Virus record (IMG/VR): IMGVR_UViG_2706794555_000001
Coordinates: 1-64,000 of that record
Length of the DNA stretch: 64,000 nt
Reading direction: 5' to 3' (one strand)
Source: a virus
Taxonomy: Duplodnaviria; Caudoviricetes
Shown here: positions 1 to 64,000 of the stretch, piece after piece
How positions within the stretch are numbered: position 1 is the first letter of the stretch
How the letters are laid out: the number at the start of each line of letters is the position of its first letter
The notes under the pieces: generated by a model
The model's input: only the letters and a program-made list of their open reading frames with translations
What the model was told of the DNA's origin: nothing
The model's database searches: none
Made by a program: the position numbers and the translations under genes

Positions 1-3
1 CTG

Positions 4-978
4 ATGCCGTGGGCACGACTTGATGACCGGTTCCCGTCGAACCGCAAAGTCCGGCCGATATCGGACTCCGCTTTCCGGCTCTACGTCTCGGCGATCTGCT
101 GGAGCTCCGAGAACCTCACCGACGGCGTCATTGCGGCCGGGGAACTCCGCATGGTCTCCGACGTCCGCAACCCGCAGGCGCGTGCCGTGGAACTGGTCAA
201 GTGCGGCCTGTGGGAGGAGATCGCCGGCGTCGGCTGGCGCATCCACGACTACCACGACTACAACCCGACCCGGGACCAGGTGCGCTCGGCGAGGGACTCG
301 AACGCGGCCCGGCAGCAGGCGTTCCGCGACCGCCGGAAGAGCGCCGCGAAAGGCGACCGTAACGCCGTTACGAATCGCGGCCCGGAACGCGAAACCGACG
401 CGAACGCGACGCGAAACGAACATCAACAAGACTTCTACGCGACGGTAACCAACGGTGAAGACGACACATCACCGCAGGTCGCAGCAATTCGTAACGCCGT
501 TAGTAACACTGCCCCGTCCCGTCCCGTCCCGTCCCCAACCACTAATGGTCCCCAGAGAGAGAGTCCTGAACGTAGTACCGGGGCCCAGCCACAGGCGCTC
601 TCACTGATCAACTCCGCCTGGCAACCAAGCCCCGACGACATCCGCACCGCCCAACAAGCCCGCACCGCCGACGGACGCCCCGTCCTCACCGGCCAGCAAC
701 TCGCCGACATGACCCGCCGCTTCGTACGCCGCATGACCAGCGACCAGCGCACCGCCCTCCCCGACGCCTGGGGCGCCCGCTGGCAGGACTGGGCCGAACG
801 CGAACGCCCCGAACCCACCGGCCAGGCCTCCCTCCTCGTCGGCCTACCCGGCGGCAAAGGCCCGCTCTGGCCCCACGAACAGCAGGCAGCCAGCCCCGCC
901 ACACCACTGCCGCCACCCGTCAGCGACCGCCTCGCCCAAATCGAGGCCGCCATCGCCGCCGACGCCGATACCGGTTGA
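4..978 (+). CDS. Phage replication initiator-like protein (Rep 1)
   Basis: N-terminus MPWARLDDRF..NRKV..SDSAFRLY..ICWSSENLTDG and IHDYHDYN typical of actinophage initiators; internal iteron-like repeats; PSRPVPSP linker. Confidence 0.75.
   Translation: MPWARLDDRFPSNRKVRPISDSAFRLYVSAICWSSENLTDGVIAAGELRMVSDVRNPQARAVELVKCGLWEEIAGVGWRIHDYHDYNPTRDQVRSARDSNAARQQAFRDRRKSAAKGDRNAVTNRGPERETDANATRNEHQQDFYATVTNGEDDTSPQVAAIRNAVSNTAPSRPVPSPTTNGPQRESPERSTGAQPQALSLINSAWQPSPDDIRTAQQARTADGRPVLTGQQLADMTRRFVRRMTSDQRTALPDAWGARWQDWAERERPEPTGQASLLVGLPGGKGPLWPHEQQAASPATPLPPPVSDRLAQIEAAIAADADTG
358..507. repeat. Candidate origin iterons in Rep 1 (CGTAACGCCGTTA twice)
   Basis: Palindrome CGTAACG-C-CGTTACG at 358-372, second copy at 490-502, within a locally AT-richer stretch. 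Confidence 0.6.
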
Positions 979-1075
979 GCCCGCAGTCCAACCGGTCCAG
1001 CCGTAGCCCGCTGTCCAGTTGCCGCTTTTGCCCATCCGCCGTCCCCCGACAGTTGCCGCATCCGAACGGAGCAGC

Positions 1076-1462
1076 ATGCCCGCCACCATCACCGCCGCCG
1101 AGTTGAACGTCCGACGCGTCCTGACCCGCCACGCCATCAGCGAGCACTGGCCTGTCACTCCGCAACTGCTGCACCGGATCTCGAAGCTTGCCGCTGCCGC
1201 CGCCATCGCGCCGAGGCCAGCGGATCCGCCTCGGGGGCCGGAGGGTGGTCGGCGCCGGTCGAAGACGCCGCCGGCCGCGAAGGGCAGCGCTGCCGTACCG
1301 GCGCCCGTGAAGGGCACCGTCCCGGTTCCGCCGGCGGCGATGCTCCAGGTGGAGTGCACGCGCTGCGGGGCGTCGGTGAACGAGCGCTGCCGTAACGACT
1401 ACGGGGTGCGGGCGAAGGATTTTCACCGTGCTCGTCGGACGGCTGCGGAGGCTCTGGCGTGA
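1076..1462 (+). CDS. Zinc-finger domain protein
   Basis: C-terminal VECTRCGA....RC...DFHRAR; GGAG RBS. Confidence 0.65.
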   Translation: MPATITAAELNVRRVLTRHAISEHWPVTPQLLHRISKLAAAAAIAPRPADPPRGPEGGRRRSKTPPAAKGSAAVPAPVKGTVPVPPAAMLQVECTRCGASVNERCRNDYGVRAKDFHRARRTAAEALA

Positions 1463-2058
1463 ATGCCCCCGCCCCGGCGCGCTCTGGCGCCGCCACAGCC
1501 CCCTCAGGCGCTCGTCGCCCCTCCGGTCCGGCGATAGCCCCGCAGGCCGCCACGGGGCCGCCTGAGACCTCTGAGCGCCCCTCTGGCGCCTGGGTCCTCG
1601 TCACCGGCTCGCGTGCCTTCAAGGCCAAGGTGCACCGCGACGTCCTCGACGCCGCCCTCACCCAAGCCTGGGACGAAGCCCGCCACTTCGGCCGCCAACG
1701 CCTGACGATCATTCACGGCACCGCGCCCGGAGCCGACACGCTCGCCGCCAAGTGGGCACTCCAGCACCCCGGCGTGTTCGAAATCGGACACCCCGCCGAC
1801 TGGAACGGGCCCTGCGGACCCAACTGCAAACCCGGCCACCGCAAACCCGGACGCGGCGGCGCCGACTACTGCCCGCAGGCCGGCGCCTACCGCAACCAGC
1901 TCATGGTCAACACCGTGCTGCGCCTGGACGAGCCACGGATCTGCCTGGCGTTCTTCGCCTCGGCGACGGAGGACTCGGCTGGGACCGCGGACTGTCTGCG
2001 CCGGGCCCGGCTCGCTGGCCTGCCGTGGCGGGCTTACGACCCGAGGGGGCCGCGGTGA
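1459..2058 (+). CDS. SLOG family (YspA/DUF2493-like) protein
   Basis: VLVTGSR, IIHGTAPGADTLA, AGAYRNQLMV and GTADC motifs. Confidence 0.8.
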   Translation: MNAPAPARSGAATAPSGARRPSGPAIAPQAATGPPETSERPSGAWVLVTGSRAFKAKVHRDVLDAALTQAWDEARHFGRQRLTIIHGTAPGADTLAAKWALQHPGVFEIGHPADWNGPCGPNCKPGHRKPGRGGADYCPQAGAYRNQLMVNTVLRLDEPRICLAFFASATEDSAGTADCLRRARLAGLPWRAYDPRGPR

Positions 2059-2156
2059 GCGCCCCGCTGAACCTGACCGGTCGCCGCAGGATCAGCGCGC
2101 GTCGGCATGCCACGGGGCCGGTCCGCGGTGGCGGCCGGCTGGAGGCGGGGGCGGGG

Positions 2157-2438
2157 CTAGTCGACCTGGGTGCGTGTGCTGCTCGCGGTCGGCTCGGCGG
2201 GGATCGGGTCGCTGTCGCCGGACGCTGCTCGGCGACCGTCCACCTCGTCGGCGATCTTGCGCGCCCATTCGCGGCTGTAGGGCACGTGCTTCTCGATGGT
2301 GGTCAGCGGGACGCCGGCTGCACGCGCGTCGGCGACAAGCTCGTCGAGCGCGGTCCTCGTGCTGGCGTGAGCTGCGGCGGCGCGGTCGAGCCTGCGGAGC
2401 CAGGCGGCCATTTCCTTGGGCGGGGGCTTCGGCGTCAT
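2157..2438 (-). CDS. Small HTH-type regulator, antisense to the early operon
   Basis: LVADARAAGVPLTTIEKHVPYSREWARKI HTH-like; divergent from 2583 across operator repeats. Confidence 0.65.
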   Translation of the reverse strand: MTPKPPPKEMAAWLRRLDRAAAAHASTRTALDELVADARAAGVPLTTIEKHVPYSREWARKIADEVDGRRAASGDSDPIPAEPTASSTRTQVD

Positions 2439-2462
2439 GGGTGGAATGGTCTCATGGCGGAC

Positions 2463-2567
2463 TGCCAACTGACTAGGCAGTCTTTGTCCATGATTTATTG
2501 CCAACTTTGTTGCGATCAAGAGAGCAGGTCTGCCACTATCGAAGTGCCAAGAAAGTTGGCACTTCGA
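2463..2567. promoter_or_regulatory. Three operator-like palindromes, consensus TGCCAA-N5-TTGGCA
   Basis: TGCCAActgacTAGGCA (2463), TGCCAActttgTTGCGA (2499) and perfect TCGAAGTGCCAA-gaaag-TTGGCACTTCGA (2539-2567) in an AT-rich divergent intergenic region. Confidence 0.75.
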
Positions 2568-2582
2568 ACTCAGGGGGACCCG

Positions 2583-2927
2583 ATGATCGCCAGCAGCCGC
2601 GAAGCCCGCCGGATCGTGAGGGCCCGCTCCACCCAGACCCACCTGACAGCCTCCCTGAACCGCGGCCGATCCCTCGCCACCCACGCCCTCGCCGCCGGAG
2701 TCGACAAGAAGGACGTGACCGGCTTCGTCAACGGCCTGCGGACCGTCGCCAAGCGCCTCCACGTCCAGCCCGTCCGGATCACCCGCACCAACCGCACCAT
2801 CGCCGGACGCGACGGCCACTCCCACCGGGTCCAGCACTTCACCACCGCGCAGGTCCAGCTGCTCGTCAGCGCCTACAAGCCCCGCAAGGCGGCCTACATC
2901 GCCGCAGCCCACGCACTCGCCGCCTAG
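2583..2927 (+). CDS. Hypothetical basic protein
   Basis: AGGGGG RBS, high GC3 codon use. Confidence 0.7.
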   Translation: MIASSREARRIVRARSTQTHLTASLNRGRSLATHALAAGVDKKDVTGFVNGLRTVAKRLHVQPVRITRTNRTIAGRDGHSHRVQHFTTAQVQLLVSAYKPRKAAYIAAAHALAA

Positions 2928-2938
2928 GAGCCACCGCC

Positions 2939-3232
2939 ATGACCGAGGACGAAGCCCGAGCGATGGTCGAGCAGCACCTCGCCGACCAGGCCCGGCAGCA
3001 GCGCGAGCGCACGGAGGCCGCCAAGTCCGGGCCTGTCCACATCCGCAAGAAGATCGCCCGCAAGCGCGGCGACGGCTTTTACCGAGTGCAGTACAGCGCC
3101 AGCGAGAACGGCTCCCAGACCCTGTGCGGCGCGCCCGCTGGCAACGACAGGACCTGGGCCGAGACCCGCTTCGCGAAGCACCTGGCCACCGTCACCTGCG
3201 ACACCTGCAAGCAGATCCGCACCACCGCCTAG
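2939..3232 (+). CDS. Hypothetical protein (C-terminal CxxC)
   Basis: AGGAG RBS, high GC3. Confidence 0.7.
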   Translation: MTEDEARAMVEQHLADQARQQRERTEAAKSGPVHIRKKIARKRGDGFYRVQYSASENGSQTLCGAPAGNDRTWAETRFAKHLATVTCDTCKQIRTTA

Positions 3233-3262
3233 CCACCGCCCACCCTCCCGAAGGAGCTCCAC

Positions 3263-3460
3263 ATGCTGCCCACCTGGTCTGAACTCAGCCCCGAAGCCCG
3301 CGCCGAGGTAGAGCCGCTGATCGGCGACACCACGGTCGCCCGATTCGGCCTCTACCACGCCCGACAGTCCGCCATCGGCCAGTGGGCCAGGCAGAGCCAG
3401 GACCGCACCGCCCGCATCATGCGCGGCACGCCCAGCGCCGCCGACCGCCCCGCCGTCTGA
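3263..3460 (+). CDS. Hypothetical protein
   Basis: AAGGAG RBS. Confidence 0.65.
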   Translation: MLPTWSELSPEARAEVEPLIGDTTVARFGLYHARQSAIGQWARQSQDRTARIMRGTPSAADRPAV

Positions 3461-3553
3461 GTACCGCCCGGGTGCGCGACCTCCCCGCGTGCACCCTGCG
3501 AGGCACCCAGCCAACCGACCCGACCGAACCGCTGACCGACCGGAGAACACGCC

Positions 3554-4465
3554 ATGACCACGCTCACCGCCGTTGACAGAGTCGCTCAACTCCGCAAGCA
3601 GTACGCCATCCAGGGCGAGCCCCTCGATGCCCTGTCCGACCTTGACGTCCTCAACCGGTACGCCGTGGACTGCGAGCGGGAGCGCATCGCCATCAACGAC
3701 CGGTACATGAGCGTCCTCGTCGAACAGCGCAAGCACGGCGACGCCGTGAGGACCGCGGAACGCATCGACCTCGCCCGACGCGCCGACGCCTACGCCCGCG
3801 CCGCGGTGGACCGCTGGATCACCGACCTCACCCGAATCCTGCGCGCAGTCGAGGTACTGCCCGATTGCCCCAAGCCGGAGCGCGTCGCCCTGGTCAAGCA
3901 GATCGCCACAGACACCCGCCACATGATCAGCCTGCGGTCCGGCGCGCGATCTGACAGCGGATTCGACCGCATCGCGGAAGCCGACCGGCTCGCCCTTCAT
4001 AACGTCCGCAGCGTCGTTGGCGTCCTCGGCGCGCAAGACGGCCTCCCCGTGGGCGAGGTGATCCGCATGCTGAAGGCGGCCCTGGATCCCGCGCAGAACA
4101 TCCGCGACCTGTTCATGGTCGCCGACACTGGAACGCCCAAAGCTGAACTGCGACCACAGCCGCCGCTCTTCCTCGGCGACGACTGGTCCGACCGCGTCAG
4201 CTTCTACGCCTATGAGCCCGACGCCGGCACCCGCGGCCGTGTCGTGGCCTACGCCATCGGCGACCAGTGGCACCTCGACGTACAGACATCCACCGGCGGG
4301 CTCGTCGCCTACGGCATCGCCGCGGAACAGGACGTAGCCGCCATGGCACCCCTCCTGGTCGGCCGGGCGCAGGCGTGGGCCAAGGAGCCCGGCTACGCGT
4401 GGCGCCGGTTCCAAGACGCCACCAAGGGCATGGCCACCGACAACCCTGCCGGGGCCGCCGAGTGA
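3554..4465 (+). CDS. Hypothetical protein
   Basis: GGAG RBS; 303-aa ORF coupled to next gene. Confidence 0.7.
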   Translation: MTTLTAVDRVAQLRKQYAIQGEPLDALSDLDVLNRYAVDCERERIAINDRYMSVLVEQRKHGDAVRTAERIDLARRADAYARAAVDRWITDLTRILRAVEVLPDCPKPERVALVKQIATDTRHMISLRSGARSDSGFDRIAEADRLALHNVRSVVGVLGAQDGLPVGEVIRMLKAALDPAQNIRDLFMVADTGTPKAELRPQPPLFLGDDWSDRVSFYAYEPDAGTRGRVVAYAIGDQWHLDVQTSTGGLVAYGIAAEQDVAAMAPLLVGRAQAWAKEPGYAWRRFQDATKGMATDNPAGAAE

Positions 4466-5109
4466 ACCCCACCCGCGAGTCCCTGTGGCACGGCTTCTCC
4501 ATGGACGACCTCGACCGGCTCGCCCGCATCGCCACCCTCCGGGCGTTCGGCGGCCGGAACCTGGACCTCGTCGACCGCTACGAGACCGCCTGGGATGCCA
4601 TCGCCGTAGCCCTCGCCACAGCCGACGAAGCCCCCGCCGGCGGCCTCCTGGTCGTCATCGGTGCCCGCGCCGTCGACCGTGCCGCGCAGGACCACCAGCA
4701 CACCTGGGGCAAGGCCCGCACGTGGGGCTCCGCCGAGGGCGACATCGCCGCCTACCAGCGGTACTGGGAACTCGCCCGCCGTAGTGCTGCATCGCCTGAG
4801 GATGCGGTTGTGGACCGCACGGCGCTGCGCCAGATCTGGCCGCGACTGTCGGTCACTCACCAGCAGGTGCTGTATGCGCTGGCGGTCCACGACGGCGACC
4901 ACGCGGAGGCCGCGGCGACCCTCGGGAAGACGCTGGGCACGTTCCGGACCCACTTGAAGGACGCGCGCGCCGCCTACCGGGTGCTGTGGCACGAGCACGA
5001 GACGCCGTCCCGCATGTGGGGCAAGTCCGGCCAGCGCGGGCGCCGGACGGCTGCGCAGACCATCGCCAACCGCCGTCAGCAGCGCGCCCGCCGGGCCGCT
5101 GCAGCCTGA
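4462..5109 (+). CDS. Sigma-70/ECF-like protein with region-4 HTH
   Basis: SPEDAVVDRTALRQIWPRLS..HQQVL...AEAAATLGKTLGTFRTHLKDAR resembles sigma region 4; GTGA coupling. Confidence 0.65.
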   Translation: MNPTRESLWHGFSMDDLDRLARIATLRAFGGRNLDLVDRYETAWDAIAVALATADEAPAGGLLVVIGARAVDRAAQDHQHTWGKARTWGSAEGDIAAYQRYWELARRSAASPEDAVVDRTALRQIWPRLSVTHQQVLYALAVHDGDHAEAAATLGKTLGTFRTHLKDARAAYRVLWHEHETPSRMWGKSGQRGRRTAAQTIANRRQQRARRAAAA

Positions 5110-5151
5110 CCTCGCCTGGCCGCCCCGGCGGCCACCCCACCAGGAGACACC

Positions 5152-5553
5152 GTGACCGAGCCCACCGCACCCGCCCTGTTCCTCCCGAAGCCCAGCACGC
5201 CCGTCGACCCCGACTTCCGCGAGACGCTCCAGGGCGGCCATGCCCTGGTCCTGGAGCACGCCCCCGGGCATGCGCTGGTGATCGAGTACGGGGACTGCGA
5301 GTTCTGGTTCTCGTGCCAGTGCAGCCATCGCCTGCCCATGCCCTCCCGCCCGAGCGCGTCCTTCGTCGCGCCCATGGAGCGGCTGATCGGACACACCCCG
5401 GACAGCGGGCACCCGCTGGTGCCGCACTGCCAGTGCGGTGAGCGCCTCGGCCGCCCGTTCCTGGCCGACGCCCTGAACGTGCACCTCGACCCGGCCCTGA
5501 CCCGCTGGGAGCAGCACTCGATGAGCCTCAGCACGACGGGAGTCCAGCGATGA
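5152..5553 (+). CDS. Hypothetical protein (two CQC motifs)
   Basis: AGGAG RBS, coupled ORF. Confidence 0.65.
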   Translation: MTEPTAPALFLPKPSTPVDPDFRETLQGGHALVLEHAPGHALVIEYGDCEFWFSCQCSHRLPMPSRPSASFVAPMERLIGHTPDSGHPLVPHCQCGERLGRPFLADALNVHLDPALTRWEQHSMSLSTTGVQR

Positions 5554-5918
5554 CCGAGCACCTGACCGATGAGCAGCTCGCAGCCGCAGCCCGGAAGGCC
5601 GCCGTCAGCATGGTCGGCGGACTCGCCCCCGGCTTGACCGGCCTGAACATCGCCGCCGAGATCGCCGAGAAGGTCACCGCGCCCTACGCCGCCGAGATCA
5701 CCCGCTTGCGCGCCGCCCTGGCCGAGTACACGCATCCCGTCGCGACCTGCTCCAACTGCCACCACCTCGCCCCGTGGCACGTCGGCAGCCTCGGCAAGAC
5801 CGAGCGCCCCTGCACTCAGCACGCATGCGGCTGCACCGACCTCGCCACCGCGCCCGCCGCCGCCCCGTGCGCCTGCACCACGGAGCCCGTCCACCAGCAC
5901 GGCTGCCCGCGCTTCTGA
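5550..5918 (+). CDS. Hypothetical Cys/His-rich protein
   Basis: ATGA overlap, CxxC motifs. Confidence 0.65.
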   Translation: MTEHLTDEQLAAAARKAAVSMVGGLAPGLTGLNIAAEIAEKVTAPYAAEITRLRAALAEYTHPVATCSNCHHLAPWHVGSLGKTERPCTQHACGCTDLATAPAAAPCACTTEPVHQHGCPRF

Positions 5919-5959
5919 CCCCGGCGCGGACCGCGCCCACCGACCACCTGAGGAGCACC

Positions 5960-7573
5960 GTGAACCACACCACCGCCGAGCCGACCGGCGTCACCATCGA
6001 TCTCTTCGCCGGTCCCGGCGGCTGGTCCGAGGGCATCCGCCGCCACCTCGGGATCACCGACATCGGCATCGAGTGGGACCGCTCCGCATGCCTCACCCGC
6101 CATGCCGCCGGCCACCTCACCATCCAGGCCGACGTCGCCACCTACCCGACCCGGCACATGGCCCACCTCCTGCGCGGCCTGATCGCCTCACCGCCCTGCA
6201 CCCTGTTCTCCTCCGCAGGCAAGGGCACCGGGCGCCGCGTCATCGACCTCCTCGCCGACGGCATCCGCCGGTTGTTCCGCGGCGACGACTGCCGTGGCGA
6301 AGTCATCGCCGCGATCCACCCCGTCGCCCTGGCCGAACTCCGCGAAGCCAACGCCAAGAAGGCACCCGAGAAGCAGCGCACCGACACCCAGCTGGAAGCC
6401 GCAGCCGGCACGGACGCCGCCTGCGCCGCCCTGGTGATGGAGCCCGCCCGCTGGATAGCCGAACTCCTCGCCGCCGACGGGATCCTGGAATGGGTCGCCC
6501 TGGAGCAGGTCCCCGCCGTCCAACCGCTGTGGGATGTCTACGCCGAGGAACTCCGCCGCCTGGGCTGGTCCGCCTGGACCGGGAAGCTCAACTCCGCCGA
6601 CTACGGCGTCCCGCAGACCCGCACCCGCGCGATCCTCATCGCCTCCCGCACCCGGACCGTCCAGCCGCCAGCCGCCACGCACTACGACCCCCGGCGCGAG
6701 AACGCCCTCGCCGACATCGGCCAGGACTCCCTGTTCGCGCCCGAGCTGCCCCGCTGGGTGTCCATGGCCCAGGCCCTCGGCTGGGCCGCCGAGCAGACCG
6801 TCAACACCCGCGGCGACCGCAAGACGTCCGGAGGCAACGAGTTCTCCGCCGACCGGCCGTCGTGGGCGCTGACCGAGAAGACCCGCTCCTGGATCCTGCA
6901 CACCAACCGTGGCCACTTCCGGGCCGACGGCGAACGCCAGTTGGTGAACCCGGAGTCCCAGCCCGCGCCCACGGTGACCACGAAGACCGGCGAGCAGTGG
7001 ACGCTGCGCAACGGCAACCAGCCCCGGGCCGCTGTTCGTGAGGCTGACGAGCCCGCCCCGACGATGACGTTCGGCAACAATGCGGCCCGCGTCGAGTGGG
7101 TGCTGCGGAACAACACCAACGCCAACGCCTGCGTCCGGGCGATGGACGAGCCCGCAGGCACCCTGTTCTTCGGGCATCGGGGCAACGACGTGTCCTGGGT
7201 GCTGCGCTCCGGTCAGTCCGTCGCCGGCGAAGGTCGAGCCGAGCGCAGCCAGGACGAGCCGGCCGTGACCATCACCGGTCGCGCGGATCTGTGCGCCTGG
7301 ACGCAGGAGCGGCCGGCGACCACGGTCTGCGCCACGAACCGCATCGCCCCACCCGGCCACCGTGACCGCGACCCGGGCGGCGAGTCCCAGTTCGCCAGCC
7401 CGGAGACGGTCCGCATCACCGTCCAGGAGGCCGCTGTCCCGCAGTCCTTCCCTGGCGACTACCCGTGGCAGGGGACCCGCACGAAGCAGTTTGAGCAGGT
7501 TGGGAACGCCGTCCCGCCGCTGCTCGCCGCCCATGTCGCGTCTGCCGCGTCCGGCATCCCCATGCCCGCCTGA
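5960..7573 (+). CDS. Orphan DNA (cytosine-5)-methyltransferase
   Basis: Motif I DLFAGPGG, motif IV SPPC, motif VI LEQV, motif VIII YGVPQTRTR, motif X QVGNAVPP; GAGGAG RBS. Confidence 0.93.
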   Translation: MNHTTAEPTGVTIDLFAGPGGWSEGIRRHLGITDIGIEWDRSACLTRHAAGHLTIQADVATYPTRHMAHLLRGLIASPPCTLFSSAGKGTGRRVIDLLADGIRRLFRGDDCRGEVIAAIHPVALAELREANAKKAPEKQRTDTQLEAAAGTDAACAALVMEPARWIAELLAADGILEWVALEQVPAVQPLWDVYAEELRRLGWSAWTGKLNSADYGVPQTRTRAILIASRTRTVQPPAATHYDPRRENALADIGQDSLFAPELPRWVSMAQALGWAAEQTVNTRGDRKTSGGNEFSADRPSWALTEKTRSWILHTNRGHFRADGERQLVNPESQPAPTVTTKTGEQWTLRNGNQPRAAVREADEPAPTMTFGNNAARVEWVLRNNTNANACVRAMDEPAGTLFFGHRGNDVSWVLRSGQSVAGEGRAERSQDEPAVTITGRADLCAWTQERPATTVCATNRIAPPGHRDRDPGGESQFASPETVRITVQEAAVPQSFPGDYPWQGTRTKQFEQVGNAVPPLLAAHVASAASGIPMPA

Positions 7574-7599
7574 CCGCCGTCCCGACCTTGGAGCTGTCC

Positions 7600-7785
7600 G
7601 TGTCCGACACCCCCGACCGCGAGATCCGCCGGCGCGCCCATCAGCTGGTCGCCGCGGCCATCCGAGACGGCCTCAACATGTGGGAACTCGACCGCTACTA
7701 CCCGGACGCAGAGGACCAGGAACGCCTGGCCGTCCAGCTGGAGACCATCGCCCGCCGCCTGGAGAAGCTCGGCGAACCTGCCTGA
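7600..7785 (+). CDS. Hypothetical protein
   Basis: GGAG RBS, high GC3. Confidence 0.6.
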   Translation: MSDTPDREIRRRAHQLVAAAIRDGLNMWELDRYYPDAEDQERLAVQLETIARRLEKLGEPA

Positions 7786-7816
7786 CCCCACCCCCCATCG
7801 CGCCCGCTGCGGGCGC

Positions 7817-8344
7817 ATGAACCCCAAGGAGCCCGCTGTGCCCGAGCCCGCTGACTGGCCGTTCGGTACCGACGCCGACCGCGACGACCCGCTGACCGCC
7901 CTGCGCGTCGCCGTGACGTCGTCGCACCCGGACTGGTGCTACATCACCTCGTTCGACCGCGAGTCCCCGGTGCGCCCGACCGATGCCGAGGCCGCGATGC
8001 TCGGCTCGTTCAATGAGGAGTACATCGCCTACTGGTACAACGAGCGCTACAAGGCGAAGTTGGCCGAGCGTCTGCTCGATGTGGACGGCGGCGCGAACGG
8101 CGTCACGTTCATCAAGTACGGCGAGGACGACTGGGGCTATCGGCGGCGCACGTGGACGATGGGGCCGAGGTACGTGCCGCAGTCGCCCCGGTTCGCCGAC
8201 CGGCAGGTTGGGCCGCTGTCGCTGGCCGACCTGATGGGTCGCATCCACAACCACGGGGACGACAAGCCGTCGAAGCGGTGGACGGACTGGGTCGCCGCTC
8301 ACCCCGGCGTGTTCCCCGCCGTTGCCGCTGGGGCCGACCAGTGA
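7817..8344 (+). CDS. Hypothetical phage protein
   Basis: 175-aa ORF, high GC3. Confidence 0.7.
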   Translation: MNPKEPAVPEPADWPFGTDADRDDPLTALRVAVTSSHPDWCYITSFDRESPVRPTDAEAAMLGSFNEEYIAYWYNERYKAKLAERLLDVDGGANGVTFIKYGEDDWGYRRRTWTMGPRYVPQSPRFADRQVGPLSLADLMGRIHNHGDDKPSKRWTDWVAAHPGVFPAVAAGADQ

Positions 8345-8529
8345 CCGCCCGCGACTTCGGCCACGAGCCGCTGCTGATCAATGAGCAACGGTGTGGTGGC
8401 TGCGAGGTCTGCGGCGACACCGAGGAGCAGGAGATCTGCGTCCGTTGCACCGTGCATGCGCGACGCGCCGTCCGCTGGCCCTGCGCGACCGCCGTGGTGC
8501 TCGGGCTGGCCAGCAGGAGCGAACAGTGA
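8341..8529 (+). CDS. Small Cys-rich protein
   Basis: GTGA coupling; CxxC and WPCAT. Confidence 0.6.
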   Translation: MTARDFGHEPLLINEQRCGGCEVCGDTEEQEICVRCTVHARRAVRWPCATAVVLGLASRSEQ

Positions 8530-8759
8530 CCGCACGCGATGACCTGCGAGTCCCGTTCGCCCTCGCCGTGGCCATGGCCCACCAGCCGGTATCGATGGTC
8601 GACGAATGCCTCGACGAGTACGAGGCCGCGCATCGCGCCGAGGTGCTCAACGAGGCCGCCGACTGGCTGACGAAGAAGTACGGCGTGACCAACCGCGCCG
8701 CTGGAGACCTGCGCCGCATGGCCGCCGACCCCACCGCCCCGACCGAGAGCAAGGACTGA
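8526..8759 (+). CDS. Hypothetical protein
   Basis: GTGA coupling; RAEVLNEAAD...LRRMA segment common in actinophage small genes. Confidence 0.65.
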   Translation: MTARDDLRVPFALAVAMAHQPVSMVDECLDEYEAAHRAEVLNEAADWLTKKYGVTNRAAGDLRRMAADPTAPTESKD

Positions 8760-8761
8760 CC

Positions 8762-9226
8762 ATGACCGACCTGCCCACTCTCCGCGCCGCCGCCTACCGC
8801 TACCTCGACGCCGGCCACGACGGCACGACGCCGCGCCGCTGGCGGACCGTCATCACCGACAGCGAGTCCCTCACCGGCTACGGCCCCGTCTGTCCCGACC
8901 CGGGCCATCCCGGCATCCCCGACATCGGCATCGACCGCGACGAGACCGGGGTGTATGACTGCTGCCCGCCGATCACTGAGACGTACTCCGAGGGCGTTGC
9001 CACGTACATGGTGGAGCTACTCAACGCCGACGCGATTGCCGCCCTGGACGCCGACCGGATGCAGCGCTACGAGGCTGCCATCGCCGCGGTGGCCGTGCAG
9101 GCTGCCGAGTGGGCCCGGCTTACTCCTGCCGATCCCGTCCTGTCGGACGTTGGGCGGCAGATCCTGCACCTGCTCGCCGCGCCCGCCGCTGTTGTCGTCG
9201 CGCCGGTCGAGGACGGCGAGCAGTGA
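8762..9226 (+). CDS. Hypothetical protein
   Basis: AAGGA RBS. Confidence 0.65.
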   Translation: MTDLPTLRAAAYRYLDAGHDGTTPRRWRTVITDSESLTGYGPVCPDPGHPGIPDIGIDRDETGVYDCCPPITETYSEGVATYMVELLNADAIAALDADRMQRYEAAIAAVAVQAAEWARLTPADPVLSDVGRQILHLLAAPAAVVVAPVEDGEQ

Positions 9227-9555
9227 CCGGGGCGGAGGTGCCCGAGCCGCCTGAGGTGTTCGTCAGCGCCTCCCGCTTCACCGTGACGTGCATCCCGGCC
9301 GACAGTGCACCCGATGCCCACGTCTGGGCCCTGCACGTCGAGCAGAAGCGCGACGGGAAGTGGGTCGTCACCGACGGCTTCGGCTACCTCAATGGCGACC
9401 TGACCTTCGAGGACCGCCCGTACTTGCAGTGCCTGTTCGACCTGGATGCGGCTCTCGCGCTGGCGAAGGAGGCGGCGCCACTGATGATCATCAACGGGCG
9501 CACCGTCCCGCAGGCCCTGGCGCTCGCCGCCAAGTGGAAGGAAGACCATGCCTGA
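9223..9555 (+). CDS. Hypothetical protein
   Basis: GTGA coupling. Confidence 0.65.
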   Translation: MTGAEVPEPPEVFVSASRFTVTCIPADSAPDAHVWALHVEQKRDGKWVVTDGFGYLNGDLTFEDRPYLQCLFDLDAALALAKEAAPLMIINGRTVPQALALAAKWKEDHA

Positions 9556-10210
9556 ACCCACCCTGCGTGCCCGTCTCGCCGCCGTGCTGCGTAAGGCCGC
9601 GTTCTTGTGCGACGGCTGCTGCGACCTGGCCGACGAGGCCGCGTGCGATGCCGCGCACCCGATCCAGCCCACCGTGCTGCACTTCGGTGTCGTGGCGGAC
9701 ATCGCCGGGCCGGTCGACGCCATCGCCGAGGCGGTGATGGGCGAGGTCCAGGGCGACGTCGACCGGCTGCAAGAGCGTGCGGAGAAGGCCGAGGCCGAGC
9801 TCGCTGGCGCGCGGGCCACGATCGATCACATGTCCAATGCCATGAGTTGGATCGCGGGCCACGACCGGCAGGGCCTGGACCACCTGGAGGAAGCCCAGTA
9901 CGAGGCCCATGCGCGGGAGGCTGCCGTGGTCCAAGCCCGCCGCTGGGCTGTGCGCGCACGGGCCGCAGAGGCTGCCCTTGCTCCGGTCCGGGCGGTCGAG
10001 TCGGATGACCTGCACGGCTGGTACGCGGCCATGGACGACGACGCGCCCACCCCGGCCGCCGAGGACGTGATCGTCATGCCGTGCTTCTCCACCCTGATGC
10101 GGAGGTTCGGCGGCGAGCCGATGCACCCGCACTCCGCCCACGACTGGGCCCCGCAGCCGGGCATGACGCCCGTCCGCTGCCCCGGCACGACCACCACCCA
10201 GGAGTCCTGA
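9548..10210 (+). CDS. Hypothetical coiled-coil protein
   Basis: Overlapping start; RAEKAEAEL coiled-coil segment. Confidence 0.65.
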   Translation: MPEPTLRARLAAVLRKAAFLCDGCCDLADEAACDAAHPIQPTVLHFGVVADIAGPVDAIAEAVMGEVQGDVDRLQERAEKAEAELAGARATIDHMSNAMSWIAGHDRQGLDHLEEAQYEAHAREAAVVQARRWAVRARAAEAALAPVRAVESDDLHGWYAAMDDDAPTPAAEDVIVMPCFSTLMRRFGGEPMHPHSAHDWAPQPGMTPVRCPGTTTTQES

Positions 10211-10211
10211 C

Positions 10212-10523
10212 ATGCCGATCACCCGTGTCCGCCGCCTGCCCACCGAGAACGACGCCGTCCGCTGGACCGGCAGCAACTTCGCCGAAGTCGAGGCGTTCCT
10301 CGGCAAGGACTTCGCCGGATACCGCCACTGGTTCGACCACGCCACGAAGGCGCCCTCACTCGACCAGACACCGCTGCTCCTGCTGCACACCATGGAGCAC
10401 CGCAACGAGCCCTTCGCCGCACCACCCGGCAGCTGGCTGCTGCGGGGCGTCCTGGGCGAGCACTGGGCCGTCGACGCTGAGGTGTTCGCCCGGACCTACG
10501 AGCCGCTGGAGGCCGCCCGATGA
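10212..10523 (+). CDS. Conserved phage protein
   Basis: AVRWTGSN...GSWLLRG..GEHW.VDAEVFARTYE, a widespread phage small-protein pattern. Confidence 0.7.
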   Translation: MPITRVRRLPTENDAVRWTGSNFAEVEAFLGKDFAGYRHWFDHATKAPSLDQTPLLLLHTMEHRNEPFAAPPGSWLLRGVLGEHWAVDAEVFARTYEPLEAAR

Positions 10524-10589
10524 TCGCCACCATCCTCGCCCTGCTCCTGGCCCTCGCCTGCCCGACGCCGGCCAGCACCAGGAGGAGCC

Positions 10590-11363
10590 GTGACCTGCTA
10601 CTGCCGCCACTACCGGTGGCTGTTCGTCGCCGCGCCGATCCTGTTTGCCGCGGTCGAGCTGCTGATCAAGTTCGTGGCCGCAAACTTCTGGATGGCGTCG
10701 CTGGGCCTGGTCCCGCTCTTCACCTTTCAGGCCGGTCTTATGCTGCGGTCCGAGCATCAGCGGCACCTCGCGCTCCCGGAGTCGGTCGTCGACTGCGCTC
10801 ACTGCGGGAGGCGTATCCGGGACGGCCTCAGCTTCAAGCACACCAACGGCCCGATCGTGCAGCATTTCCACGGCGACCGCCCCGACTGCCGGGCCGCATC
10901 GGAGGCGGCGGCCCGCGAGCCCGCGTTCCCCGGCGGGAGGGGCTGTGCGCCTGGCTGCTGCCCGATCTGCGGCATGGACGACCTGGCGGGCCTGGAGCCG
11001 TGCTGGGGCGGTCTGATGGCGCACCAGGACTGCGCGGAGTGGCTCGACGAGGAACCGCGACTGGATCGGGAGCAGCAGCGGGAGCAGGTCCACCACTTTC
11101 CGTCGCACGGGCCTGCCACGCGCGGCGGCTACCCGGCGGGCAACGTCCCGGTCGAGGACCTCCCGCCGATCCCGGAGGCGTTGATCCAGCGCAGCCCGGT
11201 CGAGGCGTACCGGGCTGCGCGACAGGCCCAGAAGCAGGAGCTGAAATCCATCCGCGCCGAGCTGGATCGGATCAGCGCGCGGGGCGACGGGCTGCGGGCG
11301 CTCCGCGCTGACCTGGATCGAATGCAGGCGGAGCTGGCAGCGCGCCCACCGCTGGCCCCGTGA
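10590..11363 (+). CDS. Hypothetical membrane protein with Cys motifs and C-terminal coiled coil
   Basis: GGAGGAG RBS; two hydrophobic segments; CxxC motifs. Confidence 0.6.
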   Translation: MTCYCRHYRWLFVAAPILFAAVELLIKFVAANFWMASLGLVPLFTFQAGLMLRSEHQRHLALPESVVDCAHCGRRIRDGLSFKHTNGPIVQHFHGDRPDCRAASEAAAREPAFPGGRGCAPGCCPICGMDDLAGLEPCWGGLMAHQDCAEWLDEEPRLDREQQREQVHHFPSHGPATRGGYPAGNVPVEDLPPIPEALIQRSPVEAYRAARQAQKQELKSIRAELDRISARGDGLRALRADLDRMQAELAARPPLAP

Positions 11364-11415
11364 ACCATCGAAGGCGGTCAGTCCCACTCCGGGGCTGGCC
11401 GCCTTCGTCGCGCGG

Positions 11416-11796
11416 TCACAGCGGCATGATCCTCCCGGCGGCGGTGAGTGCCGCCTCGACCTCCACGAACTGTGCCCGCAGCGCGCTCAACCGTTCGGCT
11501 TCGGCGGTGTGGGCGGCGAGGTACGGGGCCAGTTCGGCCGGTCCGAGGACGGGGCCGTACACGTCGCGGGTCTCCCGGTAGGACTCCCGCAGCGACTCGA
11601 TCATCCGATCGATCACGAACACGGACTGCCCGACCAGCTCCCACGGCCGGCGCCGCAACGCTTCGACGCGCCACTCCTCCGCGGGCAGGGCCTCCCGGAC
11701 CCAGGCGATGACGCGGACGGGCAGGTCGGGGTCGCTGGGCGGGGGCAGGCGCTTGGGCCAGTTGTGGGGTTGGATTCCGCGACGTCGTTCGGGCAT
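11416..11796 (-). CDS. Hypothetical actinobacterial protein, possibly SOS-regulated
   Basis: 126-aa ORF; leaderless -10 CATAAT and LexA-like box over the start. Confidence 0.7.
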   Translation of the reverse strand: MPERRRGIQPHNWPKRLPPPSDPDLPVRVIAWVREALPAEEWRVEALRRRPWELVGQSVFVIDRMIESLRESYRETRDVYGPVLGPAELAPYLAAHTAEAERLSALRAQFVEVEAALTAAGRIMPL

Positions 11797-11804
11797 GTGT
11801 TCGA
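11789..11804 (-). promoter_or_regulatory. Putative LexA (SOS) box
   Basis: Minus strand TCGAAC-ACAT-GCCCGA versus actinobacterial consensus TCGAAC-N4-GTTCGA (2 mismatches), overlapping the ATG. Confidence 0.5.
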
Positions 11805-11857
11805 TTATGCGACTACGGGGAGGAACGTACCACCCAGCCCACCAGCCACGACGTGAC

Positions 11858-11886
11858 GACGCCCCTGCCGCAGCAGCAGGGGCGTC
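11858..11886 (-). terminator. Hairpin terminator after the FxSxx peptide gene
   Basis: GACGCCCCTGC-7nt-GCAGGGGCGTC, 11-bp stem. Confidence 0.7.
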
Positions 11887-11898
11887 GGCGGTGCAGTC

Positions 11899-12072
11899 CT
11901 ACACGGAGGAACCAAACGCGGCGACCTCGATGCTCTTCCGCCCGGTCTCTCGCAGCACCCGGCCCAGCATCGTGGTGGCGGACTGGCCCTCGCGCATCTT
12001 GTCGTCGGCGAGACGGATCAGCGAGCGTCGCCCGGCGGCCGGCGCGGTCTTGGTCTTGAAGTTCGTGTCCAT
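11899..12072 (-). CDS. FxSxx-COOH family RiPP (cyclophane) precursor-like peptide, 57 aa
   Basis: GAGGAG RBS; ends LGRVLRETGRKSIEVAAFGSSV-stop, matching the FxSxx C-terminal signature and the preceding LxRVL helix. Confidence 0.7.
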   Translation of the reverse strand: MDTNFKTKTAPAAGRRSLIRLADDKMREGQSATTMLGRVLRETGRKSIEVAAFGSSV

Positions 12073-12110
12073 CGTGAGTCTCCTCGGTCGTGGGCCGGTC
12101 GGCCCGTTGA

Positions 12111-12515
12111 TCACAGCCGGGTGGGCTGCGAGTCCGCCCCGGAGGCGGAAGTCATGGGTGTTGCCGGGGTAGGCGGCCCGGTCGGCAGCATCTGCCAGGG
12201 CCCGTGGTCGGCGTGGCCAGCCGGACCGATACAGCGGTCATCCATGCGGTACGGGCCGTCCCAACGCCGCCGGACGTAGCCGCACTCGCCGACCAGCTGG
12301 CGGCCCTCCGTGGTCTGCTCGTCTGCCCAGACGACGCGGGCCAGCTTGCCGTGCGTCATCTGCGCGGCGGTCTCCGGGCTGCCCCAGGTGGCACCCAGGT
12401 AGTGGTTCCGGTTGCGGATGGACACGGTCCCGTCTGGCCACTGCACGCCGTCGTGGGTGATGACGGAGCCGTCCGAGGCGTCGAGCCAGATCACGAACAG
12501 GCGCGACTCAGTCAC
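12111..12515 (-). CDS. Hypothetical protein
   Basis: GTGA coupling; DGVQWPDGTV motif. Confidence 0.65.
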   Translation of the reverse strand: MTESRLFVIWLDASDGSVITHDGVQWPDGTVSIRNRNHYLGATWGSPETAAQMTHGKLARVVWADEQTTEGRQLVGECGYVRRRWDGPYRMDDRCIGPAGHADHGPWQMLPTGPPTPATPMTSASGADSQPTRL

Positions 12516-12727
12516 TTCTGCCTCCCAGCCAGTGCCGCGGCCTCGGCTGCCGCGCACGCCTTGCACACGTCCTCGACGAAGCCACCCGGCAGCGGGTTGA
12601 GCTGATCGCGGGTGCAGTAGTCGAAGCACAGTGCGCACATGACCCGGCCGTCCGTGAGCCGGTCCAGGCGCGTCCACGTCCCGCCGTCGGCGAGCTCCAC
12701 GGTCAGGAAGTCTGCGGGCTCGGTCAC
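12512..12727 (-). CDS. Small zinc-ribbon protein
   Basis: AAGGAG RBS; CALC and CKAC. Confidence 0.65.
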   Translation of the reverse strand: MTEPADFLTVELADGGTWTRLDRLTDGRVMCALCFDYCTRDQLNPLPGGFVEDVCKACAAAEAAALAGRQK

Positions 12728-13080
12728 GTCTCCTCCTTCGGCGCGGCCCACGTGCTGCCGGGTTGCTGCGGGAAGCAGATGCTGTAGCCGCCGGGGTAGT
12801 GCACCCACCGTGGCGGTCGTGGGCCTCCCATGGCGGGCTCGGCCTTGTCTTCGATCTCCCGGTCGCACCAGCGGCAGTGCTCCGGCCGCCAGCCGACGAT
12901 CAGCCGGGCAAGTTGCAGGACGCTGTCGCTGGTCGCGTCCTCGATCACGCCCTCCTCCTGCACGCACTCCGCCACCGAGGCGACGACCGTGGCCAGGGCC
13001 GCGTTACAGGACTGAGGCAGGCCGGACGGGCGCTCGCGGAGTTCCCGCACGGCGGCGGTCAGGACTTCGAGATCAGTCAC
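12724..13080 (-). CDS. Hypothetical protein
   Basis: GTGA coupling; CRWC. Confidence 0.6.
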   Translation of the reverse strand: MTDLEVLTAAVRELRERPSGLPQSCNAALATVVASVAECVQEEGVIEDATSDSVLQLARLIVGWRPEHCRWCDREIEDKAEPAMGGPRPPRWVHYPGGYSICFPQQPGSTWAAPKEET

Positions 13081-13382
13081 AGCTTCACCCACCCAGCGCG
13101 CGGGCCTTTGAGGCGCGCACCCATGTCCCCGTGCTCGCCGTCGACCGGGCGCAGGTCCTCGCGGCTGCGGTCGTTGGCCAGCAGTTCCAGCGCTTCCCGA
13201 AGCGACGGGAGACTCACGGCGATCATCGCCTTCTCCTTCTGGCGGCTCTCCTTCGCGTCGACCTCCGTGTACTTCTCGACGGCCACGAACACCGTGTCGT
13301 CGACGACGGCCAGCGTGAGGATCTGGTCGGGTGGCCGGGCTCCGTCGAGGCAGTCGGCGAGGCTGATCTGAAAGACGGCCAT
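13077..13382 (-). CDS. Hypothetical protein
   Basis: TGATG coupling. Confidence 0.6.
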   Translation of the reverse strand: MAVFQISLADCLDGARPPDQILTLAVVDDTVFVAVEKYTEVDAKESRQKEKAMIAVSLPSLREALELLANDRSREDLRPVDGEHGDMGARLKGPRAGWVKL

Positions 13383-13900
13383 CAGGTCTCCGTGGTCTCA
13401 GGCAGCAGCAGCGCCAGGTAGGCGCGGACACGCTCATCCCGGCCGCACTGGCAGGCGGCGCTCGTCCCCCGGCGCGGGCAGTCGTAGCCGCCAGCACCGT
13501 CGTCGACGAGACCGTGCGGCTCGGCGAGCATGCGGGTGACGAGGGTGCGCAGCCGGCCGACCCGCGCCAGCGTCGTAGCGGGATCCTGTCGCGCGGCGTG
13601 CCGGAACTGGGCCCGCAGACCCCAGCCCTCGGCGTCGGAATGGTCGGAGCCGTCCTCGCACACGACACCCCAGTAGCCCGAGGTCACCTGCGGCGGCCGG
13701 GGCAGTCCCGGGCGCAGGGCCACGAGCAGCTCCACGTCGCCCTGGTAGTCCGACGCCACCCACTCGTCACCGTCGGGGGCAGGCGTCCAGTGGCCGGGCG
13801 TGCCGACGACGGTGTCTCCGCTGGCTTCTCGGGCGAGGCTCTCGTCCTTGTCGAGCTGCTTTCGGATGGCGTCGGCCAACTCTGCGATCGAGGCGGTCAC
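13382..13900 (-). CDS. DUF6221-like phage protein
   Basis: LDKDESLAREA...RHAARQDPATTLA pattern; AAGGAG RBS. Confidence 0.6.
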   Translation of the reverse strand: MTASIAELADAIRKQLDKDESLAREASGDTVVGTPGHWTPAPDGDEWVASDYQGDVELLVALRPGLPRPPQVTSGYWGVVCEDGSDHSDAEGWGLRAQFRHAARQDPATTLARVGRLRTLVTRMLAEPHGLVDDGAGGYDCPRRGTSAACQCGRDERVRAYLALLLPETTET

Positions 13901-14121
13901 TGGCTGGTCTCCTTCATGGCGCTGTGCTGCAAGCAGTGGGCGCAGTCGACGTTCGTGTTCTCGGGCAGTTGGGTGTCGTCCGGGCTGAAGAGGATCCGGC
14001 AGGCGGTCATGCCTGCTCCGTCGACGTAGAGGCCGTGGGTGTAGGCGGCGTGCACGATCCGGCCGCTGGCGAGACGGACGCGCAGCGGGAAGTCGCGAAC
14101 CGGCGGCGGCTTGCGGCTCAC
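13897..14121 (-). CDS. Hypothetical protein (C-terminal CxxC)
   Basis: GGAGG RBS, coupled ORF. Confidence 0.6.
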   Translation of the reverse strand: MSRKPPPVRDFPLRVRLASGRIVHAAYTHGLYVDGAGMTACRILFSPDDTQLPENTNVDCAHCLQHSAMKETSQ

Positions 14122-14564
14122 AGGTCGACCTCCGTGAGCATCGCAGCGACGGTCAGCGCCATGGCCTGGTATTCGCCGCCGGACAGGGTGACGGTTCCGC
14201 CGCGCTCCAGGATGCCGACCGCGTTCGGGCCCAAGGTGATCTTGACTTCCCGCAGCGCGGCCTCGATCTTCGCGGCCATCTCGGTCAGCGTGAACGATGT
14301 CGTCCCGATCGACATCTCGCCGTCGACGTCCAGGTACGTCCCAAGCAGGCTGATCCGGGGCTCGGGCCGGGCCGACTCCGGGGCATGCGCGCACAGGCCC
14401 CACGCGAAGGTGTGCTGCCAGGGCTTGTTGCGGGGACGGCAACTGGACGAACTGCAGCCGTCGAAGTCCTCGGGAGCGGGCACCAGCGGTCGCCTCGCCC
14501 CTGCGGTCGGGTCGCCCTGCGGCGGGTTGGCAGCCAGCCGTCGGCGGGCCTCTTCGATGTCCAT
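14118..14564 (-). CDS. Hypothetical protein
   Basis: GGAG RBS. Confidence 0.65.
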   Translation of the reverse strand: MDIEEARRRLAANPPQGDPTAGARRPLVPAPEDFDGCSSSSCRPRNKPWQHTFAWGLCAHAPESARPEPRISLLGTYLDVDGEMSIGTTSFTLTEMAAKIEAALREVKITLGPNAVGILERGGTVTLSGGEYQAMALTVAAMLTEVDL

Positions 14565-14583
14565 CGGGTCTCCAGGGTGAGGG

Positions 14584-15399
14584 TCAGAACAGGGCGGAGT
14601 CGTCGGTGCGCGCCGGAGCCTCAGCGCCAGCCAGGCACCAGCACCACTCCGCCTGCGGGAAGCGGTCCCGATGCTCGGGGTGGTGCCATTCCCGGGAGCG
14701 GTGGGACACGTCGCCGGGGCATTCGGCCATCTCGGTGCACGAGGTGCTCTTGTCCAGGTGGACCGTCATGTGGCCGCCGCAGTAGAACCGCCGCTTGTTG
14801 CCGGTGGCCTTGGCCCAGCGTTCGTCGTAGCGGACAGCGGAGCCGCTGCAGGAGTTGCGCTGGTGGAAGATTACCGAGCCGTCGGGCAGGTCGGGGCGGA
14901 TCAGGTTCGGGCCGGTGAACACGATGGCCTTCTGCCGCCGGGTGATCGGTTCGCGGCAGGCGTGGCAGCAGCCCGGCATGATCGCCATCTCTTCGGCCAT
15001 GCGCTCCGCCGCCCGTGCCATGACAGCGTTGGTGTGGACTTCCCGGCAGGGCGGCAGTTCACCGCACAGGCGGCACACCCAGTAGTGCTCCGGGATGACA
15101 TCCCAGTGGGCGTCGGCAGGGCCCATCAGGTGCAGCGGCTTGGCGGTGGGCTGGTCGATGTCCTGGAGGACGACGACCATCGGCCGCCGGTACCAGGTTG
15201 CCGGGTTGGGCATGTTCGCCTCGACCCACATGTCGCGGAAGCGCTCGGGCCAGTCGGTCTGATCGCGTTCGCGGACCTCGACTACGCGGTACGGGCGGCG
15301 CTCCCAGACGGTGATCTGACCGACTTCGAGGCTCTTGTAGGTGTGGTAGCCGGTGCCTTGCTGGGGTGTCCACTTGTCGGGGTCGTAGCGGATGAACAC
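14584..15399 (-). CDS. Hypothetical Cys/His-rich protein
   Basis: 271 aa, several CxxC; AT-rich upstream region with GATAAT. Confidence 0.7.
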   Translation of the reverse strand: MFIRYDPDKWTPQQGTGYHTYKSLEVGQITVWERRPYRVVEVRERDQTDWPERFRDMWVEANMPNPATWYRRPMVVVLQDIDQPTAKPLHLMGPADAHWDVIPEHYWVCRLCGELPPCREVHTNAVMARAAERMAEEMAIMPGCCHACREPITRRQKAIVFTGPNLIRPDLPDGSVIFHQRNSCSGSAVRYDERWAKATGNKRRFYCGGHMTVHLDKSTSCTEMAECPGDVSHRSREWHHPEHRDRFPQAEWCWCLAGAEAPARTDDSALF

Positions 15400-15478
15400 G
15401 GCACTGCCTTCCGGTATCTAATGGTTCGTCACATTATCTCGCGGTTTGCCCATGATCGGGCGGCTTTACCGGAGTTGA

Positions 15479-15727
15479 TCAGGTCGAATCCCGCAGGTCA
15501 GCCTGGGTCGCCCCGCTCGGCATGATCCGCTCCAGCACCCAGTCCGCCACCCACGCCCCGGCCGCCGACAACACCGCCAGCACCCCGACGAACATCCCGG
15601 CCGCCGTCCACCAGCGGCCGTCCATGCCCGACGCCACCATCACCACCGCCGCGACCGGCAGGTTGACCGCGGTGACGACCATGGCCGTGCAGAGGATCAC
15701 GGCGCGCTCCGACAGGTAGACCGTCAC
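15479..15727 (-). CDS. Small membrane protein (2 TM)
   Basis: Two hydrophobic helices; GTGA coupling. Confidence 0.6.
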   Translation of the reverse strand: MTVYLSERAVILCTAMVVTAVNLPVAAVVMVASGMDGRWWTAAGMFVGVLAVLSAAGAWVADWVLERIMPSGATQADLRDST

Positions 15728-15969
15728 TCGCTGCCCCCGTCGAGCGTGTAGAACACCCGCCGCCCGCCATCCACCGCCCGCCACCCACGCACGACCCGCC
15801 CACGCTCCTCCAGGCGCCCCAAAGCCGCGTACACCGCACCCGGCCACCCGCCGACACCCTGCACGATGTCGTCGCCCAGGCAGCCGCCCGGGTGGGCCGC
15901 CAGCCACGCCACAATGCGGGCCTCGCGGGCCTGCTGACGGCGGACGGTGAAACGGGTGAAGGCGATCAC
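15724..15969 (-). CDS. PadR-like winged-helix protein
   Basis: GAVYAALGRLEERGRV...RRVFYTL. Confidence 0.7.
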   Translation of the reverse strand: MIAFTRFTVRRQQAREARIVAWLAAHPGGCLGDDIVQGVGGWPGAVYAALGRLEERGRVVRGWRAVDGGRRVFYTLDGGSE

Positions 15970-16427
15970 TGCGCACCTCCGCGGCAGTCCATGTGCCTCA
16001 GCCCGGGCTCCCCGCGCCACCACGGCCCACGCGGCCCGTTCCAGGTACCGAGGTTGACCGGACGCGCCTTCGTCGACCGGCCGCCGCACTCCGAGCAGCG
16101 CGTCAGCAGCCTGCGCCGGGCCTCCTGCAAGGGCCCGACCTGCACACGCCAGTGATGGACGTGGGCAACCCACAGGCGCGACCGGCGCCAGGTGCCGTCG
16201 GCCCGCTGGGTGCGTCGCCCGCAGACGGTGAGGCTGTCGTGGCCGCCGGGCTCCCGATGCCACACCGTGATCATGCAGGGCCAGTACAGGCCGCGACCGG
16301 CGACCACGGAGTACGTGCCGCCGAACCTCCAGCGGACGCCCTGACGGGCGGCCAGCTCGGTCTTCCAGGAGTCCTGCCTCGGCCACGGGCGGCGGATCTC
16401 GAACGCGACAACCAGTGGATCATGCAT
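15966..16427 (-). CDS. Hypothetical protein
   Basis: GAGG RBS; overlapping start; CSECG. Confidence 0.65.
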   Translation of the reverse strand: MHDPLVVAFEIRRPWPRQDSWKTELAARQGVRWRFGGTYSVVAGRGLYWPCMITVWHREPGGHDSLTVCGRRTQRADGTWRRSRLWVAHVHHWRVQVGPLQEARRRLLTRCSECGGRSTKARPVNLGTWNGPRGPWWRGEPGLRHMDCRGGAQ

Positions 16428-16977
16428 GGGCGCCGTCCTCGGCGAGGAGTCCCACGATGCCCCGGGCCTCGGGCGGGTCAACCTTGACCGAGCCCGTCAG
16501 GAACCGGTAGTAGGCGGCGTCCAAGTCCACGGCGGCCATGACCTCCAGGATCCCCGTGGCGTGCTCCCGGGCGTCCTGACAGGTCCACTGGCCCATCTGC
16601 TCACCGTTGATGTACAGGGCGAGGAACGGCTCCATCTTGGCGTTCACGCCCGGCTCCAGGCGCAGCGGCGCGGTCGCAGCGTCGTCCAGCGGCGGCCGGT
16701 CCGCGCGCAGGTCCCCGACGCAGGCCAGGTCCAGCGCCATGCCGACCTTCCCGGCCAACTGCCTAATCACCAGGGCGTCGTGCTCGGCCTGGGCTGCTGC
16801 CGTGAGGACGGTGCTGGCCCAGGCGATGCCCTGGTCGCGGTTCAGGGTGCGGGCCGTGTCGCCGTCGAGGTGGATCGTGGCGACGTAGGTTCGGCCGTCG
16901 GGGGCCAGGTCGGACACGATGCTGATCACCGCGTCTGGTTCGCGGCGGGGCTTGGGCTTCGGGCGGCGCTTGGTCAT
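16420..16977 (-). CDS. Hypothetical protein
   Basis: AAAGGA RBS. Confidence 0.7.
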   Translation of the reverse strand: MTKRRPKPKPRREPDAVISIVSDLAPDGRTYVATIHLDGDTARTLNRDQGIAWASTVLTAAAQAEHDALVIRQLAGKVGMALDLACVGDLRADRPPLDDAATAPLRLEPGVNAKMEPFLALYINGEQMGQWTCQDAREHATGILEVMAAVDLDAAYYRFLTGSVKVDPPEARGIVGLLAEDGAHA

Positions 16978-17019
16978 GCGGGTGGTCCTTTCGTTGGCCC
17001 GGCGGCCGGGCGGAGAAGG

Positions 17020-17352
17020 TTAGGAGGTGCGCTGGGCTGCGAGGCTGCGGGCGATGTCGGCGATCACGTCGGCCTGGGTATCCACGCGCTTCCGCTCGGC
17101 CTCGTAGTCCCGGCGCAGCGCCCGACTGTCCTCCGCGCCGTGGTAGTACCGCATCAGCGAGTCGAGGAGCGCGCGGGCTTCCTCGCCGCCGAGGGTGATC
17201 GACGGCTCGACGTCGGCGCTGCCCTCGGTGATCTCCTGCATGGACGGCTGACCGCCGGGCCGGTGAAGGTACCGGCCGCCGGGGCCCTCGTTGAGGATGA
17301 AGACGCGGACGCCGTCGCCGAACGGGCCGTCCGTGACGTGAACGTTGATCAT
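17020..17352 (-). CDS. Hypothetical protein
   Basis: GGAG RBS. Confidence 0.7.
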   Translation of the reverse strand: MINVHVTDGPFGDGVRVFILNEGPGGRYLHRPGGQPSMQEITEGSADVEPSITLGGEEARALLDSLMRYYHGAEDSRALRRDYEAERKRVDTQADVIADIARSLAAQRTS

Positions 17353-17423
17353 GGCTTACTCCAGCGTGGTCGGGGTGGTTGCTGCCTGGCCGGCGCGACC
17401 AGGCAGCAAGCGGGCGGGGTGGG

Positions 17424-17900
17424 TCAGCCTCGGCAGGCGGTGAGCAGCCACGCGGGCCGCTCCTCCAGCGGCGTGAGGCCCAGCACGGCCAGTGCGGCGC
17501 GGAGCCTCTCGTCGGCCTCCGCGTTGGCCTCGGCCGCCAGTACGGCCGGGTCGATGACCGTCAGCTCGCCCAGATAGGCCGAGTGCTTCTTCGCGGACAG
17601 GAACAGGTCCCCGAACTGGTAGCCGCCGTGCTCGAACTCGACGCCGATCCTGGCCTCGGCGTCGCGGCGGCGCTGACGCCACGCGTCCGGGTCGGCGTCG
17701 AAGTCGCCTTCCTCGTAGCCGACGGCGGCCATCAGCCGCTCCTCAGCCTTGTCCTGGAACTCGTCGTCCTCGCCGAGCCAGTCGAGATTCAGGCCCCACA
17801 GGTCGCTGTCCTTGGGGTGGATCTCCTTAACCTGCCAGCCGTCCTCGTCGGCGCGCAGACGGTAGCCGTAGATCAGCTTCGCGGTGGTGCTCATTCCCAT
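17424..17900 (-). CDS. Hypothetical acidic protein
   Basis: GGAG RBS. Confidence 0.7.
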   Translation of the reverse strand: MGMSTTAKLIYGYRLRADEDGWQVKEIHPKDSDLWGLNLDWLGEDDEFQDKAEERLMAAVGYEEGDFDADPDAWRQRRRDAEARIGVEFEHGGYQFGDLFLSAKKHSAYLGELTVIDPAVLAAEANAEADERLRAALAVLGLTPLEERPAWLLTACRG

Positions 17901-17926
17901 GGTGATCTCCGATCGGTGAGGGCGGG

Positions 17927-18139
17927 TCAGGTGTCGGGGCAGCTGTGCCCGTCGCAGCTGTTGCAGTGGTGCCAGGCGAGCGGGTTGCCGACGAAGGCGG
18001 CTGCGGCGAGCGTGGCGCGGGCTGCGAGGGCGGCGAGGAACTCGGGGCGGAGCATCAGCGCGCCGGGTTCTTTGGTCATCTCGGCGTTGATCTTGCGGAT
18101 GAGCGGGTTCAACTCCGACAGGTCCAGGTCGTCAGGCAT
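17927..18139 (-). CDS. Hypothetical protein
   Basis: GAGG RBS; overlapping start. Confidence 0.6.
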   Translation of the reverse strand: MPDDLDLSELNPLIRKINAEMTKEPGALMLRPEFLAALAARATLAAAAFVGNPLAWHHCNSCDGHSCPDT

Positions 18140-18677
18140 CGTCGGCGACCTCGGTCCACTCGCCACCGGGAACGTCCCGGTGCAGCAGTGCGACGCAGGC
18201 CCACGACGGGTCCTTGACGAAGAACTCGGCCCCCTGCCGGGACTTGCAGGTCAGCACGTTGCCGTTCTGGGCACGCGCACCCCACAAGCAGGCGTCATCG
18301 CGCCGCTGCCGGGCCTCGTCGACGTGGTTGTTGTGCAGGTCGACGGCCTCCTGCGTGCCAACAGTCTCGGCCCAGATCTCGACCGCATCGAAGTACCGGT
18401 GGTACAGGTCGCGCAGGTCGTCGCCGTCCACCGGCAGGCCCGTGTCCTCGAAGTCGGGGCTGTAGTTCTCGGCGGCGTACTCGTAGCCCTCGTTCTCGAC
18501 CTTCCAGACGAAAGCGACGAACTCCAGCCAGTCGTAGTCGGACAGGCCGGTCGGGTTCTGGATGTCGGACATGGTCGGGCCCTCCTGGCAAGGGCTGAGG
18601 TTGGAGTGGGCGTCACGGCCGCAACCGCAGCGGACACCGCCAGGGCCGTAGGTGATCGCGGCGTCGAGGTCAGGCAT
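18132..18677 (-). CDS. Hypothetical acidic protein
   Basis: Overlapping start; high GC3. Confidence 0.65.
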   Translation of the reverse strand: MPDLDAAITYGPGGVRCGCGRDAHSNLSPCQEGPTMSDIQNPTGLSDYDWLEFVAFVWKVENEGYEYAAENYSPDFEDTGLPVDGDDLRDLYHRYFDAVEIWAETVGTQEAVDLHNNHVDEARQRRDDACLWGARAQNGNVLTCKSRQGAEFFVKDPSWACVALLHRDVPGGEWTEVADDA

Positions 18678-18969
18678 CCTCGGCCTCCTCGACGTAGCCG
18701 CTGATGGTGCGGTACAGGTCGGGGTTGCTGAGGCAGGCCTCGATGACCGTGGACAGGATCCAGCTGTCCTTCGGGAAGTCGTCGCCCTTGGGGTGCCTGG
18801 TGCCCTGGACGTAGCCCATGACGGCGGCTTCCTTCATCAGCACCCGCTCCCGCTCGGTGAAGGTGCCGAAGCGTTCGGCTGCCTGCTGGCGGCGTTCGGC
18901 CGCACGGTTGGCGAAGAGGGTGAGCAGGGCGTCGGGCAGCGGCGGGTCGACGGCGGTGGGTTCGGGCAT
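18670..18969 (-). CDS. Hypothetical protein
   Basis: TGATG coupling; EAAVMGYVQG motif. Confidence 0.65.
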   Translation of the reverse strand: MPEPTAVDPPLPDALLTLFANRAAERRQQAAERFGTFTERERVLMKEAAVMGYVQGTRHPKGDDFPKDSWILSTVIEACLSNPDLYRTISGYVEEAEDA

Positions 18970-19388
18970 CAGCCGGCCGCCTTCGCCACGGGCTTGCGGT
19001 CGCGTGCGCCTTGGGCGACGCCGATGGCGAAGTTGATGCCCGCCACGCGCGCGGGGTCGGGGGCGATCCGCAGTGACGTCAGCAGGGTGTCGAGGACGTC
19101 GTTGATGCCGTCGGCGCGCACGTCGGCCAGGTACGGGGCGAGGGCGGCGTTCATCTCGGCGTCGGTGCCCTGCATGGCCTGCCACACGGCGAGGATCTTG
19201 GGGAGGGCGATGGCGAACGCGTCGGTGTCCCACTCGCCCTTCCGCAGCCGGGACTGGCACTTGGCGGGCCAGGTGGAGCAGGCGCAGGCGCGGTCGTGGT
19301 AGTAGTCCGCGAGCGTCTGGTTGCCGACGTCGATCAGGGCTTCGAGGGTCGCGGTGGGGAGGTCGAGAGGGTCGGCGGGCTCAGACAT
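18969..19388 (-). CDS. Hypothetical protein
   Basis: AAAGGA RBS; AT-rich upstream region. Confidence 0.7.
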   Translation of the reverse strand: MSEPADPLDLPTATLEALIDVGNQTLADYYHDRACACSTWPAKCQSRLRKGEWDTDAFAIALPKILAVWQAMQGTDAEMNAALAPYLADVRADGINDVLDTLLTSLRIAPDPARVAGINFAIGVAQGARDRKPVAKAAG

Positions 19389-19510
19389 GAGGGTGATCCT
19401 TTTGGGATAGTTTGTGTGGGTTTATCATCTCATCCTGACGCATGATCAGGTCAGGGAACGGCCCCATCCGCCCCGCCAAAACCGCACGCCGGAGAGGGCG
19501 GTGGGGCAGG

Positions 19511-19954
19511 TCAGCCCTGGGCCGGCTCGTCCACGACTGCAATCTGGAAGCCGTAGCCGTAGTAGAACGGGTTGCCGCTCGACCAGCCCACGGTCAGCTC
19601 CAGCACGTCGCCCATGTCCGCGTAGATGTGCCAGCGCGTGAACTCGTCCGTCGTGCCGACGCCGGTGATGACGTGGTCGATGCGCTCCGGGTGCAGCAGG
19701 AACGCCTCCAGCTCTGTGAACGCGCAGCAGTCGTCGGTATCGACGAGGAAGACCCGCTTGCCGCTGTCGAGCGTCAGAGCCGTGCCCCGGCCGCGCCAGC
19801 TGTTCGCCGACTCCGGGATTACGGCGTCCCTCTCGATCATTACGATCCGGTGCCCAACGACCGCGTCAGCGAGCGCGCTGACGTTCCTCGGCATCGTGCC
19901 GTCGTCGACCTCGTCGGACAGGGTCTCGATCTCGTAGCTCACTGCTTCGGACAT
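19511..19954 (-). CDS. Conserved actinophage protein
   Basis: DCCAFTEL...SSGNPFYYGYGF motif. Confidence 0.7.
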   Translation of the reverse strand: MSEAVSYEIETLSDEVDDGTMPRNVSALADAVVGHRIVMIERDAVIPESANSWRGRGTALTLDSGKRVFLVDTDDCCAFTELEAFLLHPERIDHVITGVGTTDEFTRWHIYADMGDVLELTVGWSSGNPFYYGYGFQIAVVDEPAQG

Positions 19955-19983
19955 GGTGGGACTCGCTTTCGGTTGAGGGTTGA

Positions 19984-21321
19984 TCAGACGAGCGTGACGA
20001 GCCGGGCGTAGTGGCCCTGCTGCTCGAGGTCGACTTCGCGTCCGCGCGGCCCGTTGCGGTTCTTGCCGACCTCGAGGTGGCGGACGCCGTTGTCGGGGCC
20101 CGGGTTGGCGGGGTCGTCGGGGATGTCCTTGGAGATCAGCAGGATCACGTTGGAGTCCTGCTCGATCTGGCTGGAGTCCTTGAAATCGGACACCAGCGGC
20201 TTGCGGCCGACCTGCCCCCGGTTGAACTGGGCCAGTGCCATCACGGGGACCTGGAACTCCATGGCGAGGAGCTTCAGGCCGCGCGAGATGTCGGCGACTT
20301 CCTGGGTGCGGTTCCTCGAGCCCGGCCCCTCGGGTGCGATCAGTTGGAGGTAGTCCGCGACGACGAGGGCTGGCGGGTTGCCCGTGGAGTGCATCCACCG
20401 GACCCGGGCGCGGATCTTGGACAGGGACAGGCCGGGTGAGTCGTCGAGGATGAAGTTGGTGGCGTTGCGGAGCCGGTCGGCGACCTTGGCGATGCGCTCC
20501 CAGTCCGGTTCGATCAGCTTGCGGTTGACGAGCCTGGACAGGTTCACGCTGGCTTCGGCGGCGGTGAGGCGGGCCAGCAGTTCGGTGCCGCCCATCTCCA
20601 TGGAGGCGACGAGGACGGGCCGGTTGCGGCGCAGTGCCACGTGCGCGGCGCAGTTGAAGCCGAGGAGCGACTTGCCGCCGGAGGTCTCCGCGCCGACCGC
20701 GATCAGGTCGCCGGGCTTGAAGCTGGTGACCTCATTCAGGTCCTTCCACGGGGTGTCGAGGGCGTTGGGGTCCTCGCCTGCCTCGAGCTGGTCGATGAAG
20801 TCGTCCCACCGCTCCCCTACGGACAGCTTGGGTGCGTCCTTGGGCGAGCCGAGGATCAGGGCTTGGAGGTCGGCGATGGTGGTGTCGAGGATGTCGTCGG
20901 GGTTGTCGCGCTCGAGGCTGCGGCGGACGGTGCGGGCGGCGATCTCGTAGATGCGGCGGAGCTTGGCGGTGTCGCGGACGATGCCGGCGTACCAGTCGGC
21001 GTTGGCGCTGACCGGCACAGCGGCGACGAGGCGGTGCAGGTATTCGCTGCCGCCGATGCGGTCGAGCTCTCCGACTTTGAGGAGCTGCGCGCCGACGGTG
21101 ATCGGGTCGGGTGTGATGCCGGGTTGTCCGTGGACTTCGAGGATTGCGGTGTGAATGGTGGCGTGGGCGGTGCGGTAGTAGTCGCCGGGGCCGGCGAGGG
21201 TGTCGGTGGCGTCGTCGATGGCTCGTTCGCCGAGGAGCATGCTGCCGAGGAGTGCCCGTTCGGCGGAGAGGTCACGCGGACGCGGGTCCTCTTCCTCGAG
21301 GTGCTCGGGCTGGTCGTTCAT
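19984..21321 (-). CDS. dnaB: DnaB-like replicative helicase
   Basis: AERALLGSML N-domain, Walker A GAETSGGKS, SMEM, VVADYLQL, ALAQFNR, SSQIEQDS, KNRNGP. Confidence 0.93.
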   Translation of the reverse strand: MNDQPEHLEEEDPRPRDLSAERALLGSMLLGERAIDDATDTLAGPGDYYRTAHATIHTAILEVHGQPGITPDPITVGAQLLKVGELDRIGGSEYLHRLVAAVPVSANADWYAGIVRDTAKLRRIYEIAARTVRRSLERDNPDDILDTTIADLQALILGSPKDAPKLSVGERWDDFIDQLEAGEDPNALDTPWKDLNEVTSFKPGDLIAVGAETSGGKSLLGFNCAAHVALRRNRPVLVASMEMGGTELLARLTAAEASVNLSRLVNRKLIEPDWERIAKVADRLRNATNFILDDSPGLSLSKIRARVRWMHSTGNPPALVVADYLQLIAPEGPGSRNRTQEVADISRGLKLLAMEFQVPVMALAQFNRGQVGRKPLVSDFKDSSQIEQDSNVILLISKDIPDDPANPGPDNGVRHLEVGKNRNGPRGREVDLEQQGHYARLVTLV

Positions 21322-22202
21322 GCGGCGGCGTCCTTGGTGTGGTCGGGGTGGCAGGTTCGGCATGGCGCGGAGCTGCGGAATCCGTCGGCGTCTTCGGTGG
21401 TGCGACGCCGGGTGGCGGGGTTGCAGTCCTCGTCCTCGCACCACGGGGTGGTTGGGCCGCCGGGCGAGGCGCGGGTCTTGGCGGTGGGCTTCTTGATCAG
21501 GTCGGCGATGCGGACGGGCAGGACGGTGATGAAGTTCTTGATCCCACCGGGGTTCTTCGTCAACTCGGTGGCGAGGTCGTCGTCCAAGTCCCAGCCCTGT
21601 GCGTGGATGGCTTCCAGGAGCTGCGGGGCGAGCTTGGCGGCCGTGGCGCGTCCGACGGCCCAGGGTCCGGGCAGCGACTGGAGGAAGGTCTCGGCTGCTT
21701 GTTGCTGGTCTCCTCCGCCTCCTCCTGGGGTGGTGGAGGCAGGCGGGTCGGCAGGTGCGGAGGTGGTGGTCTCTGGTGGGGTGGTGGTGATGTGGTCGGG
21801 TGAGCCGACCGATTCCGCTTCGGATTGGTCGGGTGAGCCGACCACCCCTGGTCGGGTAGGCCGACCGATTTCAGATTTGGGATCGGTCGGGTGAGCCGAC
21901 CGATTGGTGGTCTCGGGTCGCCGGTGGCCGACTGCTCCACGGAGCCGATACACGCTGGCTCCGTAGCGGCCTTTCTCGCCCTCAACGACTTCCAGTTCTC
22001 CGGCTTTCAGGAGCACCTGGATCGCGTCGGTGACGGCCTCGCGGGTGCAGTTCGCCCGCTGCTGGAGAAAGGTCACGGACCCGTAGGCCTTGCATTCTCT
22101 GGCGGCCGGCAGAGCCTTGTCGGCGAGGGCCAGCAGCACGAGGCGGCCCACCCCCTTGGAGCTGGAGTGGTTCCACACCCAGTCCATCGCATCAAGGCTC
22201 AC
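21318..22202 (-). CDS. Phage replication initiator (Rep 2) with N-terminal wHTH
   Basis: MDWVWNHSSSKGVGRLVLLALADKA; internal iterons; C-terminal PWC..C...PCRTCHP; coupled to dnaB. Confidence 0.85.
   Translation of the reverse strand: MSLDAMDWVWNHSSSKGVGRLVLLALADKALPAARECKAYGSVTFLQQRANCTREAVTDAIQVLLKAGELEVVEGEKGRYGASVYRLRGAVGHRRPETTNRSAHPTDPKSEIGRPTRPGVVGSPDQSEAESVGSPDHITTTPPETTTSAPADPPASTTPGGGGGDQQQAAETFLQSLPGPWAVGRATAAKLAPQLLEAIHAQGWDLDDDLATELTKNPGGIKNFITVLPVRIADLIKKPTAKTRASPGGPTTPWCEDEDCNPATRRRTTEDADGFRSSAPCRTCHPDHTKDAAA
21794..21901. repeat. Four 17-bp palindromic iterons (probable origin)
   Basis: GGTCGGGTGAGCCGACC at 21794, 21827, 21885 and GGTCGGGTAGGCCGACC at 21850. Confidence 0.85.
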
Positions 22203-22248
22203 GTGCTCTTCTCTCGAACGTCGCGTCAGGAGTCGCTGGCCGGGCGCG

Positions 22249-22479
22249 TCAGTCCGCGAGCATGAACTTGTCGACGGTGAGCTTGTAGGCAGTGGCGAGT
22301 TGGCCGAGCGTGGCGAGACTGGGGCGGTTCTCCTGCCGGGTGATCCGGGAGAGGACGCCGGGGTCGACGCCGGAGCGGCGGGAGATTCGTGAGAGGTGCA
22401 GCCGGCCGTCGTTTCGGACATCTCCGGCGAGGGTGGCAGCAGCTTGGAGGGTGGCGAGGTTGAGCTTGTAGGTGGCCAC
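22249..22479 (-). CDS. Cro-like XRE HTH regulator
   Basis: ISRRSGVDPGVLSRITRQENRPSLATL; divergent from repressor; GAAAGG RBS. Confidence 0.8.
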   Translation of the reverse strand: MATYKLNLATLQAAATLAGDVRNDGRLHLSRISRRSGVDPGVLSRITRQENRPSLATLGQLATAYKLTVDKFMLAD

Positions 22480-22719
22480 AGATGGCCTTTCGATGTGGGT
22501 GCGTTTTGGCAGGGAGGTGCAGTGCGAGCACCGTGTGCCGCTACACAAAGCATACCCCATTTGCTGTGGCGCTACAACGAGACTGGTGCGCGGCACCCCC
22601 TGGCAGGCGACCGAATTTGGCCACGACCTGCACGAATGTGACCCCGATCAACGACAGCGGGTAGCGCGCACGCTACGATCTGCACGTATTGATGGGCGCG
22701 CACACGAAACGGACGGGGC
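22480..22719. promoter_or_regulatory. Lysis/lysogeny switch intergenic region
   Basis: Between divergent XRE genes; palindrome GTAGCG-CGCA-CGCTAC at 22661-22676 and further CGCTAC half-sites. Confidence 0.6.
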
Positions 22720-23172
22720 ATGAGCGGCGAACACGACGACTTCGCCCGCTGGCTGCGCGAACGCGCCCGCATCGCCGGCTTCGACCTCGACCAGCGCGGC
22801 ATGACCTCACGCCTCGCCGAAGCCTCCGGCATCGACCCCGCCCAGATGAGCCGAGCAGTACGCGGCCTCAGCGTCCCCGCCATCGAAGGCCAGCGCGGCC
22901 TCGCCAAAGCGCTAGGCCTCAAGCTGCCCGAGGTCATGATCCGCGCCGGATCAGCCACACCCGACGACTTCCCGCCCCAGTGGGACCTCGACGACTCCCC
23001 GGCCCCGCCGCTCTCCTCGCGGGACATCGAGAGCGTCTACCTGACCATGTACGCGTCCCGCTTCAGAATCACCGACCAGGACACACGGCGCTTCATCCGG
23101 ATGGTCAAGGCGCTCGCCACCGAGCTGGGCCACGGCCACATCGAGGATGAGCAGCCCGCCTCGGACGGCTAG
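22720..23172 (+). CDS. Immunity repressor (XRE HTH)
   Basis: FARWLRER...SRLAEASGIDPAQMSRAVRG..VP...LAKALG. Confidence 0.85.
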   Translation: MSGEHDDFARWLRERARIAGFDLDQRGMTSRLAEASGIDPAQMSRAVRGLSVPAIEGQRGLAKALGLKLPEVMIRAGSATPDDFPPQWDLDDSPAPPLSSRDIESVYLTMYASRFRITDQDTRRFIRMVKALATELGHGHIEDEQPASDG

Positions 23173-23300
23173 CCTGTCCCCGGCGCGCGTCTGCCAGCGA
23201 AGGGACCCGGCGCGCGCCTTCTACACGCCCACGTCCCTCGCCCGGGTGGTTTCACCCGCACCCACCACACCCGGCCGCCCGCGCCCGTACCGTGCCAGGC

Positions 23301-23516
23301 ATGACCGGCATCAGCGCGTTCACCGTTTCGACCGCGGCAGGCCAGCCCACACCACCCTGCCTCGTCTGCGGCCACCCGACCGAGAAGGTCACCGAGTACG
23401 CCGACAACGGGCGCGTCGAGGTCCACTACGAGCCGTGCGGGCACCGCGAATGGGTCGGCGGCACACCCCTCCTGGAAATGTGGCTGCTCCTCGCCGCGAT
23501 CAACGGAGGCGACTGA
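23301..23516 (+). CDS. Small Cys-containing protein (probably leaderless)
   Basis: TACCGT-N7-ATG; CLVCG and PCGH. Confidence 0.55.
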   Translation: MTGISAFTVSTAAGQPTPPCLVCGHPTEKVTEYADNGRVEVHYEPCGHREWVGGTPLLEMWLLLAAINGGD

Positions 23517-23634
23517 GCGGGCGCGCCACCGGCGTACCGTGAAGGCCACCTTCCAGTGCGCCCGGCAGGTGGCCTTCACCACCAACCCTAGCCGTCGTCG
23601 CCCCAGCGCTCGAACCTGCCGCTAACGTGGAGGC

Positions 23635-24129
23635 ATGCGCCCGGACCGATTCCAGACCCTGCTCGCCAACCACCTCCCCGCATTGCCCGGCATCACCAAA
23701 ACCGAGACCTTCGCCGACGCCGGACACGACCGCTCCCCCTACGGCCTCGTCATCCACCACGACAACGGGGCTCGCACCTGGTGGCAGATCACCGCCACCT
23801 CCCGCCCCGGCGACGTCTACAGCCAGCCCGAAGGCGAACCCGTCACCGGCGAGCGGCAGGCCGAACTGCCGATGCCGAACCTCGCCGGGGAGCGAGTCGA
23901 CACCGCGGCCGTCGAAGGCGCCATCGCCGCCGTGCTGCTCCAGGCCGACGCTGCCGGGGAGGTCGCCGCGATGCTCCGCTACTCCCAGCGGGAGAACCCC
24001 GGTGCGATCAGCCACGGCCTGACCGTCCACTTCCACGACGGATCGAAGATCTTCGTCAACGGCCTCGCCGCCTCCCGCGGATCCGAACCCCGGCCGTCTT
24101 CGTACTTCAAGCTCGACGCCCACGTCTGA
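23635..24129 (+). CDS. Hypothetical protein (probably leaderless)
   Basis: TAACGT-N6-ATG; high GC3. Confidence 0.7.
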   Translation: MRPDRFQTLLANHLPALPGITKTETFADAGHDRSPYGLVIHHDNGARTWWQITATSRPGDVYSQPEGEPVTGERQAELPMPNLAGERVDTAAVEGAIAAVLLQADAAGEVAAMLRYSQRENPGAISHGLTVHFHDGSKIFVNGLAASRGSEPRPSSYFKLDAHV

Positions 24130-24139
24130 GGGAGTCACC

Positions 24140-24271
24140 ATGGCACCGAACGGCAAATGCCCCAGCTGCGGGCAGCGCATCGGCTCCAAGCCCGGCCAGC
24201 CCACCACCCCGCACAGCCTGCCCGACAACCCCAACAAGGCATGCAAGGGCGGCACCACGCTGCCGCTGTAG
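24140..24271 (+). CDS. 43-aa zinc-binding micro-protein
   Basis: GGAG RBS; CPSCG...H...CKGG; followed by a terminator. Confidence 0.65.
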   Translation: MAPNGKCPSCGQRIGSKPGQPTTPHSLPDNPNKACKGGTTLPL

Positions 24272-24282
24272 CCGAGCACGAC

Positions 24283-24317
24283 GAAGCGCCCGCCACCTCC
24301 ACGGTGGCGGGCGCTTC
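24283..24317. terminator. Bidirectional terminator hairpin
   Basis: 15-bp perfect stem GAAGCGCCCGCCACC/GGTGGCGGGCGCTTC between convergent genes. Confidence 0.85.
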
Positions 24318-24330
24318 TGCATGTCCGGGG

Positions 24331-24810
24331 CTACTCGGCCGGCGGGTCGGCGGCGACCAGGCTGTAGTAGCGCGCCTCGGACCACTTTGGCGCGCCAACG
24401 ATCTCGGCACGACCAGCGGCAACCAGTGCCCGCAGCGTGTTGTGGGCCGAGGTTGTCGAGAACCCGCTCTCAAGAGCCAGTTCAAGCGCCGAGAAGCGCC
24501 GCCCCCCGTAGCCGTTGAGCACGATTCCAGTCAGGACGGGCGACCCGCATGCGCGCTTGCGGCCCCGGTTGAACACCACGTTGTGCTTCGGCCGCTCGGC
24601 GGCAATGGCCTTGCCTTCGGCAAGCGCAGCCTCGCTGCGAGACGGGTACCAGGTGACCTTGTAGCTAGTGACGTTGCGCCACCAACTCCGGTCGGCGTGC
24701 GAGTACCAGCGCTTCGCAGGCTCCAGGCATATCCCGATGTACAGGACCTGCCCCTCCCGGTCGAAGAACCGGTAGAGGGCGACCTCCTCGTCATTCGTTC
24801 GGTTGATCAT
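24331..24810 (-). CDS. GIY-YIG nuclease domain with C-terminal HTH
   Basis: ALYRFFD...LYIGI...R..H...AE..AI..ERPKHN; HTH SALELALESGFSTTSAHNTLRAL. Confidence 0.8.
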   Translation of the reverse strand: MINRTNDEEVALYRFFDREGQVLYIGICLEPAKRWYSHADRSWWRNVTSYKVTWYPSRSEAALAEGKAIAAERPKHNVVFNRGRKRACGSPVLTGIVLNGYGGRRFSALELALESGFSTTSAHNTLRALVAAGRAEIVGAPKWSEARYYSLVAADPPAE

Positions 24811-25129
24811 CTCGCCGCTGGTTGAGCGCTGCGTCATTCGCGCCGGTCTCTCTCTTGCTGCGGTGGACGCCGTGCACGGGCTTCCGATTCCGGAAGTACT
24901 CCTCGATGGGCGGCCACGGGATCTGGAAGTACGGCCCGAGCTTCTTCCACGACTCGCGCGGGACGGGCCAGTTCGGGTCGGTCTTCGAGAGCTGGCTCAC
25001 GCGCTCCCTCGTCATCGTCTGCGCGTAGCCCAGATCGACGACGCGACGGGCGATCTCAGCGAGGGTCACCAACTCCTGCACCTCCCCTGTGGGTCCGCCG
25101 TTTTCGGGCACACCGGTAGTATCTCCCAT
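24791..25129 (-). CDS. AlpA/excisionase-like HTH regulator divergent from the transfer operon
   Basis: LVTLAEIARR...MTRERVSQLSKTDPNWP. Confidence 0.65.
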   Translation of the reverse strand: MGDTTGVPENGGPTGEVQELVTLAEIARRVVDLGYAQTMTRERVSQLSKTDPNWPVPRESWKKLGPYFQIPWPPIEEYFRNRKPVHGVHRSKRETGANDAALNQRRDDQPNE

Positions 25130-25268
25130 GACCTTGACCTCAAGTCAATATCAGTGCTTCCATGGGAAGCACGCTCTTCCGACAGAGAGCGACCCCCGTT
25201 CCGCGGTTTCTGAGGCGGCGGAACGGGGGCCTAGAGCAAGCCCTTGACCTTGACGGGAAGGCAAGCCC

Positions 25269-25610
25269 ATGGTTTCGCATGGTACAGACGGTGCGATCTC
25301 CAGCACAGACCCGACGCGGCTGATCGACTCCGGCTCCCACAGCGTGGCTCTGTCGCTGCCGACCGACTTCGACGTCGACCACGCCCTCGGCGCCTACGGT
25401 GACGCCGCCCCGCTGAGCCCCCGCGACTGGCGCGGCCACATCGACCCCGCCTCCATCCCCACCGCGCCGCACACCGCCCCGTCCATGACCGCGCAGCAGG
25501 TCACCGAGGCCTTGCGCGGCAGCGACGTCGACGACGGCTGGCACGGCAGCATCGAACGCCCCGCAGCCTGGGCCGCGTTCGGCGACGGGGACGGAGGCAA
25601 CGCGGCATGA
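25269..25610 (+). CDS. Hypothetical protein (start uncertain)
   Basis: High GC3 in 3' part; ATGA coupling to next gene. Confidence 0.55.
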   Translation: MVSHGTDGAISSTDPTRLIDSGSHSVALSLPTDFDVDHALGAYGDAAPLSPRDWRGHIDPASIPTAPHTAPSMTAQQVTEALRGSDVDDGWHGSIERPAAWAAFGDGDGGNAA

Positions 25611-25855
25611 GCTGGGACGCCTTCACCATCACCCTGACCAACGGCACCACCATCACCGAGGCACCCGAGGCCGACGGCCCCGGTGCCCCCGAGTGCGTGT
25701 ACATCGAGCCCTACGGCGTCGAGATCCACGGCGACCACGCCGACATCGTCACCGACCACCCGCACTACAAGGGCGTCGAGCGCGTCAACCGGCGCCCCGA
25801 CGGCACCTTCTCCCGGCCGAAGAACGGCGACGGCTTCTCCCGCCGCTACCGCTGA
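25607..25855 (+). CDS. Hypothetical protein
   Basis: GGAGG RBS. Confidence 0.7.
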   Translation: MSWDAFTITLTNGTTITEAPEADGPGAPECVYIEPYGVEIHGDHADIVTDHPHYKGVERVNRRPDGTFSRPKNGDGFSRRYR

Positions 25856-25934
25856 ACCCCCCCAGATCGGCCGGGCTGTCCTGCAACCCCCACGCGGGAC
25901 GGCCCGGCCCCACGACCGACCGAAGGAGCCCCCG

Positions 25935-26120
25935 ATGGACCTGTTCAAAATGCTCCACCCCGACGCCCCCGCCGAGATCGTCGACGGCAACGGCGACACC
26001 TGGAAAGGCACCACCGTCCACCCGCCCCGCAACGGCGAACCCATGTACTACAACGCCACCGGCCCCGACGGCTACGCCCTCACCCCCACCGAGATCGCCA
26101 ACGAACTGGGAACCCGGTGA
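25935..26120 (+). CDS. Hypothetical protein
   Basis: AAGGAG RBS. Confidence 0.7.
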   Translation: MDLFKMLHPDAPAEIVDGNGDTWKGTTVHPPRNGEPMYYNATGPDGYALTPTEIANELGTR

Positions 26121-26326
26121 CCAGGGCCACCACGTGCAGCTGCGGAGGCACCAGCTTCCTCACCTCCACCGTCGGCTACACCAAACTCGCCGCCGGGATC
26201 CTCACCACCTGCGTCAACATCCGCTTCAAAGGCCGCTGCACGAGCTGCGGAACAACCCACTCGGAGATCGTCGCCCGCAACGTCCCCGCCGACACCGACC
26301 CGCTCACGTACTGGAAACAGCACTAG
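26117..26326 (+). CDS. Zinc-ribbon protein
   Basis: CSCGG and CTSCG; GTGA coupling. Confidence 0.65.
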   Translation: MTRATTCSCGGTSFLTSTVGYTKLAAGILTTCVNIRFKGRCTSCGTTHSEIVARNVPADTDPLTYWKQH

Positions 26327-26356
26327 CCGCACCACCCAACCCGGAAGGAGCCCGTC

Positions 26357-26563
26357 ATGGGCCTGTTCAGCCGCCAGCCCAGCAACACCTCGTCCGACGA
26401 GAAGCCCTACGCCACCGACGCCCAGATCCGCGAGATCGCCCGCCTCGTCAATGCCGGGGACCACAAGGCCGCCACGAAGATCACCCAGTCGACGGCCGAC
26501 CCTCGCGGCGCAGCGTTCGAGGCATTCCGCTACATCGACGTCGCCCCGCCCGAAAGCAGCTGA
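26357..26563 (+). CDS. Hypothetical protein
   Basis: AAGGAG RBS. Confidence 0.7.
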   Translation: MGLFSRQPSNTSSDEKPYATDAQIREIARLVNAGDHKAATKITQSTADPRGAAFEAFRYIDVAPPESS

Positions 26564-26589
26564 CCCAGCCCCCAGAGAGGAGCCCGGCC

Positions 26590-26901
26590 GTGAACACCAG
26601 CCCAACGACCGCACTGATCGCCCTGCTCGCCGTAGCGGCCGGACTCCTCACCGGGTACTACACGCCGGCCCTGATCCCGGGGCTGGTGTTCGGGGTGATC
26701 GCCTACGTCGCCGTCGTCCTCGGCGCCATCCGACTCCTCCACCTCAACCGCGACACCACCCTCATCAACACCACCCGCTGCGTCCTCGTCGCCGCCTGCC
26801 TCACCCTCCACGCCATCCTCCGCGGCTGCATCGCAGGCCTCAACGCCCTCAACCGCTGGGACATCAACGCCATCGCACGAACGGGAGCATCCACGCCGTG
26901 A
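26590..26901 (+). CDS. Membrane protein (Spd-like spread-protein candidate)
   Basis: GAGGAG RBS; 2-3 hydrophobic segments; lies in transfer operon. Confidence 0.6.
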   Translation: MNTSPTTALIALLAVAAGLLTGYYTPALIPGLVFGVIAYVAVVLGAIRLLHLNRDTTLINTTRCVLVAACLTLHAILRGCIAGLNALNRWDINAIARTGASTP

Positions 26902-27749
26902 CCGAGGACAAGCCGATGGCCTCACCCGCGACACTGCGCCGCATCGCGCTGGGCACCGTCATCGCCACCATCGCCCTGACCGGTACCGCGTTCTGGCTCT
27001 CCTACGAACACCTGCACGACGTCGCCAGGCACTACGGACTCGACGGCAGCCGCGCCTGGGCATGGCCCGCGACCGTCGACCTGTTCATCGTCATCGGCGA
27101 AGCCCTGATCCTCAGCGCATCACTGCAGCGCCTGACCGACAGGGCCGCCATCGTCCTGGCCGTCATCGGCTCCACCGGATCCATTGCCCTCAACGTCGCC
27201 GGCGTCGGCAGCCACGCCCCCGGCATGACCTACGTCGTTGCCGCCGTGCCACCGTGCGCGGCGCTTCTGGCGTTCGGCGCGCTGATGCGGCAGATCCACG
27301 AGAACCTCTCAGGTGGCAGCCGGGCGGAGACTGGCAGTGGCAGCAGTGCGCCTGCCAGCGCACCGCCAGAGCCTGCCAGTCGAGCGGCTGCCAGCGCCCC
27401 TGCCACCCCTGCCACTCCCCCGGCTGCCACCCCTGGCAGGACCGTGCCAGAGCCCGGCGCGGCCCCCGCTGGCACGCCTGCCAGCCCGCGGCCCGCCACC
27501 CCTGGCAAGGCGCCCGCGGCAGCCGCTGGCACTTCGGACAGCACCCTCGCTGCCGCCAGCGAGGCCCGGGATCTCGACGAGGTCGCCGACACCTACCGCA
27601 AGCTCGCCGCAGCCCTCGGCCGCGCCCCATCGGACAAGGCACTCGCCGACGCCCTCGGCGTGGGCCGCTCCCGCGCGCAGCAGTTGCGCTCCGCCGCCGC
27701 CGAAGCAGGGCACGCCGATCTGGCCAAAGCGCTCCGGGCGGCATCATGA
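26898..27749 (+). CDS. DUF2637 membrane protein with C-terminal HTH (Streptomyces transfer/spread protein)
   Basis: AFWLSYEHLHDVA...RAWAWPATVDLFI...SIALNV...AAVPP; HTH PSDKALADALGVGRSRAQQLR. Confidence 0.85.
   Translation: MTEDKPMASPATLRRIALGTVIATIALTGTAFWLSYEHLHDVARHYGLDGSRAWAWPATVDLFIVIGEALILSASLQRLTDRAAIVLAVIGSTGSIALNVAGVGSHAPGMTYVVAAVPPCAALLAFGALMRQIHENLSGGSRAETGSGSSAPASAPPEPASRAAASAPATPATPPAATPGRTVPEPGAAPAGTPASPRPATPGKAPAAAAGTSDSTLAAASEARDLDEVADTYRKLAAALGRAPSDKALADALGVGRSRAQQLRSAAAEAGHADLAKALRAAS
27314..27531. repeat. TGCCA/TGGCA pentamer array 1 (candidate clt)
   Basis: 15 copies counted by eye in about 220 bp, both orientations. Confidence 0.8.
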
Positions 27750-29704
27750 CCGCCCCCAGTGACGTGACGCCGACCCCGCAGCTCTCGAAAACGCTCCGGC
27801 CTGCACCGATGCTCCCAGCCGTCACCACGTCACGTCACGGCGCTTCCCTCGCGGGCAGCCTGGAGACGTTCGCCGCCTGGTGCTCCCGACGCCGCTACGA
27901 GGCCGCTCCGCTCGCCGGGAACGCCGCCCTGACCGGCATCGCCTGGACCGAGAACCTTTCCGGCGTCGGCCTGGGAACCGGCCTGGCCTACGGTGCGGCC
28001 ACCGCAGCCTCCGGGGCACTCGCCGGCTTGGCCCTCAAGCACAAGCACCAGCACCTCGCCTCCGCCGGAGCCGGACTGACCGCGATCCTCGCCGACGCCG
28101 GCATCAACGCCATGGCCGGCCCGTCGACCGCCGGCCTGATTGCCAGTGCTATTGCCACCGCTGCCAGCTACGCCGTCTACATCCCCTGGTTGACCCGGCA
28201 CCGGCACGAGCGGTTGGCACTCCACGTCCAGGCCGCCAAGGCTGGCACCCTGGCAGGTGGCATGGGGCTGGCAGCGCAGGCCCCTGGCATCACGGGTGGC
28301 AGCGCGGAGGAGACCGCGATCTACCGGGCCCTGGCAGCCCTGGGTGCCACGCCGCTGTCCATCGACGCGTTCCAGTCGAACGCCAGCGGCTGGGTCGCCC
28401 TGGTGACCCTGCCGCCGGGCCGGGCCACGAGCCCGGGTGCGGTGTCCGCGAAGCGCGAGCAGCTGCGCACCAACCTCGGTCTGCCCGGACGGCTCACGCT
28501 GGGCCAGGGCCCGCAGGGCAACCAGCTGATCATCCGGATGCAGACCGTCGACCCGCTCGCCGACCCCATCCCGTGGCCCGGCCCGTCGATCACCTCCGTG
28601 AAGCAGGCCATGACAGTGGGCCTGTTCGCGGACGGCACCCCGATCCTCCTCGACGTCATGGCCGACCACATCCTCGTCGCCGGGGCCACCGACAAGGGCA
28701 AGTCGGGTCTCCTCAACGTCATCATCGCCAACCTCGCAGGCTGCCCCGACGTCAAGATCCTCGGCATCGACATGAAGCCCGGCGCCCTGGAACTCGGCCC
28801 CTGGCAGGCCGTCATGCACGCCCTGGCCTCCGGGGCCGAGGGTGCCGAGGCCGTCGCGGACTACGTCGTGCGTGAGATGGAACTCCGCGGCGAGCACCTC
28901 GCCACCCTGCGCGGCCCGGACGGTGAGCCGGTCCGCAAGTGGATCCCCGGCAACCCCGACGCCGACCCCGACTCGCCCGAGTGGGGCCACGGCGACGCCT
29001 GGGTGCTGGTCATCGACGAGCTGGCCGAGTTGGTCCGGCAGACCCCGAAGGTCGCCGACCGGCTCATCACCCTCAACCAGGTCGCCCGCGCCATGGGCAT
29101 CCGGATCCTCGCCGCCACCCAGTCCCCGTCCGAGCGCGCGTTCGGCGGCAAGGGCACCGACGCCCGCCAGCAGTACGGCACCCGCATCGGCCTGGGCGTC
29201 AACGAGTCCGTGACCGTGAACCTGATCCTCGGCGCCGGTGCGCTCGGCGCCGGCTGGCGGCTGCAGGACCTGGACGCCCCCGGCAAGCTGATGATCTCCT
29301 CGAAGCGGTACGGGCAGCCGCAGGAAGCCCGCGCCTACTGGATCGGCGACGGCCAGATCGCCGCGACCGCGCGCCTCAACGCCACCCGCAAGGCCGACCC
29401 GGACGGAACCCCGCCGGACGGCGGCGGCACGAAGCCGCGGCTGCTGAAGTCCGTGCCCTGCTTCCCTGACGGCTCCGAGATCCCCGCGAACCGGCAGTCC
29501 CTGTGGCAGGCCCTGGACCGGCGCGGCGCCGAGGGCGCGACGATCCTCGAACTCCTCGCCGAGGTCGCCGGGACGGGCCTGAACCAGCGCACGTCGATCT
29601 CCGACCCGATCCAGTCCTGGAAGGCCCGCGGCTGGGTCGTCGACGGCGGTCGCCGCGACGCCTCCAAGGTCTTCATCCTCGCCCGCCACGCCGAAGCAGC
29701 CTGA
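27746..29704 (+). CDS. traB: FtsK/SpoIIIE-family conjugal DNA translocase (TraB-like)
   Basis: N-terminal TM segments; Walker A ILVAGATDKGKSG; GIDMK; Walker B VLVIDELAEL; ATQSP; C-terminal wHTH. Confidence 0.88.
   Translation: MTAPSDVTPTPQLSKTLRPAPMLPAVTTSRHGASLAGSLETFAAWCSRRRYEAAPLAGNAALTGIAWTENLSGVGLGTGLAYGAATAASGALAGLALKHKHQHLASAGAGLTAILADAGINAMAGPSTAGLIASAIATAASYAVYIPWLTRHRHERLALHVQAAKAGTLAGGMGLAAQAPGITGGSAEETAIYRALAALGATPLSIDAFQSNASGWVALVTLPPGRATSPGAVSAKREQLRTNLGLPGRLTLGQGPQGNQLIIRMQTVDPLADPIPWPGPSITSVKQAMTVGLFADGTPILLDVMADHILVAGATDKGKSGLLNVIIANLAGCPDVKILGIDMKPGALELGPWQAVMHALASGAEGAEAVADYVVREMELRGEHLATLRGPDGEPVRKWIPGNPDADPDSPEWGHGDAWVLVIDELAELVRQTPKVADRLITLNQVARAMGIRILAATQSPSERAFGGKGTDARQQYGTRIGLGVNESVTVNLILGAGALGAGWRLQDLDAPGKLMISSKRYGQPQEARAYWIGDGQIAATARLNATRKADPDGTPPDGGGTKPRLLKSVPCFPDGSEIPANRQSLWQALDRRGAEGATILELLAEVAGTGLNQRTSISDPIQSWKARGWVVDGGRRDASKVFILARHAEAA
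28141..28349. repeat. TGCCA/TGGCA pentamer array 2 inside traB
   Basis: 12 copies counted in about 210 bp, forcing rare codons (ATT GCC AGT GCT ATT GCC). Confidence 0.75.
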
Positions 29705-29713
29705 GAGGCCGTC

Positions 29714-30124
29714 ATGTCCGACTACCTGGATGCCCTTGAGGGCCGCGCCGAGTGGGATCCGGTCGCTGCCGCGCTCGCCGAGGCCGACCGCCAGCGCTTC
29801 CTGCCGGTCCCGGTGGAGCGCCTGGCCGCGCCGGCCCCGGTCGTGGTGCATCAGCCCGAGCCGCTGCCCGCGCCCCAGCGCCGCGGCCTGGACCCGTGGG
29901 TGGTGCGCCCGCTGGCCCTGGGCGGCTGCGTTGCGCTGTGCGGCCTCGGCGTGGACCTGGCCGGCATGGGCATCCGGGCGGCGGGCCCGTACCTGTGGGG
30001 CCTGGCCGCGGTGCTGGGTGCGTTGGCCGCCCTGGTGGCGTTGATCAAGTCGAAGTCGGCGCCGGTGTCCGGCGGTACGAACGTGACGATCCAGGACAGT
30101 CGGCACGTCAAAGTCCGACTGTGA
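29714..30124 (+). CDS. Two-TM membrane protein (Spd-like)
   Basis: GAGG RBS; two hydrophobic helices; directly after traB. Confidence 0.7.
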   Translation: MSDYLDALEGRAEWDPVAAALAEADRQRFLPVPVERLAAPAPVVVHQPEPLPAPQRRGLDPWVVRPLALGGCVALCGLGVDLAGMGIRAAGPYLWGLAAVLGALAALVALIKSKSAPVSGGTNVTIQDSRHVKVRL

Positions 30125-30225
30125 GGCGCCGGACCGTCGGCCGCCGGATCTCTGTCTGGACGGGCCGCGTCATCTTCTGGTCCTGCCTGATCGGCACGGT
30201 CCTGCATTCCATCCACCACCACTAA
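30121..30225 (+). CDS. Small membrane peptide
   Basis: GTGA coupling; 34 aa with one hydrophobic stretch. Confidence 0.4.
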   Translation: MRRRTVGRRISVWTGRVIFWSCLIGTVLHSIHHH

Positions 30226-30234
30226 GGAGTCACC

Positions 30235-30435
30235 GTGTCGTTCCGCTTCCGCAAGTCCTTCAAGTTGCTGCCGGGTGTCCGGCTGAACCTCGGCAGCAAG
30301 TCGATGTCGATCACGCTTGGCTCCGGTCGGCTGCACGAAACCATCTCGACGACCGGTCGGCGCACCACATCGGTCCGGGTCGGCAAGGGCCTGTCCTGGC
30401 GCAGTACCAGCGGCAGCCGACGACGGAGAGGATGA
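30235..30435 (+). CDS. DUF4236 family protein
   Basis: FRFRKSFKLLPGVRLNLGSKS.SIT.G...GLSWR. Confidence 0.85.
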   Translation: MSFRFRKSFKLLPGVRLNLGSKSMSITLGSGRLHETISTTGRRTTSVRVGKGLSWRSTSGSRRRRG

Positions 30436-30668
30436 TGGCGGCCATGACCGTGCGCCCGTACCCGAGTGTCACCCGCGCCTGCCACCAACTGGAGCGCCAC
30501 GCCCAGCCGGAGCCCGAGCCGGTGCCGTTGGTCGCGGTGGACTGGGATGCGTTCGCCAAGACCGTCGGCTACAGCAATGCCAGCATCACGCGGGCCTTCG
30601 CTCGCCTCCAGGCGGCGTTCACCCAGCGGCCCGTGATCGACGTGACATTGTCGTCACGCCCCGGCTAG
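30432..30668 (+). CDS. Hypothetical protein
   Basis: ATGA coupling. Confidence 0.45.
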   Translation: MMAAMTVRPYPSVTRACHQLERHAQPEPEPVPLVAVDWDAFAKTVGYSNASITRAFARLQAAFTQRPVIDVTLSSRPG

Positions 30669-30701
30669 CCTGACGGGACCTCAGCTGCCCGCTGACGCAT
30701 C

Positions 30702-30737
30702 CCGGAGCCCCGCCGAACGCACACGGCGGGGCTCCGG
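30702..30737. terminator. Terminator hairpin ending the transfer operon
   Basis: 14-bp perfect stem CCGGAGCCCCGCCG/CGGCGGGGCTCCGG. Confidence 0.8.
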
Positions 30738-30863
30738 CGCGTCCGGGTGCAGGTCTGGTGATTCCGCCTCGTCGTGCCCGCCTCGGGTGCATCCTGATCT
30801 CAGGCGGGAAGACGCGCCTGCCCCGGCCCCGCCGCATCCCCCGTCGGCGGGGCCGAGGCGCGT

Positions 30864-31043
30864 CTACGACGCTTCGCGTTCCGGCCGGGGTTCGGCGCGG
30901 CCCATCCACCGGTCGTCGCGACCCAGCACCTGCGAGACGCGTCCGCCCGCGACGGGCAACAGGTCGTTGTTGGCGCACAGTTCGGCGAGGAGCTTCTCGG
31001 CCGCTTCACGAGTCTTCGCGTGAACCGTCACCATGGTGTCCAT
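30864..31043 (-). CDS. Small hypothetical protein (probably leaderless)
   Basis: CACGAT-N6-ATG; 59 aa. Confidence 0.5.
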   Translation of the reverse strand: MDTMVTVHAKTREAAEKLLAELCANNDLLPVAGGRVSQVLGRDDRWMGRAEPRPEREAS

Positions 31044-31198
31044 GGGCCTATCGTGACGCTCCGTTCGCACGCGTGCACGGCATTCCCGGCAATCCGTCAC
31101 GCCACGCAGGTCACCCCGCTGATGGTTACACGCAGCGACCGTCACAGGCGCATACTTCAAGCAGCCCCTGCCACTCCTGTCACCCGGGAGCCTGCGTC

Positions 31199-31912
31199 AT
31201 GCCCTCAGTCATCCCCCAGCCGTGCCCAGGTCGATGCAACGCCCCCTGGCGGCGAGCCGAAGAAATCGGCGACCCGCACACCCTCCAGCCCATCCCCGGT
31301 GAGCCCGTCCACTGCTGGGCCTGCTACTCCACCGCGCACACCCAACTCCAGCAGCTCCCCGAGCTCCTGCAGGCGATCTACCTCGAAGGACTCGACGGCA
31401 CCCACGCGAAGTTGGTCGGCACGATCGGCCGCGTCGGCCTCCAATCGCCGCCCTGGCCCGGGCAGGCCGCCCGCCTGTTCGCGGACGGCCTCGGCGAAGG
31501 CATCCTCATCCTCGCCAACGACGTCCGCGAGTACATGGACGAACCCGTCGAGGACCCCGACACCACCGGCGTCAGCGTTGGCCGCGCCATCGGGACCCTC
31601 GTCATCCACCTGCGCTGGCTCCTCGCCGAGCACCCCTGCGCCACCGAGTCCCACGGCGGGCGCTCCGGCAACCCGGCGTGGCAGATCCACGGCTGGCACC
31701 GCTCCGCCGAGGTGTTCTGCAAGCAGGACGAGCAGCCGGCGGCGAAGCGCCTGGCCGCCTGCCGGTCGTGCGGCGGCCCGTGGCTGCGGTCGGTGAACGG
31801 CGTGGTGGAGTGCGTGGATCCGGGCTGCCGGACCGTCATGACGAACGACGAGTACGCCGCCTACGTGGAGCGACTCACCGCCGCGGCAAAGTTCGCGGGC
31901 ATCGCCGCTTGA
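31199..31912 (+). CDS. Zinc-finger protein, probable late-gene regulator
   Basis: CPGRC, CWAC, CRSCG and CVDPGC; located ahead of late operon. Confidence 0.65.
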   Translation: MPSVIPQPCPGRCNAPWRRAEEIGDPHTLQPIPGEPVHCWACYSTAHTQLQQLPELLQAIYLEGLDGTHAKLVGTIGRVGLQSPPWPGQAARLFADGLGEGILILANDVREYMDEPVEDPDTTGVSVGRAIGTLVIHLRWLLAEHPCATESHGGRSGNPAWQIHGWHRSAEVFCKQDEQPAAKRLAACRSCGGPWLRSVNGVVECVDPGCRTVMTNDEYAAYVERLTAAAKFAGIAA

Positions 31913-31975
31913 CCAGGGACTTTGGACATGTCTAAAGTTCTCGCGGGAGATCATGCCCACTCGTAGAGCTTTCGA

Positions 31976-32008
31976 GGGCCTCGGAGTCGCTGACTTCGAG
32001 GCCTTTTG
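31976..32008 (+). terminator. Hairpin with T-tract at start of the late region
   Basis: AGGGCCTCGGAGTC-GCT-GACTTCGAGGCCTTTT. Confidence 0.6.
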
Positions 32009-32026
32009 CGTACCTGGAGGTGCCCG

Positions 32027-32260
32027 GTGATTGATGTCGCGGCCACCTTGCAGAAGGACGTCTGGACGGTTGCTGAGGCTGCCGAACTCGCCGAAGTTAC
32101 GGTCGATGCGGTGCACAAGTGGCGTCGCCGCGGGCTGCTGGAAGACGCCGGCCGGGACTGGCGGGGCCGGGTCCTGGTGCGCGCCGTCGACGTGATCCGG
32201 GCCGAGAAGGCCACCCGCGAGCGGGCCCGCCGGGTGTATCCGGTTCACCAGGCAGCCTGA
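32027..32260 (+). CDS. MerR-like HTH protein
   Basis: WTVAEAAELAEVTVDAVHKWRRRGLL; GGAGG RBS. Confidence 0.8.
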   Translation: MIDVAATLQKDVWTVAEAAELAEVTVDAVHKWRRRGLLEDAGRDWRGRVLVRAVDVIRAEKATRERARRVYPVHQAA

Positions 32261-32339
32261 CCGAGCTGTTGCGCCATCGCATGGAGGACCCTTGAAGCCC
32301 GGCCCCACCCTCCCCGACCGGCGCGAGTCCTCGTCTCGG

Positions 32340-32585
32340 ATGACGATGCCGCGCCCTGGCTTTGAGGCCGACCGCATCGCCGCCGGCCTCTACGGCCGCA
32401 GCGACCTGACCGACGATCAGCTGTGGGCTGCCCTGGAGTACGCACCACTACTGCGCTCCGAGGGGCGCCTTGCCGCTGAGATGCGGGTGCCGATGGTCGT
32501 CTATCCAGAGCGCCCGCGGGCTGGCTACTGCCTGTGTCGCACGACTCTGAGCCGGGACAGTTCCCGGCGCCAGAACGGTCGCTGA
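32340..32585 (+). CDS. Hypothetical protein
   Basis: Short ORF, weak RBS. Confidence 0.4.
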   Translation: MTMPRPGFEADRIAAGLYGRSDLTDDQLWAALEYAPLLRSEGRLAAEMRVPMVVYPERPRAGYCLCRTTLSRDSSRRQNGR

Positions 32586-32799
32586 GGCCGCCTGATCTCC
32601 CTGATGGCCTCGCCCTGGCGGCTGTCGGGGTGGGCTCGTGTGCGCCGAGGGTCGCCGCGGGCCTGTCGCGGCCCGGTCGACTTCCCCGTCCAGCCGGGCC
32701 GCGACATCAACCCTCTGCCTCCGCGGAGGGGTGGCGTCTAGCAGTGGCGCCTTAATCGAGGCTGCTCAAGCCGACGCCCCAGCTTCGAAGGCGGTGACC

Positions 32800-33177
32800 G
32801 TGCCTGAGCTTCCGCTACACCACGACATCACCGTCACCTGCGGATCCCAGTGGAACGACGACGCCTACGAGCTCAAGAACGACAACGGCAGCCTGATCGA
32901 CATCAGCACCGCAGAGTTCGAGTTCGTGATCCGCCCCAACACCGTGGACCGCACCCAACCCGGCATGGTCACCGTCACCAGCACCCAGGCCACCGCCCAG
33001 GGCTACATCACCGTGACCGCCGCGACCTCCACGATCCTCGTGGTCCTGTCGCCCACCGCCACCGCGCTCCTGGCCGGCAACGCGTACCCGTACGACCTGT
33101 GGATGAACCCCGGCGGCCCGACCGCCATGGTCTGGGTTCGCGGCGTCGTGTTCTCCGAACTCGCCCCTGCGGCCTGA
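32800..33177 (+). CDS. Beta-rich virion accessory protein (BppU/LtfC-like candidate)
   Basis: IDISTAEFEFVIR...ILVVLSPTATALL...YDLW; precedes a fibre gene. Confidence 0.55.
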   Translation: MPELPLHHDITVTCGSQWNDDAYELKNDNGSLIDISTAEFEFVIRPNTVDRTQPGMVTVTSTQATAQGYITVTAATSTILVVLSPTATALLAGNAYPYDLWMNPGGPTAMVWVRGVVFSELAPAA

Positions 33178-33188
33178 GAGGGGTGACT

Positions 33189-35150
33189 GTGCCCAACGTC
33201 ATCGTCTCCGCGGCTGGCGTCCAGGGTCCGCGCGGCAACACGATCCTGTCCGGTATCGGCGCGCCCACCAGCGCGGTGGGCGTCGACGGCGACTTCTACT
33301 TCGACAAGACGAACTTTCCGTCGAGCGTGGTCCTGTACGGGCCGCGCGTCGCCGGACTGTGGCCCAGCTCGGGCGTGACCGTTGGCGGCACCGCGGGCGC
33401 GCTGGTTGCGGCGAACAACTTGTCCGACGTTCTCAGCGCGAGCGTGGCCCGCACGAACCTCGGGCTCGGCTCGGCGGCCACTCAGGCGGCGGGCGCGTTC
33501 GACGCGTTCGGGGCCGCGAGTGCTGCGCAGTCCGGTGCGATCGCTGACGCGGCCACGAAGTACCAGCCCCTGCAGCCGTGGGTGTTCGACGTTGTTCGGG
33601 CGTACGGCGCGAAGGGTGACGGGCAGATCGTCACCGACGGCGTCATGGCGTCGGGAAGTGCCGTAGTCACCTCGGCCAGCGGCAAGTTCGGAAACGTCAC
33701 AGCCAACATGCTCGTCATGGCCAAGGGCGCCGGTGCGACCGGCGTGACGACCCTGGTCGCGACCGCCGCCAGCAAGCAGTCCAGCAACCAGATCACCCTG
33801 AATGCCGTCAACGCCACCGGGACGGCCCTGACCGGTCTGACGATCATGTGGGCGAGCGACGACACCACGGCGATCCAGAGCGCCATCAACGACGCCGTCG
33901 CCTACGCACAATCCCACGGCGGCGCAGCGACGGTGCTGATCCCCGCGGCCCTCGGCGAGTTCTACGGCATCGGCGGCCCCCTGGTCACCACCGCATCGGG
34001 CAACGCGCAGCTGACGATCCCCGTCGTCTCCAGCACCGGCAACAAGCTGGTGCTGACGTTCCAGGGTGCTGGCGACGGTGCGGCGGTGCAGTACTGGCAG
34101 CAGGTCCCGCCGCAGATGAGCGGCAGCACCCTCGTGTCCTTCGGCGTGTTCGCGGGTCCGTCGGCGCAGGCCACGAGCATCACGAACCACGGCAACCCGT
34201 CGCTGCTCGGCGGACCGTCGCAGCCCGGCGGCTATGGTGTCGCACCCGGCGTGTACACCAACGTCGACGTCGTGATGCGGGGCCTGTCGCTGCGCACCAC
34301 GCACTCCGCAGACGGTCTGGGCTACACCGCGATGGACTTCGACGGCTGCGCGAACGCCGCCCTCCACGACGTCGGCTACGGATCCCTGGGTACGGTCGCG
34401 AACGGCGACTTCGGCAACCCGGGAGTGTTCGGCACCGGCCTGTCCATCGGGCTGCTGATGCCAGCGTCCGGCAACAACGACCTGTGCATCCTCGACAACG
34501 TCACCTGCCACGGCGGGTACACGTACGCCGCGTTCGTCACCGAGCACACTGACATGTTCGGGGTGCGACTGCTGTACTGCTGGGCCGGGCTGTGCCCCGT
34601 GGGCCTGTACTTCGGCTCCGTCGGGTCGGTCCATGCGATCCGTGGGTTCGTGTCGGTGGAGGCGTGCCACTACCACCTGTACATCGTCGGCGGCGGTTCC
34701 GGTGGCGTGGGCCCGTTCCTGCACCTGCTGCTGGACACCGAGGGCACGGTCCTGTTCGGCGACAACGGCGCTGGCGCCCCGTCGGCGGCGGCCAAGGGTC
34801 AGGTGATCCTGACCGGCGAGGTCACCCTGCCGATCACGATCGACCATCCGCCGGGCTTCGACATCGTCAACGACCAGGTTTCGTTCGCGACTGCGGCGGT
34901 CAGTAGCGCCTACACGCTGACGCCGCTCGACGAGGTCGTAGAGGTCACCGGTACGACCACGGTGACGCTGCCGACCGCTGTCGGCCGCGCCCGGCGCGTC
35001 GTGATCGTCAACGTCGGCACGGGCACCGTCACCGTGGCCACGACGGGCGGCCAGACCATCAGCGGCTCTGCGACGAAGACCCTCGCCTCGCAGTGGAGCT
35101 CGCTGGAAGCCGTGCCGTCGCCGTCGGGGAACTGGACCCAGATCGCGTGA
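33189..35150 (+). CDS. Tail fibre/spike-like protein with beta-helix region
   Basis: GAPTSAVGVDGDFY, NNLSDV..ARTNLGLG, YGAKGDG..DDTTAIQSAI, C-terminal TVTLPTA..IVN..TVTV. Confidence 0.75.
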   Translation: MPNVIVSAAGVQGPRGNTILSGIGAPTSAVGVDGDFYFDKTNFPSSVVLYGPRVAGLWPSSGVTVGGTAGALVAANNLSDVLSASVARTNLGLGSAATQAAGAFDAFGAASAAQSGAIADAATKYQPLQPWVFDVVRAYGAKGDGQIVTDGVMASGSAVVTSASGKFGNVTANMLVMAKGAGATGVTTLVATAASKQSSNQITLNAVNATGTALTGLTIMWASDDTTAIQSAINDAVAYAQSHGGAATVLIPAALGEFYGIGGPLVTTASGNAQLTIPVVSSTGNKLVLTFQGAGDGAAVQYWQQVPPQMSGSTLVSFGVFAGPSAQATSITNHGNPSLLGGPSQPGGYGVAPGVYTNVDVVMRGLSLRTTHSADGLGYTAMDFDGCANAALHDVGYGSLGTVANGDFGNPGVFGTGLSIGLLMPASGNNDLCILDNVTCHGGYTYAAFVTEHTDMFGVRLLYCWAGLCPVGLYFGSVGSVHAIRGFVSVEACHYHLYIVGGGSGGVGPFLHLLLDTEGTVLFGDNGAGAPSAAAKGQVILTGEVTLPITIDHPPGFDIVNDQVSFATAAVSSAYTLTPLDEVVEVTGTTTVTLPTAVGRARRVVIVNVGTGTVTVATTGGQTISGSATKTLASQWSSLEAVPSPSGNWTQIA

Positions 35151-35307
35151 CCGACCCGTTCGACGACTGGCCTCCGATCCTCGGCCGCTGCTCCAACTGC
35201 AACGGACCGGCGCTGCTCAGCGACCAGCGCTGGTGGCACGACGGGCGCCGTTGTGATCCGCGCCAGTACGCCGAATTCCTGCCCGACCCACCCCATGGAG
35301 TACCCGC

Positions 35308-35760
35308 ATGCCGCAGCCCTCTGTCGGCCGCATCGTTCACTACGTCAGCTACGGCACACCGGGCGGCGAGTACAGCAAGGAGTGCCGCGCTGCCGTGATC
35401 ACCGAGGTGTCGCCGGAGAGCAAGGGCGAAGGTCGGGAGATCGTCAGCCTCGCCGTACTCAACCCGACCGGCTTCTTCTTCAACCGAGGCTGCGAGCACC
35501 ACGAGGTTGCCGTCGAGCCCGACCCGATGCCTCCCCAGCCCGGCGGCGGCGCGCTCAACCACCCCGGCGGCTCGTGGCACTGGCCCGAGCCAGACGAAAG
35601 CCCCACATCGTACTCAGATGGTCCGGCGCTGCCGTGCCAAGACTGCGGCGGCGGCCGAGAGTGCGCGCGCTGCGAAGGCCGCGGCCACCTCGACGGCGAA
35701 CGCTGCCCCGCCTGCGAAAGCCTCGGCGTCTGCGCCACCTGCCGCACGGACAACGCGTAA
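35308..35760 (+). CDS. Conserved actinophage protein fused to a DnaJ-like zinc finger
   Basis: PSVGRIVHYVSYGTPGGEY..CRAAVITEV..WHWP followed by CxxCxGxG-like repeats. Confidence 0.7.
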   Translation: MPQPSVGRIVHYVSYGTPGGEYSKECRAAVITEVSPESKGEGREIVSLAVLNPTGFFFNRGCEHHEVAVEPDPMPPQPGGGALNHPGGSWHWPEPDESPTSYSDGPALPCQDCGGGRECARCEGRGHLDGERCPACESLGVCATCRTDNA

Positions 35761-35785
35761 CCAACCCTCACCTGTAGGAGTCACC

Positions 35786-36082
35786 ATGTCCATCCAGATC
35801 CTCACCGAAGCCAAGGTCCTTCTCCACGAGGTCATCGCCAAGCTGGAGTCCATCGGCCACCCCCTGGCCGCCAAGCTCCACGGCGACGCCACCCAGCTGG
35901 AGACCGAGGCCGTCGCCGACGCCCGGCAGGTCGAGCACGACGCCGCACCCGTCGTCGCCGAAGCCGAAGCCGACGCCAAGACCCTCACCAGCGAAGCCGT
36001 CGCCGACGCCAAGGACCTCACCAGCACCGAGCAGCCGCCCATCGACCCCGCCGGACCGGCCGCCCCCACCACCTCCGCCTGA
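35786..36082 (+). CDS. Hypothetical acidic protein
   Basis: AGGAG RBS. Confidence 0.7.
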   Translation: MSIQILTEAKVLLHEVIAKLESIGHPLAAKLHGDATQLETEAVADARQVEHDAAPVVAEAEADAKTLTSEAVADAKDLTSTEQPPIDPAGPAAPTTSA

Positions 36083-36113
36083 CCCCGACACCAACCCAGG
36101 GGAGGCGAGCACC

Positions 36114-36587
36114 ATGGCCCTAATCCCTGACGAGAAGCGCGACGCGGTCCTCGCCGACATCCGGGCCGGGCAGAAAGCCCGCAACCAGATCGCCCGCGAC
36201 CACGGCGTCAGCGCCGCCAGCGTCACCGGCATCGCAAAGCGGGCAGGCATCACCGACGCCTTCGACCGGTCCATGACAGAGAAAGCCACCCGCGTCAAGG
36301 TCATCGACGCCAAGGCGGCGCGGATCCAACTGTCCCTGGACCTCCTCGACGATGCCCAGCGGTTCCGCAAGCGCGCCTGGGAGCCCTACCAGGTCGTTGT
36401 CAGCACCCCGCAGCGCACCGAAATCGTCGACGTTGATCTGCCGCCGCTGCAGGAGGCCCGCGCCGCCTACAACGCGGTGGGCATCTGCGTGGACAAGAGC
36501 CTGCGCCTGGAGCAGCACGACGCCGACACCGGCGGCGTCAACGCGGTCGACGACTGGCTGCGCGGAATGCTCGGCGAGACCGGCTAA
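36114..36587 (+). CDS. Terminase small subunit (HTH)
   Basis: RNQIARDHGVSAASVTGIA HTH; immediately upstream of large terminase. Confidence 0.75.
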   Translation: MALIPDEKRDAVLADIRAGQKARNQIARDHGVSAASVTGIAKRAGITDAFDRSMTEKATRVKVIDAKAARIQLSLDLLDDAQRFRKRAWEPYQVVVSTPQRTEIVDVDLPPLQEARAAYNAVGICVDKSLRLEQHDADTGGVNAVDDWLRGMLGETG

Positions 36588-36590
36588 CCC

Positions 36591-37901
36591 GTGTCCATCG
36601 CACCACTGACCGGCAAGGGCCTGGAGTCAGTGCGGCTCGCCGACGCCCGCATCAACCTGTGGGAAGGCTCGGTGCGGTCCTCCAAGACCGTGTCGAGCCT
36701 CATGCGGTGGCTCAAGTTCGTTCGCGAGGCGCCGCCCGGCAACCTCCTGATGACGGGCAAGACCGAGCGCACCCTCAAGCGCAACGTCATCGACGTACTC
36801 ACGGAGTGGCTCGGCCCCTCACGCTGCAAGCTCATCGCGGGCAGCGGCGAACTGTGGCTCCTCGGCCGGCGGGTGTACGTGGCCGGCGCGAACGACGAGC
36901 GCGCCCAGGAGAAGATCCGGGGCCTGACCCTGGTGGGCGCGTATGCCGACGAGGTGTCGACGCTCCCCGAGTCGTACTGGTCGATGCTGCTCACCCGCCT
37001 GTCCGTCGACGGCGCGAAGCTCTTCGGCACCACCAACCCCGACTCGCCGGCGCACTGGCTCCTCAAGGACTACCTGCAGCGGTCCTCCACCTGGCTGGAC
37101 CATTCCGGGCAGCTCCTGCGCAGCGAGGGCGAGGACCGGCTCGACCTGGCCCGGTTCTCGTTCCGCCTCGCCGACAACCCGTACCTATCCACGGCCTACA
37201 TCGACGCCCTGTCCTCCGAGTTCACCGGCCTGTGGCGGAAACGGTTCATCGAGGGCCTGTGGGTCGCCGCCGAAGGCGCGATCTACGACATGTGGGACGA
37301 GCAGCGGCACGTCGTCGACATCATCCCGCCGATCTCGCAGTGGCTGTGCGCCGCGATCGACTACGGCACCAGCAACCCGCTGCACGCCGTCCTGCTGGGC
37401 CTGGGCACGGACTCGCGCCTGTACGTGGTCTCCGAGTGGAGGCACGACTCCCGCCAGGCGCACCGGCAGATGACCGACGCCGAGTACACGGAGCGGGTCC
37501 GCGAGTGGCTGCAGGAAGTACCCGTGCCTGCCAGCCGTCGCCCCGACGGGACGTGGCTGCGCGGCGTGCAACCGCGCTACATGATCGTGGACCCGTCGGC
37601 CGCCTCGTTCCGGGTGCAGCTGCACCGGGAGGGCATGAACCCGGTCGCAGGCAACAACGCGGTCCTGGACGGCATCCGAACCGTGTCGAGCCTGATGGCC
37701 GCCGGACGCCTGAAGGTCAGCCGCGACTGCCCGGCGCTCCTCGCGGAGATCCCCGGCTACGCCTGGGACGACAAAGCCGCCCGCAAGGGCGAAGACAAAC
37801 CGATCAAGATGGCCGACCACGGCCTGGACGCCCTCAGGTACGCCGTGATGACCACGCGCTCCCTCTGGCACTCCTCGATCCCACTTGCCATAGCGGCGTA
37901 A
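36591..37901 (+). CDS. terL: Terminase large subunit (PBSX-like)
   Basis: EGSVRSSKT Walker A, YADE Walker B, TTNPDSP, IDYGTSNP, DPSA, DHGLDALRY. Confidence 0.95.
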   Translation: MSIAPLTGKGLESVRLADARINLWEGSVRSSKTVSSLMRWLKFVREAPPGNLLMTGKTERTLKRNVIDVLTEWLGPSRCKLIAGSGELWLLGRRVYVAGANDERAQEKIRGLTLVGAYADEVSTLPESYWSMLLTRLSVDGAKLFGTTNPDSPAHWLLKDYLQRSSTWLDHSGQLLRSEGEDRLDLARFSFRLADNPYLSTAYIDALSSEFTGLWRKRFIEGLWVAAEGAIYDMWDEQRHVVDIIPPISQWLCAAIDYGTSNPLHAVLLGLGTDSRLYVVSEWRHDSRQAHRQMTDAEYTERVREWLQEVPVPASRRPDGTWLRGVQPRYMIVDPSAASFRVQLHREGMNPVAGNNAVLDGIRTVSSLMAAGRLKVSRDCPALLAEIPGYAWDDKAARKGEDKPIKMADHGLDALRYAVMTTRSLWHSSIPLAIAA

Positions 37902-37911
37902 CGAAAGGCCG

Positions 37912-39699
37912 GTGACCATGACCGTGCCTATGCCGTCGATGCCGCTGCTGCAGGGAATGCCCGTCACCGACGCCCGCGCGCAGAACATGCTGCCGACTAC
38001 CAACCAGCCGTGGCCGCCGGTCCGCTTCAACCCGGTCAACTACGACCAGCGCATCTGGTCCGCGTGGTGGTCCGGCAGCCCCGACGAGCTGATGCGCGCC
38101 TACTACTCGATCGGCGCGAACAGTCCGCTCGGGCGCCAGTACTTCGCCACGACCGGCGAGGCGGGCATGCCCTCCCCGCGGCCGGGGCAGTTCCGCGGCG
38201 GCCTGCTCGGCAGCATCCGCCGGTTTTTCTGGGGCCAGCCCACCCCGCCCGGGGAAAAGCGCACGAACTACCACGTGCCGATCGCAGGCGACTTGGCGTC
38301 GACCTCGGCGAGCCTGCTGTTCGCGCAGCCGCCCACGCTGAAGTGCGATCAGGACTCCGGCGCCCAGGACTACCTTTCCGAGCTGCTGGACGACGGCATG
38401 CACTCGACGCTGCTGGAGGCGGCGGAGTGCGCGTCGGCCCTCGGCGGGGTGTTCCTGCGGGTCGTGTGGGACACCGACATCGCCGACCATCCGTGGATCG
38501 ACATCGTGCCGCCGGACTGCGCCGTGCCGGAGTTCCGGTACAACCGTCTGGTCGCGGTGACGTTCTGGTCGGTGATCCGCGACGAGGGCAAGGACGTTGT
38601 CCGGCACCTGGAGAAGCACATCCCGTCGCAGAACGTGATTCTGCACGGCGTCTACCAGGGCACCCAGAAGGACCTGGGGCGCCCGGTGGCGCTCACCGAC
38701 TTCCCCGAGACCGCCCCGTACGCGCAGGCCATGTCCACGGGCGACGGAATCTCGTTCCCCGACGCCCCGTTCGACGCCTCCACCGTCGTGTACATCCCCA
38801 ACATGCGGCCGAATCGGATCTGGCGGGACATGGGCCCCCAGGCCGCACCGCTCGGCCGCAGTGACTTCTCGGGCCTCGAAGGCATGATGGACGGCCTCGA
38901 CGAGGCCTTCTCCTCCTGGATGCGGGACATCCGGTTGGGCAAGGCCAGGCTGATCGTGCCGCACTCCTACCTGGACAACATCGGCCGGGGCAAGGGCGCG
39001 GTGTTCGAGCCGGAGCGCGAGGTGTTCGTTCCGGTCGGCGGCCTCATCTCCGGCGAGGGCTCCATCGGCGACCAGATCATGCCGCAACAGTTCAACATCC
39101 GCTGGGAGGAGCACCAGCAGACCTGCCAGAGCATCATCGAGCAGATCGTCACGCAGGCCGGCTACTCCGGCCAGACCATGGGGCTCACCGGTGACATCGC
39201 GCAGACCGCGACGGAGGTCGTGGCGCGGGAGCGGAAGTCGCTGACCACCCGCGGCAAGAAGATCAACTATTGGCGGCCTGCGCTCGCGGACATCGTCTAC
39301 GGCCTCATGGCCATCTCCAACTCCGAGTTCGGCCAGGCCATCACGCCCGTGCGGCCCGATGTCGACTGGCCCGACGCGGTCCTCCCGGACCAGCTCGAAC
39401 TCGCGCAGACCGTCGCGGCGCTGCGCGGCGCCGAATCCGCCTCGATCGAGACCGCCGTCGCGACCGTCCACCCGGACTGGACCCCGCAGGACGTTGCCAA
39501 GGAAGTCCAGCGGATCTACCAGGAGATGGACATCAACATCCTGGCCCGCGCCAAGGTCGCCATCGGAGGCCAGCCCGGCGAGTCCGTCGCCGACGCGCTC
39601 GCGGAGATCCCAGACGCGATCGGCGCAACGGACGTCGCCCAACAGGCCGAGGCCCTGGCGAACGTGTCCGACATGTACGAGTCCCAGGACGAATCCTAG
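37912..39699 (+). CDS. Portal protein
   Basis: Follows terL; GRSDF..LDEAFSSWMRDIRLGKARLIVP; TATEV. Confidence 0.9.
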   Translation: MTMTVPMPSMPLLQGMPVTDARAQNMLPTTNQPWPPVRFNPVNYDQRIWSAWWSGSPDELMRAYYSIGANSPLGRQYFATTGEAGMPSPRPGQFRGGLLGSIRRFFWGQPTPPGEKRTNYHVPIAGDLASTSASLLFAQPPTLKCDQDSGAQDYLSELLDDGMHSTLLEAAECASALGGVFLRVVWDTDIADHPWIDIVPPDCAVPEFRYNRLVAVTFWSVIRDEGKDVVRHLEKHIPSQNVILHGVYQGTQKDLGRPVALTDFPETAPYAQAMSTGDGISFPDAPFDASTVVYIPNMRPNRIWRDMGPQAAPLGRSDFSGLEGMMDGLDEAFSSWMRDIRLGKARLIVPHSYLDNIGRGKGAVFEPEREVFVPVGGLISGEGSIGDQIMPQQFNIRWEEHQQTCQSIIEQIVTQAGYSGQTMGLTGDIAQTATEVVARERKSLTTRGKKINYWRPALADIVYGLMAISNSEFGQAITPVRPDVDWPDAVLPDQLELAQTVAALRGAESASIETAVATVHPDWTPQDVAKEVQRIYQEMDINILARAKVAIGGQPGESVADALAEIPDAIGATDVAQQAEALANVSDMYESQDES

Positions 39700-39714
39700 A
39701 GAGAGGACGCGGAG

Positions 39715-39966
39715 ATGGCGGACAGCAAGAGCAAGGGCAAGCAGACCATCAAGTCGCCGGGCAAGAAGGCAGTCACCTTCAAGAAGGGCGCGCTCCACAA
39801 GCAGCTCGGCGTGCCCGCCGACAAGCCCATCCCGCCCGGGAAGATGGCCGCCGCACAGCGCGGCGACTTCGGGCCGACCGCGGCCAAGCGGGCGAACTTC
39901 GCGGCGAACGTCCTGGGGCAGGGCCAGAAGACCGCCGCCGCGAACCGCTCCAAGAAGGGCAAGTAG
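39715..39966 (+). CDS. Small Lys-rich basic protein
   Basis: KKGALHKQLGVPADKPIP...KRANFA. Confidence 0.75.
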   Translation: MADSKSKGKQTIKSPGKKAVTFKKGALHKQLGVPADKPIPPGKMAAAQRGDFGPTAAKRANFAANVLGQGQKTAAANRSKKGK

Positions 39967-39968
39967 CC

Positions 39969-40310
39969 ATGGCCGCGACCCCGCAGGACGCCCAGCGCCG
40001 CACCCCCGGCGCACCCGACAGCACCAAGCCCGCACATCTGGCCGCGAGCTCCGCGCGCACCCCCACGCACGCGGTCACCGGGCCCGCCGCGTGGGAGAAC
40101 GGCCGCGACGCGACCTCAACGCCCGCCGGACCCCCGTCACTGCGCGGTACCGCAGCCAGCGACGCCGACCCGACGTGTCAGGTCACGCAGACCGTCGGCA
40201 TGAACCCGAACCCGCCCGACGTTCGGTCGGCGTCGACTCCCGCTGACACCAACACGCCGGTGGTCGCCGGCAGCCCCACCGGCTTCACCCCGTTCATGAA
40301 CCAGTACTGA
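39969..40310 (+). CDS. Pro/Thr-rich disordered protein
   Basis: ORF in head operon. Confidence 0.6.
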   Translation: MAATPQDAQRRTPGAPDSTKPAHLAASSARTPTHAVTGPAAWENGRDATSTPAGPPSLRGTAASDADPTCQVTQTVGMNPNPPDVRSASTPADTNTPVVAGSPTGFTPFMNQY

Positions 40311-40321
40311 GGAGAGTCGCG

Positions 40322-40498
40322 ATGGCCAAGCAGATGCCGCCAGCCGGCCGCCCGCACAGGACTCCCGGCGCCCAGCCCCCGCCCCGTACCCCAGGCGCTA
40401 CCCAGGGAACTGCGCTGGAGCGCGCCCAGCTCGCCAAGCCCGGCCTGAGCAAGGCGCCGGACGCGAAGCCCACCCCGCAGGGCGGCTCCGGGTCCTGA
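40322..40498 (+). CDS. Small Pro-rich protein
   Basis: GAGGAG RBS; 58 aa. Confidence 0.6.
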   Translation: MAKQMPPAGRPHRTPGAQPPPRTPGATQGTALERAQLAKPGLSKAPDAKPTPQGGSGS

Positions 40499-40512
40499 CC
40501 GCAGGGGGTGCG

Positions 40513-41439
40513 ATGGCCACGCCACTGCCGTCCACCTCTGGCGATGCCCGGGAAGACCACGCCCAGCAGATCGGGGCGCACGTCGGTGCCGCTGTCGCGC
40601 AGGCGGAGCTCGCCGTGATCGCGACCGTCGCCATGCTGGCCAAGCGCGTCGCCACCGGATCCCTGCTGCCGACCGTGGCACGAAAGCAACTGGCCAGGAC
40701 CACCGACACCGTCCTCACGGCGGCGGTCCACCGGGCGCTCCTCGCCGACCGCCAACTGCCCGCCGATCTCGCCCCGTCGTTCGAGGCCGCCGTACAGTCC
40801 GCTGCCGTGTCGGCGCAGGACGCGCTCGCCGCCGCAACCGCATCCCCCCAGCAGCCGGCCGCGTCGGTACCCCGCATCCGCGTCGCGCAACTGGCCCTCG
40901 ACGCCCTTGCCGCGCAGGGCCTGGTCGGGTTCGTCGACCGGGCCGGGCGACGCTGGAACCTCGCCGGCTACGCGGAGATGGCCACCCGCACCGCCGTCTC
41001 CAACGCGTGGGACGAGCGGCAGGCCGACGAGCTCACCCGCATCGGCGTCGACCTGGTCGTCGTAGGAACGCACAGCACCGAAGGCTCTTGCAGGCTGTGC
41101 CGCCCCTGGCTCGGCCGCAGTCTGTCGCTGACCGGTGCGACCCCGGGATTCCCAACCCTGGCCGACGCCAAGGCCACCGGGTTCAGGCACCCGAACTGCC
41201 GCTGCTCCTGGGGTACCCCGGGGATGCTCACTGCCGTGCCGAGCCCGACCGACCTGGCCCGGTCCGCCGCGGCCTACACGGCAGCGCAGCGCCAGCGGAC
41301 CCTCGACCGCCGCCAACGCGCCGCACACCGGCGCATGGCGGCAGCGGTGACGCCGCAGGCCCGCACGACAGCCCGCCGTGAACTGGGCCTGATCCGCCTT
41401 GACCTCAGGCGCCGTCAGCACCCGTTCCGGGAGCGCTGA
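40513..41439 (+). CDS. Minor capsid protein (MuF-like)
   Basis: FVDRAGRRWNL.GYAEMATRT; C.LC.PW.G; HPNCRC. Confidence 0.9.
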   Translation: MATPLPSTSGDAREDHAQQIGAHVGAAVAQAELAVIATVAMLAKRVATGSLLPTVARKQLARTTDTVLTAAVHRALLADRQLPADLAPSFEAAVQSAAVSAQDALAAATASPQQPAASVPRIRVAQLALDALAAQGLVGFVDRAGRRWNLAGYAEMATRTAVSNAWDERQADELTRIGVDLVVVGTHSTEGSCRLCRPWLGRSLSLTGATPGFPTLADAKATGFRHPNCRCSWGTPGMLTAVPSPTDLARSAAAYTAAQRQRTLDRRQRAAHRRMAAAVTPQARTTARRELGLIRLDLRRRQHPFRER

Positions 41440-41725
41440 CCAGACGGCGCGTCGCCCGAAGCGACGCTGCGATCTGCGGGCCCCACGCGTCTGCAACGAG
41501 TTTCCCCGCAGGCGAGAGCTCGACACGGGCGGGGATCGGCTGCCGCTGGCCATTGCAGGCCGCCAGGTGCTCCTCGGCGACCGCCAGCACCTGCAACAGA
41601 TTCAGGCCGTCGATACAGGGCGCCCAGTCGCACTTCTCGAAGTCGTGGGCGAGTTCCGAGCCGCCGCCGTACGCGCCCTCGTTCGAGACCAGGAATCGCT
41701 CCATGCCGTTCGCCTGCTCACTCAT
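41405..41725 (-). CDS. Antisense moron, hypothetical protein (probably leaderless)
   Basis: TACCGT-N6-ATG on minus strand; fills the gap in the head operon. Confidence 0.55.
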   Translation of the reverse strand: MSEQANGMERFLVSNEGAYGGGSELAHDFEKCDWAPCIDGLNLLQVLAVAEEHLAACNGQRQPIPARVELSPAGKLVADAWGPQIAASLRATRRLVSAPGTGADGA

Positions 41726-41852
41726 GGCCCAACGGTAACCCCATAGACCACCCGCCCCGCGTGGGCGGGTTCGGCTGCCAGCCGGCCTGGCAGCCACGCA
41801 CACCCCAACGCGACCCGCCCGGTGCGGGCCACGACGCCCCCGGAGGGCAGCA

Positions 41853-42716
41853 ATGCAGCACCGAACCCTGTCGACACCGCCTGGCGTGGTACTCGGCTAC
41901 CGCAGGAACGGCCAGCCCATCTACCCCATCGCGGGCGGATCCGAACCGGCCGTAGAAACACCGCCCGCCCCCGCAGCGGACCCCGCCCCGGAAGCACCGG
42001 CCGCACCCGTCGAGACCCCGCCGGCACCCCAGCCGGAGGACCCCGGCGCCGCGTCGACCGATGCGGACAAGACCGCGCGGACGATCGCCGCGATCCGCGA
42101 CGACTTCAAGGGCGAGCGCGCCAAGCGGCAGGCCGCCGAACAGCAGCTCACCGCACTGCAGCAAGCCCTGGACGCCGACAAGGCCGACCGCGCGAAGCGC
42201 GACAAGGCCCTCGCCGTCGCACTCGGCCTCGCCGCCGACGAACAGCCGCCGGACCCGGCCAAGCTCGCCGCCGACCTCCAGGCCGCCCAGGAACAGGCCC
42301 GCACCGACCTCGCCCAGCGCGACACCGCGATGCGGGCACAGCAGGTCGAACTCGCGGTCCTGCGCAACGCCGCCAAGCACGGCGGCAACGGCGACGCACT
42401 CCTGGACTCCCGCACCTTCATGACCGCGGTCCAGGGACTCGACCCGGCCAGCGACGACTTTGCCGAGCGCCTCGGCGAAGCAATCAAGACCGCAGTTGAG
42501 GGCGGCACCCAGTTCAAGGCCCCCGCCGCCGAACCTGCCGCGCCGAAGCAGCCCGCCGTGGCGCGCTCCGGCGGCGAGTTCAACGGCTCCCCCGGCGGAA
42601 ACCGCCAGTGGACCCTCGACGACGTCACGCGCGCCAGCGCCGACGAGGTCGTCACCGCACAGAACGCCGGGCTCCTGATCGACCTCGGCTACGCGCCTCA
42701 GAAGAAGCGCCGCTAA
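41853..42716 (+). CDS. Capsid scaffolding protein
   Basis: Coiled coil, LLDSRTF, RSGGEF; directly upstream of the major capsid gene. Confidence 0.85.
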   Translation: MQHRTLSTPPGVVLGYRRNGQPIYPIAGGSEPAVETPPAPAADPAPEAPAAPVETPPAPQPEDPGAASTDADKTARTIAAIRDDFKGERAKRQAAEQQLTALQQALDADKADRAKRDKALAVALGLAADEQPPDPAKLAADLQAAQEQARTDLAQRDTAMRAQQVELAVLRNAAKHGGNGDALLDSRTFMTAVQGLDPASDDFAERLGEAIKTAVEGGTQFKAPAAEPAAPKQPAVARSGGEFNGSPGGNRQWTLDDVTRASADEVVTAQNAGLLIDLGYAPQKKRR

Positions 42717-42804
42717 CCCATCGCGCACGGAAGTCCCCGTGCGCCTGTGACGCAACGCCCCGGCGAGTCCGTCGGGGCATTTACATGCGCAGAAAGGGAC
42801 AGAC

Positions 42805-43719
42805 GTGTCGTTTGTCAACTTTATCCCCGCAATTTGGTCGAAGGTCATCCTGGCCGCGCTCCAGAAGAAGCTGGTCTACGGCTCCCCCATGGTCGTCAAC
42901 AGCGACTACGAGGGCGAGATCAGCGGGCCCGGGAACACCGTCCACATCACCCAGTTCGGCGACCCCACCGTGTCGGACTACAAGCCCGGCGGCACCATCA
43001 CCTACGAGCAGCTGTCCGACGCCGGACTGACCCTGCTCATCGACCAGGCCAAGAGCTTCTCCTTCGCCATCGACGACGTCGACCGCCGCCAGGCCGCCGG
43101 CGACATGCAGGCCTACCTGGAAAGCCGCGCCGCGTACCGCCTCGCCGACGCCGCCGACCAGTACATCGCCTCCAAGTACACCCAGGTCGCCGCAGGGAAC
43201 GTCCTCGGCTCCACCGGGGCACCCCTCACCCCGCTGCCCTACGCCATCGGCGGCTCCAGCACCTGGCACCCCGCCGACTTCTACACCCAGGTCACCGAGC
43301 CGCTGAAGGTCATCCTCGACCAGAACAACGTGCCCGACGACGACCGCTACCTGATCGTGCCCCCGTGGGCCGAGAGCCTGCTCTCCCAGACCCAGGCGTT
43401 CGTGTCCGTCACCGACATGCAGGGCCAGCCCTCGGAGACGTTCCAGCGCGGCTTCATGGGCCAGGTGTCCAACTTCAACGTCCTCAAGTCCAACAACGCC
43501 CCCCAGCCCGTCGCCGGCGGCGCCGGCACCGGCGTGTGGGCCATCCAGGCCGGACACCCCATGGGCATCACGTACGGCGAGCAGATCACCGAAACGGAAG
43601 CACTTCGCCTACAGACTACGATAGCTGACGGCGTTCGTGGTCTGCACGTCTACGGCGCGAAGATGGTTCGCCCCGACGCTACGGCCGTGGCCTACGTGCA
43701 GCGCCCGACTGGCATCTGA
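42805..43719 (+). CDS. Major capsid protein
   Basis: FIPAIWS...NSDYEGEI..GNTVHI...IDQAK...ADGVRGLHVYGAK. Confidence 0.92.
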   Translation: MSFVNFIPAIWSKVILAALQKKLVYGSPMVVNSDYEGEISGPGNTVHITQFGDPTVSDYKPGGTITYEQLSDAGLTLLIDQAKSFSFAIDDVDRRQAAGDMQAYLESRAAYRLADAADQYIASKYTQVAAGNVLGSTGAPLTPLPYAIGGSSTWHPADFYTQVTEPLKVILDQNNVPDDDRYLIVPPWAESLLSQTQAFVSVTDMQGQPSETFQRGFMGQVSNFNVLKSNNAPQPVAGGAGTGVWAIQAGHPMGITYGEQITETEALRLQTTIADGVRGLHVYGAKMVRPDATAVAYVQRPTGI

Positions 43720-43838
43720 CCTGCGGCGTTGCAAGTCAGGCAGCCTCCCGACCGTGCTCTCGTCGCCGCTTTCCTGGGCTCGGCCGCGCGTTCTCGGAAA
43801 TGCATTCCTGGTTTTACAGAACGCGGTATTATCAGAGG

Positions 43839-44852
43839 GTGGATATCCTCTGTGAGATCGACCGCTGCCCGGATCCGGCGGAGGCGCGCGGCTGGTGCCG
43901 GATGCACTACCAGCGGTGGTACCGCCACGGTGACCCGCTCGCGCTCGTGAGGGCGCCGGAGACCGGTGGCATCTACGAGATCACCGGCCCGGAAGGGTGC
44001 ATCTACATCGGCTCGTCGGACAACGTCCGGCGGCGATGGAAGGCACACAAGGCTCGACTGCGGCGCCGCGACCATCACAACCGGCTCCTCCAGGCCAGTT
44101 GGGACGAGCACGGCGAAGCCGCCTTCACCTTCGCCTTGCTCGAAGAGATCGCGGATCCGGCCCAGCTGATCCCCGCAGAACAGCGCCATCTCGACACGGC
44201 CAAGGAAGCCGGCCGGGCGGTCTTCAACCTGACCTCCGACATACGGAGCCCCGCGCGGGGTCTAGTCCACACACCAGGGGCTCGCCTCAAGATGAGCGAC
44301 GCCGCCAAGGCCGCCTGCCTCAAGCCGGACAACCTGGCAGGGAAGCGCCGCCGCGTGCAGGGCGACCGCAACCCGGGCAGCAAGTTGGACGAGTCGACGG
44401 TTCGGGGGATCTGCGATCGGCTTCTCGCTGGCGCGCATCCCGCCGAGTTGGCGGCTGAGGTGGGCGTTTCGGAGAGCGCGGTCTACCAGATTCGGCGCGG
44501 GCAGATCTGGACTCACGTGGTGACTCCGGAGCTGGCGGCGGCGATGAAGGCGGTTCGTCAGAACGGTTGGGCGAAGCGCGAGGTGACTGACGAGCACCGT
44601 GCCCGGTTCGCGGCGGTCGGTCGGGCCAATCGGGGGAGTGCTCCTTCGGCTGCGCGTCGTGAGCAGATCTCGCAGCAGTCGCGGGGCGCTGGGAATCCGA
44701 AGGCGAAGCTCACCGAGGAGCAGGTTGCGGCGATCAGGCGGCTGCTGGCCGCGGGGGCGCGGAACAAGGATCTGGCCGGTCAGTTCGGCGTGCATCCGAA
44801 CACCATCTCGAAGATCAAGAGCGGCGTGATCTGGCCGCACGTCACCACGTAA
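43839..44852 (+). CDS. Free-standing GIY-YIG homing endonuclease with repeated HTH modules
   Basis: GIYEIT...IYIGSS...RWKAH; two NPxxKL-HTH units; leaderless TATTAT-N6-GTG. Confidence 0.88.
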   Translation: MDILCEIDRCPDPAEARGWCRMHYQRWYRHGDPLALVRAPETGGIYEITGPEGCIYIGSSDNVRRRWKAHKARLRRRDHHNRLLQASWDEHGEAAFTFALLEEIADPAQLIPAEQRHLDTAKEAGRAVFNLTSDIRSPARGLVHTPGARLKMSDAAKAACLKPDNLAGKRRRVQGDRNPGSKLDESTVRGICDRLLAGAHPAELAAEVGVSESAVYQIRRGQIWTHVVTPELAAAMKAVRQNGWAKREVTDEHRARFAAVGRANRGSAPSAARREQISQQSRGAGNPKAKLTEEQVAAIRRLLAAGARNKDLAGQFGVHPNTISKIKSGVIWPHVTT

Positions 44853-44903
44853 ACGGGCAGGGCTCTCTCCTGCCTTCGTCCTTAAGGCAGGAGAAGCCCT
44901 TCC

Positions 44904-45347
44904 ATGGCTCGTACCGCACTCACTCCCGTTCAGCTGGCCTACGACGCCGGTATCGCCCAGGGTGCCACCGGCACCGTGGACGCCACGAACGGCAACGTCG
45001 TCGCGCTCAACGTTGCTGGCAGCCCGGCCACGTTCGGACCGTTCCAGGTCGTTCTGGTCGTCACCAACGCCGACACCGCCTCGCACAGCGTCATCGTGCG
45101 CGGAGCCGGCTACACCGGTGCCGCGAACGGCGCGGTCAACAGCGGCATCCCGGCTCCGGCGAACACGGTGTTCACGCAGGGAACCCTCGGGGACCTGTCC
45201 GTGGCCGTGGCCGCCAGCACCACGCAGGTCATCGGCCCGTTCACCACGGACCGCTTCATCAACACGGGCGGCGCCCTGTGGCTGGACTGGACCGCGGCGA
45301 CCTCGATGTCGGTGTGGGTCTACCAGATCCCCGTGACCGTCAGCTGA
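44904..45347 (+). CDS. Putative capsid decoration protein
   Basis: Beta-rich; next structural gene after capsid. Confidence 0.6.
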   Translation: MARTALTPVQLAYDAGIAQGATGTVDATNGNVVALNVAGSPATFGPFQVVLVVTNADTASHSVIVRGAGYTGAANGAVNSGIPAPANTVFTQGTLGDLSVAVAASTTQVIGPFTTDRFINTGGALWLDWTAATSMSVWVYQIPVTVS

Positions 45348-45356
45348 GGCGCACCC

Positions 45357-45716
45357 ATGACCGAGTTGATCCATTTCAAGGCGCCCAGTGGCCATGTCAT
45401 CGCGATGACGCTCCCGCTGCACTCGACCATCGAGCAGCAGTGGGAGCACGGCGACCTGCAGCGGGTCGCCGAGGACGGCAGCCCGTGGGTCGAGGCAGTC
45501 GAAGTGGCCGAGGTGGTCGAGGGGCCCTCTGGGGCTCCGGCCGGCGACGTTGAGGCCCCGGTGCGCCCGAAGGCCGCTGCGAAGATCGCAGAGTGGCAGG
45601 AGTTCGCCGTCGCGATCGGCGCCTGCACCGCGGACGAGGCGGCAGGCCTGACGAAGGCGCAGCTCGTGGAGCTGACGACTCCGCCGGAGATGCAGCCGCC
45701 CGTCCCGGAGGTGTGA
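45357..45716 (+). CDS. Hypothetical virion-region protein
   Basis: RP..AAKIAEW...LTKAQLVE helix-extension-helix-like C-terminus. Confidence 0.7.
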   Translation: MTELIHFKAPSGHVIAMTLPLHSTIEQQWEHGDLQRVAEDGSPWVEAVEVAEVVEGPSGAPAGDVEAPVRPKAAAKIAEWQEFAVAIGACTADEAAGLTKAQLVELTTPPEMQPPVPEV

Positions 45717-45719
45717 CAG

Positions 45720-46457
45720 GTGACCGTCCCCTACAGCAGTGACCTGTACAAGGCTGTCCTGCCGGGTGGGGCGGTCACCTTCCAGGTGATGTTCGAGACG
45801 TTCTACGCGTCGGGGCTGCCGCAGGCCGTGACGGGCGTCACGATCACCATCACGGCCAACGGCAGTAGCACGCCGGTCCTGGGGCCGACGTCCGTGGGGG
45901 TTGTCGCTGCGGGCAACTCCAACTTCAGCTACGAGTGGCTTCCAGCGGCCACGGTGCCGCCGGGCGACTATGCGGTGCTGTGGTCGGCCACCGGGACGGC
46001 GGGGGCGGTCACCTACGCGCAGGCCGTGACCGTGTCGGCGTTCCCGGCGACGCTGCCCGCGCCGGGCGTTTATGCGAGCGCCGCCCAGTACCGGGACTGG
46101 TCTGCGGACATGTTCACCCCGGACGACCTTGTGACGGTCGCTCTGCGCCGTGCCACGGAGGTCATCGACCGGGTCCTGGTCGCCGCGGTGTATGCCACCG
46201 ATGCGGACGGCATGCCCATCGACGCGGGTGTCGTGAACGTGTTCATGCGGGCGACGTCGGCTCAGGCGCAGTTCATCCTCGCAAACAACGACTTCGCGAA
46301 CGTGAAGTCGCAGTACTCCAGCACGTCGATGGGCGGCGTCTCGCAGACGCGTGCCGCGTCGGCGCAGAACCAGATGTTCCCTCCGCTCGCACCTCAGGCC
46401 GCGGCGATCCTCCAGGTTGCCGGCGTGCTGCCGTCCGCTCCGCTGATCAACTGGTAG
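45720..46457 (+). CDS. Head-tail adaptor with N-terminal Ig-like domain
   Basis: YASAAQY...LRRATEVID...RATSAQA; position in operon. Confidence 0.7.
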   Translation: MTVPYSSDLYKAVLPGGAVTFQVMFETFYASGLPQAVTGVTITITANGSSTPVLGPTSVGVVAAGNSNFSYEWLPAATVPPGDYAVLWSATGTAGAVTYAQAVTVSAFPATLPAPGVYASAAQYRDWSADMFTPDDLVTVALRRATEVIDRVLVAAVYATDADGMPIDAGVVNVFMRATSAQAQFILANNDFANVKSQYSSTSMGGVSQTRAASAQNQMFPPLAPQAAAILQVAGVLPSAPLINW

Positions 46458-46467
46458 GTGCGCTGTG

Positions 46468-46821
46468 ATGCAGATGGCGAACACCCGGCTGACGATCATG
46501 CGCGGTACGCAGGCGAACGCCTACGGCGACCTGTCGGACGTCGGCACCGTGCTCTACGAGCGGGTCCCGGCGGGGGTCGTGGAGTCCTCGAAGCAGGTCT
46601 TCGACCCGGCGACGCAGACTCCGCGCACGGTCCGCACCTCGACCGCAGTCGTCGCGGGATGGGTCGATGTCCTCACCTCGGACACGATCATGGACGAGTC
46701 CACGGGCAACTACTACATGATCAACGACATCCAGTTGCAGCCCACCGGCCCCACGGGCATCACCCCCGACAAGCTCCTCACGCTGCGGTGGCGCTCCGGC
46801 GTCACACCCGGCTCCGACTAG
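46468..46821 (+). CDS. Head closure/stopper protein
   Basis: RGTQANAYGD; position in operon. Confidence 0.65.
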   Translation: MQMANTRLTIMRGTQANAYGDLSDVGTVLYERVPAGVVESSKQVFDPATQTPRTVRTSTAVVAGWVDVLTSDTIMDESTGNYYMINDIQLQPTGPTGITPDKLLTLRWRSGVTPGSD

Positions 46822-46831
46822 GAGGCCATCC

Positions 46832-47209
46832 ATGGCGACCCGCGTGGAGGTCGACGACGACTGGCGCGAGAACGTCGACGCCGCCATCGAAGAGTTCTTC
46901 GAGACGCGCCTCGGTCCGGACATCGCCACCGACGCCCGCCGCTACTGCCCCGAACGCACCGGCGACCTGCGGGAATCCATCGAGAGCCACGTCGAAGGCG
47001 GCAACCTCATCGTGTCCGCGACGGGCAGCGAAGAGAAGTCCTACGCCTACTACGTGGAGATGGGCACCCACGCCCACGTGATCGAGGCGAGCAACAAGAA
47101 GGCCCTGTTCTGGGCCGGCGCTCTCCACCCTGTCCGCAGGGTCACCATCCCCGACATCGCCGCCCAGCCATTCCTTCGGCCGGCGGTCTACCAGCAACGG
47201 GGCGAGTAG
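46832..47209 (+). CDS. HK97 gp10-like tail completion protein
   Basis: CPERTGDLRESI...YAYYVEMGT...AQPFLRPA. Confidence 0.85.
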   Translation: MATRVEVDDDWRENVDAAIEEFFETRLGPDIATDARRYCPERTGDLRESIESHVEGGNLIVSATGSEEKSYAYYVEMGTHAHVIEASNKKALFWAGALHPVRRVTIPDIAAQPFLRPAVYQQRGE

Positions 47210-47227
47210 TCGGGAGGAGGTGGGCCC

Positions 47228-47728
47228 GTGTCCACTCCTGCGGTGCCGCTTGAGGCGAACGACGAGAACGTGGCCGCTGCGTGGCTGGCGTCGATCACGG
47301 GCCTGTCGGCGGACATGGTGGGCACGGTGCTGCCGCCGGACGTCAACGCGGACGGCTCGGTGGCGTCGTGGATCGAGACGGGGTTTGTGACCGTCGCGGT
47401 CGTGGGCGGCAACCCGGACCCGATGCTGCCCGTGTCGCGCCCGGTGGTGCAGGTCGACTGCTGGGCGACGACTCCAGGCAGTAACAAGCCGCCCTGGAAC
47501 CAGGCCCTAGCCCTGTCGCGCGCCGTGCTGCGGGCCACGTGGGACCGGTACCGGATCCCGCGCCCGCTGACGCCGGTCGTCAACGGCGTGGCCTACCCGC
47601 TGGCCGTGGTGCAGTCCGCGACGGTCGCCACGGCGTTCCGGCGCATGTACGACGACCAGGCCGACTACGCCCGGGTGACGGGCGACGTACAGCTGTCGTG
47701 GGTGATGGCCCACGACACCCTCCCCTGA
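47228..47728 (+). CDS. Tail terminator protein
   Basis: PVVQVDCWA...KPPWNQA; position in operon. Confidence 0.7.
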   Translation: MSTPAVPLEANDENVAAAWLASITGLSADMVGTVLPPDVNADGSVASWIETGFVTVAVVGGNPDPMLPVSRPVVQVDCWATTPGSNKPPWNQALALSRAVLRATWDRYRIPRPLTPVVNGVAYPLAVVQSATVATAFRRMYDDQADYARVTGDVQLSWVMAHDTLP

Positions 47729-47741
47729 CAAGGAACTGCCC

Positions 47742-47897
47742 ATGCCCATGGTCAAAGTGACTCTCTTCCAGGAGCCGATCGAGGTGCCCGACGACGAGGT
47801 TCCGGTGCTCCGCGCGCAGGGCCTCCTCGTTGAGGAGCCCGCCGAGACGCCCGCCAAGGCCGTCAAGGCCCAGCCCAGGAAGGACGAGCAGCAGTGA
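47742..47897 (+). CDS. Small hypothetical protein
   Basis: AAGGA RBS; IEVPDDEVPVLRAQGLL. Confidence 0.65.
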   Translation: MPMVKVTLFQEPIEVPDDEVPVLRAQGLLVEEPAETPAKAVKAQPRKDEQQ

Positions 47898-48259
47898 CTC
47901 TTCTGTCCCTGAATGCCACGCCGCAGCCGCGGACCGGATCGGCCGCGCCGGTGAACCTCACCGCCCTGCTGGCCGCCGGAACCCTCGGATCCAACACCGG
48001 GGTGTCGTTCGTCAACACCGGCCGCGAGGTGCTGCTCGTCAACGTCACCTCCGGCGGGTCGACGTGCTCGGTCGCGATCGGCACCACCATCGAAGGCCAG
48101 GCGGTGAGTCCACTCACGCCAGTGCTGACATCGTCGGCGATCAACGCGATCGGGCCGTTCCCGGCCGACGAGAACCAGCCCGGGGGCCTGATCCAGGTCA
48201 CGTTCGGCACGACCGCGAACGTGACCTGCGCCCTGCTGCAGAACACCGGCGTCCTCTAG
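47894..48259 (+). CDS. Beta-rich virion protein, probable paralogue of 44904
   Basis: Shares IGPF...GG.L/I pattern; GTGA coupling. Confidence 0.6.
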   Translation: MTLLSLNATPQPRTGSAAPVNLTALLAAGTLGSNTGVSFVNTGREVLLVNVTSGGSTCSVAIGTTIEGQAVSPLTPVLTSSAINAIGPFPADENQPGGLIQVTFGTTANVTCALLQNTGVL

Positions 48260-48283
48260 CGGTCCCCGCAACGCCAAACCGTC

Positions 48284-48306
48284 GCCCGCCATGTGCGGGC
48301 TTTTTT
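48284..48306 (+). terminator. Rho-independent terminator before the tail tube gene
   Basis: GCCCGC-CATGT-GCGGGC-TTTTTT. Confidence 0.8.
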
Positions 48307-48354
48307 CATGCCCGCGCCCGGCCTTGGGCGCCCTGACCCAAGGAGACGATTCCG

Positions 48355-48945
48355 ATTTCGGTCAATGCAGGCAATCTCGTCATGGGGCCGGCGCGGCTCT
48401 ATGTCGCCCCGTTCGGTTCCGCGGAGCCGCTGGACTCGGCGGTGACGCCGAACGGCACGGTCACGCCTCCGTCGTCTCCGTGGACCGATGTGGGCGGCAC
48501 TGACGGCGGTACCACGTACGAGGTCGACAACACGTACACGGCGCTGCAGGTCGACCAGATCATCATGGAGGTCGGTGCGCGCCTGACGGAGATGAAGTTC
48601 TCCGTGACCACGAAGCTGAGCGAGATGACGCTGGCGAACCTGAACACGGCGCTGAACAACATCGCGACGGTGGCCACGAACTCCGGGTACTCGACGATGG
48701 ACATCAACGTCGGGTCGTCAGCGTCGCAGCCCACCTATGCGGCGCTGATCATCGACGGGTGGGCGCCGATGCTGTCCACCGGCGCTCCGGCGCTGCGCCG
48801 CGTCATCGTCCGCAAGGTCCTGTCGCAGGTCAAGGCGACTCTGGCGTTCGACAAGAAGACCCAGCAGAGCATCGACTGCACTTTTCAGGCATATTTCGTC
48901 AGCAGCAGCATCGCACCGGTGCACATCGCCGACCAAACGAGCTGA
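48355..48945 (+). CDS. Major tail tube protein (probable ATT start; first ATG at 48382)
   Basis: NLVMGPARLY...WTDVGGTDGG...VDQ...EMTLANL; AAGGAG RBS 9 nt before in-frame ATT. Confidence 0.85.
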   Translation: MSVNAGNLVMGPARLYVAPFGSAEPLDSAVTPNGTVTPPSSPWTDVGGTDGGTTYEVDNTYTALQVDQIIMEVGARLTEMKFSVTTKLSEMTLANLNTALNNIATVATNSGYSTMDINVGSSASQPTYAALIIDGWAPMLSTGAPALRRVIVRKVLSQVKATLAFDKKTQQSIDCTFQAYFVSSSIAPVHIADQTS

Positions 48946-49008
48946 TTTCGCAGGTCAGTTGACCTAAGCGCATAACAAATAGGATGTGCTACGGGTAGAA
49001 TTGGGCCT

Positions 49009-49584
49009 ATGGCGAGGCCCAAAAATCCCGAGCACGAATACCTTCCCGACGGTCGCGGACGCCTCAAGGCACATGTCCGAATAGTCTGCGAGTCCTGCAG
49101 CAAAGAAGCCCTTGTCCGCGCAGACGGCAGCAAGCGCTTCTGCTCGAAGAGTTGCTCCACCACAAGGCAGCACCTCGAAGGACGCAGCAGGCAACTGCGC
49201 GGCGAGGAGCACTACGCTTGGAAGGGCTCGGACGCGAAGTACCAAGCCCTTCACCAGCGAGTGAGCCGAGCGCGAGGCCGCGCCGATCGCTGCGAATGGC
49301 GGCCATCGGTCGGCTGCGCAAGTCGCAAGTACGAGTGGTCGCACATTCATGGCACTGACACCGGAAACGTCGCGAACTATCGGTCGCTGTGCAAGACCTG
49401 CCATCAGCGATACGACGGCCAGACCGGGGCGGATCACGCGAATGCGAAGCTGACCGCCGAACAAGTAGCTGAGGTGCGAAGGAGATACGCCGCAGGAGGC
49501 GTGAGCCAGCAGGCTCTCGGCGACGAGTACGGCGTCCACCAGGCCACCATCAGCGCAGTGGTGCTGCGCCAGACGCACCGCTAG
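49009..49584 (+). CDS. Free-standing HNH homing endonuclease with C-terminal HTH
   Basis: CESC, FCSKSC, ALHQRV..RG, EWSH...NYRSLCKTCHQRYD; NAKLT-HTH; own promoter TAGAAT-N7-ATG; lower GC. Confidence 0.85.
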   Translation: MARPKNPEHEYLPDGRGRLKAHVRIVCESCSKEALVRADGSKRFCSKSCSTTRQHLEGRSRQLRGEEHYAWKGSDAKYQALHQRVSRARGRADRCEWRPSVGCASRKYEWSHIHGTDTGNVANYRSLCKTCHQRYDGQTGADHANAKLTAEQVAEVRRRYAAGGVSQQALGDEYGVHQATISAVVLRQTHR

Positions 49585-49592
49585 CCACACCT

Positions 49593-49627
49593 CGGAAGCC
49601 CGGCACTCCCCGAGTGCCGGGCTTCCG
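49593..49627 (+). terminator. Hairpin after the HNH gene
   Basis: 16-bp perfect stem CGGAAGCCCGGCACTC/GAGTGCCGGGCTTCCG. Confidence 0.7.
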
Positions 49628-49666
49628 CATGTCCACCCTCACTCTCACACCCTCGGAGTATCACCC

Positions 49667-50068
49667 ATGGCTGCACGGGTCACGGCCCCCACCAAGAAGA
49701 CCGCTGCGAAGAAGGCTCCTCCCGTGGTTGCGCTGCCTGCGCGCACCGCGGCGGGGGTTCCGTTCGAGCCGCTGCGACTGTCCTCGGCGGAAGCGGAGCC
49801 GCAGGAGACCGTCGACCTGTTCGAGATCGACGACGTCATGTACTCGGTGCCGCGCAAGCCGCGCGCGAACATCGCCCTGCAGTACCTCGACGCGGCGGAG
49901 CGCCTCGGCCCGGCCGCGGCGGACCTGTTCCTGCTGCGGGCGATGCTCGGCGAGGACGGCTACACGGCGCTGAGCCACTGCGAGTCCCTCACGCAGGAGC
50001 ATGTGGCGTGGGTGCTGGAGACCGTTCAGGGTCTGACGTTGGGGACGATCGAGGCCCCAAAAGCCTGA
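49667..50068 (+). CDS. Tail assembly chaperone (G)
   Basis: Between tail tube and tape measure; ends at slippery C CCA AAA. Confidence 0.85.
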   Translation: MAARVTAPTKKTAAKKAPPVVALPARTAAGVPFEPLRLSSAEAEPQETVDLFEIDDVMYSVPRKPRANIALQYLDAAERLGPAAADLFLLRAMLGEDGYTALSHCESLTQEHVAWVLETVQGLTLGTIEAPKA

Positions 50069-50388
50069 TGGTCGGCAGTGACCGCTGGCATCAGTTGCGG
50101 TGGGTGGTGCACTGCCTGGACGACATCGCCTCGGACATGTCGGTGTTCCATCGCGTCGACGACATCACGGCGCTGGACGGTCCGACGCTGATGCGCCTGG
50201 CGTGGCGGCTGCCCGCCTACGAGGGCGCGATGCGGTCCCGGGTGATGGCCGAGCAGGAAGAGAACCCGTCGCCGTCACCGCAGGGTCGGGTCTCGGCGCC
50301 GCGGGGTGAGAGCCGTGAGTGGAACCCGGGAACGCAGGCCACGTTGCAGGCCGACCCGGCACTCAAGGGCATTTTCAGCTTCAACTGA
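50056..50388 (+). CDS. Tail assembly chaperone extension (GT) via programmed -1 frameshift
   Basis: CCCAAAA at 50056-50062; -1 frame open to 50388 with RLPAYEGAMR motif. Confidence 0.8.
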   Translation, partial: PKSLMVGSDRWHQLRWVVHCLDDIASDMSVFHRVDDITALDGPTLMRLAWRLPAYEGAMRSRVMAEQEENPSPSPQGRVSAPRGESREWNPGTQATLQADPALKGIFSFN

Positions 50389-50428
50389 TCGGGCTTGCGC
50401 CCCCTGGTGTGGTCGGAGGTGACTTCCG

Positions 50429-53400
50429 ATCCCCGAAGGTTTCCGCGTCGCAAAAGCTTGGGTGGAGGTCACTCCGGACACGGAGGGCTTCAAGGAGAAG
50501 GTCCAGGCCGCGGTCGACGAGGCGCTGGCCGGGGTGCGCGGGCGTGCCCGCGTGGACCTGGACACCGCCGCGTTCGACGCCAAGCTCGACGACGCGAAGG
50601 CGCGCCTGGACGAGTTCGGCGGCGACCGGTCCGAGGCGTCGCTGCACCTGAACAGCGAGCAGTTGTCGGCCGCGGCCGACGAGGCGCACGAGAAGCTCGA
50701 CGAGCTCGACTCCCGGTCCGCGCGGCCCGATGTGGCTCTCGGGACCGATGACCTCGACGCGAAACTCGACGAGGCCCGCGAGAGGATCCAGGAGCTCGAC
50801 GCCGAACACGCCCGCCCCGACGTCACCCTGAACACGGGCGAGTTCGACGCCAAACTCGACGAGGCCAGGGCCCGACTTGCCGCCCTGAACGAGGACTCCG
50901 CCTCACCGCGGGTCTACGCGCGCGACGCCCAGGGCCGCTTCGCCGGCGGGGGCAGCGGGGAGGGCGAAGGCGGCGTCGGCCGGTCCTACCTGCGGGACAG
51001 CCGCGGCCGGTTCATCGGCGCCGGCGGTCACGGCGAGGAGCCCGCCGCGGAGCCGGCAGAGGAGCGGGCCAGCCGGTTCCGTGCCCTGCTCGGCGGTGTC
51101 ACCCGCCGCCTGCAGGGCGCCGGCGACCAGGGCGGCCAGTTCCTGAGCAGTGCCGGCGGCGGTGTCATGTCGTTCCTGGGCGAGCACGCCCTGGGCGCCA
51201 GCCTGACCGCGGGCGTCACCGCTCTGGCGCCGGGCATCGCCGGTGCGGGCATGGGCCTGGGTCTGCTCGGTGGCGCGGGGATCCTGGGCCTCGGCGGGAT
51301 CGGCGAGGCCGTGTCGGCGGCGCACCAGGCGTCGATGAACATCGGCATGACGCCGCAGCAGAAAGCCGCGACGCAGTTCTCGAACCAGGTCGCGGTCCAG
51401 CAGGCGCAGAACCAGGTCGGCCAGGCGCACATGCAGGCCGCCCAGGACGCGATCACGTCGGCGGAGTCCATCGAGTCCGCGGAGATGAACCTCGCCTCGA
51501 CGGAGCGGAACGCCGCCGAGCAGCAGGTCCAGGCGTTGCAGTCGGTGCGGCAGGCCCAGCAGGGCGTCGAGGAGGCCAACTACGGGCTGTCGGAGGCGCA
51601 GTACAACCTGACGCAGGCGTGGGAGACCGCGCGGGAGCAGATCCGGCAGCTCAACGACCAGCTCGCGGACTCGAAGCTGAACGTGCAACAGGCACAGTTG
51701 GCGATCAAGCAGGCCATCTACCAGCAGCGCCTGGTCGACCAGAACGCCTATTCGACGCTGCTGGACCGCCAGCAGGCGTCCCTGGCTGTGGCGCAGGCCC
51801 AGCAGCAGCTCACCGACGCGCAGGACCAGCAGACCGCGGCGCAGTACAAGGCGAACCTGGTCAACAAGGAGGGCGTTGCCGGGCAGCAGACCGTCATCCA
51901 GGCCAAGCAGGGCGTCACGGCGGCGCAGTACCAGCAGCTCGACGCGCAGGCGCAGTATGCGGATGCGCAGCGGCAGTTGACGCTGACGGAGCTGAACAAC
52001 GCCTCGCAGGTCAAGCAGGCGCAGATGCAGTTGTCGGCGGCGCAGGAGCAGGCAGCGTTCCAGCGGCGCATGGATGCGCGGACCGTTGCGATCGCCGAGC
52101 AGAACGTGTCGAACACCATCAAGGAGCAGCAGCTCCAGTGGGCTGCGACGATGTCGACGGAGAACCAGGCCGCGCTGCTGTTCCAGAAGGACATGTCGCG
52201 CCTGACCCCGGCGGCGCGCGCGGTGGTCGAGCAGATCCTGTCGATGCGTACCGCCTTTCATGCGATGGCGGGGGTGGCGCAGAACGCGATCGCGCCGGGC
52301 GTGTCGCTGATGCTTACGGGCCTGATGGCGGGCATGCCGAAGCTGACCCAGGGTGTGGGCCAGGTCGGCAATGTGATCTCGGGGGTGTTCGCGAAGGTCG
52401 GCCGGTCGCTGCAGTCCGCGTCTGGGGCCAAGGTGTTGGACGGGCTGGTCGCCAACGGCGTCCGGTTCGCTCAGATCGTTGTGCCCGCTCTGACGGGGTT
52501 CGTGGGGGCGCTTGCGAAGGTCGGTTCGCAGAAGGGCGCGGTCGACGGGCTCGCGAACCTGATCGGCGGACTGGCCGGCGGTCTGACGAACGTCGTCACC
52601 GCGGTCGCCCCGTTCACCAGTTCCTTGTCGCTGCTGGGCACGGTCCTGGGTAAGGCCTTGGGGCCGGTCGGAACACTGCTGGGCGGTGTCGTCGGGCAGC
52701 TCGCGAAGACCCTGGCTCCGCTGCTGGTGCAGCTCCTGCCGTCCTTCCGGATGCTGGTCGGCCTGCTGGGCGCGCAGCTCACGCAGGCGCTCCAGGAGGC
52801 GGCTCCGGCGCTGGTCCAGCTGGTCACCGTGGCGGTGCAACTGCTGCCCGCGGTGACGCCGCTGGTCAGCATCTTCGGCTCCGGGCTGGCGGGCGCGCTG
52901 CGGGTGGTGAGCGCTGTCCTGCAGGGCCTGAACACCTTCCTGGCCGCGAACATCAGCTGGGTGCGCCCGCTGGCGTCGATCGTGCTGGGGATCATCGCCG
53001 CGATGAAGATCTGGACGATCGTGCAGGGCGCGTTCAACCTGGTCATGGACGCCAATCCGATCTCGATCGTGGCACTGGCGATCGCGGCCCTGGTCGGCGG
53101 AGTGGTCTACGCCTACGGGCACTTCACGTGGTTCCGCCAGGGCGTGCAGGCCGCGTTCTCCGCGATCTCGGCTGAGGCGCTGTTCCTGTGGCACAACGTG
53201 TTCGACCCCATGTGGCACGGCATCGAAGCGGGGGCGTCCTGGCTGTACAACAACGGGATCAAGCTGTACTTCGAGATGATCCGCCAGGAGTTCACGGTCC
53301 TGGAGTCCGTGGCCCTGTGGATGTGGCACAACGTCTTCGATCCGCTGTGGCACGGGATCGTGGCCGGCGCGTCCGGGTTCGTTTCGATGTTCAAGACGAT

Positions 53401-54604
53401 CTGGTCGTCCCTGGAGACCACGTTCAAGACGCCCGTAAACTTCTTGATCAACACCGTCTACAAGGGTGGCATCGAGGCCCTGTGGAACAAGGTCGTCGGC
53501 GCCGTGGGCCTGAGCAGCCTCAACCTGCCTGACATCACGCCCCTGGCCGCCGGCGGTGTTCTTCCCGGGTACGCGCCGGGGCGCGACTCCGTCCCCGCGG
53601 TGCTGTCGCCGGGTGAAGGCGTCCTGGTGCCCGAGGCGGTCCGGGCCATCGGCCCGGGTACCGTCAACGCCCTCAACGCGAAGTACGGCGGCGGACGCGG
53701 GTCCGGCGGCGGCCACTACTCCGGCGGCGGTATCGCTGGTCTGGCCGGGTCGATCTGGCACGGCGTCACCTCGGCGGCGAGCAAGGCCGTCGACATGGCG
53801 AAGATCACTGCTGCACTGGCGACGGGCAACACCACGGCGCTCAGCAACGCGCTGACTGCCCTGGTGGGCACCAATGCGGTCGGCAACTACGCCAAGATGA
53901 TGCTCGGGGTGCCGACGACGCTGATCGGCCACCTGACCAAGGCCATCGTGTCGATGTTCACCGGCAGCAGTGGCGGCTCCGGCGGCACGTCCACCCCGTC
54001 CACGCCATCTGGAACCGTTGCACAGTGGTTCCAGCAGGCCGTCCAGCTCACCGGTGTGGGGGCCGGGTGGCTGCCGGACCTGGAGACGATCGGGCACTAC
54101 GAGTCGGGCGACAACCCCAACGCGATCAACAACACCGACTCCAACGCCATGGCCGGGGATCCGTCCCGCGGCGTCATGCAGACGATCATGTCGACGTTCC
54201 AGGCCTACCACCAGGCCGGAACCAGCAGCAACATCTTCGACCCGGTCGCGAACATCGCGGCGGCGATCAACTACATCAAGTCGCGATACGGGACGGTCGG
54301 CAACGTGCCCGGCATCCGCTCCCTCGCCTCCGGGGGCAGCTACGTCGGGTACGACTCCGGCGGCTGGCTCATGCCGGATTCGATGCCCGTCAACCATCTC
54401 GGGAAGCCCGAGGCGGTCCTCACCCCGCAGGAGTCCGCGGCGTTCGTCGCCATCGTGCGCCAGCTCACCTCCCAGGGTGTCGGGGCCAGCGGGCTGGGAC
54501 GAGGGGTCAACGTCGTACAGAATTTCAATGGCACGATGTGGCCCAATCCCGAACAGCAGGCCGCAATGCGTCGTGACCTTGCACTCGCATTGGGTGGGGC
54601 CTGA
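50429..54604 (+). CDS. Tape measure protein with C-terminal lytic transglycosylase domain (probable ATC start; first GTG at 50462)
   Basis: About 1390 aa, Ala/Gln-rich helical repeats; ESGDNPNAIN..DSNA...RGVMQTI..TF...DPVANIAAAINY. Confidence 0.93.
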   Translation: MPEGFRVAKAWVEVTPDTEGFKEKVQAAVDEALAGVRGRARVDLDTAAFDAKLDDAKARLDEFGGDRSEASLHLNSEQLSAAADEAHEKLDELDSRSARPDVALGTDDLDAKLDEARERIQELDAEHARPDVTLNTGEFDAKLDEARARLAALNEDSASPRVYARDAQGRFAGGGSGEGEGGVGRSYLRDSRGRFIGAGGHGEEPAAEPAEERASRFRALLGGVTRRLQGAGDQGGQFLSSAGGGVMSFLGEHALGASLTAGVTALAPGIAGAGMGLGLLGGAGILGLGGIGEAVSAAHQASMNIGMTPQQKAATQFSNQVAVQQAQNQVGQAHMQAAQDAITSAESIESAEMNLASTERNAAEQQVQALQSVRQAQQGVEEANYGLSEAQYNLTQAWETAREQIRQLNDQLADSKLNVQQAQLAIKQAIYQQRLVDQNAYSTLLDRQQASLAVAQAQQQLTDAQDQQTAAQYKANLVNKEGVAGQQTVIQAKQGVTAAQYQQLDAQAQYADAQRQLTLTELNNASQVKQAQMQLSAAQEQAAFQRRMDARTVAIAEQNVSNTIKEQQLQWAATMSTENQAALLFQKDMSRLTPAARAVVEQILSMRTAFHAMAGVAQNAIAPGVSLMLTGLMAGMPKLTQGVGQVGNVISGVFAKVGRSLQSASGAKVLDGLVANGVRFAQIVVPALTGFVGALAKVGSQKGAVDGLANLIGGLAGGLTNVVTAVAPFTSSLSLLGTVLGKALGPVGTLLGGVVGQLAKTLAPLLVQLLPSFRMLVGLLGAQLTQALQEAAPALVQLVTVAVQLLPAVTPLVSIFGSGLAGALRVVSAVLQGLNTFLAANISWVRPLASIVLGIIAAMKIWTIVQGAFNLVMDANPISIVALAIAALVGGVVYAYGHFTWFRQGVQAAFSAISAEALFLWHNVFDPMWHGIEAGASWLYNNGIKLYFEMIRQEFTVLESVALWMWHNVFDPLWHGIVAGASGFVSMFKTIWSSLETTFKTPVNFLINTVYKGGIEALWNKVVGAVGLSSLNLPDITPLAAGGVLPGYAPGRDSVPAVLSPGEGVLVPEAVRAIGPGTVNALNAKYGGGRGSGGGHYSGGGIAGLAGSIWHGVTSAASKAVDMAKITAALATGNTTALSNALTALVGTNAVGNYAKMMLGVPTTLIGHLTKAIVSMFTGSSGGSGGTSTPSTPSGTVAQWFQQAVQLTGVGAGWLPDLETIGHYESGDNPNAINNTDSNAMAGDPSRGVMQTIMSTFQAYHQAGTSSNIFDPVANIAAAINYIKSRYGTVGNVPGIRSLASGGSYVGYDSGGWLMPDSMPVNHLGKPEAVLTPQESAAFVAIVRQLTSQGVGASGLGRGVNVVQNFNGTMWPNPEQQAAMRRDLALALGGA

Positions 54605-54671
54605 CCCTCCCGGCGCCGTGGCCGCCCTCGTTTCCCTGACCGTGATCCATGGGTGAGACGGAGGTGATCGC

Positions 54672-55925
54672 TTGTCCGGCGCGGTCGCGGGCCAGCCGTA
54701 CGTGCTCTACCTCAACTTCTACAACGAGGAGTCAGGAACCCTCACCGACCCCACCAACGTCACCCTCGACATCACGTACGGCTCCGAGATCGGATTCGTG
54801 CCCGACACGGCGGGCCCGTTCACCTACCAGGGGGCGTCCAGTCCGACGCCGGGCCAGGTGTGGCGCACGGGGGTGGGCCAGTACGCGTGCACGTGGTACA
54901 TCCCCGCCAGCACCGCGCAGGGCGTCTACGTCGCGAACTGGACGTGCCCGTACGGCCCCGATGTGTTCCTCGGCGTCGAAAACTTCCCCGTCGCGGGAGG
55001 CTTCCAGCCGTCCGCCCCGGCGCGCGACACCGGCTACTGGACCGGCGGCCTGATCTACGGCGCCGCGGGGCTCGACATCGAGTTCGGGCAGGTCGACGCG
55101 AACGGCATCTGCTGGCTATGGCAGAAGCTGGAGGGCTGGGACGGCCCGGACGTGCAGGGCGCCGGGGTCATCGCCCGCTCGGGCGACCACGGCGCGTGGG
55201 CGTCCCCGCAGTACTACGCGGCCCGCCAGTTGACGCTGACGGTCACCGCGTCGGCGCCCACCCAGGCGCTGCGGGACACCGCCCGGGCGCTGCTGCAGCA
55301 GGCGGTGCCGATCTCCGACCTGGCGAAACTGCGCTACGACGAGCCGGTCCCGAAGTTCGCGTGGGTACGGCGCTCCGGCAAGGTCACCGAGGCGTACCCG
55401 ACATTGGGTGATGTCACGTTCACGATCGGCCTGGTGGCGCCCGACCCGCGCAAGTACGCGGTGACGCAGCGCTCTCTGGCTATCGGCCTGACTCCGGCCG
55501 GTGTCGGCGGCGGCATGATCGAGCCGTTCACCGTCCCGTTCACCCTGCAAGCCGCCGCCGCACCCGGCGCCGCAACAGCCACCAACGGCGGGAACTTCCA
55601 GACCCCGGCGGTGGCCGTGATGACGGGGCCGGTGGTCGCGCCGACGCTGTCGAACACCACCACCGGGCAGACCGTGTCCTGGTCCACCCTGTCGCTCGCC
55701 GCAGGGCAGGTCCTGGTCGTGGACTTCCTGAACAAACAGGGATACGTCAACCCGACCATGACGTCCACCAGCCCCGGCATTCCCTCCACCGGCGGCACGT
55801 ACTGGCCCGCCGACGCCGCGTCCAGCTGGTGGCAACTGGCACCGGGCAGCAACCAGGTGCAGTTCGGCGGCATCGCCGCCAGCGGAGCCACCGTCACGTA
55901 CTACTGGGCCGATTCGTGGGTCTGA
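54672..55925 (+). CDS. Distal tail (Dit-like) protein
   Basis: Follows tape measure; LEGWD, LVAPDPRKY, WWQLAPGSN. Confidence 0.8.
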   Translation: MSGAVAGQPYVLYLNFYNEESGTLTDPTNVTLDITYGSEIGFVPDTAGPFTYQGASSPTPGQVWRTGVGQYACTWYIPASTAQGVYVANWTCPYGPDVFLGVENFPVAGGFQPSAPARDTGYWTGGLIYGAAGLDIEFGQVDANGICWLWQKLEGWDGPDVQGAGVIARSGDHGAWASPQYYAARQLTLTVTASAPTQALRDTARALLQQAVPISDLAKLRYDEPVPKFAWVRRSGKVTEAYPTLGDVTFTIGLVAPDPRKYAVTQRSLAIGLTPAGVGGGMIEPFTVPFTLQAAAAPGAATATNGGNFQTPAVAVMTGPVVAPTLSNTTTGQTVSWSTLSLAAGQVLVVDFLNKQGYVNPTMTSTSPGIPSTGGTYWPADAASSWWQLAPGSNQVQFGGIAASGATVTYYWADSWV

Positions 55926-55941
55926 AAAGAGGACTGCTGCT

Positions 55942-57024
55942 GTGACGACCTCGGTGACCACGAGCCTGCCGCTGTGGCTCACAGGCTGCACGTACGACGC
56001 CAACGGCGGCAACGACCTCCGCAACTCCGGCGTCAGCGCCTACTTCTACGACCAGGGCATCGTCACGGGCACCAGCATCGGGCTGCTCGCCGGCGTGGTG
56101 GGCGGCGCCGGCCTGCAGGCGACGGCGGGGACCGGTATGACGGTGCTGGTGCAGCCGGGTTCGTTCGTGGTGCCGAACTCGGCGACGCCGACGGCCGGGG
56201 GTTATGCGTCGACGCTGTCCACGCAGGCGACGCTGACGGTGCAGACGGCGGATCCGTCGAATCCGCGGATCGACATTGTGGTGGCGAACGTTGTCGACAA
56301 CGGCAACAGCACTTCGTTCGGGCAGGTGCAGATCCTCACGGGGACTGCGGCGCCGTCGCCTTCCGCGCCGGGTGCACCGGCGAACTCCCTGATCCTGGCT
56401 CAGTTGTCGGTGCCTGCGGGGACGAGTTCGATGACCGGTGGCCTGGTCACGGACAAGCGAAGTTTCACGACGACGACTGGCGGGGTGCTGGTCGCGCCGA
56501 AGGGCTCGGCGACGGGCTACGTAGGTCAGGTCGCGTACGACGGTGCGAGCGGGTCGTTCTACCACAACACGAACGTGGGCGGTGCGCAGCAGCTCAAGGT
56601 GCTGCCGTGGCCGCCGCAGACCCTGTTCAAGACGTCGCCGACGATTTCGACGAGCGGCTCGGTCGTCACGGTGCTGTCGACGACGATCACCGTGGACGGC
56701 AGCACCGACATTTCGATCTACGTGAAGGCCACCGGCCTGGCCATGCTGGCCAGTCACGGCGAGTTCGGCGCGAACCTGCAGGCCATGGTCGACGGCAGCC
56801 TGATAGACCAGATGGTGGTGCTGAACACGGCCTCGGACGGGGTGGTGCGCGGCGGCGGCTCGTTCACCGCCTACACCTCGGCGTCGCAGGGCACGACACC
56901 GTCGGCGGGCACGCACACCGTGTCCTTCAAGTTGCAGGGCATCGACTCGTCGGGGGTCCAGGTGACCCTGTATGCGTCCAGCGGGTCGCCGTCGGTGATG
57001 CGGGTCTCCCCGGTCGTGCTCTGA
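55942..57024 (+). CDS. Minor tail protein
   Basis: GMTVLVQPG...ADPSNPRIDIVV...GTAAPSPSAP..LAQ. Confidence 0.75.
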   Translation: MTTSVTTSLPLWLTGCTYDANGGNDLRNSGVSAYFYDQGIVTGTSIGLLAGVVGGAGLQATAGTGMTVLVQPGSFVVPNSATPTAGGYASTLSTQATLTVQTADPSNPRIDIVVANVVDNGNSTSFGQVQILTGTAAPSPSAPGAPANSLILAQLSVPAGTSSMTGGLVTDKRSFTTTTGGVLVAPKGSATGYVGQVAYDGASGSFYHNTNVGGAQQLKVLPWPPQTLFKTSPTISTSGSVVTVLSTTITVDGSTDISIYVKATGLAMLASHGEFGANLQAMVDGSLIDQMVVLNTASDGVVRGGGSFTAYTSASQGTTPSAGTHTVSFKLQGIDSSGVQVTLYASSGSPSVMRVSPVVL

Positions 57025-58232
57025 TGGCCACGTACACGTATGTGGCCACCGACCTGGTGTCGGGCCGGGTCCTCGCGGACTCGCTGCCGCTGACGGTGCA
57101 GTCGTTCGGGATGCAGCTCAACGGCAACGGGTCCCTGTCGGGGTCGCTGGCCCTCAACGAGCTGTACTCCGTGAACGGCCCGGCGGTCGCCGCCCTGGAG
57201 TGCCGCCGCTGCGTCCTGTGGGTGCTGCAGGACGGCTACCCGGTGTGGGCCGGGGTGGTGTGGGACTGGCCGGACATGTCCCGCCAGTCGGGGACGCTGC
57301 CGATCAGCGCGCAGACCCTGGACAGCATCTGGTCACACCGCCTGATCACGGACACGCTGGAGTATCCACAGGTCGACCTGTTTCAGGCGTTCATCGACCT
57401 GGTGCGCTACGGCATGAGCAAACAGTCGTCGTACATCGAGGTGGGGGTGTCACCGCCGGCGACCCGCAACGCCGCCTACCTCGCGCTCGTTGCTGCGACC
57501 GGCGGTGTGGCGCGCCTGGTGGTGCCGTCGGGTCCGGCGGCGTTCTCGGGGATTCCGTGGACGGCGTCGTACACCTATTCGGATCTCACGCAGGTCTCCA
57601 GTACGTGGCAGGACATGTGCGCGTCGGGGAACCTGGAGTACGCGTTCGTGCCCGGCCTGGACTCCACGGGCAACCTGGCGGTGTTCCTGCGGCTGGCGTA
57701 CTTGCAGATGGGTCGCACCGCCGCCGCGTCGGGCTACACACTGACGTATCCGGGCAACGTCCTGGACTACGGCTACCAGCGCACCGGATCGCAGAGCAGC
57801 AACCTGGTGTGGGCGACCGCCCCACCGAACGGCGGACCCCTGCAGTGGCAGTCGCAGTACCCGCACGGCGCGGACCTGCCGGATTTGGACGCCGGGTATC
57901 CGCTGATGGAGTCGACGGTGACGTGGCAGGGCTCGGTGGTGCGGTCGCAGGCGCAGGTCGACGCGTTCGCCGACGGGCAGGTCGTGCTGCGGTCGCAGGC
58001 GATGACGCTGCCGACGATCAACGTGGGTGGCGGCGGTCATCCGATGCTGCGCGACATTGTGCTGGGCGACACCACGACCCTGATGGCGACGTCGCCGTTG
58101 CATCCGCCGCGGTCCGACGGTTCGCCCGGGTTGCAGCAGCAGGTGCGGGTTGTGGGCTGGACCTGCTATCCGCCGGGCCCTCAGCAGTCTGAGTACACCC
58201 AGTTGTCGACGAGCGCCGCGATTGTCGGCTAG
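57024..58232 (+). CDS. Minor tail/baseplate hub protein
   Basis: YTYVATDL..G, PVWAG.VW, YPGNVLDY, GYPL.E. Confidence 0.75.
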   Translation: MATYTYVATDLVSGRVLADSLPLTVQSFGMQLNGNGSLSGSLALNELYSVNGPAVAALECRRCVLWVLQDGYPVWAGVVWDWPDMSRQSGTLPISAQTLDSIWSHRLITDTLEYPQVDLFQAFIDLVRYGMSKQSSYIEVGVSPPATRNAAYLALVAATGGVARLVVPSGPAAFSGIPWTASYTYSDLTQVSSTWQDMCASGNLEYAFVPGLDSTGNLAVFLRLAYLQMGRTAAASGYTLTYPGNVLDYGYQRTGSQSSNLVWATAPPNGGPLQWQSQYPHGADLPDLDAGYPLMESTVTWQGSVVRSQAQVDAFADGQVVLRSQAMTLPTINVGGGGHPMLRDIVLGDTTTLMATSPLHPPRSDGSPGLQQQVRVVGWTCYPPGPQQSEYTQLSTSAAIVG

Positions 58233-58240
58233 GGGGCACG

Positions 58241-58546
58241 GTGGCGCTGTATCCGCGTTCGATCCAGGACCGGTTCGCGGCCACGGTCGCGGACATGCTG
58301 CGCCGCCTGCGTGTCCTGGAGTCGCGTACCGCGTGCATCGATTCGGGGTTTCCGCTGGCGGCGCTGCCTGCGGTGATCGACCCGGCGTACACCTCGGGCG
58401 ACCCGAGTGTGCTCATCAACGGGGCGACGACTCTGTCCGGGCCCTACCAGCATGTTGCCGCCTACACGCCGGTGGCGTCCGATGCGGTGCTGGTGCTGCC
58501 GGTGGGTGCCACACAGACCTATGTGATCTTGGGGAAGTTGACATGA
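58241..58546 (+). CDS. Small minor tail protein
   Basis: YTPVASDAVLVLPVG..YVILGK. Confidence 0.7.
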   Translation: MALYPRSIQDRFAATVADMLRRLRVLESRTACIDSGFPLAALPAVIDPAYTSGDPSVLINGATTLSGPYQHVAAYTPVASDAVLVLPVGATQTYVILGKLT

Positions 58547-60018
58547 CGGCAAGCACGTTCGGGGCGCAGAGCAAAGTCAGCAAGACGGGGGACACGATGA
58601 CCGGCCCACTGGTACTGCCCGCGATACAGGTGACGACGGGCCCGGCAATGGGCAGCGTGCTGACGTCCGACGCGGCGGGCAACACGTCCTGGCAGGCCGC
58701 CGACACGGTACCCGTCACCGCGTACCACGCCGACCCGACCGGTGCCACGGACTCGACCACTGCGATCCAGAACGCCGTGAACGCCGCCGTCGGACCGGTG
58801 TACTTCCCGCCCGGCACCTACCTGATCAGTGCGGCGATCACCCTGCCCGACAAGGCCGTGCTCGTGGGTGCCGGGTCCGGCACCTACACGCACGACACCG
58901 GCGCCATGGTGTCGATCATCAAGTTGGCCAACGGCGCGAACTCCAGCATGTTCACGATCCCGACCGGCCACGGCTCCGGCCGGATCACGGACCTGCAGCT
59001 GAACGGCAACAAGGCCAACCAGACGGGTGGCGGCTCGGCGATCCTGTTCACCGCCGGGAGTTCCGCCGAGGAAGCCCAGTGGCACCTGACACGGCTGTAC
59101 GTCCACGACGCGTTCAGTTCGGGCATCGAAACGCAGCAGTTCCGCCAGAACAACAAGATCACCGAGTGTGTGGTGTACAACTGCGGCGGCTACGGCGTCA
59201 ACTGCTCCGGCTCGGACAGCCTCGTCGCGAACTGCACCATCGGCCAGAACACCCTCGACGGCATCCTCACCAGTTTCGTCACCCACGTCCAGGGCTGCGA
59301 CGTGTGGGGCAACCGCACCGGCATCAACGTCCCCGCCGCCATACGCGGCGTGGAGATCAGCAACTGCGGCGTGGACCGCAACCTGCAGCACGGCATCTAC
59401 ATCGCCGGATCCAGCGTCGACGTGGTCGCGTGCACGCTGCACAGCAACGGGCAGGCCGCGAACAACACCTACGGGTCGATCACCGTCGACGACACGTTCG
59501 GGGCCGTCGACTCGGTCACGATCGGGCACTGCAATTTCTGGCTCGACGCCGGGTACACGAACCTGCCGAACTACCACATCGAGCTGAAGACGGTCACGTC
59601 GCTGGCGCAGGTCACGGTGTGTTCGTTCAAGTCGGGCAGCTACGCCAGCGGAACGATCAACACCCCGGCCCAGGCCGCAGTGACACTACCCGGCGTGGTG
59701 TCCACGGGCCTGCTGTCGGCGAACGGCGGCACCACCACCGCCGGGTCCGCGCCCACGCTGACGCCGACGTTCGCGAACGGCACCGCCGCGCAACTGTCGG
59801 ACACAACCCGCGACTACATGGTGTACCTGACGGTCGGCACCGCGGGCACGGCGAACACGCTGGCGATCGGCCCGACCAGCACCCCGTCCCACACCCTGAT
59901 CAGCAGCTCCACGGCGACGGCGGGCCAGATGATGGTCGTGCGCCTGCCTGCCGGCTGGTTCCTGAAGTGGTCCGCGACGACGGCGACCCTGGCGACGCAG
60001 ACCGCGGTCGGCTGCTGA
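58543..60018 (+). CDS. Tailspike with right-handed beta-helix (pectate-lyase-like)
   Basis: ADPTGATDSTTAIQNA..VYFPPGTY; repeated N..GI beta-helix rungs. Confidence 0.85.
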   Translation: MTASTFGAQSKVSKTGDTMTGPLVLPAIQVTTGPAMGSVLTSDAAGNTSWQAADTVPVTAYHADPTGATDSTTAIQNAVNAAVGPVYFPPGTYLISAAITLPDKAVLVGAGSGTYTHDTGAMVSIIKLANGANSSMFTIPTGHGSGRITDLQLNGNKANQTGGGSAILFTAGSSAEEAQWHLTRLYVHDAFSSGIETQQFRQNNKITECVVYNCGGYGVNCSGSDSLVANCTIGQNTLDGILTSFVTHVQGCDVWGNRTGINVPAAIRGVEISNCGVDRNLQHGIYIAGSSVDVVACTLHSNGQAANNTYGSITVDDTFGAVDSVTIGHCNFWLDAGYTNLPNYHIELKTVTSLAQVTVCSFKSGSYASGTINTPAQAAVTLPGVVSTGLLSANGGTTTAGSAPTLTPTFANGTAAQLSDTTRDYMVYLTVGTAGTANTLAIGPTSTPSHTLISSSTATAGQMMVVRLPAGWFLKWSATTATLATQTAVGC

Positions 60019-60066
60019 CGACCCTGCCGTGTCTGAGCGGGCTGGCACCACAAGCGAGGGGGCGAA

Positions 60067-60435
60067 GTGGCCGATGACCCCACGGCTAATGAAGTCGCCT
60101 GGCGGTTGCAGAACCACGAGCAGCGCACGGACCGGATCCACGGCGAGCTCGACACCAGGATCACGAACCTGGCCCGCGACACCGTGTCGACGACGGCGTT
60201 CGCGGAGGCGCAGCGGATCCGGGACGTTGAGGCACAGCGCCTGGAGCGGGAGCACGACGAGGACCTGCGCCAGTTGCGGGACGACGTCATCAAGCCTCTG
60301 CGGGACGACGTGGAGACGCTGAAGAAACGCCCCGGGATGACGCGCCGGGAGCTGTGGCTGGTCCTGGGCGTGGTGGTCGGCTTCATCGGGGTCGTCGTGA
60401 CCGCGTGGGCAGCGTCGAAGGGGGCGGGTAAGTGA
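60067..60435 (+). CDS. Coiled-coil protein with C-terminal TM
   Basis: Typical actinophage lysis-region membrane protein. Confidence 0.7.
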   Translation: MADDPTANEVAWRLQNHEQRTDRIHGELDTRITNLARDTVSTTAFAEAQRIRDVEAQRLEREHDEDLRQLRDDVIKPLRDDVETLKKRPGMTRRELWLVLGVVVGFIGVVVTAWAASKGAGK

Positions 60436-61235
60436 CAGGGGCCGCCGAGGATAAGCCGCGCTGGATGCCGCAGCTGCAGGCCCTGATTGCCGTCGTGGTG
60501 CTGTTGGGCTGCGCATATGTGGTGCTGCAACTGCTGTCGATGCGGTCGACGTTGAATTCGTATGAGCGGTCTCAGACCGCGCAGTCGACGGCGATCACGC
60601 AGCTGTCGACGGCCCTGGACAAGACCCGCACCCAGTTGCAGCAGCACGGCGTGACCCCGTCGGCCCCGCCCGCGACCACGATCGTCAAGAACGTCCCCGG
60701 AGCGACAGGCGCCGCCGGCCAGAGCGTCGTCGGACCGCAGGGACCGGCCGGCAAGGACGGTGTCAGCCCCGACCCGCAGGCGATCGCGGCCCTGGTCGCC
60801 ACGATGATCCACCCCTCGCCCGGTCCGTCCGGTCCTCCGGGGAAGGACTCAACCGTGCCTGGGCCGCAGGGTGTTCCCGGGCCGGCGTCGACCGTGGCCG
60901 GCCCCCAGGGGGCGCAAGGCGTCCCGGGCAAGGACTCGACGGTTCCCGGGCCGCAGGGGGCCAAGGGAGATCCCGGGGCCGCTGGATCGCCGCCGTCGTC
61001 GTGGACGTGGATGTGGACCGATCCGTCGGGGACGACGCACACCTACACGTGCGTGCCGGATTCGCCTGGTGCGACGTCGTTCCACTGCCCGGAGTCGGGC
61101 ACCTCGACGCCGCCGTCCTCGCCGCCGCCCAGCCCGTCCCCGTCTCCGTCGCCGTCGACGTCGGCCGCGGCGCTGAAGCAGCAGTCGACCTCGAAGTCCC
61201 GCACGCCGTCGGCGACGGGGACTGGCCCGAGGTGA
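60432..61235 (+). CDS. Membrane-anchored collagen-like protein
   Basis: N-terminal TM, Gly-X-Y repeats (GPQG, GKDSTVPGPQG twice), C-terminal Cys pair. Confidence 0.85.
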   Translation: MTGAAEDKPRWMPQLQALIAVVVLLGCAYVVLQLLSMRSTLNSYERSQTAQSTAITQLSTALDKTRTQLQQHGVTPSAPPATTIVKNVPGATGAAGQSVVGPQGPAGKDGVSPDPQAIAALVATMIHPSPGPSGPPGKDSTVPGPQGVPGPASTVAGPQGAQGVPGKDSTVPGPQGAKGDPGAAGSPPSSWTWMWTDPSGTTHTYTCVPDSPGATSFHCPESGTSTPPSSPPPSPSPSPSPSTSAAALKQQSTSKSRTPSATGTGPR

Positions 61236-61687
61236 GGAGCAGCGTGACTCGTCTTCGCCGTTTCACCCGGCCTGCGATTTTCGGCTTGTCGGACGGCATG
61301 ATGTCGCTGATCGGCGTGCTCCTGTACCTGCTGGGCCACCAGAATCTGATCTTTCCGGCCGCACTGTCGGGTGCGATCAGTTCGGCGCTGTCGATGGCGG
61401 GCGGCGAGTGGCTGTCGGAGTCCGACAGCGGGCTCGGGGCGTCGTGCGTCATGGGCGCCGCAACGGGCTTCGGGGCGGTACTGCCCGCCCTTCCGTATGC
61501 GGTGGCGACGGGCACGGCAGCGCTGGTGTCGTCGGTGGTGATCTGCGCGGGCATCGGCGTTCTCGTCGCCCTGATGCGCACCGGCCGCAGCCGACTGCGG
61601 GCGCTGGCGGAGACCGGCGCGGTACTCGCCCTGATTTTCGCGGTCGTGCTGATGTGCGGCCTGTTCCTGCCCGGGAGCGCGGCATGA
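61232..61687 (+). CDS. Compact VIT1/CCC1-family membrane protein
   Basis: IFGLSDG...ALSMAGGEWLS...GAVLPALPY; about 5 TM segments. Confidence 0.75.
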   Translation: MRSSVTRLRRFTRPAIFGLSDGMMSLIGVLLYLLGHQNLIFPAALSGAISSALSMAGGEWLSESDSGLGASCVMGAATGFGAVLPALPYAVATGTAALVSSVVICAGIGVLVALMRTGRSRLRALAETGAVLALIFAVVLMCGLFLPGSAA

Positions 61688-61705
61688 AGAGAAAGGCGGC
61701 CAACG

Positions 61706-62137
61706 GTGGTTGAGACAGGCAGGCACCTGTGGGCTCGGCACCCCCACGTGCGCACCGGCACGGAACTGTCGATCGGAGAGCGCGCCGCCGACGGACTGAA
61801 GCACTGGTTCGGCACCTGGACGATGCTCGGTTTCATCATCGCCTCCATCGGGGTGTGGATGGCGCTTGTGGTTGACCCTGGGGAGCTGAAGCTGAACCTG
61901 GGGTTGAGCTTCGTGGCCTCTGTGCAGGGCGTGGTCCTGCAGATCGCGGCGAACCGCGGCGACCGCATCAACAGCGAGTTGGCGCTGCACACGTTCCAGA
62001 ACGGCGAGCAGTTGCTGGAGATCAACCGGCAGCAGTCGGAGATCCTCGCAAAGCTGGCCGACACGCGCCAGCAGGTCGCCGAGCTCCACGCCTGGCACCT
62101 TCAGGGGAAGCTCCCGCCGGACACCCTCCAGCCCTGA
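61706..62137 (+). CDS. DUF1003-family membrane protein
   Basis: LSIGERAAD...FGTW...LNLGLS..ASVQG....AANR. Confidence 0.75.
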   Translation: MVETGRHLWARHPHVRTGTELSIGERAADGLKHWFGTWTMLGFIIASIGVWMALVVDPGELKLNLGLSFVASVQGVVLQIAANRGDRINSELALHTFQNGEQLLEINRQQSEILAKLADTRQQVAELHAWHLQGKLPPDTLQP

Positions 62138-62209
62138 CCCTTTCCCCTTCCGCCCCCGCGCCACCGCCCGGGGGCTTCGTCTTGCTCACCCTCACCCTGG
62201 AGGCCGTTG

Positions 62210-62662
62210 ATGGCCGCACCCGTACCGGACCATGTCGTCGTCGCGCACGACCAGGCCGAGTCTCACCGCTACACCGTTCACTACCCGGAGCACGGTTCGC
62301 GCCCGGGCGACCCGCACTACCGGGACTTCAACCACTACCACCAGGCCACGAAGCACGACCCCGAGGTGTACCAGTGCGCGGTCGGGAAGCGGCGCGGTGA
62401 CTTCGCGGACTGCGTCCTGGACAAGCCGCTGGAGTTGCATCACACGCACATCGAGTGGGCGCTGCAGAACGAGGTCGACCTGGCTGCGCTGGAGCGCCAG
62501 TACCCGGGTGTGTCGACGCCGGACGAGGTCGGGGCGTGGGTTGAGACAGCGGCCAACCTGGAGTGGCTCTGCCAGTTCCACCATCGCGGGCACGGCGGCG
62601 CGCATGTCGCGTCTGCCTCCGATTTTGAAGGTCAGCACTTCGTGAAGGGGCTGATCTCGTGA
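62210..62662 (+). CDS. His-rich HNH-like protein
   Basis: LELHH.HIE...NLEWLCQFHHRG..GAH. Confidence 0.6.
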   Translation: MAAPVPDHVVVAHDQAESHRYTVHYPEHGSRPGDPHYRDFNHYHQATKHDPEVYQCAVGKRRGDFADCVLDKPLELHHTHIEWALQNEVDLAALERQYPGVSTPDEVGAWVETAANLEWLCQFHHRGHGGAHVASASDFEGQHFVKGLIS

Positions 62663-63552
62663 CTGCCGAGCTCGGCGTAGACATCGCGTGGGCGCGCCCG
62701 ACGGTGGCCCAGATCCAGGCGACCGGCGCGAAGTGGGTCGCCCGCTACTTCTCCACGGACTCGTCGAAGAACCTGACCCCGTCGGAGGTCCACGCCTACT
62801 CGGCGGCCGGTCTGGGCACGGTGGTGGTCTGGGAGACGACGACGGGCCGGGCGACGCAGGGCTATGCGGCTGGCGTGTCGGATGCGCGGGCGGCTGAGTC
62901 TCAGCGGCAGACGGACGGGCTGCCGTCGAACATGCCGATCTACTTCGCCGTCGACGAGGACACCAGCTGGTCGTCGGTCGCGCAGTACTTCGCCGGTGCG
63001 GCCTCGGTCGTGGGCAGGGCCCTGACCGGCGTCTACGGCGGCTTCACGGTGATCGAGGGCGCTCACACCGCGGGCTACACCTACCTGTGGCAGACCGTCG
63101 CCTGGTCGGGCGGCCGGTGGTCGTCGCACGCCTCGATCCGTCAGACCGGCGCCATCGTCCTCGGCGGCAACGCGGACATCGACTACGCGGAGACGGCCGA
63201 CTTCGGCGAGTACCCGCGGCCCATCACCCCCACCCCGACTCCTCCGGAGGACGTTGTGACACCCCAGGACAAGCAGGACATCATCGACGGCGTCGCCGCG
63301 AAGCTGGAGTCGGGTTCGACCGGCGGCCAGTTCGACCGGGACCGCATGGCAGGCGCCACGGTGTACTGGCTGCGCCGCGCCCTGGACCCGTCGATCCCGC
63401 TGCCGACGGGCAAGGACCTGCCGTCGGTAGTGGGTGAGGTGGCGGCTCTGCGGGCCACGCTGGCGGCGGAGCGGGCGGCTGCCGCGGCGCAGATCGCGAC
63501 GCTGGAGAAGGCGGTCGCGGCGCTGACGCCTGCGCCCGTGAAGACGAAGTGA
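62659..63552 (+). CDS. Endolysin, DUF1906 glycoside hydrolase
   Basis: VARYFS...KNLT..E...VVWE...IYFAVD...GVYGG...WQTVAWSGG. Confidence 0.88.
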   Translation: MTAELGVDIAWARPTVAQIQATGAKWVARYFSTDSSKNLTPSEVHAYSAAGLGTVVVWETTTGRATQGYAAGVSDARAAESQRQTDGLPSNMPIYFAVDEDTSWSSVAQYFAGAASVVGRALTGVYGGFTVIEGAHTAGYTYLWQTVAWSGGRWSSHASIRQTGAIVLGGNADIDYAETADFGEYPRPITPTPTPPEDVVTPQDKQDIIDGVAAKLESGSTGGQFDRDRMAGATVYWLRRALDPSIPLPTGKDLPSVVGEVAALRATLAAERAAAAAQIATLEKAVAALTPAPVKTK

Positions 63553-64000
63553 CCGCGCCGGTTCTGCCAGGCGACTTCGGCCTGATCCCCGTCTCGGGCG
63601 TGGGCGGCGGGGCGCTTCGCGTGGCGGAGTTCCTGGACGAGGTGGCGCAGGGACATTGGCGCAGCGCGGATCGGGACTCGCTGTACCGGCATGTCTTCCT
63701 GGTCGAGCGGGTGGACGCGGACGGGACGGTGCACGCCTTGGAGGCGTGGCCGGGCGGCGCGCGCCGGAACACCTACCGACTGGACGACCCGCGCATCCTG
63801 TGGTCATCGGGCCACTTCGCTCTGACCCCGGAGCAGCGGCAGATCATCGTCGCCTGGGGTGTCGATCATCTCGGCGACGGCTACGCGTGGGACGTGTACC
63901 TGCGGCAGGCTGCTGTCCGGCTGCACGTCCCGTTCGCGGCGGCTGCGTTGAAGCGGCAGGTCGAGGACCGCAACGAGTACATCTGTTCGCAGTATCAAGA
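63549..64000 (+). CDS. YiiX/YebB-like permuted NlpC/P60 papain-fold protein (truncated by window end)
   Basis: PGDFGL...YRHVFL...LEAWPGG...GYAW..Y...ICSQ, His before Cys; not in ORF track because no stop codon. Confidence 0.7.
   Translation, partial: MTAPVLPGDFGLIPVSGVGGGALRVAEFLDEVAQGHWRSADRDSLYRHVFLVERVDADGTVHALEAWPGGARRNTYRLDDPRILWSSGHFALTPEQRQIIVAWGVDHLGDGYAWDVYLRQAAVRLHVPFAAAALKRQVEDRNEYICSQYQ

Follow-up and report, generated by a model that had tools for sequence, protein, structure and literature searches.

The 64,000-nt stretch of viral DNA analysed here (the window) encodes a 57-residue peptide which is almost certainly a true homologue of FxsA, the FxSxx-COOH precursor, carried by a phage. 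The element to which it belongs brings no maturase of its own, its host possesses a complete Fxs system, and the peptide resembles the FxsA variant of that host. We propose, at about even odds, that the phage uses the peptide to mimic host FxsA and that this mimic, once matured in trans by the host enzyme FxsBH, modulates the predicted TIR-ParA-STAND system of the Fxs locus, most likely by holding it off.

The gene lies on the minus strand, starting with ATG at 12070-12072 and ending with TAG at 11899-11901 (sequence and open reading frame list). The locus has the following features.

11858-11886, minus strand: 13-bp perfect GC-rich hairpin directly 3′ of the stop (folding, z -2.9, no U tail)
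11899-12072 including the stop, minus strand: orphan fxsA-like gene, 57-aa FxSxx-COOH precursor P0001, homologous to the FxsB-adjacent precursor of the host, with F53 and S55 invariant
12080-12085, minus strand: ribosome-binding site GAGGAG, 7 nt before the ATG, read from the sequence

The product (MDTNFK...EVAAFGSSV; full translation MDTNFKTKTAPAAGRRSLIRLADDKMREGQSATTMLGRVLRETGRKSIEVAAFGSSV) has F-G-S-S-V as its C-terminus, and these last five residues fit the pattern F-x-S-x-x-stop. The sequence-only reading had described a 57-aa gene ending EVAAFGSSV-stop with a strong ribosome-binding site and a terminator of its own. The frame and the ribosome-binding site were both confirmed, and sites of the GGAAGGA or GAGAGGA type stand at equal distance in three other loci (L013, L024 and L027). 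The GC3 of the reading frame (0.89), in a high-GC genome, fits real coding on the minus strand. The terminator was found in the form of the hairpin, which is likely to be a factor-independent terminator or an RNA end without a U tail; because the U tail is absent, a simple consensus terminator scan missed it. Folding of seven phage loci revealed a similar hairpin after the stop in four (window, L024, L026 and L039). A consensus scan for a promoter of the peptide gene found none, and the gap between the gene and the upstream reading frame is 38 nt. The stop codon of that upstream frame overlaps, in a GTGA at 12111-12114, a GTG codon from which a longer peptide of 71 aa would result. The overlap may allow translational coupling, though the homologues favour the ATG start: the 71-aa reading (GTG at 12114) was dropped, as the start of 24 of 24 database homologues coincides with the ATG. 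Pfam and PHROGs searches with the window peptide returned no family, and no signal sequence was detected on it.

The proposal that the peptide resembles FxSxx precursors was borne out by comparison with the host. In BLASTP the window peptide matched the FxsB-adjacent FxsA of the host in 40 of 45 positions (89%, E 3e-27). The final 16 residues, including F-x-S, are identical; the N-terminal 12 residues are unlike the host precursor, and near-identity starts at residue 13. The peptide of another contig, L025, where FxsB follows the precursor gene, is likewise 89% identical to the window peptide. A search of 5.8 billion proteins yielded 24 homologues, all ending AAF[GA]S[SNT][VI]. Conservation of the terminal F-x-S, on which the sequence-only reading had made its claim depend, is complete in all 24, and F53 and S55 are invariant in 26 of 26 rows of the alignment (A1). 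When the whole 8.46-Mb genome was scanned in six frames with the expression [VIL]AAF.S..stop, three matches appeared, the window gene and two in the chromosomal Fxs cluster; since all three are FxsA-like, the match in the window exceeds chance.

The family model suggested for checking the assignment, TIGR04268 (FxSxx-COOH), does match the window peptide (19.8 bits, E 7e-4, NCBIfam), yet the score is under the curated cut-off of 28 bits; the score against the SjiA family (19.2 bits) is likewise under the cut-off of that model. The FxsB-adjacent precursors used as controls also stayed below the cut-off (C113 peptide 19.0 bits, L025 peptide 15.4 bits), which indicates that TIGR04268 is insensitive for this subfamily and that the low score is no counter-argument. 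One phage-borne peptide (L036) clears the cut-off with 29.0 bits. By sequence, the window peptide is a homologue; its gene stands outside any standard fxs operon.

The window belongs to a prophage. The 46-nt 3′ end of a tRNA-Arg(tct) gene at C124:71897-71942 recurs exactly at C82:29121-29166 and represents the att core; a tyrosine integrase (C124:70872-71381) lies beside this tRNA gene, just outside the window. Gene order in C82:34-44 kb and in C124 follows that of a single complete phage genome, G401. The att repeat and the collinearity indicate a prophage of about 90 kb, split over two contigs of the host assembly. C82 ends with ...CTGAT within an HNH-endonuclease-like reading frame, and C124 starts with CTGAT... 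(window 1-150). The element is a temperate tailed phage, with packaging, head and tail genes, integrase and att repeats. Its relevant features are these.

1-64000, no strand: whole window, inside the ~90-kb prophage C82:29167-47737 + C124:1-71896, flanked by the 46-nt repeat
11416-11796, minus strand: 126-aa gene, downstream neighbour of the peptide gene; in G401 and L039 its homologue immediately follows the peptide gene
12111-12677, minus strand: upstream reading frame of the leftward operon, start uncertain, no known family
13382-13900, minus strand: member of the leftward operon encoding a DUF6221 protein; related elements show it in synteny with the peptide gene
19984-21444, minus strand: DnaB-like replicative helicase, encoded close to the start of the leftward (early) operon
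22720-23172, plus strand: repressor-like gene of the switch region (phrog_3949, E 5.6e-11), divergent from the leftward operon
36591-54604, plus strand: late module with large terminase, portal, major head protein and tape measure (1380 aa)

The peptide gene is assigned to the leftward operon by gene order. It had been taken for the last gene of the leftward run, which is nearly so: one further leftward gene, the 126-aa neighbour, lies beyond the hairpin. This neighbour has no Pfam, PHROG or PADLOC family, and in an Atlas search it found only hypothetical actinobacterial look-alikes and no known fold. The window also encodes a C5 cytosine methyltransferase (5774-7573, plus strand) and an 880-aa FtsK/SpoIIIE-like protein (27062-29704, plus strand) that is 79% identical to its G401 counterpart. 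The nearest DnaB of an isolated phage is only 37% identical (INPHARED), and the phage thus represents a lineage without a cultured relative in that collection.

A radical SAM gene had been reported missing from the window, and the absence extends to both prophage contigs: none of the 20 PF04055 matches of the genome falls on C124 or C82. Neither do any of its four FxsB-model matches, its single HExxH match or its five FxsC matches. A cognate maturase elsewhere in the same element, which would have spoken against an orphan precursor, was therefore looked for and not found in the prophage.

The host, in contrast to the prophage, is well equipped. The search for fxsB, fxsC and fxsT that had been recommended found two FxsB maturases far above the cut-off (C113:51862-52953 and C99:18195-19322) and a full FxsC/FxsT set. 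On C113 the gene order is FxsC, FxsT, fxsA, FxsBH, AAC(3)-like acetyltransferase, FxsC, FxsT, with fxsA (C113:53010-53198) 57 nt upstream of FxsBH. FxsBH has 812 aa and combines a radical SAM/SPASM part with an aKG-HExxH hydroxylase domain in which the HExxH motif is intact. FxsC is TIR-like, and FxsT consists of a ParA-like ATPase with TIR, STAND and TPR parts. FxsB was found in every one of the 23 genomes of the host genus.

Three further observations concern the host loci. The acetyltransferase encoded between FxsBH and FxsC (L029:6646-7563, minus strand; G000:C113:49646-50563) belongs to the AAC(3)/Antibiotic_NAT family, and may be a peptide-tailoring enzyme instead of a resistance gene. 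A third FxsA-like peptide of the host (…RVLRGVPQQRVEVAAFQSSI; L091/L007, G000:C113:68908-69090, minus strand) is encoded about 16 kb from FxsBH as a chromosomal orphan precursor; two FxsC-like TIR genes that score below threshold lie next to it, and in its core the peptide is similar to the viral one of L037. The second Fxs locus (G000:C99:18195-19600) encodes a 751-aa FxsB and a precursor ending FDSAL, a core type unlike the VAAF peptides.

In the parts of PMC7159879 and 10.64898/2026.10.19.760177 that deal with these genes, FxsC and FxsT are predicted to form a TIR-ParA apoptosis system to which the FxsAB peptide is coupled; the role proposed for the peptide is that of toxin, antiviral molecule or alarm signal. 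The assignment as a conflict system is presented there as purely computational, by comparative genomics. PADLOC gave only generic ParA and viperin-like radical SAM matches for the host Fxs proteins, the peptide and the products of the two neighbouring genes; its catalogue contains no Fxs system.

Orphan genes of this type recur in related phages. Besides L025, where FxsB lies directly downstream of the peptide gene, three loci (L024, L026 and L027) have homologues of the early genes of the window prophage around the peptide gene, in conserved order, and no FxsB within the flanks examined. L026 is the same contig as the IMG/VR record G401. This record (98,183 bp, terminal repeats, CheckV 100%) is a complete phage with portal, TerL, tape measure and integrase, and it contains no radical SAM gene. 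The portal reading frame of G401 (L034:636-3707, minus strand; 1023 aa) includes a match to a MutT/NUDIX hydrolase PHROG at residues 600-726 and a minor-head/MuF-like part; a virion-borne NUDIX domain may be of interest in a phage that is confronted with a TIR system.

Degenerate scans of IMG/VR with [DE]VAAFxSS[IVM]-stop added five further viral contigs (L036-L040). Four of them (L036-L039, identical to G402-G405) carry other FxSxx variants; three of these four records are at least 90% complete, and radical SAM genes were found in none of the four. L036, L037 and L039 share early genes with the window prophage, including a DnaB 80% identical, and in L039 the 126-aa gene lies directly 3′ of the peptide gene. 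L038 and L040 are weaker candidates. Taken over the window's subfamily or another one, the peptide gene is kept at the same locus in at least five divergent elements. The survey of actinophages for orphan copies, which the sequence-only reading had called for, was positive for viral contigs of IMG/VR and for prophages and negative for isolated phages, where tblastn with three peptide queries gave no relevant match in 50,697 INPHARED records. An IMG/VR scan for the variant with TCN-AGY serine codons had no matches, and of three pattern matches in a contig scan with the A1 alignment none was confirmed. The listing of sequencing runs contained no RNA source, only soil DNA rows with a small share.

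In a tree of the subfamily (28 rows, with genomic context known for six and not for 22) the two FxsB-linked rows fall within a five-row clade (support 92/85), and the four rows with phage context are scattered over the other 23. In the first 12 residues a systematic difference separates the FxsB-linked clade from the remaining rows.

Comparison of the phage gene with host fxsA revealed 81% nucleotide identity over 129 nt, corresponding to the C-terminal part, between unrelated flanks. By the Nei-Gojobori method the last 24 codons gave a dS of 0.90 and a dN/dS of 0.08, and the last 43 codons a dS of 0.75 and a dN/dS of 0.17. These values indicate that the gene was not captured recently and that it is under selection.

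Does the phage peptide follow the FxsA variant of its own host? The FxsA peptides of congeneric genomes are strongly divergent (for example ...LSRVLPDSGVSRLDVAAFNSSI). A scan of one genome per species produced 27 pattern matches; six (L044, L053, L055, L058, L062 and L065) were not FxsA-like and were removed before counting. In 18 of the 21 FxsA-like cases FxsB lies directly downstream, and in three (L045, L048 and L049) it does not. L049 (G406:C5:1039-1209) lies in a prophage collinear with that of the window, with DUF6221, DnaB, repressor and, 26 kb off, terminase; the FxsB-adjacent FxsA of the same genome is L054. This prophage also contains a cluster of six tRNA genes (L072, G406:C5:21409-21947; Met, Leu x2, Ser x2, Gln). 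L045 and L048 (the latter from a Streptosporangium record, locus 2187-2216, minus strand) are FxsA-like genes whose 8-kb locus contains no FxsB. The equivalent peptides of G006, which has the same peptide tail as L045, and of G013 are encoded at a distance of 7.5-8 kb from FxsB.

Each phage peptide was compared over its last 22 residues with 21 FxsB-linked peptides. The window peptide matched best the C113 peptide of its own host (21/22); outside its own subfamily the best match reached 13/22. For L049 of the G406 prophage the best match was again that of the own host (L054, 17/22), followed by 13/22. The G401 peptide was closest to L025 (20/22) and next to the C113 FxsA of the window's host (19/22), which belongs to the same subfamily. 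The L025 contig carries the same metagenome name prefix as G401, and the rarer ending AAFASSV is found in both; AAFSSSI occurs in L049 and L054 alone within the compared set. In both known phage-host genome pairs the phage peptide thus matches best the variant of its own host, a result that is suggestive and no statistical proof, because the compared peptides are related and not independent. The comparison covers two genome pairs in one genus and one metagenome co-occurrence.

Scanning the genus with VAAFxSSx-stop gave 20 matches in 16 of 23 genomes, and the reversed control pattern gave one. Prophages carry two of these 20, and one arose by chance: G001:C1:1116606 (VAAFASTV-stop) is the end of a long unrelated reading frame. 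When 401 genomes of the family were searched with the A1 profile, only G000 and G006 were found at E<=1e-8, and the L039 peptide reached at best 45-46% identity in the same 401 genomes.

The mechanism that we favour would run as follows. The peptide gene would be transcribed as a distal member of the leftward early operon, which includes DnaB; the position in this operon, which starts by the repressor-like gene, suggests that the peptide is probably made early after induction or infection. Host FxsBH would then recognise the phage peptide in trans and modify it, forming a Phe-to-Ser cyclophane and perhaps adding a beta-hydroxylation. As the recognition and core parts of host FxsA are retained, FxsBH should be able to modify the phage peptide; as the N-terminal 12 residues are unlike those of the host, recognition is not guaranteed. 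Maturation of the window peptide by host FxsB is probable. The matured phage product would replace the host peptide at its target in the FxsC/FxsT TIR-ParA-STAND system, and its purpose would most likely be to prevent the predicted abortive-infection system from being triggered during the shutdown of host synthesis by the phage. Such an antidote-like mimic would have a parallel in phages that bring along an antitoxin copy. If the peptide were itself a toxin, an antiviral molecule or an alarm, a phage copy would seem self-harming, unless its effect were to desensitise the system or it were of use to the lysogen. A net anti-defence effect of the window peptide is a reasonable possibility that we place a little below an even chance. 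In its widest form the idea is more tentative still: a fast-evolving FxsA-mimic cassette of temperate actinophages may track the host variant, hijack the maturase and silence, or trigger at will, the Fxs suicide system.

The host matching is equally compatible with a gene that serves the lysogen (a moron), the extra FxsA arming or pre-alerting the lysogen's Fxs system against superinfecting phages, or warning kin. The phage is temperate, with integrase and repressor-like gene, and the gene, equipped with a ribosome-binding site and a post-stop hairpin of its own, forms a compact unit; the relevant parts of PMC7159879 and 10.64898/2026.10.19.760177 moreover view the peptide as an amplifier, antiviral molecule or alarm signal. 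However, the 38-nt gap is too short for a separate promoter, in line with the negative scan, and an operon shared with DnaB and divergent from the repressor-like gene indicates lytic rather than lysogenic expression. The same peptide, moreover, is already encoded by the host. We regard this explanation as unlikely. Near-identity to host FxsA from residue 13, in leader and core, would also suit a substrate decoy that competes with host FxsA for FxsBH and jams the maturase, the phage product itself being inert, and so would the systematic difference of the N-terminal 12 residues between the FxsB-linked clade and the other rows. A pure competitor needs the recognition part only, but the modifiable F-x-S and the last 16 residues equal those of host FxsA, strong purifying selection acts on the last 24 codons, and the C-terminal core is the best-conserved part among the phage variants; the decoy is accordingly quite improbable.

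Two other explanations carry still less weight. Temperate phages encoding a short peptide that needs host processing, in variants that differ between phages, recall arbitrium, and the peptide might serve communication between phages or between phage and lysogen, being matured by host enzymes and deciding between lysis and lysogeny. We consider this very improbable: a signal sequence and a consistently linked receptor gene are both absent, the 126-aa neighbour, with no known fold, is present in three elements only (window, G401 and L039), and a host that makes the same peptide would confound a phage-specific signal. The restriction of host-gene homology to the C-terminal 129 nt and the absence of the gene from the isolated phages searched could, finally, point to a functionless passenger, a fragment of host fxsA acquired by illegitimate recombination and merely carried. 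A dN/dS of 0.08-0.17 at a dS near saturation, intact start codon, ribosome-binding site and stop, and retention at the same locus in the divergent elements make this the most improbable of the readings considered.

The family is already known and the peptide is a new member of it; its enzyme-less, host-matched carriage by phages is a new variant, testable and potentially important. In the literature we found no phage-borne FxsA and no RiPP-precursor immune mimic; the supplementary tables of PMC7159879 and 10.64898/2026.10.19.760177 might list such loci. The words mimic, decoy, counter-defense and anti-immun are all absent from the main text of the preprint (10.64898/2026.10.19.760177). A host-matched phage peptide kept under purifying selection without its enzyme is independent genetic evidence for a role in the conflict between phage and host. 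It also provides an experimental handle, with one small gene, two natural phage-host pairs in one genus and a natural set of variants. If the mimic reading is true, the peptide would represent a new class of counter-defence, a ribosomal peptide dependent on a host maturase, and the first RiPP-precursor counter-immunity factor; modified FxsA would be the regulatory ligand of the Fxs immune system, and the ligand logic of a widespread actinobacterial immune module would be identified.

Among known systems, the TIR-ParA 'apoptosis' and VMAP-linked peptide-processing systems (Kaur et al. 2020, PMC7159879; 10.64898/2026.10.19.760177) share FxsC, FxsT and FxsAB with the host C113 locus. The peptide is described in the corresponding parts of these sources as a host component only, whereas here a copy is phage-borne. 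The window peptide is also close to the FxsA-FxsB cyclophane ('triceptide') RiPP system of Actinomycetota (TIGR04268, TIGR04269, NF040585-NF040588). It agrees with this system in being a small peptide (57 aa), in the C-terminal F-x-S-x-x and in the 89% identity over 45 residues to the precursor encoded directly upstream of FxsBH. The window gene differs in being phage-borne, in an element without FxsB, HExxH, FxsC or FxsT; it has no FxsB neighbour, unlike 18 of the 21 FxsA-like genes of the species genomes.

Precursors at a distance from their enzyme are familiar from the prochlorosins, where ProcA precursors encoded away from the maturase are served by one ProcM. The window precursor is likewise far from its enzyme and presumably served in trans, but here precursor and enzyme belong to separate genetic entities with conflicting interests, phage and host. 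The arbitrium peptide AimP is a short signalling peptide encoded by phages, the maturation of which depends on host enzymes. Shortness, phage coding and presumed host-dependent maturation are common to AimP and the window peptide; the window phage, however, has no receptor gene or secretion signal, and its host has a gene for the same peptide. A phage-borne antidote mimic is known from a Pectobacterium phage, whose antitoxin RNA pseudo-ToxI allows escape from ToxIN. The proposed logic is the same, a phage copy of the host's small regulatory molecule silencing an abortive-infection effector. Pseudo-ToxI is an RNA, whereas the window phage would use a ribosomal peptide that still needs the radical SAM enzyme of the host for its proposed inhibitory role.

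Follow-up and report, generated by a model that had tools for sequence, protein, structure and literature searches.

FtsK combines a motor with a winged helix-turn-helix (wHTH) domain that recognises KOPS, a short, oriented and polar DNA motif. In the plasmids of Streptomyces, the clt loci consist of short direct repeats that lie in or beside the tra gene and are bound by the wHTH of Tra, and transfer of pZL12 requires its major tra gene together with two adjacent genes (both according to PMC3583192). The latter element is a working precedent for a plasmid-phage with transfer functions; printed precedent also comes from Thoma et al. and from a 2015 remark on Spd homologues in phages, and phiC31 has been reported in print to have a homologue of SpdB2. 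For AICEs we have followed the definition given in PMC3218068 and PMC3429521. Against this background, we have analysed a 64,000-nt stretch of viral DNA (hereafter called the window), in which a preliminary description had recognised a Streptomyces-type conjugation module inside an apparently intact virion-producing phage. Our reading, in which belief and doubt are about evenly balanced, is that the region would constitute a phage-owned module for dsDNA translocation of TraB type, moving the phage circle between cells.

The cassette and its prophage

The cassette sits where it was originally claimed to be, between the repressor region, represented by the divergent HTH pair g44/g45, and the late genes for TerL, portal, capsid and tape measure (table 1). 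The surrounding prophage, at least 90 kb long and flanked by a 46-bp repeat at tRNA-Arg, has a left part that is a putative join, the contigs C82 and C124 sharing only 5 nt at their ends. It looks complete in gene content, with att repeats, integrase and genes for packaging, head, tail and lysis; at this level the phage does appear intact, its virion output being a prediction from the genes.

Genes were called by codon bias and transmembrane (TM) segments by hydropathy (Kyte-Doolittle threshold 1.6). The small membrane proteins of the preliminary description are indeed found, in g56 and g59, and scans of the interval 24791-30737 with Pfam, PHROG and NCBIfam gave no match to Rep or integrase families, again as had been stated. 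The divergent HTH regulator was retained only in part: g50 is a divergent gene, with no family match in Pfam, PHROGs, NCBIfam or PADLOC, and its HTH therefore stays putative. The same applies to the terminator attributed to the cassette, since a hairpin does follow g60 but the consensus terminator scan returned no site, because this hairpin has no T-run.

Table 1. Features of the cassette and of the prophage that carries it (window coordinates unless a contig is named).
Feature	Position	Strand	Remarks
46-bp repeat	C82:29121-29166 and C124:71897-71942		identical copies; overlaps tRNA-Arg
Tyrosine integrase (Phage_integrase)	C124:70812-71783		
Leftward early operon	11416-22479	-	includes HTH_3 Cro-like g44, O-like initiator g43, DnaB helicase g42
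Divergent HTH pair g44/g45	22249-23172		
g50, 106 aa	24791-25111	-	codon-bias gene call; divergent from cassette; candidate regulator
Divergent intergenic region	25112-25343		candidate promoter/operator; regulatory role conjectural
Direct repeat TGACCTTGAC	25125-25148 / 25241-25264		inside intergenic region; direct-repeat family D14
8-bp inverted repeat	25155-25173		inside intergenic region
Hairpin, 12-bp stem	25194-25230		inside intergenic region
g51-g55, five small ORFs, 61-88 aa	25344-26563	+	no family; variable part of cassette
g56, 103-aa membrane protein, 3 TM	26590-26901	+	hydropathy
g57, DUF2637, 4 TM, Pro/Ala-rich linker, C-terminal HTH-like tail	26898-27749	+	Pfam, phrog_733, hydropathy
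Array 1, 15 copies TGCCA/TGGCA	27314-27531		within g57 linker; candidate cis-acting (clt-like) site
g58, predicted FtsK/TraB-like dsDNA translocase	27746-29704 (called start 27809)	+	
Array 2, 12 copies TGCCA/TGGCA	28141-28349		5' part of g58; orientation mostly opposite to array 1
g59, 136-aa membrane protein, 2 TM	29714-30124	+	hydropathy; directly 3' of translocase gene
66-aa ORF, AAGGAG upstream	30235-30435	+	from ORF list, absent from codon-bias gene call; possible resemblance to DUF4236
g60, 78 aa	30432-30668	+	final gene of unit
Perfect 14-bp inverted repeat, 8-nt loop	30702-30737		just 3' of g60; probable terminator
Late module	36591-63552	+	PHROG scans
TerL	36591-37901	+	
Portal	37912-39699	+	
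MuF-like	40615-41439	+	
Major capsid	42805-43719	+	followed by connectors
Major tail	48490-48945	+	
Tape measure	50462-54604	+	followed by Dit and minor tail proteins
Endolysin	62659-63552	+	

The ATPase, its membrane partner and the repeat arrays

The two families that the preliminary description had proposed to check by HMM search were both recovered above their cut-off. Protein g58, whose probable start is at 27746, where the ATG overlaps the stop of g57 as ATGA (residue numbers here are counted from the start at 27809), matches Pfam FtsK_SpoIIIE (PF01580) with E = 4.2e-13 and 49.7 bits (cut-off 24), and in 17 sequences no variation was seen at the residues of its Walker A and B motifs, G292-K298-S299 and D403-E404. 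Its AF2 model (pLDDT 73) is matched by Foldseek to structures of the FtsK motor and of TcpA (E 2e-14, 386-416 columns) and comprises N-terminal hydrophobic helices (residues 9-143), a beta domain (184-245), the motor (268-525) and a wHTH (560-624); the last is modelled as H560-575, H579-585, H594-606, E610-616 and E619-624, a block with pLDDT of 85-88. The ATPase and the wHTH announced originally are thus recovered, but the TM N-terminus stays putative: five helices are modelled within residues 9-143, and the three Ala/Gly-rich hydrophobic N-terminal helices have Kyte-Doolittle peaks of 1.1-1.5, below the TM threshold.

Among NCBIfam families, plasmid_TraB scores best with g58 (50.5 bits vs 30.1 for FtsK), even if this equivalog (NF041214) has a cut-off of 800 bits and the match covers only the motor region, residues 247-484. 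The identity with pIJ101 Tra, which has a MarR_2 match in its C-terminal HTH region, is 26% over 424 residues, the alignment being colinear through to that HTH. A quick ML tree with 35 rows splits g58, its relatives and plasmid Tra proteins from chromosomal FtsK with 97% support, g58 and its relatives forming a clade distinct from every plasmid Tra included; the deep branches of this tree are a long-branched polytomy. Hence, the label 'Streptomyces-type', for which a phylogeny of the ATPase had been suggested, holds for the side of the branch on which g58 falls, but not for membership of the plasmid family; g58 is best classified as a TraB-like ATPase in a clade of its own.

The preceding gene, g57, encodes a protein with four TM segments by hydropathy that matches Pfam DUF2637 (PF10935) with E = 4.8e-18 and 66 bits (cut-off 22.8; 68.2 bits in the genome scan), as well as phrog_733 with E = 3.8e-29. 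The DUF2637 part of the earlier claim is therefore solid, and its HTH part, drawn from the phrog_733 alignment and a reading of the sequence, is putative. Two features of SpdB2-type proteins are present in g57, namely four TM helices and a gene adjoining that of the ATPase with overlapping stop and start codons. Nevertheless, g57 has no similarity to pIJ101 SpdB in BLASTP (E = 3.1) and DUF2637 was not found in phiC31, so that equating DUF2637 with SpdB2 is only a candidate proposition; pIJ101 SpdB itself has no Pfam match. The DUF2637 gene is immediately upstream of the ATPase gene also in the relatives G021:C3, G086:C2 and G401, and in both small Streptomyces plasmids inspected a gene for an FtsK-domain Tra is followed by one for DUF2637. 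The gene after that of the ATPase encodes a TM protein in 27 of 62 viral loci.

A new element of the module is provided by two arrays of TGCCA/TGGCA repeats (15 and 12 copies) that straddle the g57/g58 junction, with C-TGSCA-G as the extended motif. In the whole genome of 8.46 Mb, where the mean is 0.23 copies of TGSCA per 220 nt, only these two 220-nt segments have at least 7. Resampling of synonymous codons with the protein kept yielded 0.29 +/- 0.53 and 0.47 +/- 0.67 copies, never exceeding 4 in 5000 runs, and codons ending in T amount to 22.5% and 13.7% in the arrays vs 5.1% in the other genes of the element. What is maintained in the arrays is the DNA sequence itself, through rare codons. 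A double array occurs also in L035/G401 (14 + 12 copies), L036 (20 + 13) and G086:C2 (17 + 12), the three relatives found whose ATPase is 56% identical or more; in the other sequences scanned (66 of 69) the count does not exceed 6, and among 38 loci of the genome_contigs set an array was found only in locus L126 of pCMC57_01 (19 copies), the others having 4 at most. In all four array-bearing sequences compared, TGCCA predominates in array 1 and TGGCA in array 2. We consider these arrays a candidate clt. Covariation cannot single out the protein that would bind them, because the wHTH of g58 and the tail of g57 are both conserved in the TGSCA group. In other lineages, with wHTH helices that are nearly identical, the arrays close to the ATPase gene are built of different motifs and several are simple peptide repeats; the clt reading is therefore limited so far to the TGSCA group. 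The Gilgamesh-like relatives of about 130 kb have neither an adjacent DUF2637 gene nor an array.

Relatives, proposed function and rival explanations

Retention of the cassette in related prophages had been named as a check, and the cassette is found at the same place in three relatives. One of these is G401, a viral contig of 98,183 bp with direct terminal repeats and a CheckV completeness of 100%, which has the order seen here: g45, g50, g56, g57, g58 (80% identical), g59 (50%), g60, g62, g63 and g64. The homologue of g56 is 60% identical and in the same place in G401/L035, g60 has weak homologues in G401 and L074, and homologues of g50 are in the same relative place in G401/L035 (41%), G021:C3 (33%) and L066 (36%). 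No homologues of g51-g55 were found in G401, and g55 is the only one of these with a homologue in G086:C2 (44%). The latter is a replicon of 97,860 bp (a 97.9-kb plasmid) that carries DnaB, an O-like gene, g55, DUF2637 and the ATPase, the gene of which spans the ends of the record, and then TerL; G021:C3, a prophage in the same genus, has g47, g50, DUF2637, the ATPase and g62-g65. More widely, relatives of the ATPase are encoded in 63 IMG/VR loci, 14 of which have a TerL homologue no more than about 9 kb downstream, in phage Gilgamesh (gp10, 47.5% identity to g58 over its full length), in five Streptomyces plasmids of 130-133 kb (42-49% identity) and in many whole contigs of 124-138 kb. With 63 such loci and an isolated phage, an ATPase of g58 type in a phage is, by these counts, not a rare hybrid.

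How would such a module operate? Its membrane set would consist of g56, the DUF2637 protein g57 and g59, its pump of g58 as an FtsK/TraB-like hexamer with C-terminal wHTH, and its cis locus of the two oppositely biased C-TGSCA-G arrays across the g57/g58 junction. The prophage would excise from tRNA-Arg and replicate via its own O-like/DnaB module; we infer that the wHTH of g58 or the HTH tail of g57 then binds the arrays and that the pump drives the double-stranded phage circle through hyphal cross-walls or contacts. The outcome would be intramycelial spreading and/or conjugation-like transfer, beside the release of virions. More tentatively, and with doubt outweighing belief, we suggest that a lineage of large temperate actinophages and phage-plasmids may move naked dsDNA genomes by means of a TraB-like pump, a DUF2637 partner and a phage clt. 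If true, there would be a second, receptor-free route of transmission coexisting with virions, and the clt would be made of two inverted C-TGSCA-G arrays written into two coding sequences by rare codons.

This reading has to be weighed against the possibility that the cassette is what remains of a separate AICE or plasmid that inserted into the prophage, a view to which the presence of TraB-like and DUF2637 genes, typical of AICEs and small plasmids, and of nine other DUF2637 loci in the genome would lend some appeal. The preliminary description had held that att sites of its own and absence from close relatives would speak for such an origin; however, no convincing direct repeats flank the cassette (the 20 listed of 53 families are all short or imperfect), the GC content is continuous with that of the adjoining DNA, and neither Int nor Rep is inside. 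Moreover, the same locus is occupied in G401, G086:C2 and G021:C3 despite their differences in other genes, and the cassette is therefore not an AICE remnant, an origin that we find scarcely credible; judged from its conservation, it is an integral part of the phage and not a foreign insertion. A role in defence or superinfection exclusion, in which the membrane proteins and the ATPase would block or expel incoming DNA, seems very improbable as well. Phage accessory genes typically lie, as this cassette does, between immunity region and late genes, and g58 does match PADLOC mad8 (3.9e-14, 50.9 bits), but the match is limited to the P-loop core (residues 283-474) with a score near that for Pfam FtsK, the other nine cassette proteins have no PADLOC match, and defence fails to account for a self-encoded repeat array upheld by rare codons.

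The pump might instead serve segregation by acting on the phage's replicon as FtsK or SpoIIIE do, moving the DNA of phage or phage-plasmid through vegetative or sporulation septa as these close, to be inherited by compartments and spores, with the arrays as a KOPS-like signal for loading or orientation. Though unlikely in our estimation, this would suit the extrachromosomal relatives, that is G086:C2, pCMC57_01 and the five large Streptomyces plasmids, the whole contigs that also carry the gene, the opposite bias of the arrays, which resembles the polarity of KOPS, and the frequency of FtsK/SpoIIIE-like genes among phages that infect sporulating Bacillus, which supplied 145 of the 227 matching phage records. 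Yet the element is integrated here, so that the chromosome already segregates it; its multi-TM partners are of the kind adjoining Tra genes on small conjugative plasmids, and g58 is closer to TraB in profile score and split from chromosomal FtsK in the tree. Quite unlikely, too, is that the arrays are origin iterons, a partition site or operators for the HTH tail of g57 that are merely located in these genes. In lambda O, the origin does lie inside the linker-coding part of the gene, and conservation of both candidate HTHs in the TGSCA group gives no specific tie to the translocase; against this, the arrays are 5-6 kb from the O-like and DnaB genes and keep to the coding sequences of DUF2637 and the ATPase, both in the window and in three relatives, while the genes around them change.

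Comparison with known systems

Transfer between cells, the reading that we favour, can be set beside five kinds of described system. Element pZL12/ZL12 (GQ919031), a siphovirus of Streptomyces with about 90 kb of DNA, likewise carries an FtsK-domain tra gene, and in its GenBank record the FtsK-like pZL12.71c and its neighbours are just upstream of the terminase/late operon. It differs in lacking DUF2637 and any TGSCA array (at most 4 copies per 220 nt) and in being a plasmid with ParAB, whereas the element here is integrated at tRNA-Arg; only three proteins of the element match at E <= 1e-4, weakly, and g58 is not among them. Given these three weak matches and the integrated state, we have rejected a phage-plasmid of pZL12 type.

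The TraB/Spd/clt plasmids of Streptomyces (pSVH1, pIJ101, pWTY27) share with the cassette an FtsK-like motor with C-terminal HTH, multi-TM partners, a single operon with overlapping stop and start codons and, according to PMC3583192, a short-repeat locus in or beside the tra gene, which in the phage is a candidate clt. In contrast, g58 is a remote and separately branching relative of their Tra (see the pIJ101 identity and plasmid_TraB score above), the phage module has no gene for TraR/KorA of GntR type, its DUF2637 gene is upstream and not downstream of the tra-like gene, and g57 is unrelated to SpdB of pIJ101 at the BLASTP level. The clt loci in print have 3-9 repeats, whereas the phage has a unit of 5-7 bp in two arrays of 12-15 copies. 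As to FtsK and KOPS, the opposite orientation bias of the phage arrays is alike, but their motifs form two local arrays and are not dispersed over the replicon, and the profile score puts the ATPase of g58 nearer to TraB.

Gilgamesh gp10, annotated as 'FtsK-like DNA translocase', and its counterparts on Streptomyces plasmids of about 130 kb belong to the same ATPase clade as g58, and gp10 is followed by a membrane-protein gene, gp9; that genome type is of about 130 kb, though, with the DUF2637 gene some 67 kb away and no array near the gene. Finally, AICEs such as pSAM2, SLP1 and pMEA300 are not matched by the cassette alone, a possibility we have rejected in view of the missing Int, Rep and flanking att-like repeats. 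It is the whole prophage that resembles them, having a tyrosine integrase at a tRNA 3' end, replication genes and a Tra-type translocase, although the prophage proteins scanned gave no match to a RepSA, RepAM or Prim-Pol family, and it differs from them by its size and its complete virion module. If our reading is true, such phages would in effect be AICEs with capsids.

The cassette and the prophage that carries it

The entire window, which makes up the opening 64 kb of contig C124 (156 kb), lies within one prophage; the genome has 8.46 Mb and about 71% GC. A tyrosine integrase gene abuts tRNA-Arg(tct), the 3' 46 bp of which (C124:71897-71942) have exactly one further copy in the assembly, forming with C82:29121-29166, on another contig, an exact direct repeat that bounds the element; from this copy to its end, C82 has 18.6 kb with small phage-like genes. 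Provided that C82 and C124 abut, although their ends have only 5 nt in common, the element would measure at least 90.5 kb. This size agrees with that of its relatives, since homologues of the portal protein (about 40% identity) are carried by Streptomyces phages with genomes of 81-83 kb and by plasmids measuring 88-93 kb. A Megablast comparison of the late region with phages gave no match. Beyond tRNA-Arg, a second mobile element adjoins the prophage.

Features of the cassette (24791-30737), its prophage and adjoining DNA; positions are those of the window unless a contig is named
Feature	Position	Strand or direction	Description	Basis
Replication-initiator-like gene	4-978		at contig start; second besides the O-like/DnaB pair	phrog_2447, 3.7e-38
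Early genes		leftward	Cro-like HTH_3 protein, O-like initiator, DnaB	
GIY-YIG gene	24331-24837	-	nuclease-domain protein; start overlaps end of g50 by 47 nt	24.8 bits vs cut-off 22.6
g50	24791-25111	-		codon-bias gene call
g50/g51 intergenic region	25155-25230	divergent	8-bp perfect palindrome and 12-bp stem hairpin	
g51-g55		+	five small ORFs	codon-bias gene call
g56			103 aa; 3 TM segments	gene call and hydropathy
g57			283 aa; four TM segments, Pro/Ala-rich linker, HTH-like tail	
Array 1	27314-27531		15 copies of TGCCA/TGGCA, in g57 linker	
g58	from ATG at 27809		631 aa counted from this ATG	
Array 2	28141-28349		12 copies, in 5' part of g58	
g59			136 aa; 2 TM segments	
66-aa ORF	30235-30435		AAGGAG RBS ahead; absent from codon-bias gene call	
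g60			last gene of the cassette	
Hairpin	30702-30737		perfect 14-bp	inverted-repeat search
653-aa protein gene	33189-35150		pectin-lyase- or tail-fibre-like; upstream of terminase genes, apart from tail module	
Late genes		rightward	TerL, portal, MuF-like, major capsid, adaptor and neck, major tail, tape measure (1380 aa), Dit and minor tail, endolysin	PHROG scans
316-aa gene	43902-44852		homing-endonuclease/HNH-like with HTH region; between major capsid and connector genes	
Tyrosine integrase	C124:70812-71783		abuts tRNA-Arg(tct)	
Second mobile element	C124:72669-79475 (L003:12669-19475)		large serine recombinase and D5-type primase/helicase	

Gene calling, by a codon-bias model for which this genome itself served as training set, and family scans recover the core of what the preliminary description took for a conjugation module: g57 matches Pfam DUF2637 with 66 bits, and also phrog_733, while g58 matches FtsK_SpoIIIE in the Pfam scan. 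The Walker A and B residues of this ATPase are invariant across 17 relatives; its AlphaFold model (mean pLDDT 73) shows N-terminal helices, a beta domain, the motor and, as had been proposed, a C-terminal winged HTH (wHTH), and Foldseek with this model returns FtsK motor structures and the conjugation coupling protein TcpA at the top. The start of g58 lies more probably at 27746, judging from an ATG that overlaps the stop of g57 as ATGA. Scans with Pfam, PHROG and NCBIfam found no Rep or integrase families in the cassette, in agreement with the preliminary description, three other details of which stand less firmly. The N-terminus of g58, described there as transmembrane, is hydrophobic, yet stays under the usual TM threshold; the divergent g50, considered an HTH regulator, has no match to HTH families in the family scans; and the hairpin of the proposed terminator is devoid of a T-run. 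In its N-terminal SFRFRKSFKLLPGVRLN pattern, the 66-aa ORF may resemble DUF4236.

The cassette is not a foreign insertion, because the direct-repeat search found no att-like repeats flanking it among 20 of its 53 repeat families, its GC content is continuous with that of the adjacent DNA and the cassette recurs at this locus in three related elements, so that an independent remnant with its own att sites, missing from close relatives, is not what we found. G401, a viral contig of 98,183 bp that has terminal repeats and is 100% complete by CheckV, keeps in order the homologues of g45, g50, g56, g57, g58 (80%), g59, g60, g62, g63 and g64. In the 97,860-bp replicon G086:C2, DnaB, the O-like gene, g55, the DUF2637 gene and the ATPase precede TerL, with the ATPase gene running across the record ends; pCMC57_01, a complete plasmid also of 97,860 bp, has this gene split across its origin. 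The third element is G021:C3, a prophage from another genome of the genus, which carries g47, g50, the DUF2637 gene, the ATPase and g62-g65; its g65 is 74% identical to that of the window element, its ATPase only about 40%. The 653-aa protein has 74% identity in this prophage, against only about 40% for the neighbouring ATPase.

Repeat arrays inside the coding sequence

The TGCCA/TGGCA pentamer (TGSCA), which has a mean of 0.23 copies per 220 nt in the 8.46 Mb of the genome, reaches 7 or more copies in 220-nt windows only in arrays 1 and 2. A search for a plasmid-like cis-acting transfer locus (clt), by simple repeats downstream of g58 and by exact k-mer clusters, showed a CTGCCA cluster, the interpretation of which as a mere peptide repeat was overturned by synonymous-codon resampling: with the protein fixed and codons redrawn from the element's own usage, 0.29 (array 1) and 0.47 (array 2) copies are expected, and the maximum in 5000 runs was 4. 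Codons ending in T, which are rare elsewhere, make up 22.5% of array 1 and 13.7% of array 2, versus 5.1% in the other genes of the element. In one lineage, the TGSCA arrays are maintained by selection on the DNA itself. Both occur in the same two places in L035/G401, L036 and G086:C2, the only relatives found with an ATPase at least 56% identical; the double array is absent from the other 66 sequences scanned and, among 38 loci of the genome_contigs set, pCMC57_01 alone has it. On the top strand, TGCCA prevails in array 1 and TGGCA in array 2, both in the window and in the three relatives; most copies have a C ahead of the core and a G behind it. We regard the double array as a candidate clt.

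Among the 63 viral loci with the ATPase, 43 have a strong top 5-mer array, and in 33 of these the array is situated between -1500 and +900 nt relative to the start of the ATPase gene. Resampling covered 37 loci, with motifs chosen per locus after inspection; in 34 of them the observed count was unreached in 1000 synonymous resamplings, the exceptions being L070, L078 and L086. We do not claim as a general rule that each lineage has its own clt, since the motifs were selected post hoc, many arrays of other lineages are low-complexity peptide repeats, and the wHTH helices are nearly identical among lineages with different motifs.

Distribution and affinities of the ATPase

Relatives of g58 at E <= 1e-10 number 106 among the 8000 candidates scored and, at the thresholds used, occur in 2 of 23 genomes of the genus and 12 of 401 of the family; in its own genome, tblastn with the g58 motor retrieved chromosomal FtsK and EccC only. 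The ATPase occurs in 63 IMG/VR loci. Of the 51 with enough upstream DNA, 31 have on the same strand a gene for a protein of 230-460 aa and two or more TM segments, the end of which is no more than 1.6 kb upstream; the next downstream gene encodes a TM protein in 27 of 62, and 14 of 63 have a homologue of TerL about 9 kb or less downstream. Directly upstream, DUF2637 is recognizable by our home-made HMM in only 8 of the 63; for 10 further upstream proteins, DUF2637 was the only or best Pfam match in 6, above the cut-off in 1. The same clade includes gp10 of the isolated phage Gilgamesh (47.5% identity) and proteins of five Streptomyces plasmids of 130-133 kb (CP108533.1, NZ_CP108441.1, NZ_CP070374.1, NZ_CP107821.1 and NZ_CP122459.1). 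The ATPase is found also on many whole contigs of 124-138 kb. These plasmids and contigs share their ATPase with the 129-kb Gilgamesh, and look like a common phage-plasmid family.

The best NCBIfam match of g58 is plasmid_TraB, although its 50.5 bits fall far short of the 800-bit cut-off. A quick ML tree was built from 35 rows and 614 columns and rooted on a single EccC domain; its support values are SH-aLRT only, and several of its branches are long. Chromosomal FtsK is parted from all Tra-like rows by a branch supported at 97%, and the g58 clade comprises 20 rows with 100% support. This clade stands apart from small-plasmid Tra proteins, pCQ3 TraB, pZL12.71c and a cluster-BE phage protein, the order among groups being polytomous.

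Possible function and comparison with known systems

What could such a module do in a phage? The most economical reading is a TraB-type system owned by the phage itself, in which a hexameric pump would be joined by a membrane complex and by a repeat locus that an HTH encoded in the module recognizes; the substrate would be the excised, replicating phage circle. That the module acts in DNA transfer or spreading, either through cross-walls or in mating-type fashion, is a proposal to which, on sequence grounds, we give about as much credence as doubt. We consider it rather unlikely that it serves septal segregation in place of transfer; the remaining probability is divided among other roles for the arrays, defence, for which PADLOC finds in the cassette only an ATPase-level match, to mad8, and a remnant.

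The principle of phage-borne transfer is already known from pZL12, from Thoma et al. (2015), who remarked that Spd homologues of phages might aid the spread of phage DNA, and from routine annotations of FtsK-like DNA translocases in actinophages, which a 2026 phage-genome paper (PMC13587820) still mentions merely as "noticeable genes". Four features appear to be new: a distinct phage-associated TraB-like clade, its occurrence in a phage that integrates and measures at least 90 kb, its fixed pairing, in one sublineage, with a membrane protein of DUF2637-HTH type, and the conserved double repeat array inside coding sequence. In the literature searched, with most subscription journals outside it, we found no description of these features, no published account of such arrays and, apart from pZL12, no study that tested an FtsK/TraB-like gene of a phage. 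The translocase gene is part of a conserved membrane-protein module with a fixed place beside late genes, which in one lineage holds a genome-unique repeat locus, and a vague idea is made concrete as the possible binding of a defined 80-residue domain to a defined 220-bp DNA. If transfer is real, neither the host range of temperate phages nor their spread among mycelial bacteria would be limited by surface receptors, and the borders between phages, plasmids and actinomycete integrative conjugative elements (AICEs) would blur further.

The label of SpdB2 homologue is withheld from g57, because it has no detectable similarity to pIJ101 SpdB and no DUF2637 was found in phiC31 and pZL12; on both small plasmids inspected, a DUF2637 gene lies downstream of the Tra gene. 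Homology of the element with pZL12 was rejected on protein comparison. The TraB-type reading agrees with the established plasmid and AICE system, in which, according to two reports (PMC3583192; PMC3429521), the wHTH of Tra binds clt repeats and double-stranded DNA is pumped, and with the position of the tra locus in pZL12. The alignment of pIJ101 Tra with g58 covers 424 residues (26% identity) and is collinear as far as the C-terminal HTH; the tra locus of pZL12 is placed, relative to the late operon, as in the present phage.

What the first reader, a model, noticed from the sequence alone, without database searches (positions are those of the whole stretch)
48322..48384. Major tail tube gene appears to start at ATT, sharing the TTCCGAT context of the tape measure start
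Seen: in-frame TGA at 48334, AAGGAG at 48340-48345, ATT at 48355 giving (M)SVNAGNLVMGPARLY; the ATG at 48382 lacks an RBS and would cut the NL..GPA motif. Both odd starts read TTCCG-ATY, and CCTTGGG/CCCAAGG pairs over this SD too. Established: AUU/AUC initiation is repressed by IF3 (infC autoregulation). Inference: the two genes that build the tail are co-gated by non-AUG initiation, possibly an IF3- or phage-factor-dependent late switch.
Basis: partly seen in the sequence, partly recalled or inferred. Interest (0 to 1): 0.72.

Follow-up and report, generated by a model that had tools for sequence, protein, structure and literature searches.

The report
Tail genes lacking normal start codons
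In this soil-bacterium prophage the tail tube and tape measure genes carry ATT and ATC where relatives carry ATG, GTG or TTG, so both probably depend on weak start codons; this looks like drift at these sites, not a designed switch.

Summary
The tube frame opens after TGA 48334. AAGGAG lies at 48340-45 and ATT at 48355, and the first ATG/GTG/TTG is ATG 48382, inside the conserved N-terminus. The tape measure (TMP) frame has GGAGGTGA, then 6 nt, then ATC 50429.

Both ATY codons sit at the homologous start sites. Of 44 aligned tube start regions, all carry ATG, GTG, TTG, ATC or ATT at the 48355 position. Of 26 TMP start regions, 22 carry ATG or GTG at the 50429 position. The ribosome-binding sites serve these codons, not the downstream ATG and GTG.

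Contigs from four soil metagenomes read ATG GTT where the window reads ACG ATT (48346-51). The window has therefore lost an in-frame ATG that lies directly after the Shine-Dalgarno (SD) sequence. All but three ATY-bearing tube genes surveyed keep an in-frame NTG there.

Best reading (0.5): near-cognate initiation at ATT and ATC, guided by strong or extended SDs. This is tolerable for the low-copy TMP, which has a published precedent in mycobacteriophage Corndog. It probably lowers tube yield.

Main rival (0.3): the lost ATG was the real tube start, and the tube gene is crippled.

The proposed co-gated, IF3-dependent late switch is not supported. Tube-ATY relatives have canonical TMP starts, and the SD hairpin folds no better than shuffled sequence.

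The parts
48284..48308 (+). Terminator-like hairpin (GCCCGC..GCGGGC) plus a T-run between the upstream gene (stop at 48259) and the tube gene
   Evidence: The same GCGGGC-T-run-CATGCCCGCGCCC stretch is visible upstream of the tube gene in many relatives (lower-case flanks).
48323..48343 (+). Inverted repeat CCTTGGG / CCCAAGG overlapping the first 4 nt of the SD
   Evidence: The fold is no better than shuffles (z -0.88). The left arm is replaced in L005-type relatives.
48334..48336 (+). In-frame TGA that closes the tube frame upstream
48340..48353 (+). SD AAGGAG with further complementarity (GAUUC) to the 16S 3' tail. Predicted duplex -13.4 kcal/mol, ending 1 nt before ATT.
   Evidence: The 16S 3' end was confirmed in same-genus genomes.
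48346..48351 (+). ACG ATT. All four laid metagenome runs read ATG GTT here (48347 C>T, 48349 A>G), so an in-frame ATG was lost in this genome.
   Evidence: Outgroups L015, L017 and L046 also have NTG GTT.
48347..48358 (+). Direct repeat CGATTC CGATTT. Both window-specific changes turn unit 1 into the letters of unit 2.
   Evidence: Sequence compared. A single templated event is an inference.
48355..48357 (+). ATT, the homologous SD-served start position of the tube gene
   Evidence: ATG 17, ATC 10, GTG 7, TTG 7, ATT 3 at this position in 44 aligned unique contexts. Isolated phages start here with ATG.
48355..48945 (+). Major tail (tube) protein gene, 196 codons if read from ATT
   Evidence: It lies between the tail terminator gene and the chaperone and TMP genes.
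48382..48384 (+). First canonical start (ATG), used by the deposited gene call (187 aa). It has no SD, and most relatives have a Leu codon here.
   Evidence: P0002; CTC 24 and ATG 2 of 44.
49009..49584 (+). HNH or homing-endonuclease-like ORF inserted between the tube and chaperone genes. It is absent from one metagenome contig.
   Evidence: In one search the X6 contig skips 48971-49595 and has 13 other letters instead.
50415..50422 (+). SD GGAGGTGA, an 8-nt match to the complement of the 16S tail. Its TGA is the in-frame stop that closes the TMP frame upstream.
   Evidence: Duplex -18.7 kcal/mol; 0 of 2000 random 24-mers reach this value.
50429..50431 (+). ATC, at the position where relatives' TMP genes start with ATG or GTG
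   Evidence: ATG 12, GTG 10, shifted ATG 1, interrupted 3, out of 26 unique contexts.
50429..54604 (+). Tape measure protein gene, 1391 codons if read from ATC
   Evidence: phrog_6090, residues 7-499 aligned to profile 8-428..
50462..50464 (+). First canonical start (GTG) of the TMP frame, used by the deposited call (1380 aa). It has no SD and would remove the conserved PEGFRVAKAW.
   Evidence: duplex -7.0.

Best explanation
Both genes are translated from near-cognate start codons at their ancestral, SD-served start sites: AUU 48355 for the tube protein and AUC 50429 for the tape measure protein (TMP).

In each case a strong SD holds the 30S subunit so that the AUH codon lies in the P site. 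For the tube gene this is AAGGAG plus further complementarity to the 16S 3' tail. For the TMP gene it is GGAGGUGA. Initiator tRNA then reads the codon with one mismatch. Initiation is expected to be IF3-sensitive and several-fold to about 100-fold weaker than at AUG.

For the TMP, which is a low-copy protein, this is a tolerable state that a close relative probably shares.

For the tube gene, ATT at this site is older and is shared with the nearest relatives. Those relatives also carry an in-frame ATG 9 nt upstream, directly after the SD. This genome lost that ATG through two substitutions 2 nt apart, which may have been one templated event. ATT is therefore the only SD-served initiation codon left, and tube yield is probably reduced.

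Shown: the positions, the homology, the SD placement, the codon spectrum at the site and the derived state of 48346-51.

Inferred: that AUU and AUC actually initiate here, with what yield, and that IF3 acts on them.
For: **1. Homologous start sites.**
- Tube: in 44 aligned unique start contexts from genomes, metagenomes and viral contigs, the codon aligned with 48355 is ATG 17, ATC 10, GTG 7, TTG 7, ATT 3.
- In 9 of the 11 aligned contexts of the distant clade an in-frame TGA lies between the SD and this codon, so it must be the start there.
- The isolated phages KimJongPhill and OscarSo are annotated to start there with ATG, 6-7 nt behind the SD.
- TMP: 22 of 26 relatives' contexts have ATG or GTG exactly at the ATC position, behind GG(A/G)GGTGA.

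**2. The site is constrained to initiator-capable codons.**
- Such codons fill 44 of 44 contexts at this position, against 16 of 44 at the hydrophobic codon +8 (Fisher 1e-11).
- Val is GTG in 7 of 7 contexts, against 17 of 41 at codon +2.
- Leu is TTG in 7 of 7 contexts, against 10 of 44 at codon +7. TTG makes up 7.9% of Leu codons in these genes.
- Ten of these 14 GTG or TTG genes also have an in-frame NTG at -9, so the site keeps start function beside that NTG.

**3. SD placement.**
- Predicted duplexes with the 16S tail are -13.4 kcal/mol before ATT and -18.7 before ATC.
- They are -5.2 before the downstream ATG and -7.0 before the downstream GTG.
- The median of 20 translation initiation regions (TIRs) in the structural module is -10.25.
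- In L059 the ATG of the conserved GGGGATGATC block is out of frame. In L053 the -9 codon is TGA. The block is nevertheless kept in both.

**4. Two other relatives have no canonical start at or before this site.**
- L011 has AAGGAG, 9 nt, then ATC.
- L013 has ATT CCC ATT, and its first canonical codon is at +53.

**5. The TMP state probably persists in a relative.**
- The cluster mate P0191 is also called from MEVTPD.
- It is 98.99% identical, and all of its differences lie in the first 400 residues.
- X1 contigs have no difference across 50024-50609.

**6. Precedents.**
- infC starts with ATC in Streptomyces, and IF3 represses a non-canonical start there (PMC5472188, passages).
- The host infC has GGAGGA-TCC-ATC.
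- S. aureus AUU and AUA starts with extended SDs gave about 10% of AUG expression, and up to 30% for one AUA start (ccpN) in rich medium (PMC13009471, passages).
- The Corndog tmp gene has ACG where relatives have ATG. Peptides were found upstream of the first canonical start, and the phage grows normally (PMC4351075, passages).

**7. The rest of the structural module shows no obvious lesion.** TerS, TerL, portal, major head protein, connectors, Dit and endolysin all appear intact.
Against: 1. All four laid metagenome runs have ATG at 48346-48. The window's ACG is derived and was seen only here.
2. ATC or ATT at the tube start is common when an in-frame NTG lies at -9 (11 of 23 contexts) and rare without one (2 of 21; Fisher 0.008). 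This suggests that the NTG matters when the SD-served codon is weak, and that the window's state is disfavoured. The contexts are related to each other and their 5' ends recombine, so all of these tests overstate significance.
3. Of the 60 listed homologues called from the -9 ATG, 2 have Thr at the 48355 position. There the upstream ATG must be the start.
4. ATG, not GTG, dominates at -9 (15 against 6). This fits a start codon better than 16S pairing.
5. In E. coli, AUU and AUC gave 1-2% of AUG expression, or 0.02-3% in other constructs (bioRxiv 10.1101/063800, passages). That is little for the most abundant tail protein.
6. There is no expression or N-terminal data.
Confidence: 0.5

Rival explanations
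1. The real tube start in this lineage is the ATG at 48346, so the protein begins MVPISVNAGN and ATT 48355 is an ordinary Ile codon. This genome lost that ATG (ATG GTT became ACG ATT). The tube gene now has no effective start, and the prophage is tail-deficient, meaning a recent knock-down or knock-out. The TMP's ATC is a second, older lesion or a tolerated weak start.
For: - In one search all four runs read T at 48347 and G at 48349. The X1 contigs laid within 48000-50609 (with gaps between them) are otherwise identical.
- In one search, 60 of the 120 listed homologues are called from this ATG. The residue at the 48355 position is then I 32, L 18, V 8, T 2.
- In one search, ATY at the 48355 position is associated with an in-frame NTG at -9 (11 of 23 against 2 of 21).
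- In some searches, the sister pair L020/L054 (GTG at -9, ATC) and L021/L057 (TGA in between, ATG) looks like a shift of the start.
- In one search, near-cognate codons gave about 1-2% of AUG expression in E. coli.
Against: - The ATG follows AAGGAG or AAGGGG directly in every such locus, with a spacer of 0. No other SD lies 5-10 nt upstream of it.
- The SD keeps a constant distance to the 48355 position in both clades.
- GTG and TTG at the 48355 position are kept without synonymous drift even when the upstream NTG is present.
- The ATGATCC block resembles the complement of the 16S tail. It is kept in L059, L053 and L052, where it cannot be an in-frame start.
- No other lesion was seen in the structural module.
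Confidence: 0.3
2. The tube gene is translated from ATG 48382, as in the deposited call. This gives a protein that lacks the first 9 residues. The TMP is likewise translated from GTG 50462.
For: - These are the first canonical starts in their frames.
- Automatic gene calls use them: P0002 and P0122, and also P0193 and P0191 in a relative.
- Met occurs at this tube position in several close homologues.
Against: - Neither codon has an SD. The duplexes are -5.2 and -7.0 kcal/mol, against a random median of -6.6.
- The codon aligned with 48382 is Leu in 35 of 44 contexts.
- Starting there would delete SVNAGNLV from the tube protein and PEGFRVAKAW from the TMP. These are the most conserved N-terminal segments.
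- Family profiles align from residue 4 of the ATT-start tube protein and residue 7 of the ATC-start TMP.
Confidence: 0.1
3. The letters at 48347 and 48349 are an assembly or consensus artefact, or a minority allele. The real phage has ATG at 48346.
For: - The only two differences from the X1 contigs laid within 48000-50609 lie 2 nt apart, inside a short direct quasi-repeat.
- The genome is a 139-contig draft.
Against: - The deposited sequence is otherwise identical to independent contigs.
- X1 depth is only about 4.5, so it is unlikely to be the sole source of this assembly.
- Two simultaneous base errors in an assembly are rare.
- The reads of the window's own assembly were not available.
Confidence: 0.07

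Closest known systems
infC (IF3) autoregulated AUU/AUC start (E. coli AUU; Streptomyces ATC) and Streptomyces sigR GTC start (PMC5472188, passages read)
   Same: A near-cognate codon lies behind a good SD with no canonical alternative at the conserved N-terminus. It acts in the same host family. The host's own infC shows GGAGGA-TCC-ATC.
   Different: In infC and sigR the odd codon is conserved across orthologues and has a shown regulatory role. Here the orthologues mostly carry ATG, GTG or TTG. The tube's total lack of a canonical start is specific to one genome. IF3 dependence is untested.
Tape measure gene of Cluster O mycobacteriophages Corndog, Firecracker and YungJamal (PMC4351075, abstract and passages read)
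   Same: An actinobacteriophage TMP gene has no canonical start, and a near-cognate codon (ACG) sits exactly where relatives have ATG. An HNH gene is inserted nearby in the tail module. Those phages are viable and show no obvious reduction in TMP.
   Different: The codon is ACG rather than ATC. There the HNH gene lies between the chaperone and tmp genes, whereas here it lies between the tube and chaperone genes. Peptide evidence exists there and none exists here. The authors left ribosomal bypassing open as an alternative.
S. aureus non-canonical starts with extended, start-proximal SD-anti-SD pairing (cvfC1 AUU, ccpN AUA, infC AUA; PMC13009471, abstract and passages read)
   Same: A weak start codon is paired with a long SD whose complementarity runs through the spacer towards the start. 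G:U can replace A:U in that pairing. Here positions -6 (A or G) and -4 (C or T) vary in a wobble-compatible way.
   Different: The phylum is different. Extended pairing is only predicted here. The same letters can also be read as an in-frame NTG plus Ile or Val plus Pro codons, so the pairing is not proven.
Phage major tail tube proteins (PF25681 Phage_TTP_17; 'major tail protein' of Streptomyces phages Zuko/KimJongPhill and Microbacterium phages)
   Same: Sequence similarity is 37-41% identity over 99% of the query. Gene order is the same, and the N-terminal motif xVxxxNLxxGP is shared.
   Different: The isolated phages start with ATG at the shared site.

Membership tests
Genes with a functional near-cognate (AUU/AUC) start codon under IF3 discrimination (infC type) | No ATG, GTG or TTG is available in frame at or upstream of the conserved N-terminus. 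| tested here: met
   Tube: an in-frame TGA lies at 48334 and the first canonical codon is at +9. TMP: an in-frame TGA lies at 50420 and the first canonical codon is at +11.
Genes with a functional near-cognate (AUU/AUC) start codon under IF3 discrimination (infC type) | An SD lies at working distance from the odd codon. | tested here: met
   AAGGAG plus 9 nt, and GGAGGTGA plus 6 nt. The duplexes are -13.4 and -18.7 kcal/mol. Relatives with ATG show the same spacing.
Genes with a functional near-cognate (AUU/AUC) start codon under IF3 discrimination (infC type) | The odd codon is conserved among orthologues. | tested here: not met
   Tube: ATY occurs in 13 of 44 contexts and the rest are ATG, GTG or TTG. 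Eleven of the 13 have an in-frame NTG 9 nt upstream. TMP: 0 of 26 relatives' DNA contexts have ATY at the site, and only one near-identical protein call suggests that the state is shared.
Genes with a functional near-cognate (AUU/AUC) start codon under IF3 discrimination (infC type) | The protein N-terminus maps to the odd codon, and expression responds to IF3 level or to infC fidelity alleles. | not testable with these tools
   No RNA run was listed, and there are no proteomic data.
Phage major tail tube protein (PF25681 Phage_TTP_17) | The protein matches the profile above the curated cut-off. | tested here: inconclusive
   The window protein scores 21.4 bits against a cut-off of 27. Most close homologues carry a precomputed PF25681 hit. 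phrog_2175 matches at 1.4e-20.
Phage major tail tube protein (PF25681 Phage_TTP_17) | The gene sits between the tail terminator gene and the chaperone and tape measure genes, and has homologues annotated as major tail protein in isolated phages. | tested here: met
Tape measure protein | A long protein (over 1000 aa) lies downstream of the chaperones and matches TMP profiles. | tested here: met
   phrog_6090 at 2.7e-22 and four further TMP phrogs. Length is 1391 aa. Homologues carry a lysozyme or SLT domain.
Corndog-type TMP with non-canonical initiation | A near-cognate codon sits at the position of relatives' ATG, and no canonical start lies upstream of the conserved N-terminus. | tested here: met
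   and for the definition.
Corndog-type TMP with non-canonical initiation | Peptides have been detected upstream of the first canonical start. | not testable with these tools
   No proteomic data are available.

The most novel reading that the evidence does not exclude
In this family of actinobacterial siphophage tail modules, near-cognate AUU or AUC initiation guided by an extended SD-16S pairing is a recurrent, selected way of setting tail-protein output.
- About a quarter of the surveyed tube genes carry ATC or ATT at the SD-served site.
- The in-frame 'ATG' that annotators use is partly a by-product of the extended SD (..GGGGAUGAUCC..).
- TMP genes repeatedly weaken their starts. Here this is ATC behind GGAGGTGA. 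In L003, L048 and L008 it is a 6-10-codon leader ORF (MPEGFR-stop) followed by CGC-ATY, which suggests a coupled restart.
- Under this reading, the prophage in the window is a natural case in which both the tube and the TMP depend on IF3-sensitive starts.
Probability: 0.22. Interest if true: 0.65.

Novelty: new member of a known kind. Interest (0 to 1): 0.4.

Why it matters
Gene callers allow only ATG, GTG and TTG. They therefore truncate both proteins here (187 and 1380 aa calls) and probably mis-set the tube start in many relatives. If the SD-served codon is the true start, the 199-aa "MIP/MVP" forms would be 3 residues too long.

If ATT and ATC do initiate here, the locus adds a phage major tail gene to the very short list of bacterial and phage genes with near-cognate starts. 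It would also be a second actinophage TMP after Corndog. It would offer a natural pair of alleles (ATG GTT and ACG ATT at 48346-51) for testing how much an SD-adjacent ATG contributes.

If ATT does not initiate, the finding is an ordinary start-codon lesion in a prophage.

Tried and rejected
- **RNA evidence.** No RNA holder was listed for the stretch.
- **TMP start in other runs.** Read laying allowed one call, and its table of differing letters was cut at 48896. The TMP start in X2, X6 and X7 could therefore not be read. For those three runs, ATT at 48355 rests on the absence of a row in a truncated table. For X1 it is certain, because record 2 has only the two listed differences.
- **DNA behind truncated protein calls.** This leaves unread the DNA behind tube proteins P0009, P0025, P0056, P0075, P0094 and P0101, behind P0193 and P0191, and behind TMPs P0142, P0144, P0145, P0154, P0157 and P0164. 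P0193 matches the X2/X6/X7 variant, which has the ATG at -9, yet it is called from the downstream ATG. A truncated call is therefore not proof that a start is missing.
- **Near-identical viral contigs.** Exact-pattern scans of viral contigs for near-identical start regions found nothing.
- **RNA structure.** Folds over both SDs are no better than shuffles, with z between -0.15 and -1.21. The hairpin idea was dropped.
- **Structure prediction.** The AlphaFold2 model of the tube protein was poor (mean pLDDT 57.8). It was not used to judge the N-terminal 9 residues, and no fold search was run.
- **Suspected broken terminase.** An in-frame stop at 36585 turned out to separate an upstream ORF with no family hit, read here as the small terminase subunit from its position only, from TerL, which starts at GTG 36591 and has Terminase_6N and 6C domains.
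- **Possible third case.** The minor capsid gene (40513-41439) has 70 open codons upstream. Their composition looks non-coding, so this was not pursued.
- **Genome-wide scan.** A scan for SD-served ATY codons ahead of the first canonical start found ATT 3 and ATC 15 among 2766 such codons in 8026 ORFs. There is no enrichment, so the host shows no general use of ATY starts. The filter missed the TMP and infC, so the scan is crude. At that rate, two hits in 22 genes has P of about 0.001.
- **T4 precedent.** A search for a recalled T4 precedent of internal AUU initiation in gene 26 found no paper holding that phrase. It is not used.
- **Supplements.** Supplementary files of the papers were not opened.
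Full report
**What is there.**

The window holds a siphovirus-type prophage structural module on the + strand. In order it encodes:
- an upstream ORF with no family hit, taken as the small terminase subunit from its position;
- the large terminase subunit, portal and major head protein;
- a homing-endonuclease-like ORF;
- connector proteins and the tail terminator;
- the tube protein, followed by an HNH ORF;
- the chaperones, tape measure protein (TMP), Dit and further tail proteins;
- the endolysin.

The tube gene has one copy in an 8.46-Mb draft genome of 71% GC. It was found in 0 of 22 other genomes of the genus and in 14 of 400 sampled genomes of the family. It is a sporadic prophage gene. 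Its named relatives are mostly in Kitasatospora.

The tube frame is closed by TGA at 48334. It then reads CCC AAG GAG ACG ATT CCG ATT TCG GTC AAT ... GTC ATG. No ATG, GTG or TTG occurs before 48382.

The TMP frame is closed by the TGA of GGAGGTGA (50415-22). It then reads CTT CCG ATC CCC GAA GGT TTC CGC ..., and its first canonical codon is GTG 50462.

I inspected 22 + strand ORFs of the module. Only these two pair a strong SD with ATY and lack a nearby canonical start. The others have ATG, GTG or TTG behind an SD.

The predicted duplex with the 16S 3' tail was confirmed against three same-genus genomes (9 copies each, at the 3' end of the SSU model). The energies are:

| Site | Duplex (kcal/mol) |
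|---|---|
| Upstream of ATT 48355 | -13.4 |
| Upstream of ATC 50429 | -18.7 |
| Upstream of ATG 48382 | -5.2 |
| Upstream of GTG 50462 | -7.0 |
| Median of 20 module start regions | -10.25 |
| Median of random 24-mers | -6.6 |

**Both codons sit at homologous start sites.**

For the TMP, there are 26 unique start contexts from relatives. They carry ATG (12) or GTG (10) exactly where the window has ATC, behind GG(A/G)GGTGA. One has an ATG two codons upstream. Three are interrupted, as described below.

Of the 69 TMP homologues listed, 47 begin with the conserved x[ED]GF[RKE][IV]A motif by my pattern, plus P0188 by eye. Seven, including the window's own call, begin 6-14 residues into it. Fourteen begin elsewhere.

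For the tube gene, I collected DNA from genomes, metagenomes and viral contigs. This gave 46 unique contexts including the window. Two of them (L013 and L040) have an indel and were left out of the position counts.

At the codon aligned with 48355, the remaining 44 contexts read ATG 17, ATC 10, GTG 7, TTG 7 and ATT 3. In 9 of the 11 aligned contexts of the distant clade an in-frame TGA lies between AAGGAG or GGAGG and this codon, with the same 9-nt spacing as in the window. The codon must be the start there. The two isolated phages I read, KimJongPhill and OscarSo, are annotated to start there with ATG.

**The site behaves as a start site even where another in-frame start exists.**

Neighbouring codons show free synonymous mixing, but this position does not:

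| Position | Codons observed |
|---|---|
| Start position (48355 equivalent) | Val is GTG in 7 of 7; Leu is TTG in 7 of 7 |
| +2 (Val) | GTC 18, GTG 17, GTT 4, GTA 2 |
| +7 (Leu) | CTC 16, CTG 16, TTG 10, CTT 2 |
| +8 (hydrophobic) | Nine different codons |

TTG makes up 7.9% of Leu codons and GTG 29% of Val codons in these genes. The Fisher tests against the neighbouring positions give 0.009, 0.0002 and 1e-11.

These contexts are related to each other. The 5' ends are also exchanged as blocks: L003 and L005 have nearly identical proteins but different letters through the first ten codons. The tests therefore overstate significance. The direction of the result is still clear.

**The complication: a second in-frame start position 9 nt upstream.**

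In the clade that contains the window, most genes have ATG (15), GTG (6) or TTG (2) at -9, directly after the SD purines. An example is AAGGGG ATG ATC CCT GTG.

Annotators use this codon. Of the 120 listed homologues, 60 start there and 43 start at the 48355 position. Six start at +2, 4 are longer and 7, including the window, are truncated.

Three observations favour the -9 codon as a functional start:
- ATC or ATT at the SD-served site occurs in 11 of 23 contexts with such an NTG, but in only 2 of 21 without one (Fisher 0.008).
- Two homologues have Thr at the SD-served position.
- ATG outnumbers GTG at -9.

Four observations argue against it:
- Its SD spacing is zero in every locus.
- The block [AG]TG-[AG]T[CT]-CC is complementary to the GGAUCA part of the 16S tail, with wobble-compatible variation.
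- The block persists where it cannot be an in-frame start: L059 is out of frame, L053 has TGA at -9 and L052 has GGG.
- A 2026 study of S. aureus shows that start-proximal extended SD pairing fixes start choice and accompanies AUU and AUA starts. Those starts gave about 10% of AUG expression, and up to 30% for one AUA start (ccpN) in rich medium (PMC13009471, passages).

I cannot separate these two readings with sequence alone. A dual-start arrangement fits all of the counts.

**The window's copy is the derived state.**

I laid contigs from four soil-metagenome runs, from four different studies, on 48000-50700. All four read T at 48347 and G at 48349, which gives ATG GTT.

X1 is otherwise identical. 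Record 2 covers 48254-48566 and has only these two differences. The other X1 records have none.

X2, X6 and X7 differ at 53-57 letters per roughly 970 nt. Outgroups L015, L017 and L046 also have NTG GTT.

The window has therefore lost the upstream ATG through two transitions 2 nt apart. Both changes turn TGGTTC into CGATTC, which matches the next unit CGATTT (48353-58). A single templated event is my inference. An assembly artefact cannot be excluded.

ATT at 48355 is shared by X1. No difference is listed there for the other three runs, but that table was truncated.

Only two other contexts lack a canonical start at or before the SD-served site:
- L011 has AAGGAG, 9 nt, then ATC.
- L013 has ATT CCC ATT, and its first canonical codon is at +53.

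**The TMP.**

ATC is present in X1, which shows no difference across 50024-50609.

The window TMP's cluster mate P0191 is also called from MEVTPD. It comes from a 19.7-kb contig and is 98.99% identical, with all of its differences in the first 400 residues. This suggests that the same non-canonical start exists in a haplotype whose 5' part differs by about 5% in DNA. It is only a suggestion, because gene callers are fallible. P0193 comes from that same variant, which has the ATG at -9, and is nevertheless called from the downstream ATG.

A direct precedent exists. In the Cluster O mycobacteriophages Corndog, Firecracker and YungJamal the tmp gene has no canonical start, and ACG sits where Dylan and Catdawg have ATG. 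Peptides map upstream of the first canonical start, an HNH gene is inserted nearby and the phages grow normally (PMC4351075, abstract and passages).

From general knowledge of siphophage tails, the TMP is needed in a few copies per virion and the tube protein in hundreds. A weak start is therefore plausible for the TMP and costly for the tube protein.

**Mechanism and the IF3 idea.**

IF3-mediated repression of non-canonical starts has been shown in Streptomyces, and infC there starts with ATC (PMC5472188, passages). The host's infC reads GGAGGA-TCC-ATC-AGC-ACC-GAG (C129:139510).

Nothing indicates a designed joint switch:
- The loci with ATC or ATT at the tube start whose TMP start could be read have ATG or GTG there (L005/L029, L043, L046, L049, L051, L014, L054), a shifted ATG (L017) or the interrupted form (L048).
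- The SD-covering hairpins fold no better than shuffles.
- The host genome shows no general excess of SD-served ATY codons.

The shared GGAG..TTCCGAT motif is rare: 2 in the window against 0.07 expected, and 6 in the whole genome. However, it was defined after the fact. TTCC can pair with the SD, which gives a 9-bp hairpin of -14.7 kcal/mol at the TMP site (z -1.12), or with the 16S tail. Its meaning is open.

**Verdict.**

The most likely state of this copy is initiation at ATT 48355 and ATC 50429, with reduced yield (0.5).

The main rival is that the lost ATG was the working tube start and that the prophage is now tail-deficient (0.3).

Downstream starts (0.1) and an artefact (0.07) are less likely.

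This is a new member of a known kind, namely near-cognate starts behind strong SDs, with a Corndog-type TMP. It is not a new regulatory system. It is of moderate interest, mainly for annotation practice and as a natural test case.

Noticed in passing
L003 (about 5128-5170), L048 and L008, at the TMP 5' ends (contexts printed): Three relatives with different downstream sequence have the TMP gene interrupted at the same point, after the codons for MPEGFR. L003 and L048 have a 6-nt insert that gives an in-frame TAG. L008 has a 7-nt insert that gives TAA in the TMP frame plus a frameshift. In each case CGC ATC or ATT GCx (R-I-A...) follows directly, and no canonical start follows for about 10 or more codons. 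This looks like a short leader ORF with a possible coupled restart at ATY, or like recurrent lesions at a hot spot.
   Followed up: partly
window 49009-49584, with a promoter-like site at 48972-49001: An HNH or homing-endonuclease-like ORF lies between the tube and chaperone genes. One metagenome contig (X6) joins 48971 to 49595 with 13 other letters, so the ORF is a mobile insertion that is absent from a close relative. Corndog-type phages also carry an HNH gene near a TMP with a non-canonical start.
   Followed up: partly
window 43800-44852: A second homing-endonuclease-like ORF (phrog_7168, phrog_314 and HNH or HTH families) lies between the major head gene and the connector genes.
   Followed up: no
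window 48284-48308, and the same place in many loci: A terminator-like hairpin with a T-run lies just upstream of the tube gene. Its sequence (GCGGGC, T-run, CATGCCCGCGCCC) recurs in many relatives, so the tube gene is transcribed through or past a conserved terminator-like element.
   Followed up: no
G000 contig C129, 139495-139530: The host infC has GGAGGA-TCC-ATC followed by STEPRINDRIRVPEVRLVG. This matches the published ATC start of Streptomyces infC. In-frame ATG codons without an SD lie upstream and could mislead gene callers.
   Followed up: partly
window 50429-54604 compared with P0191: The TMP of a metagenome relative is identical from about residue 400 to the end. It differs at 13 residues plus one gap in the first 400. 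The tube and chaperone region of that variant differs by about 5-6% in DNA. This indicates a recombination junction inside the TMP gene.
   Followed up: partly
L003 compared with L005/L043; L021/L057 compared with L020/L054: Pairs of nearly identical tube proteins differ sharply in the start region and the first ten or so codons. The differences include many synonymous changes, a different -9 codon and a different start codon. The 5' end of the gene with its ribosome-binding site seems to be exchanged as a block.
   Followed up: partly
window 39966-40513: Between the 83-codon ORF that follows the portal gene and the minor capsid protein 2 gene (40513-41439, PF06152) lies a Pro/Thr/Ala-rich 115-codon ORF (to about 40310) and then about 200 nt without a clear frame. 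The Pfam match to the minor capsid protein begins at profile position 163.
   Followed up: no
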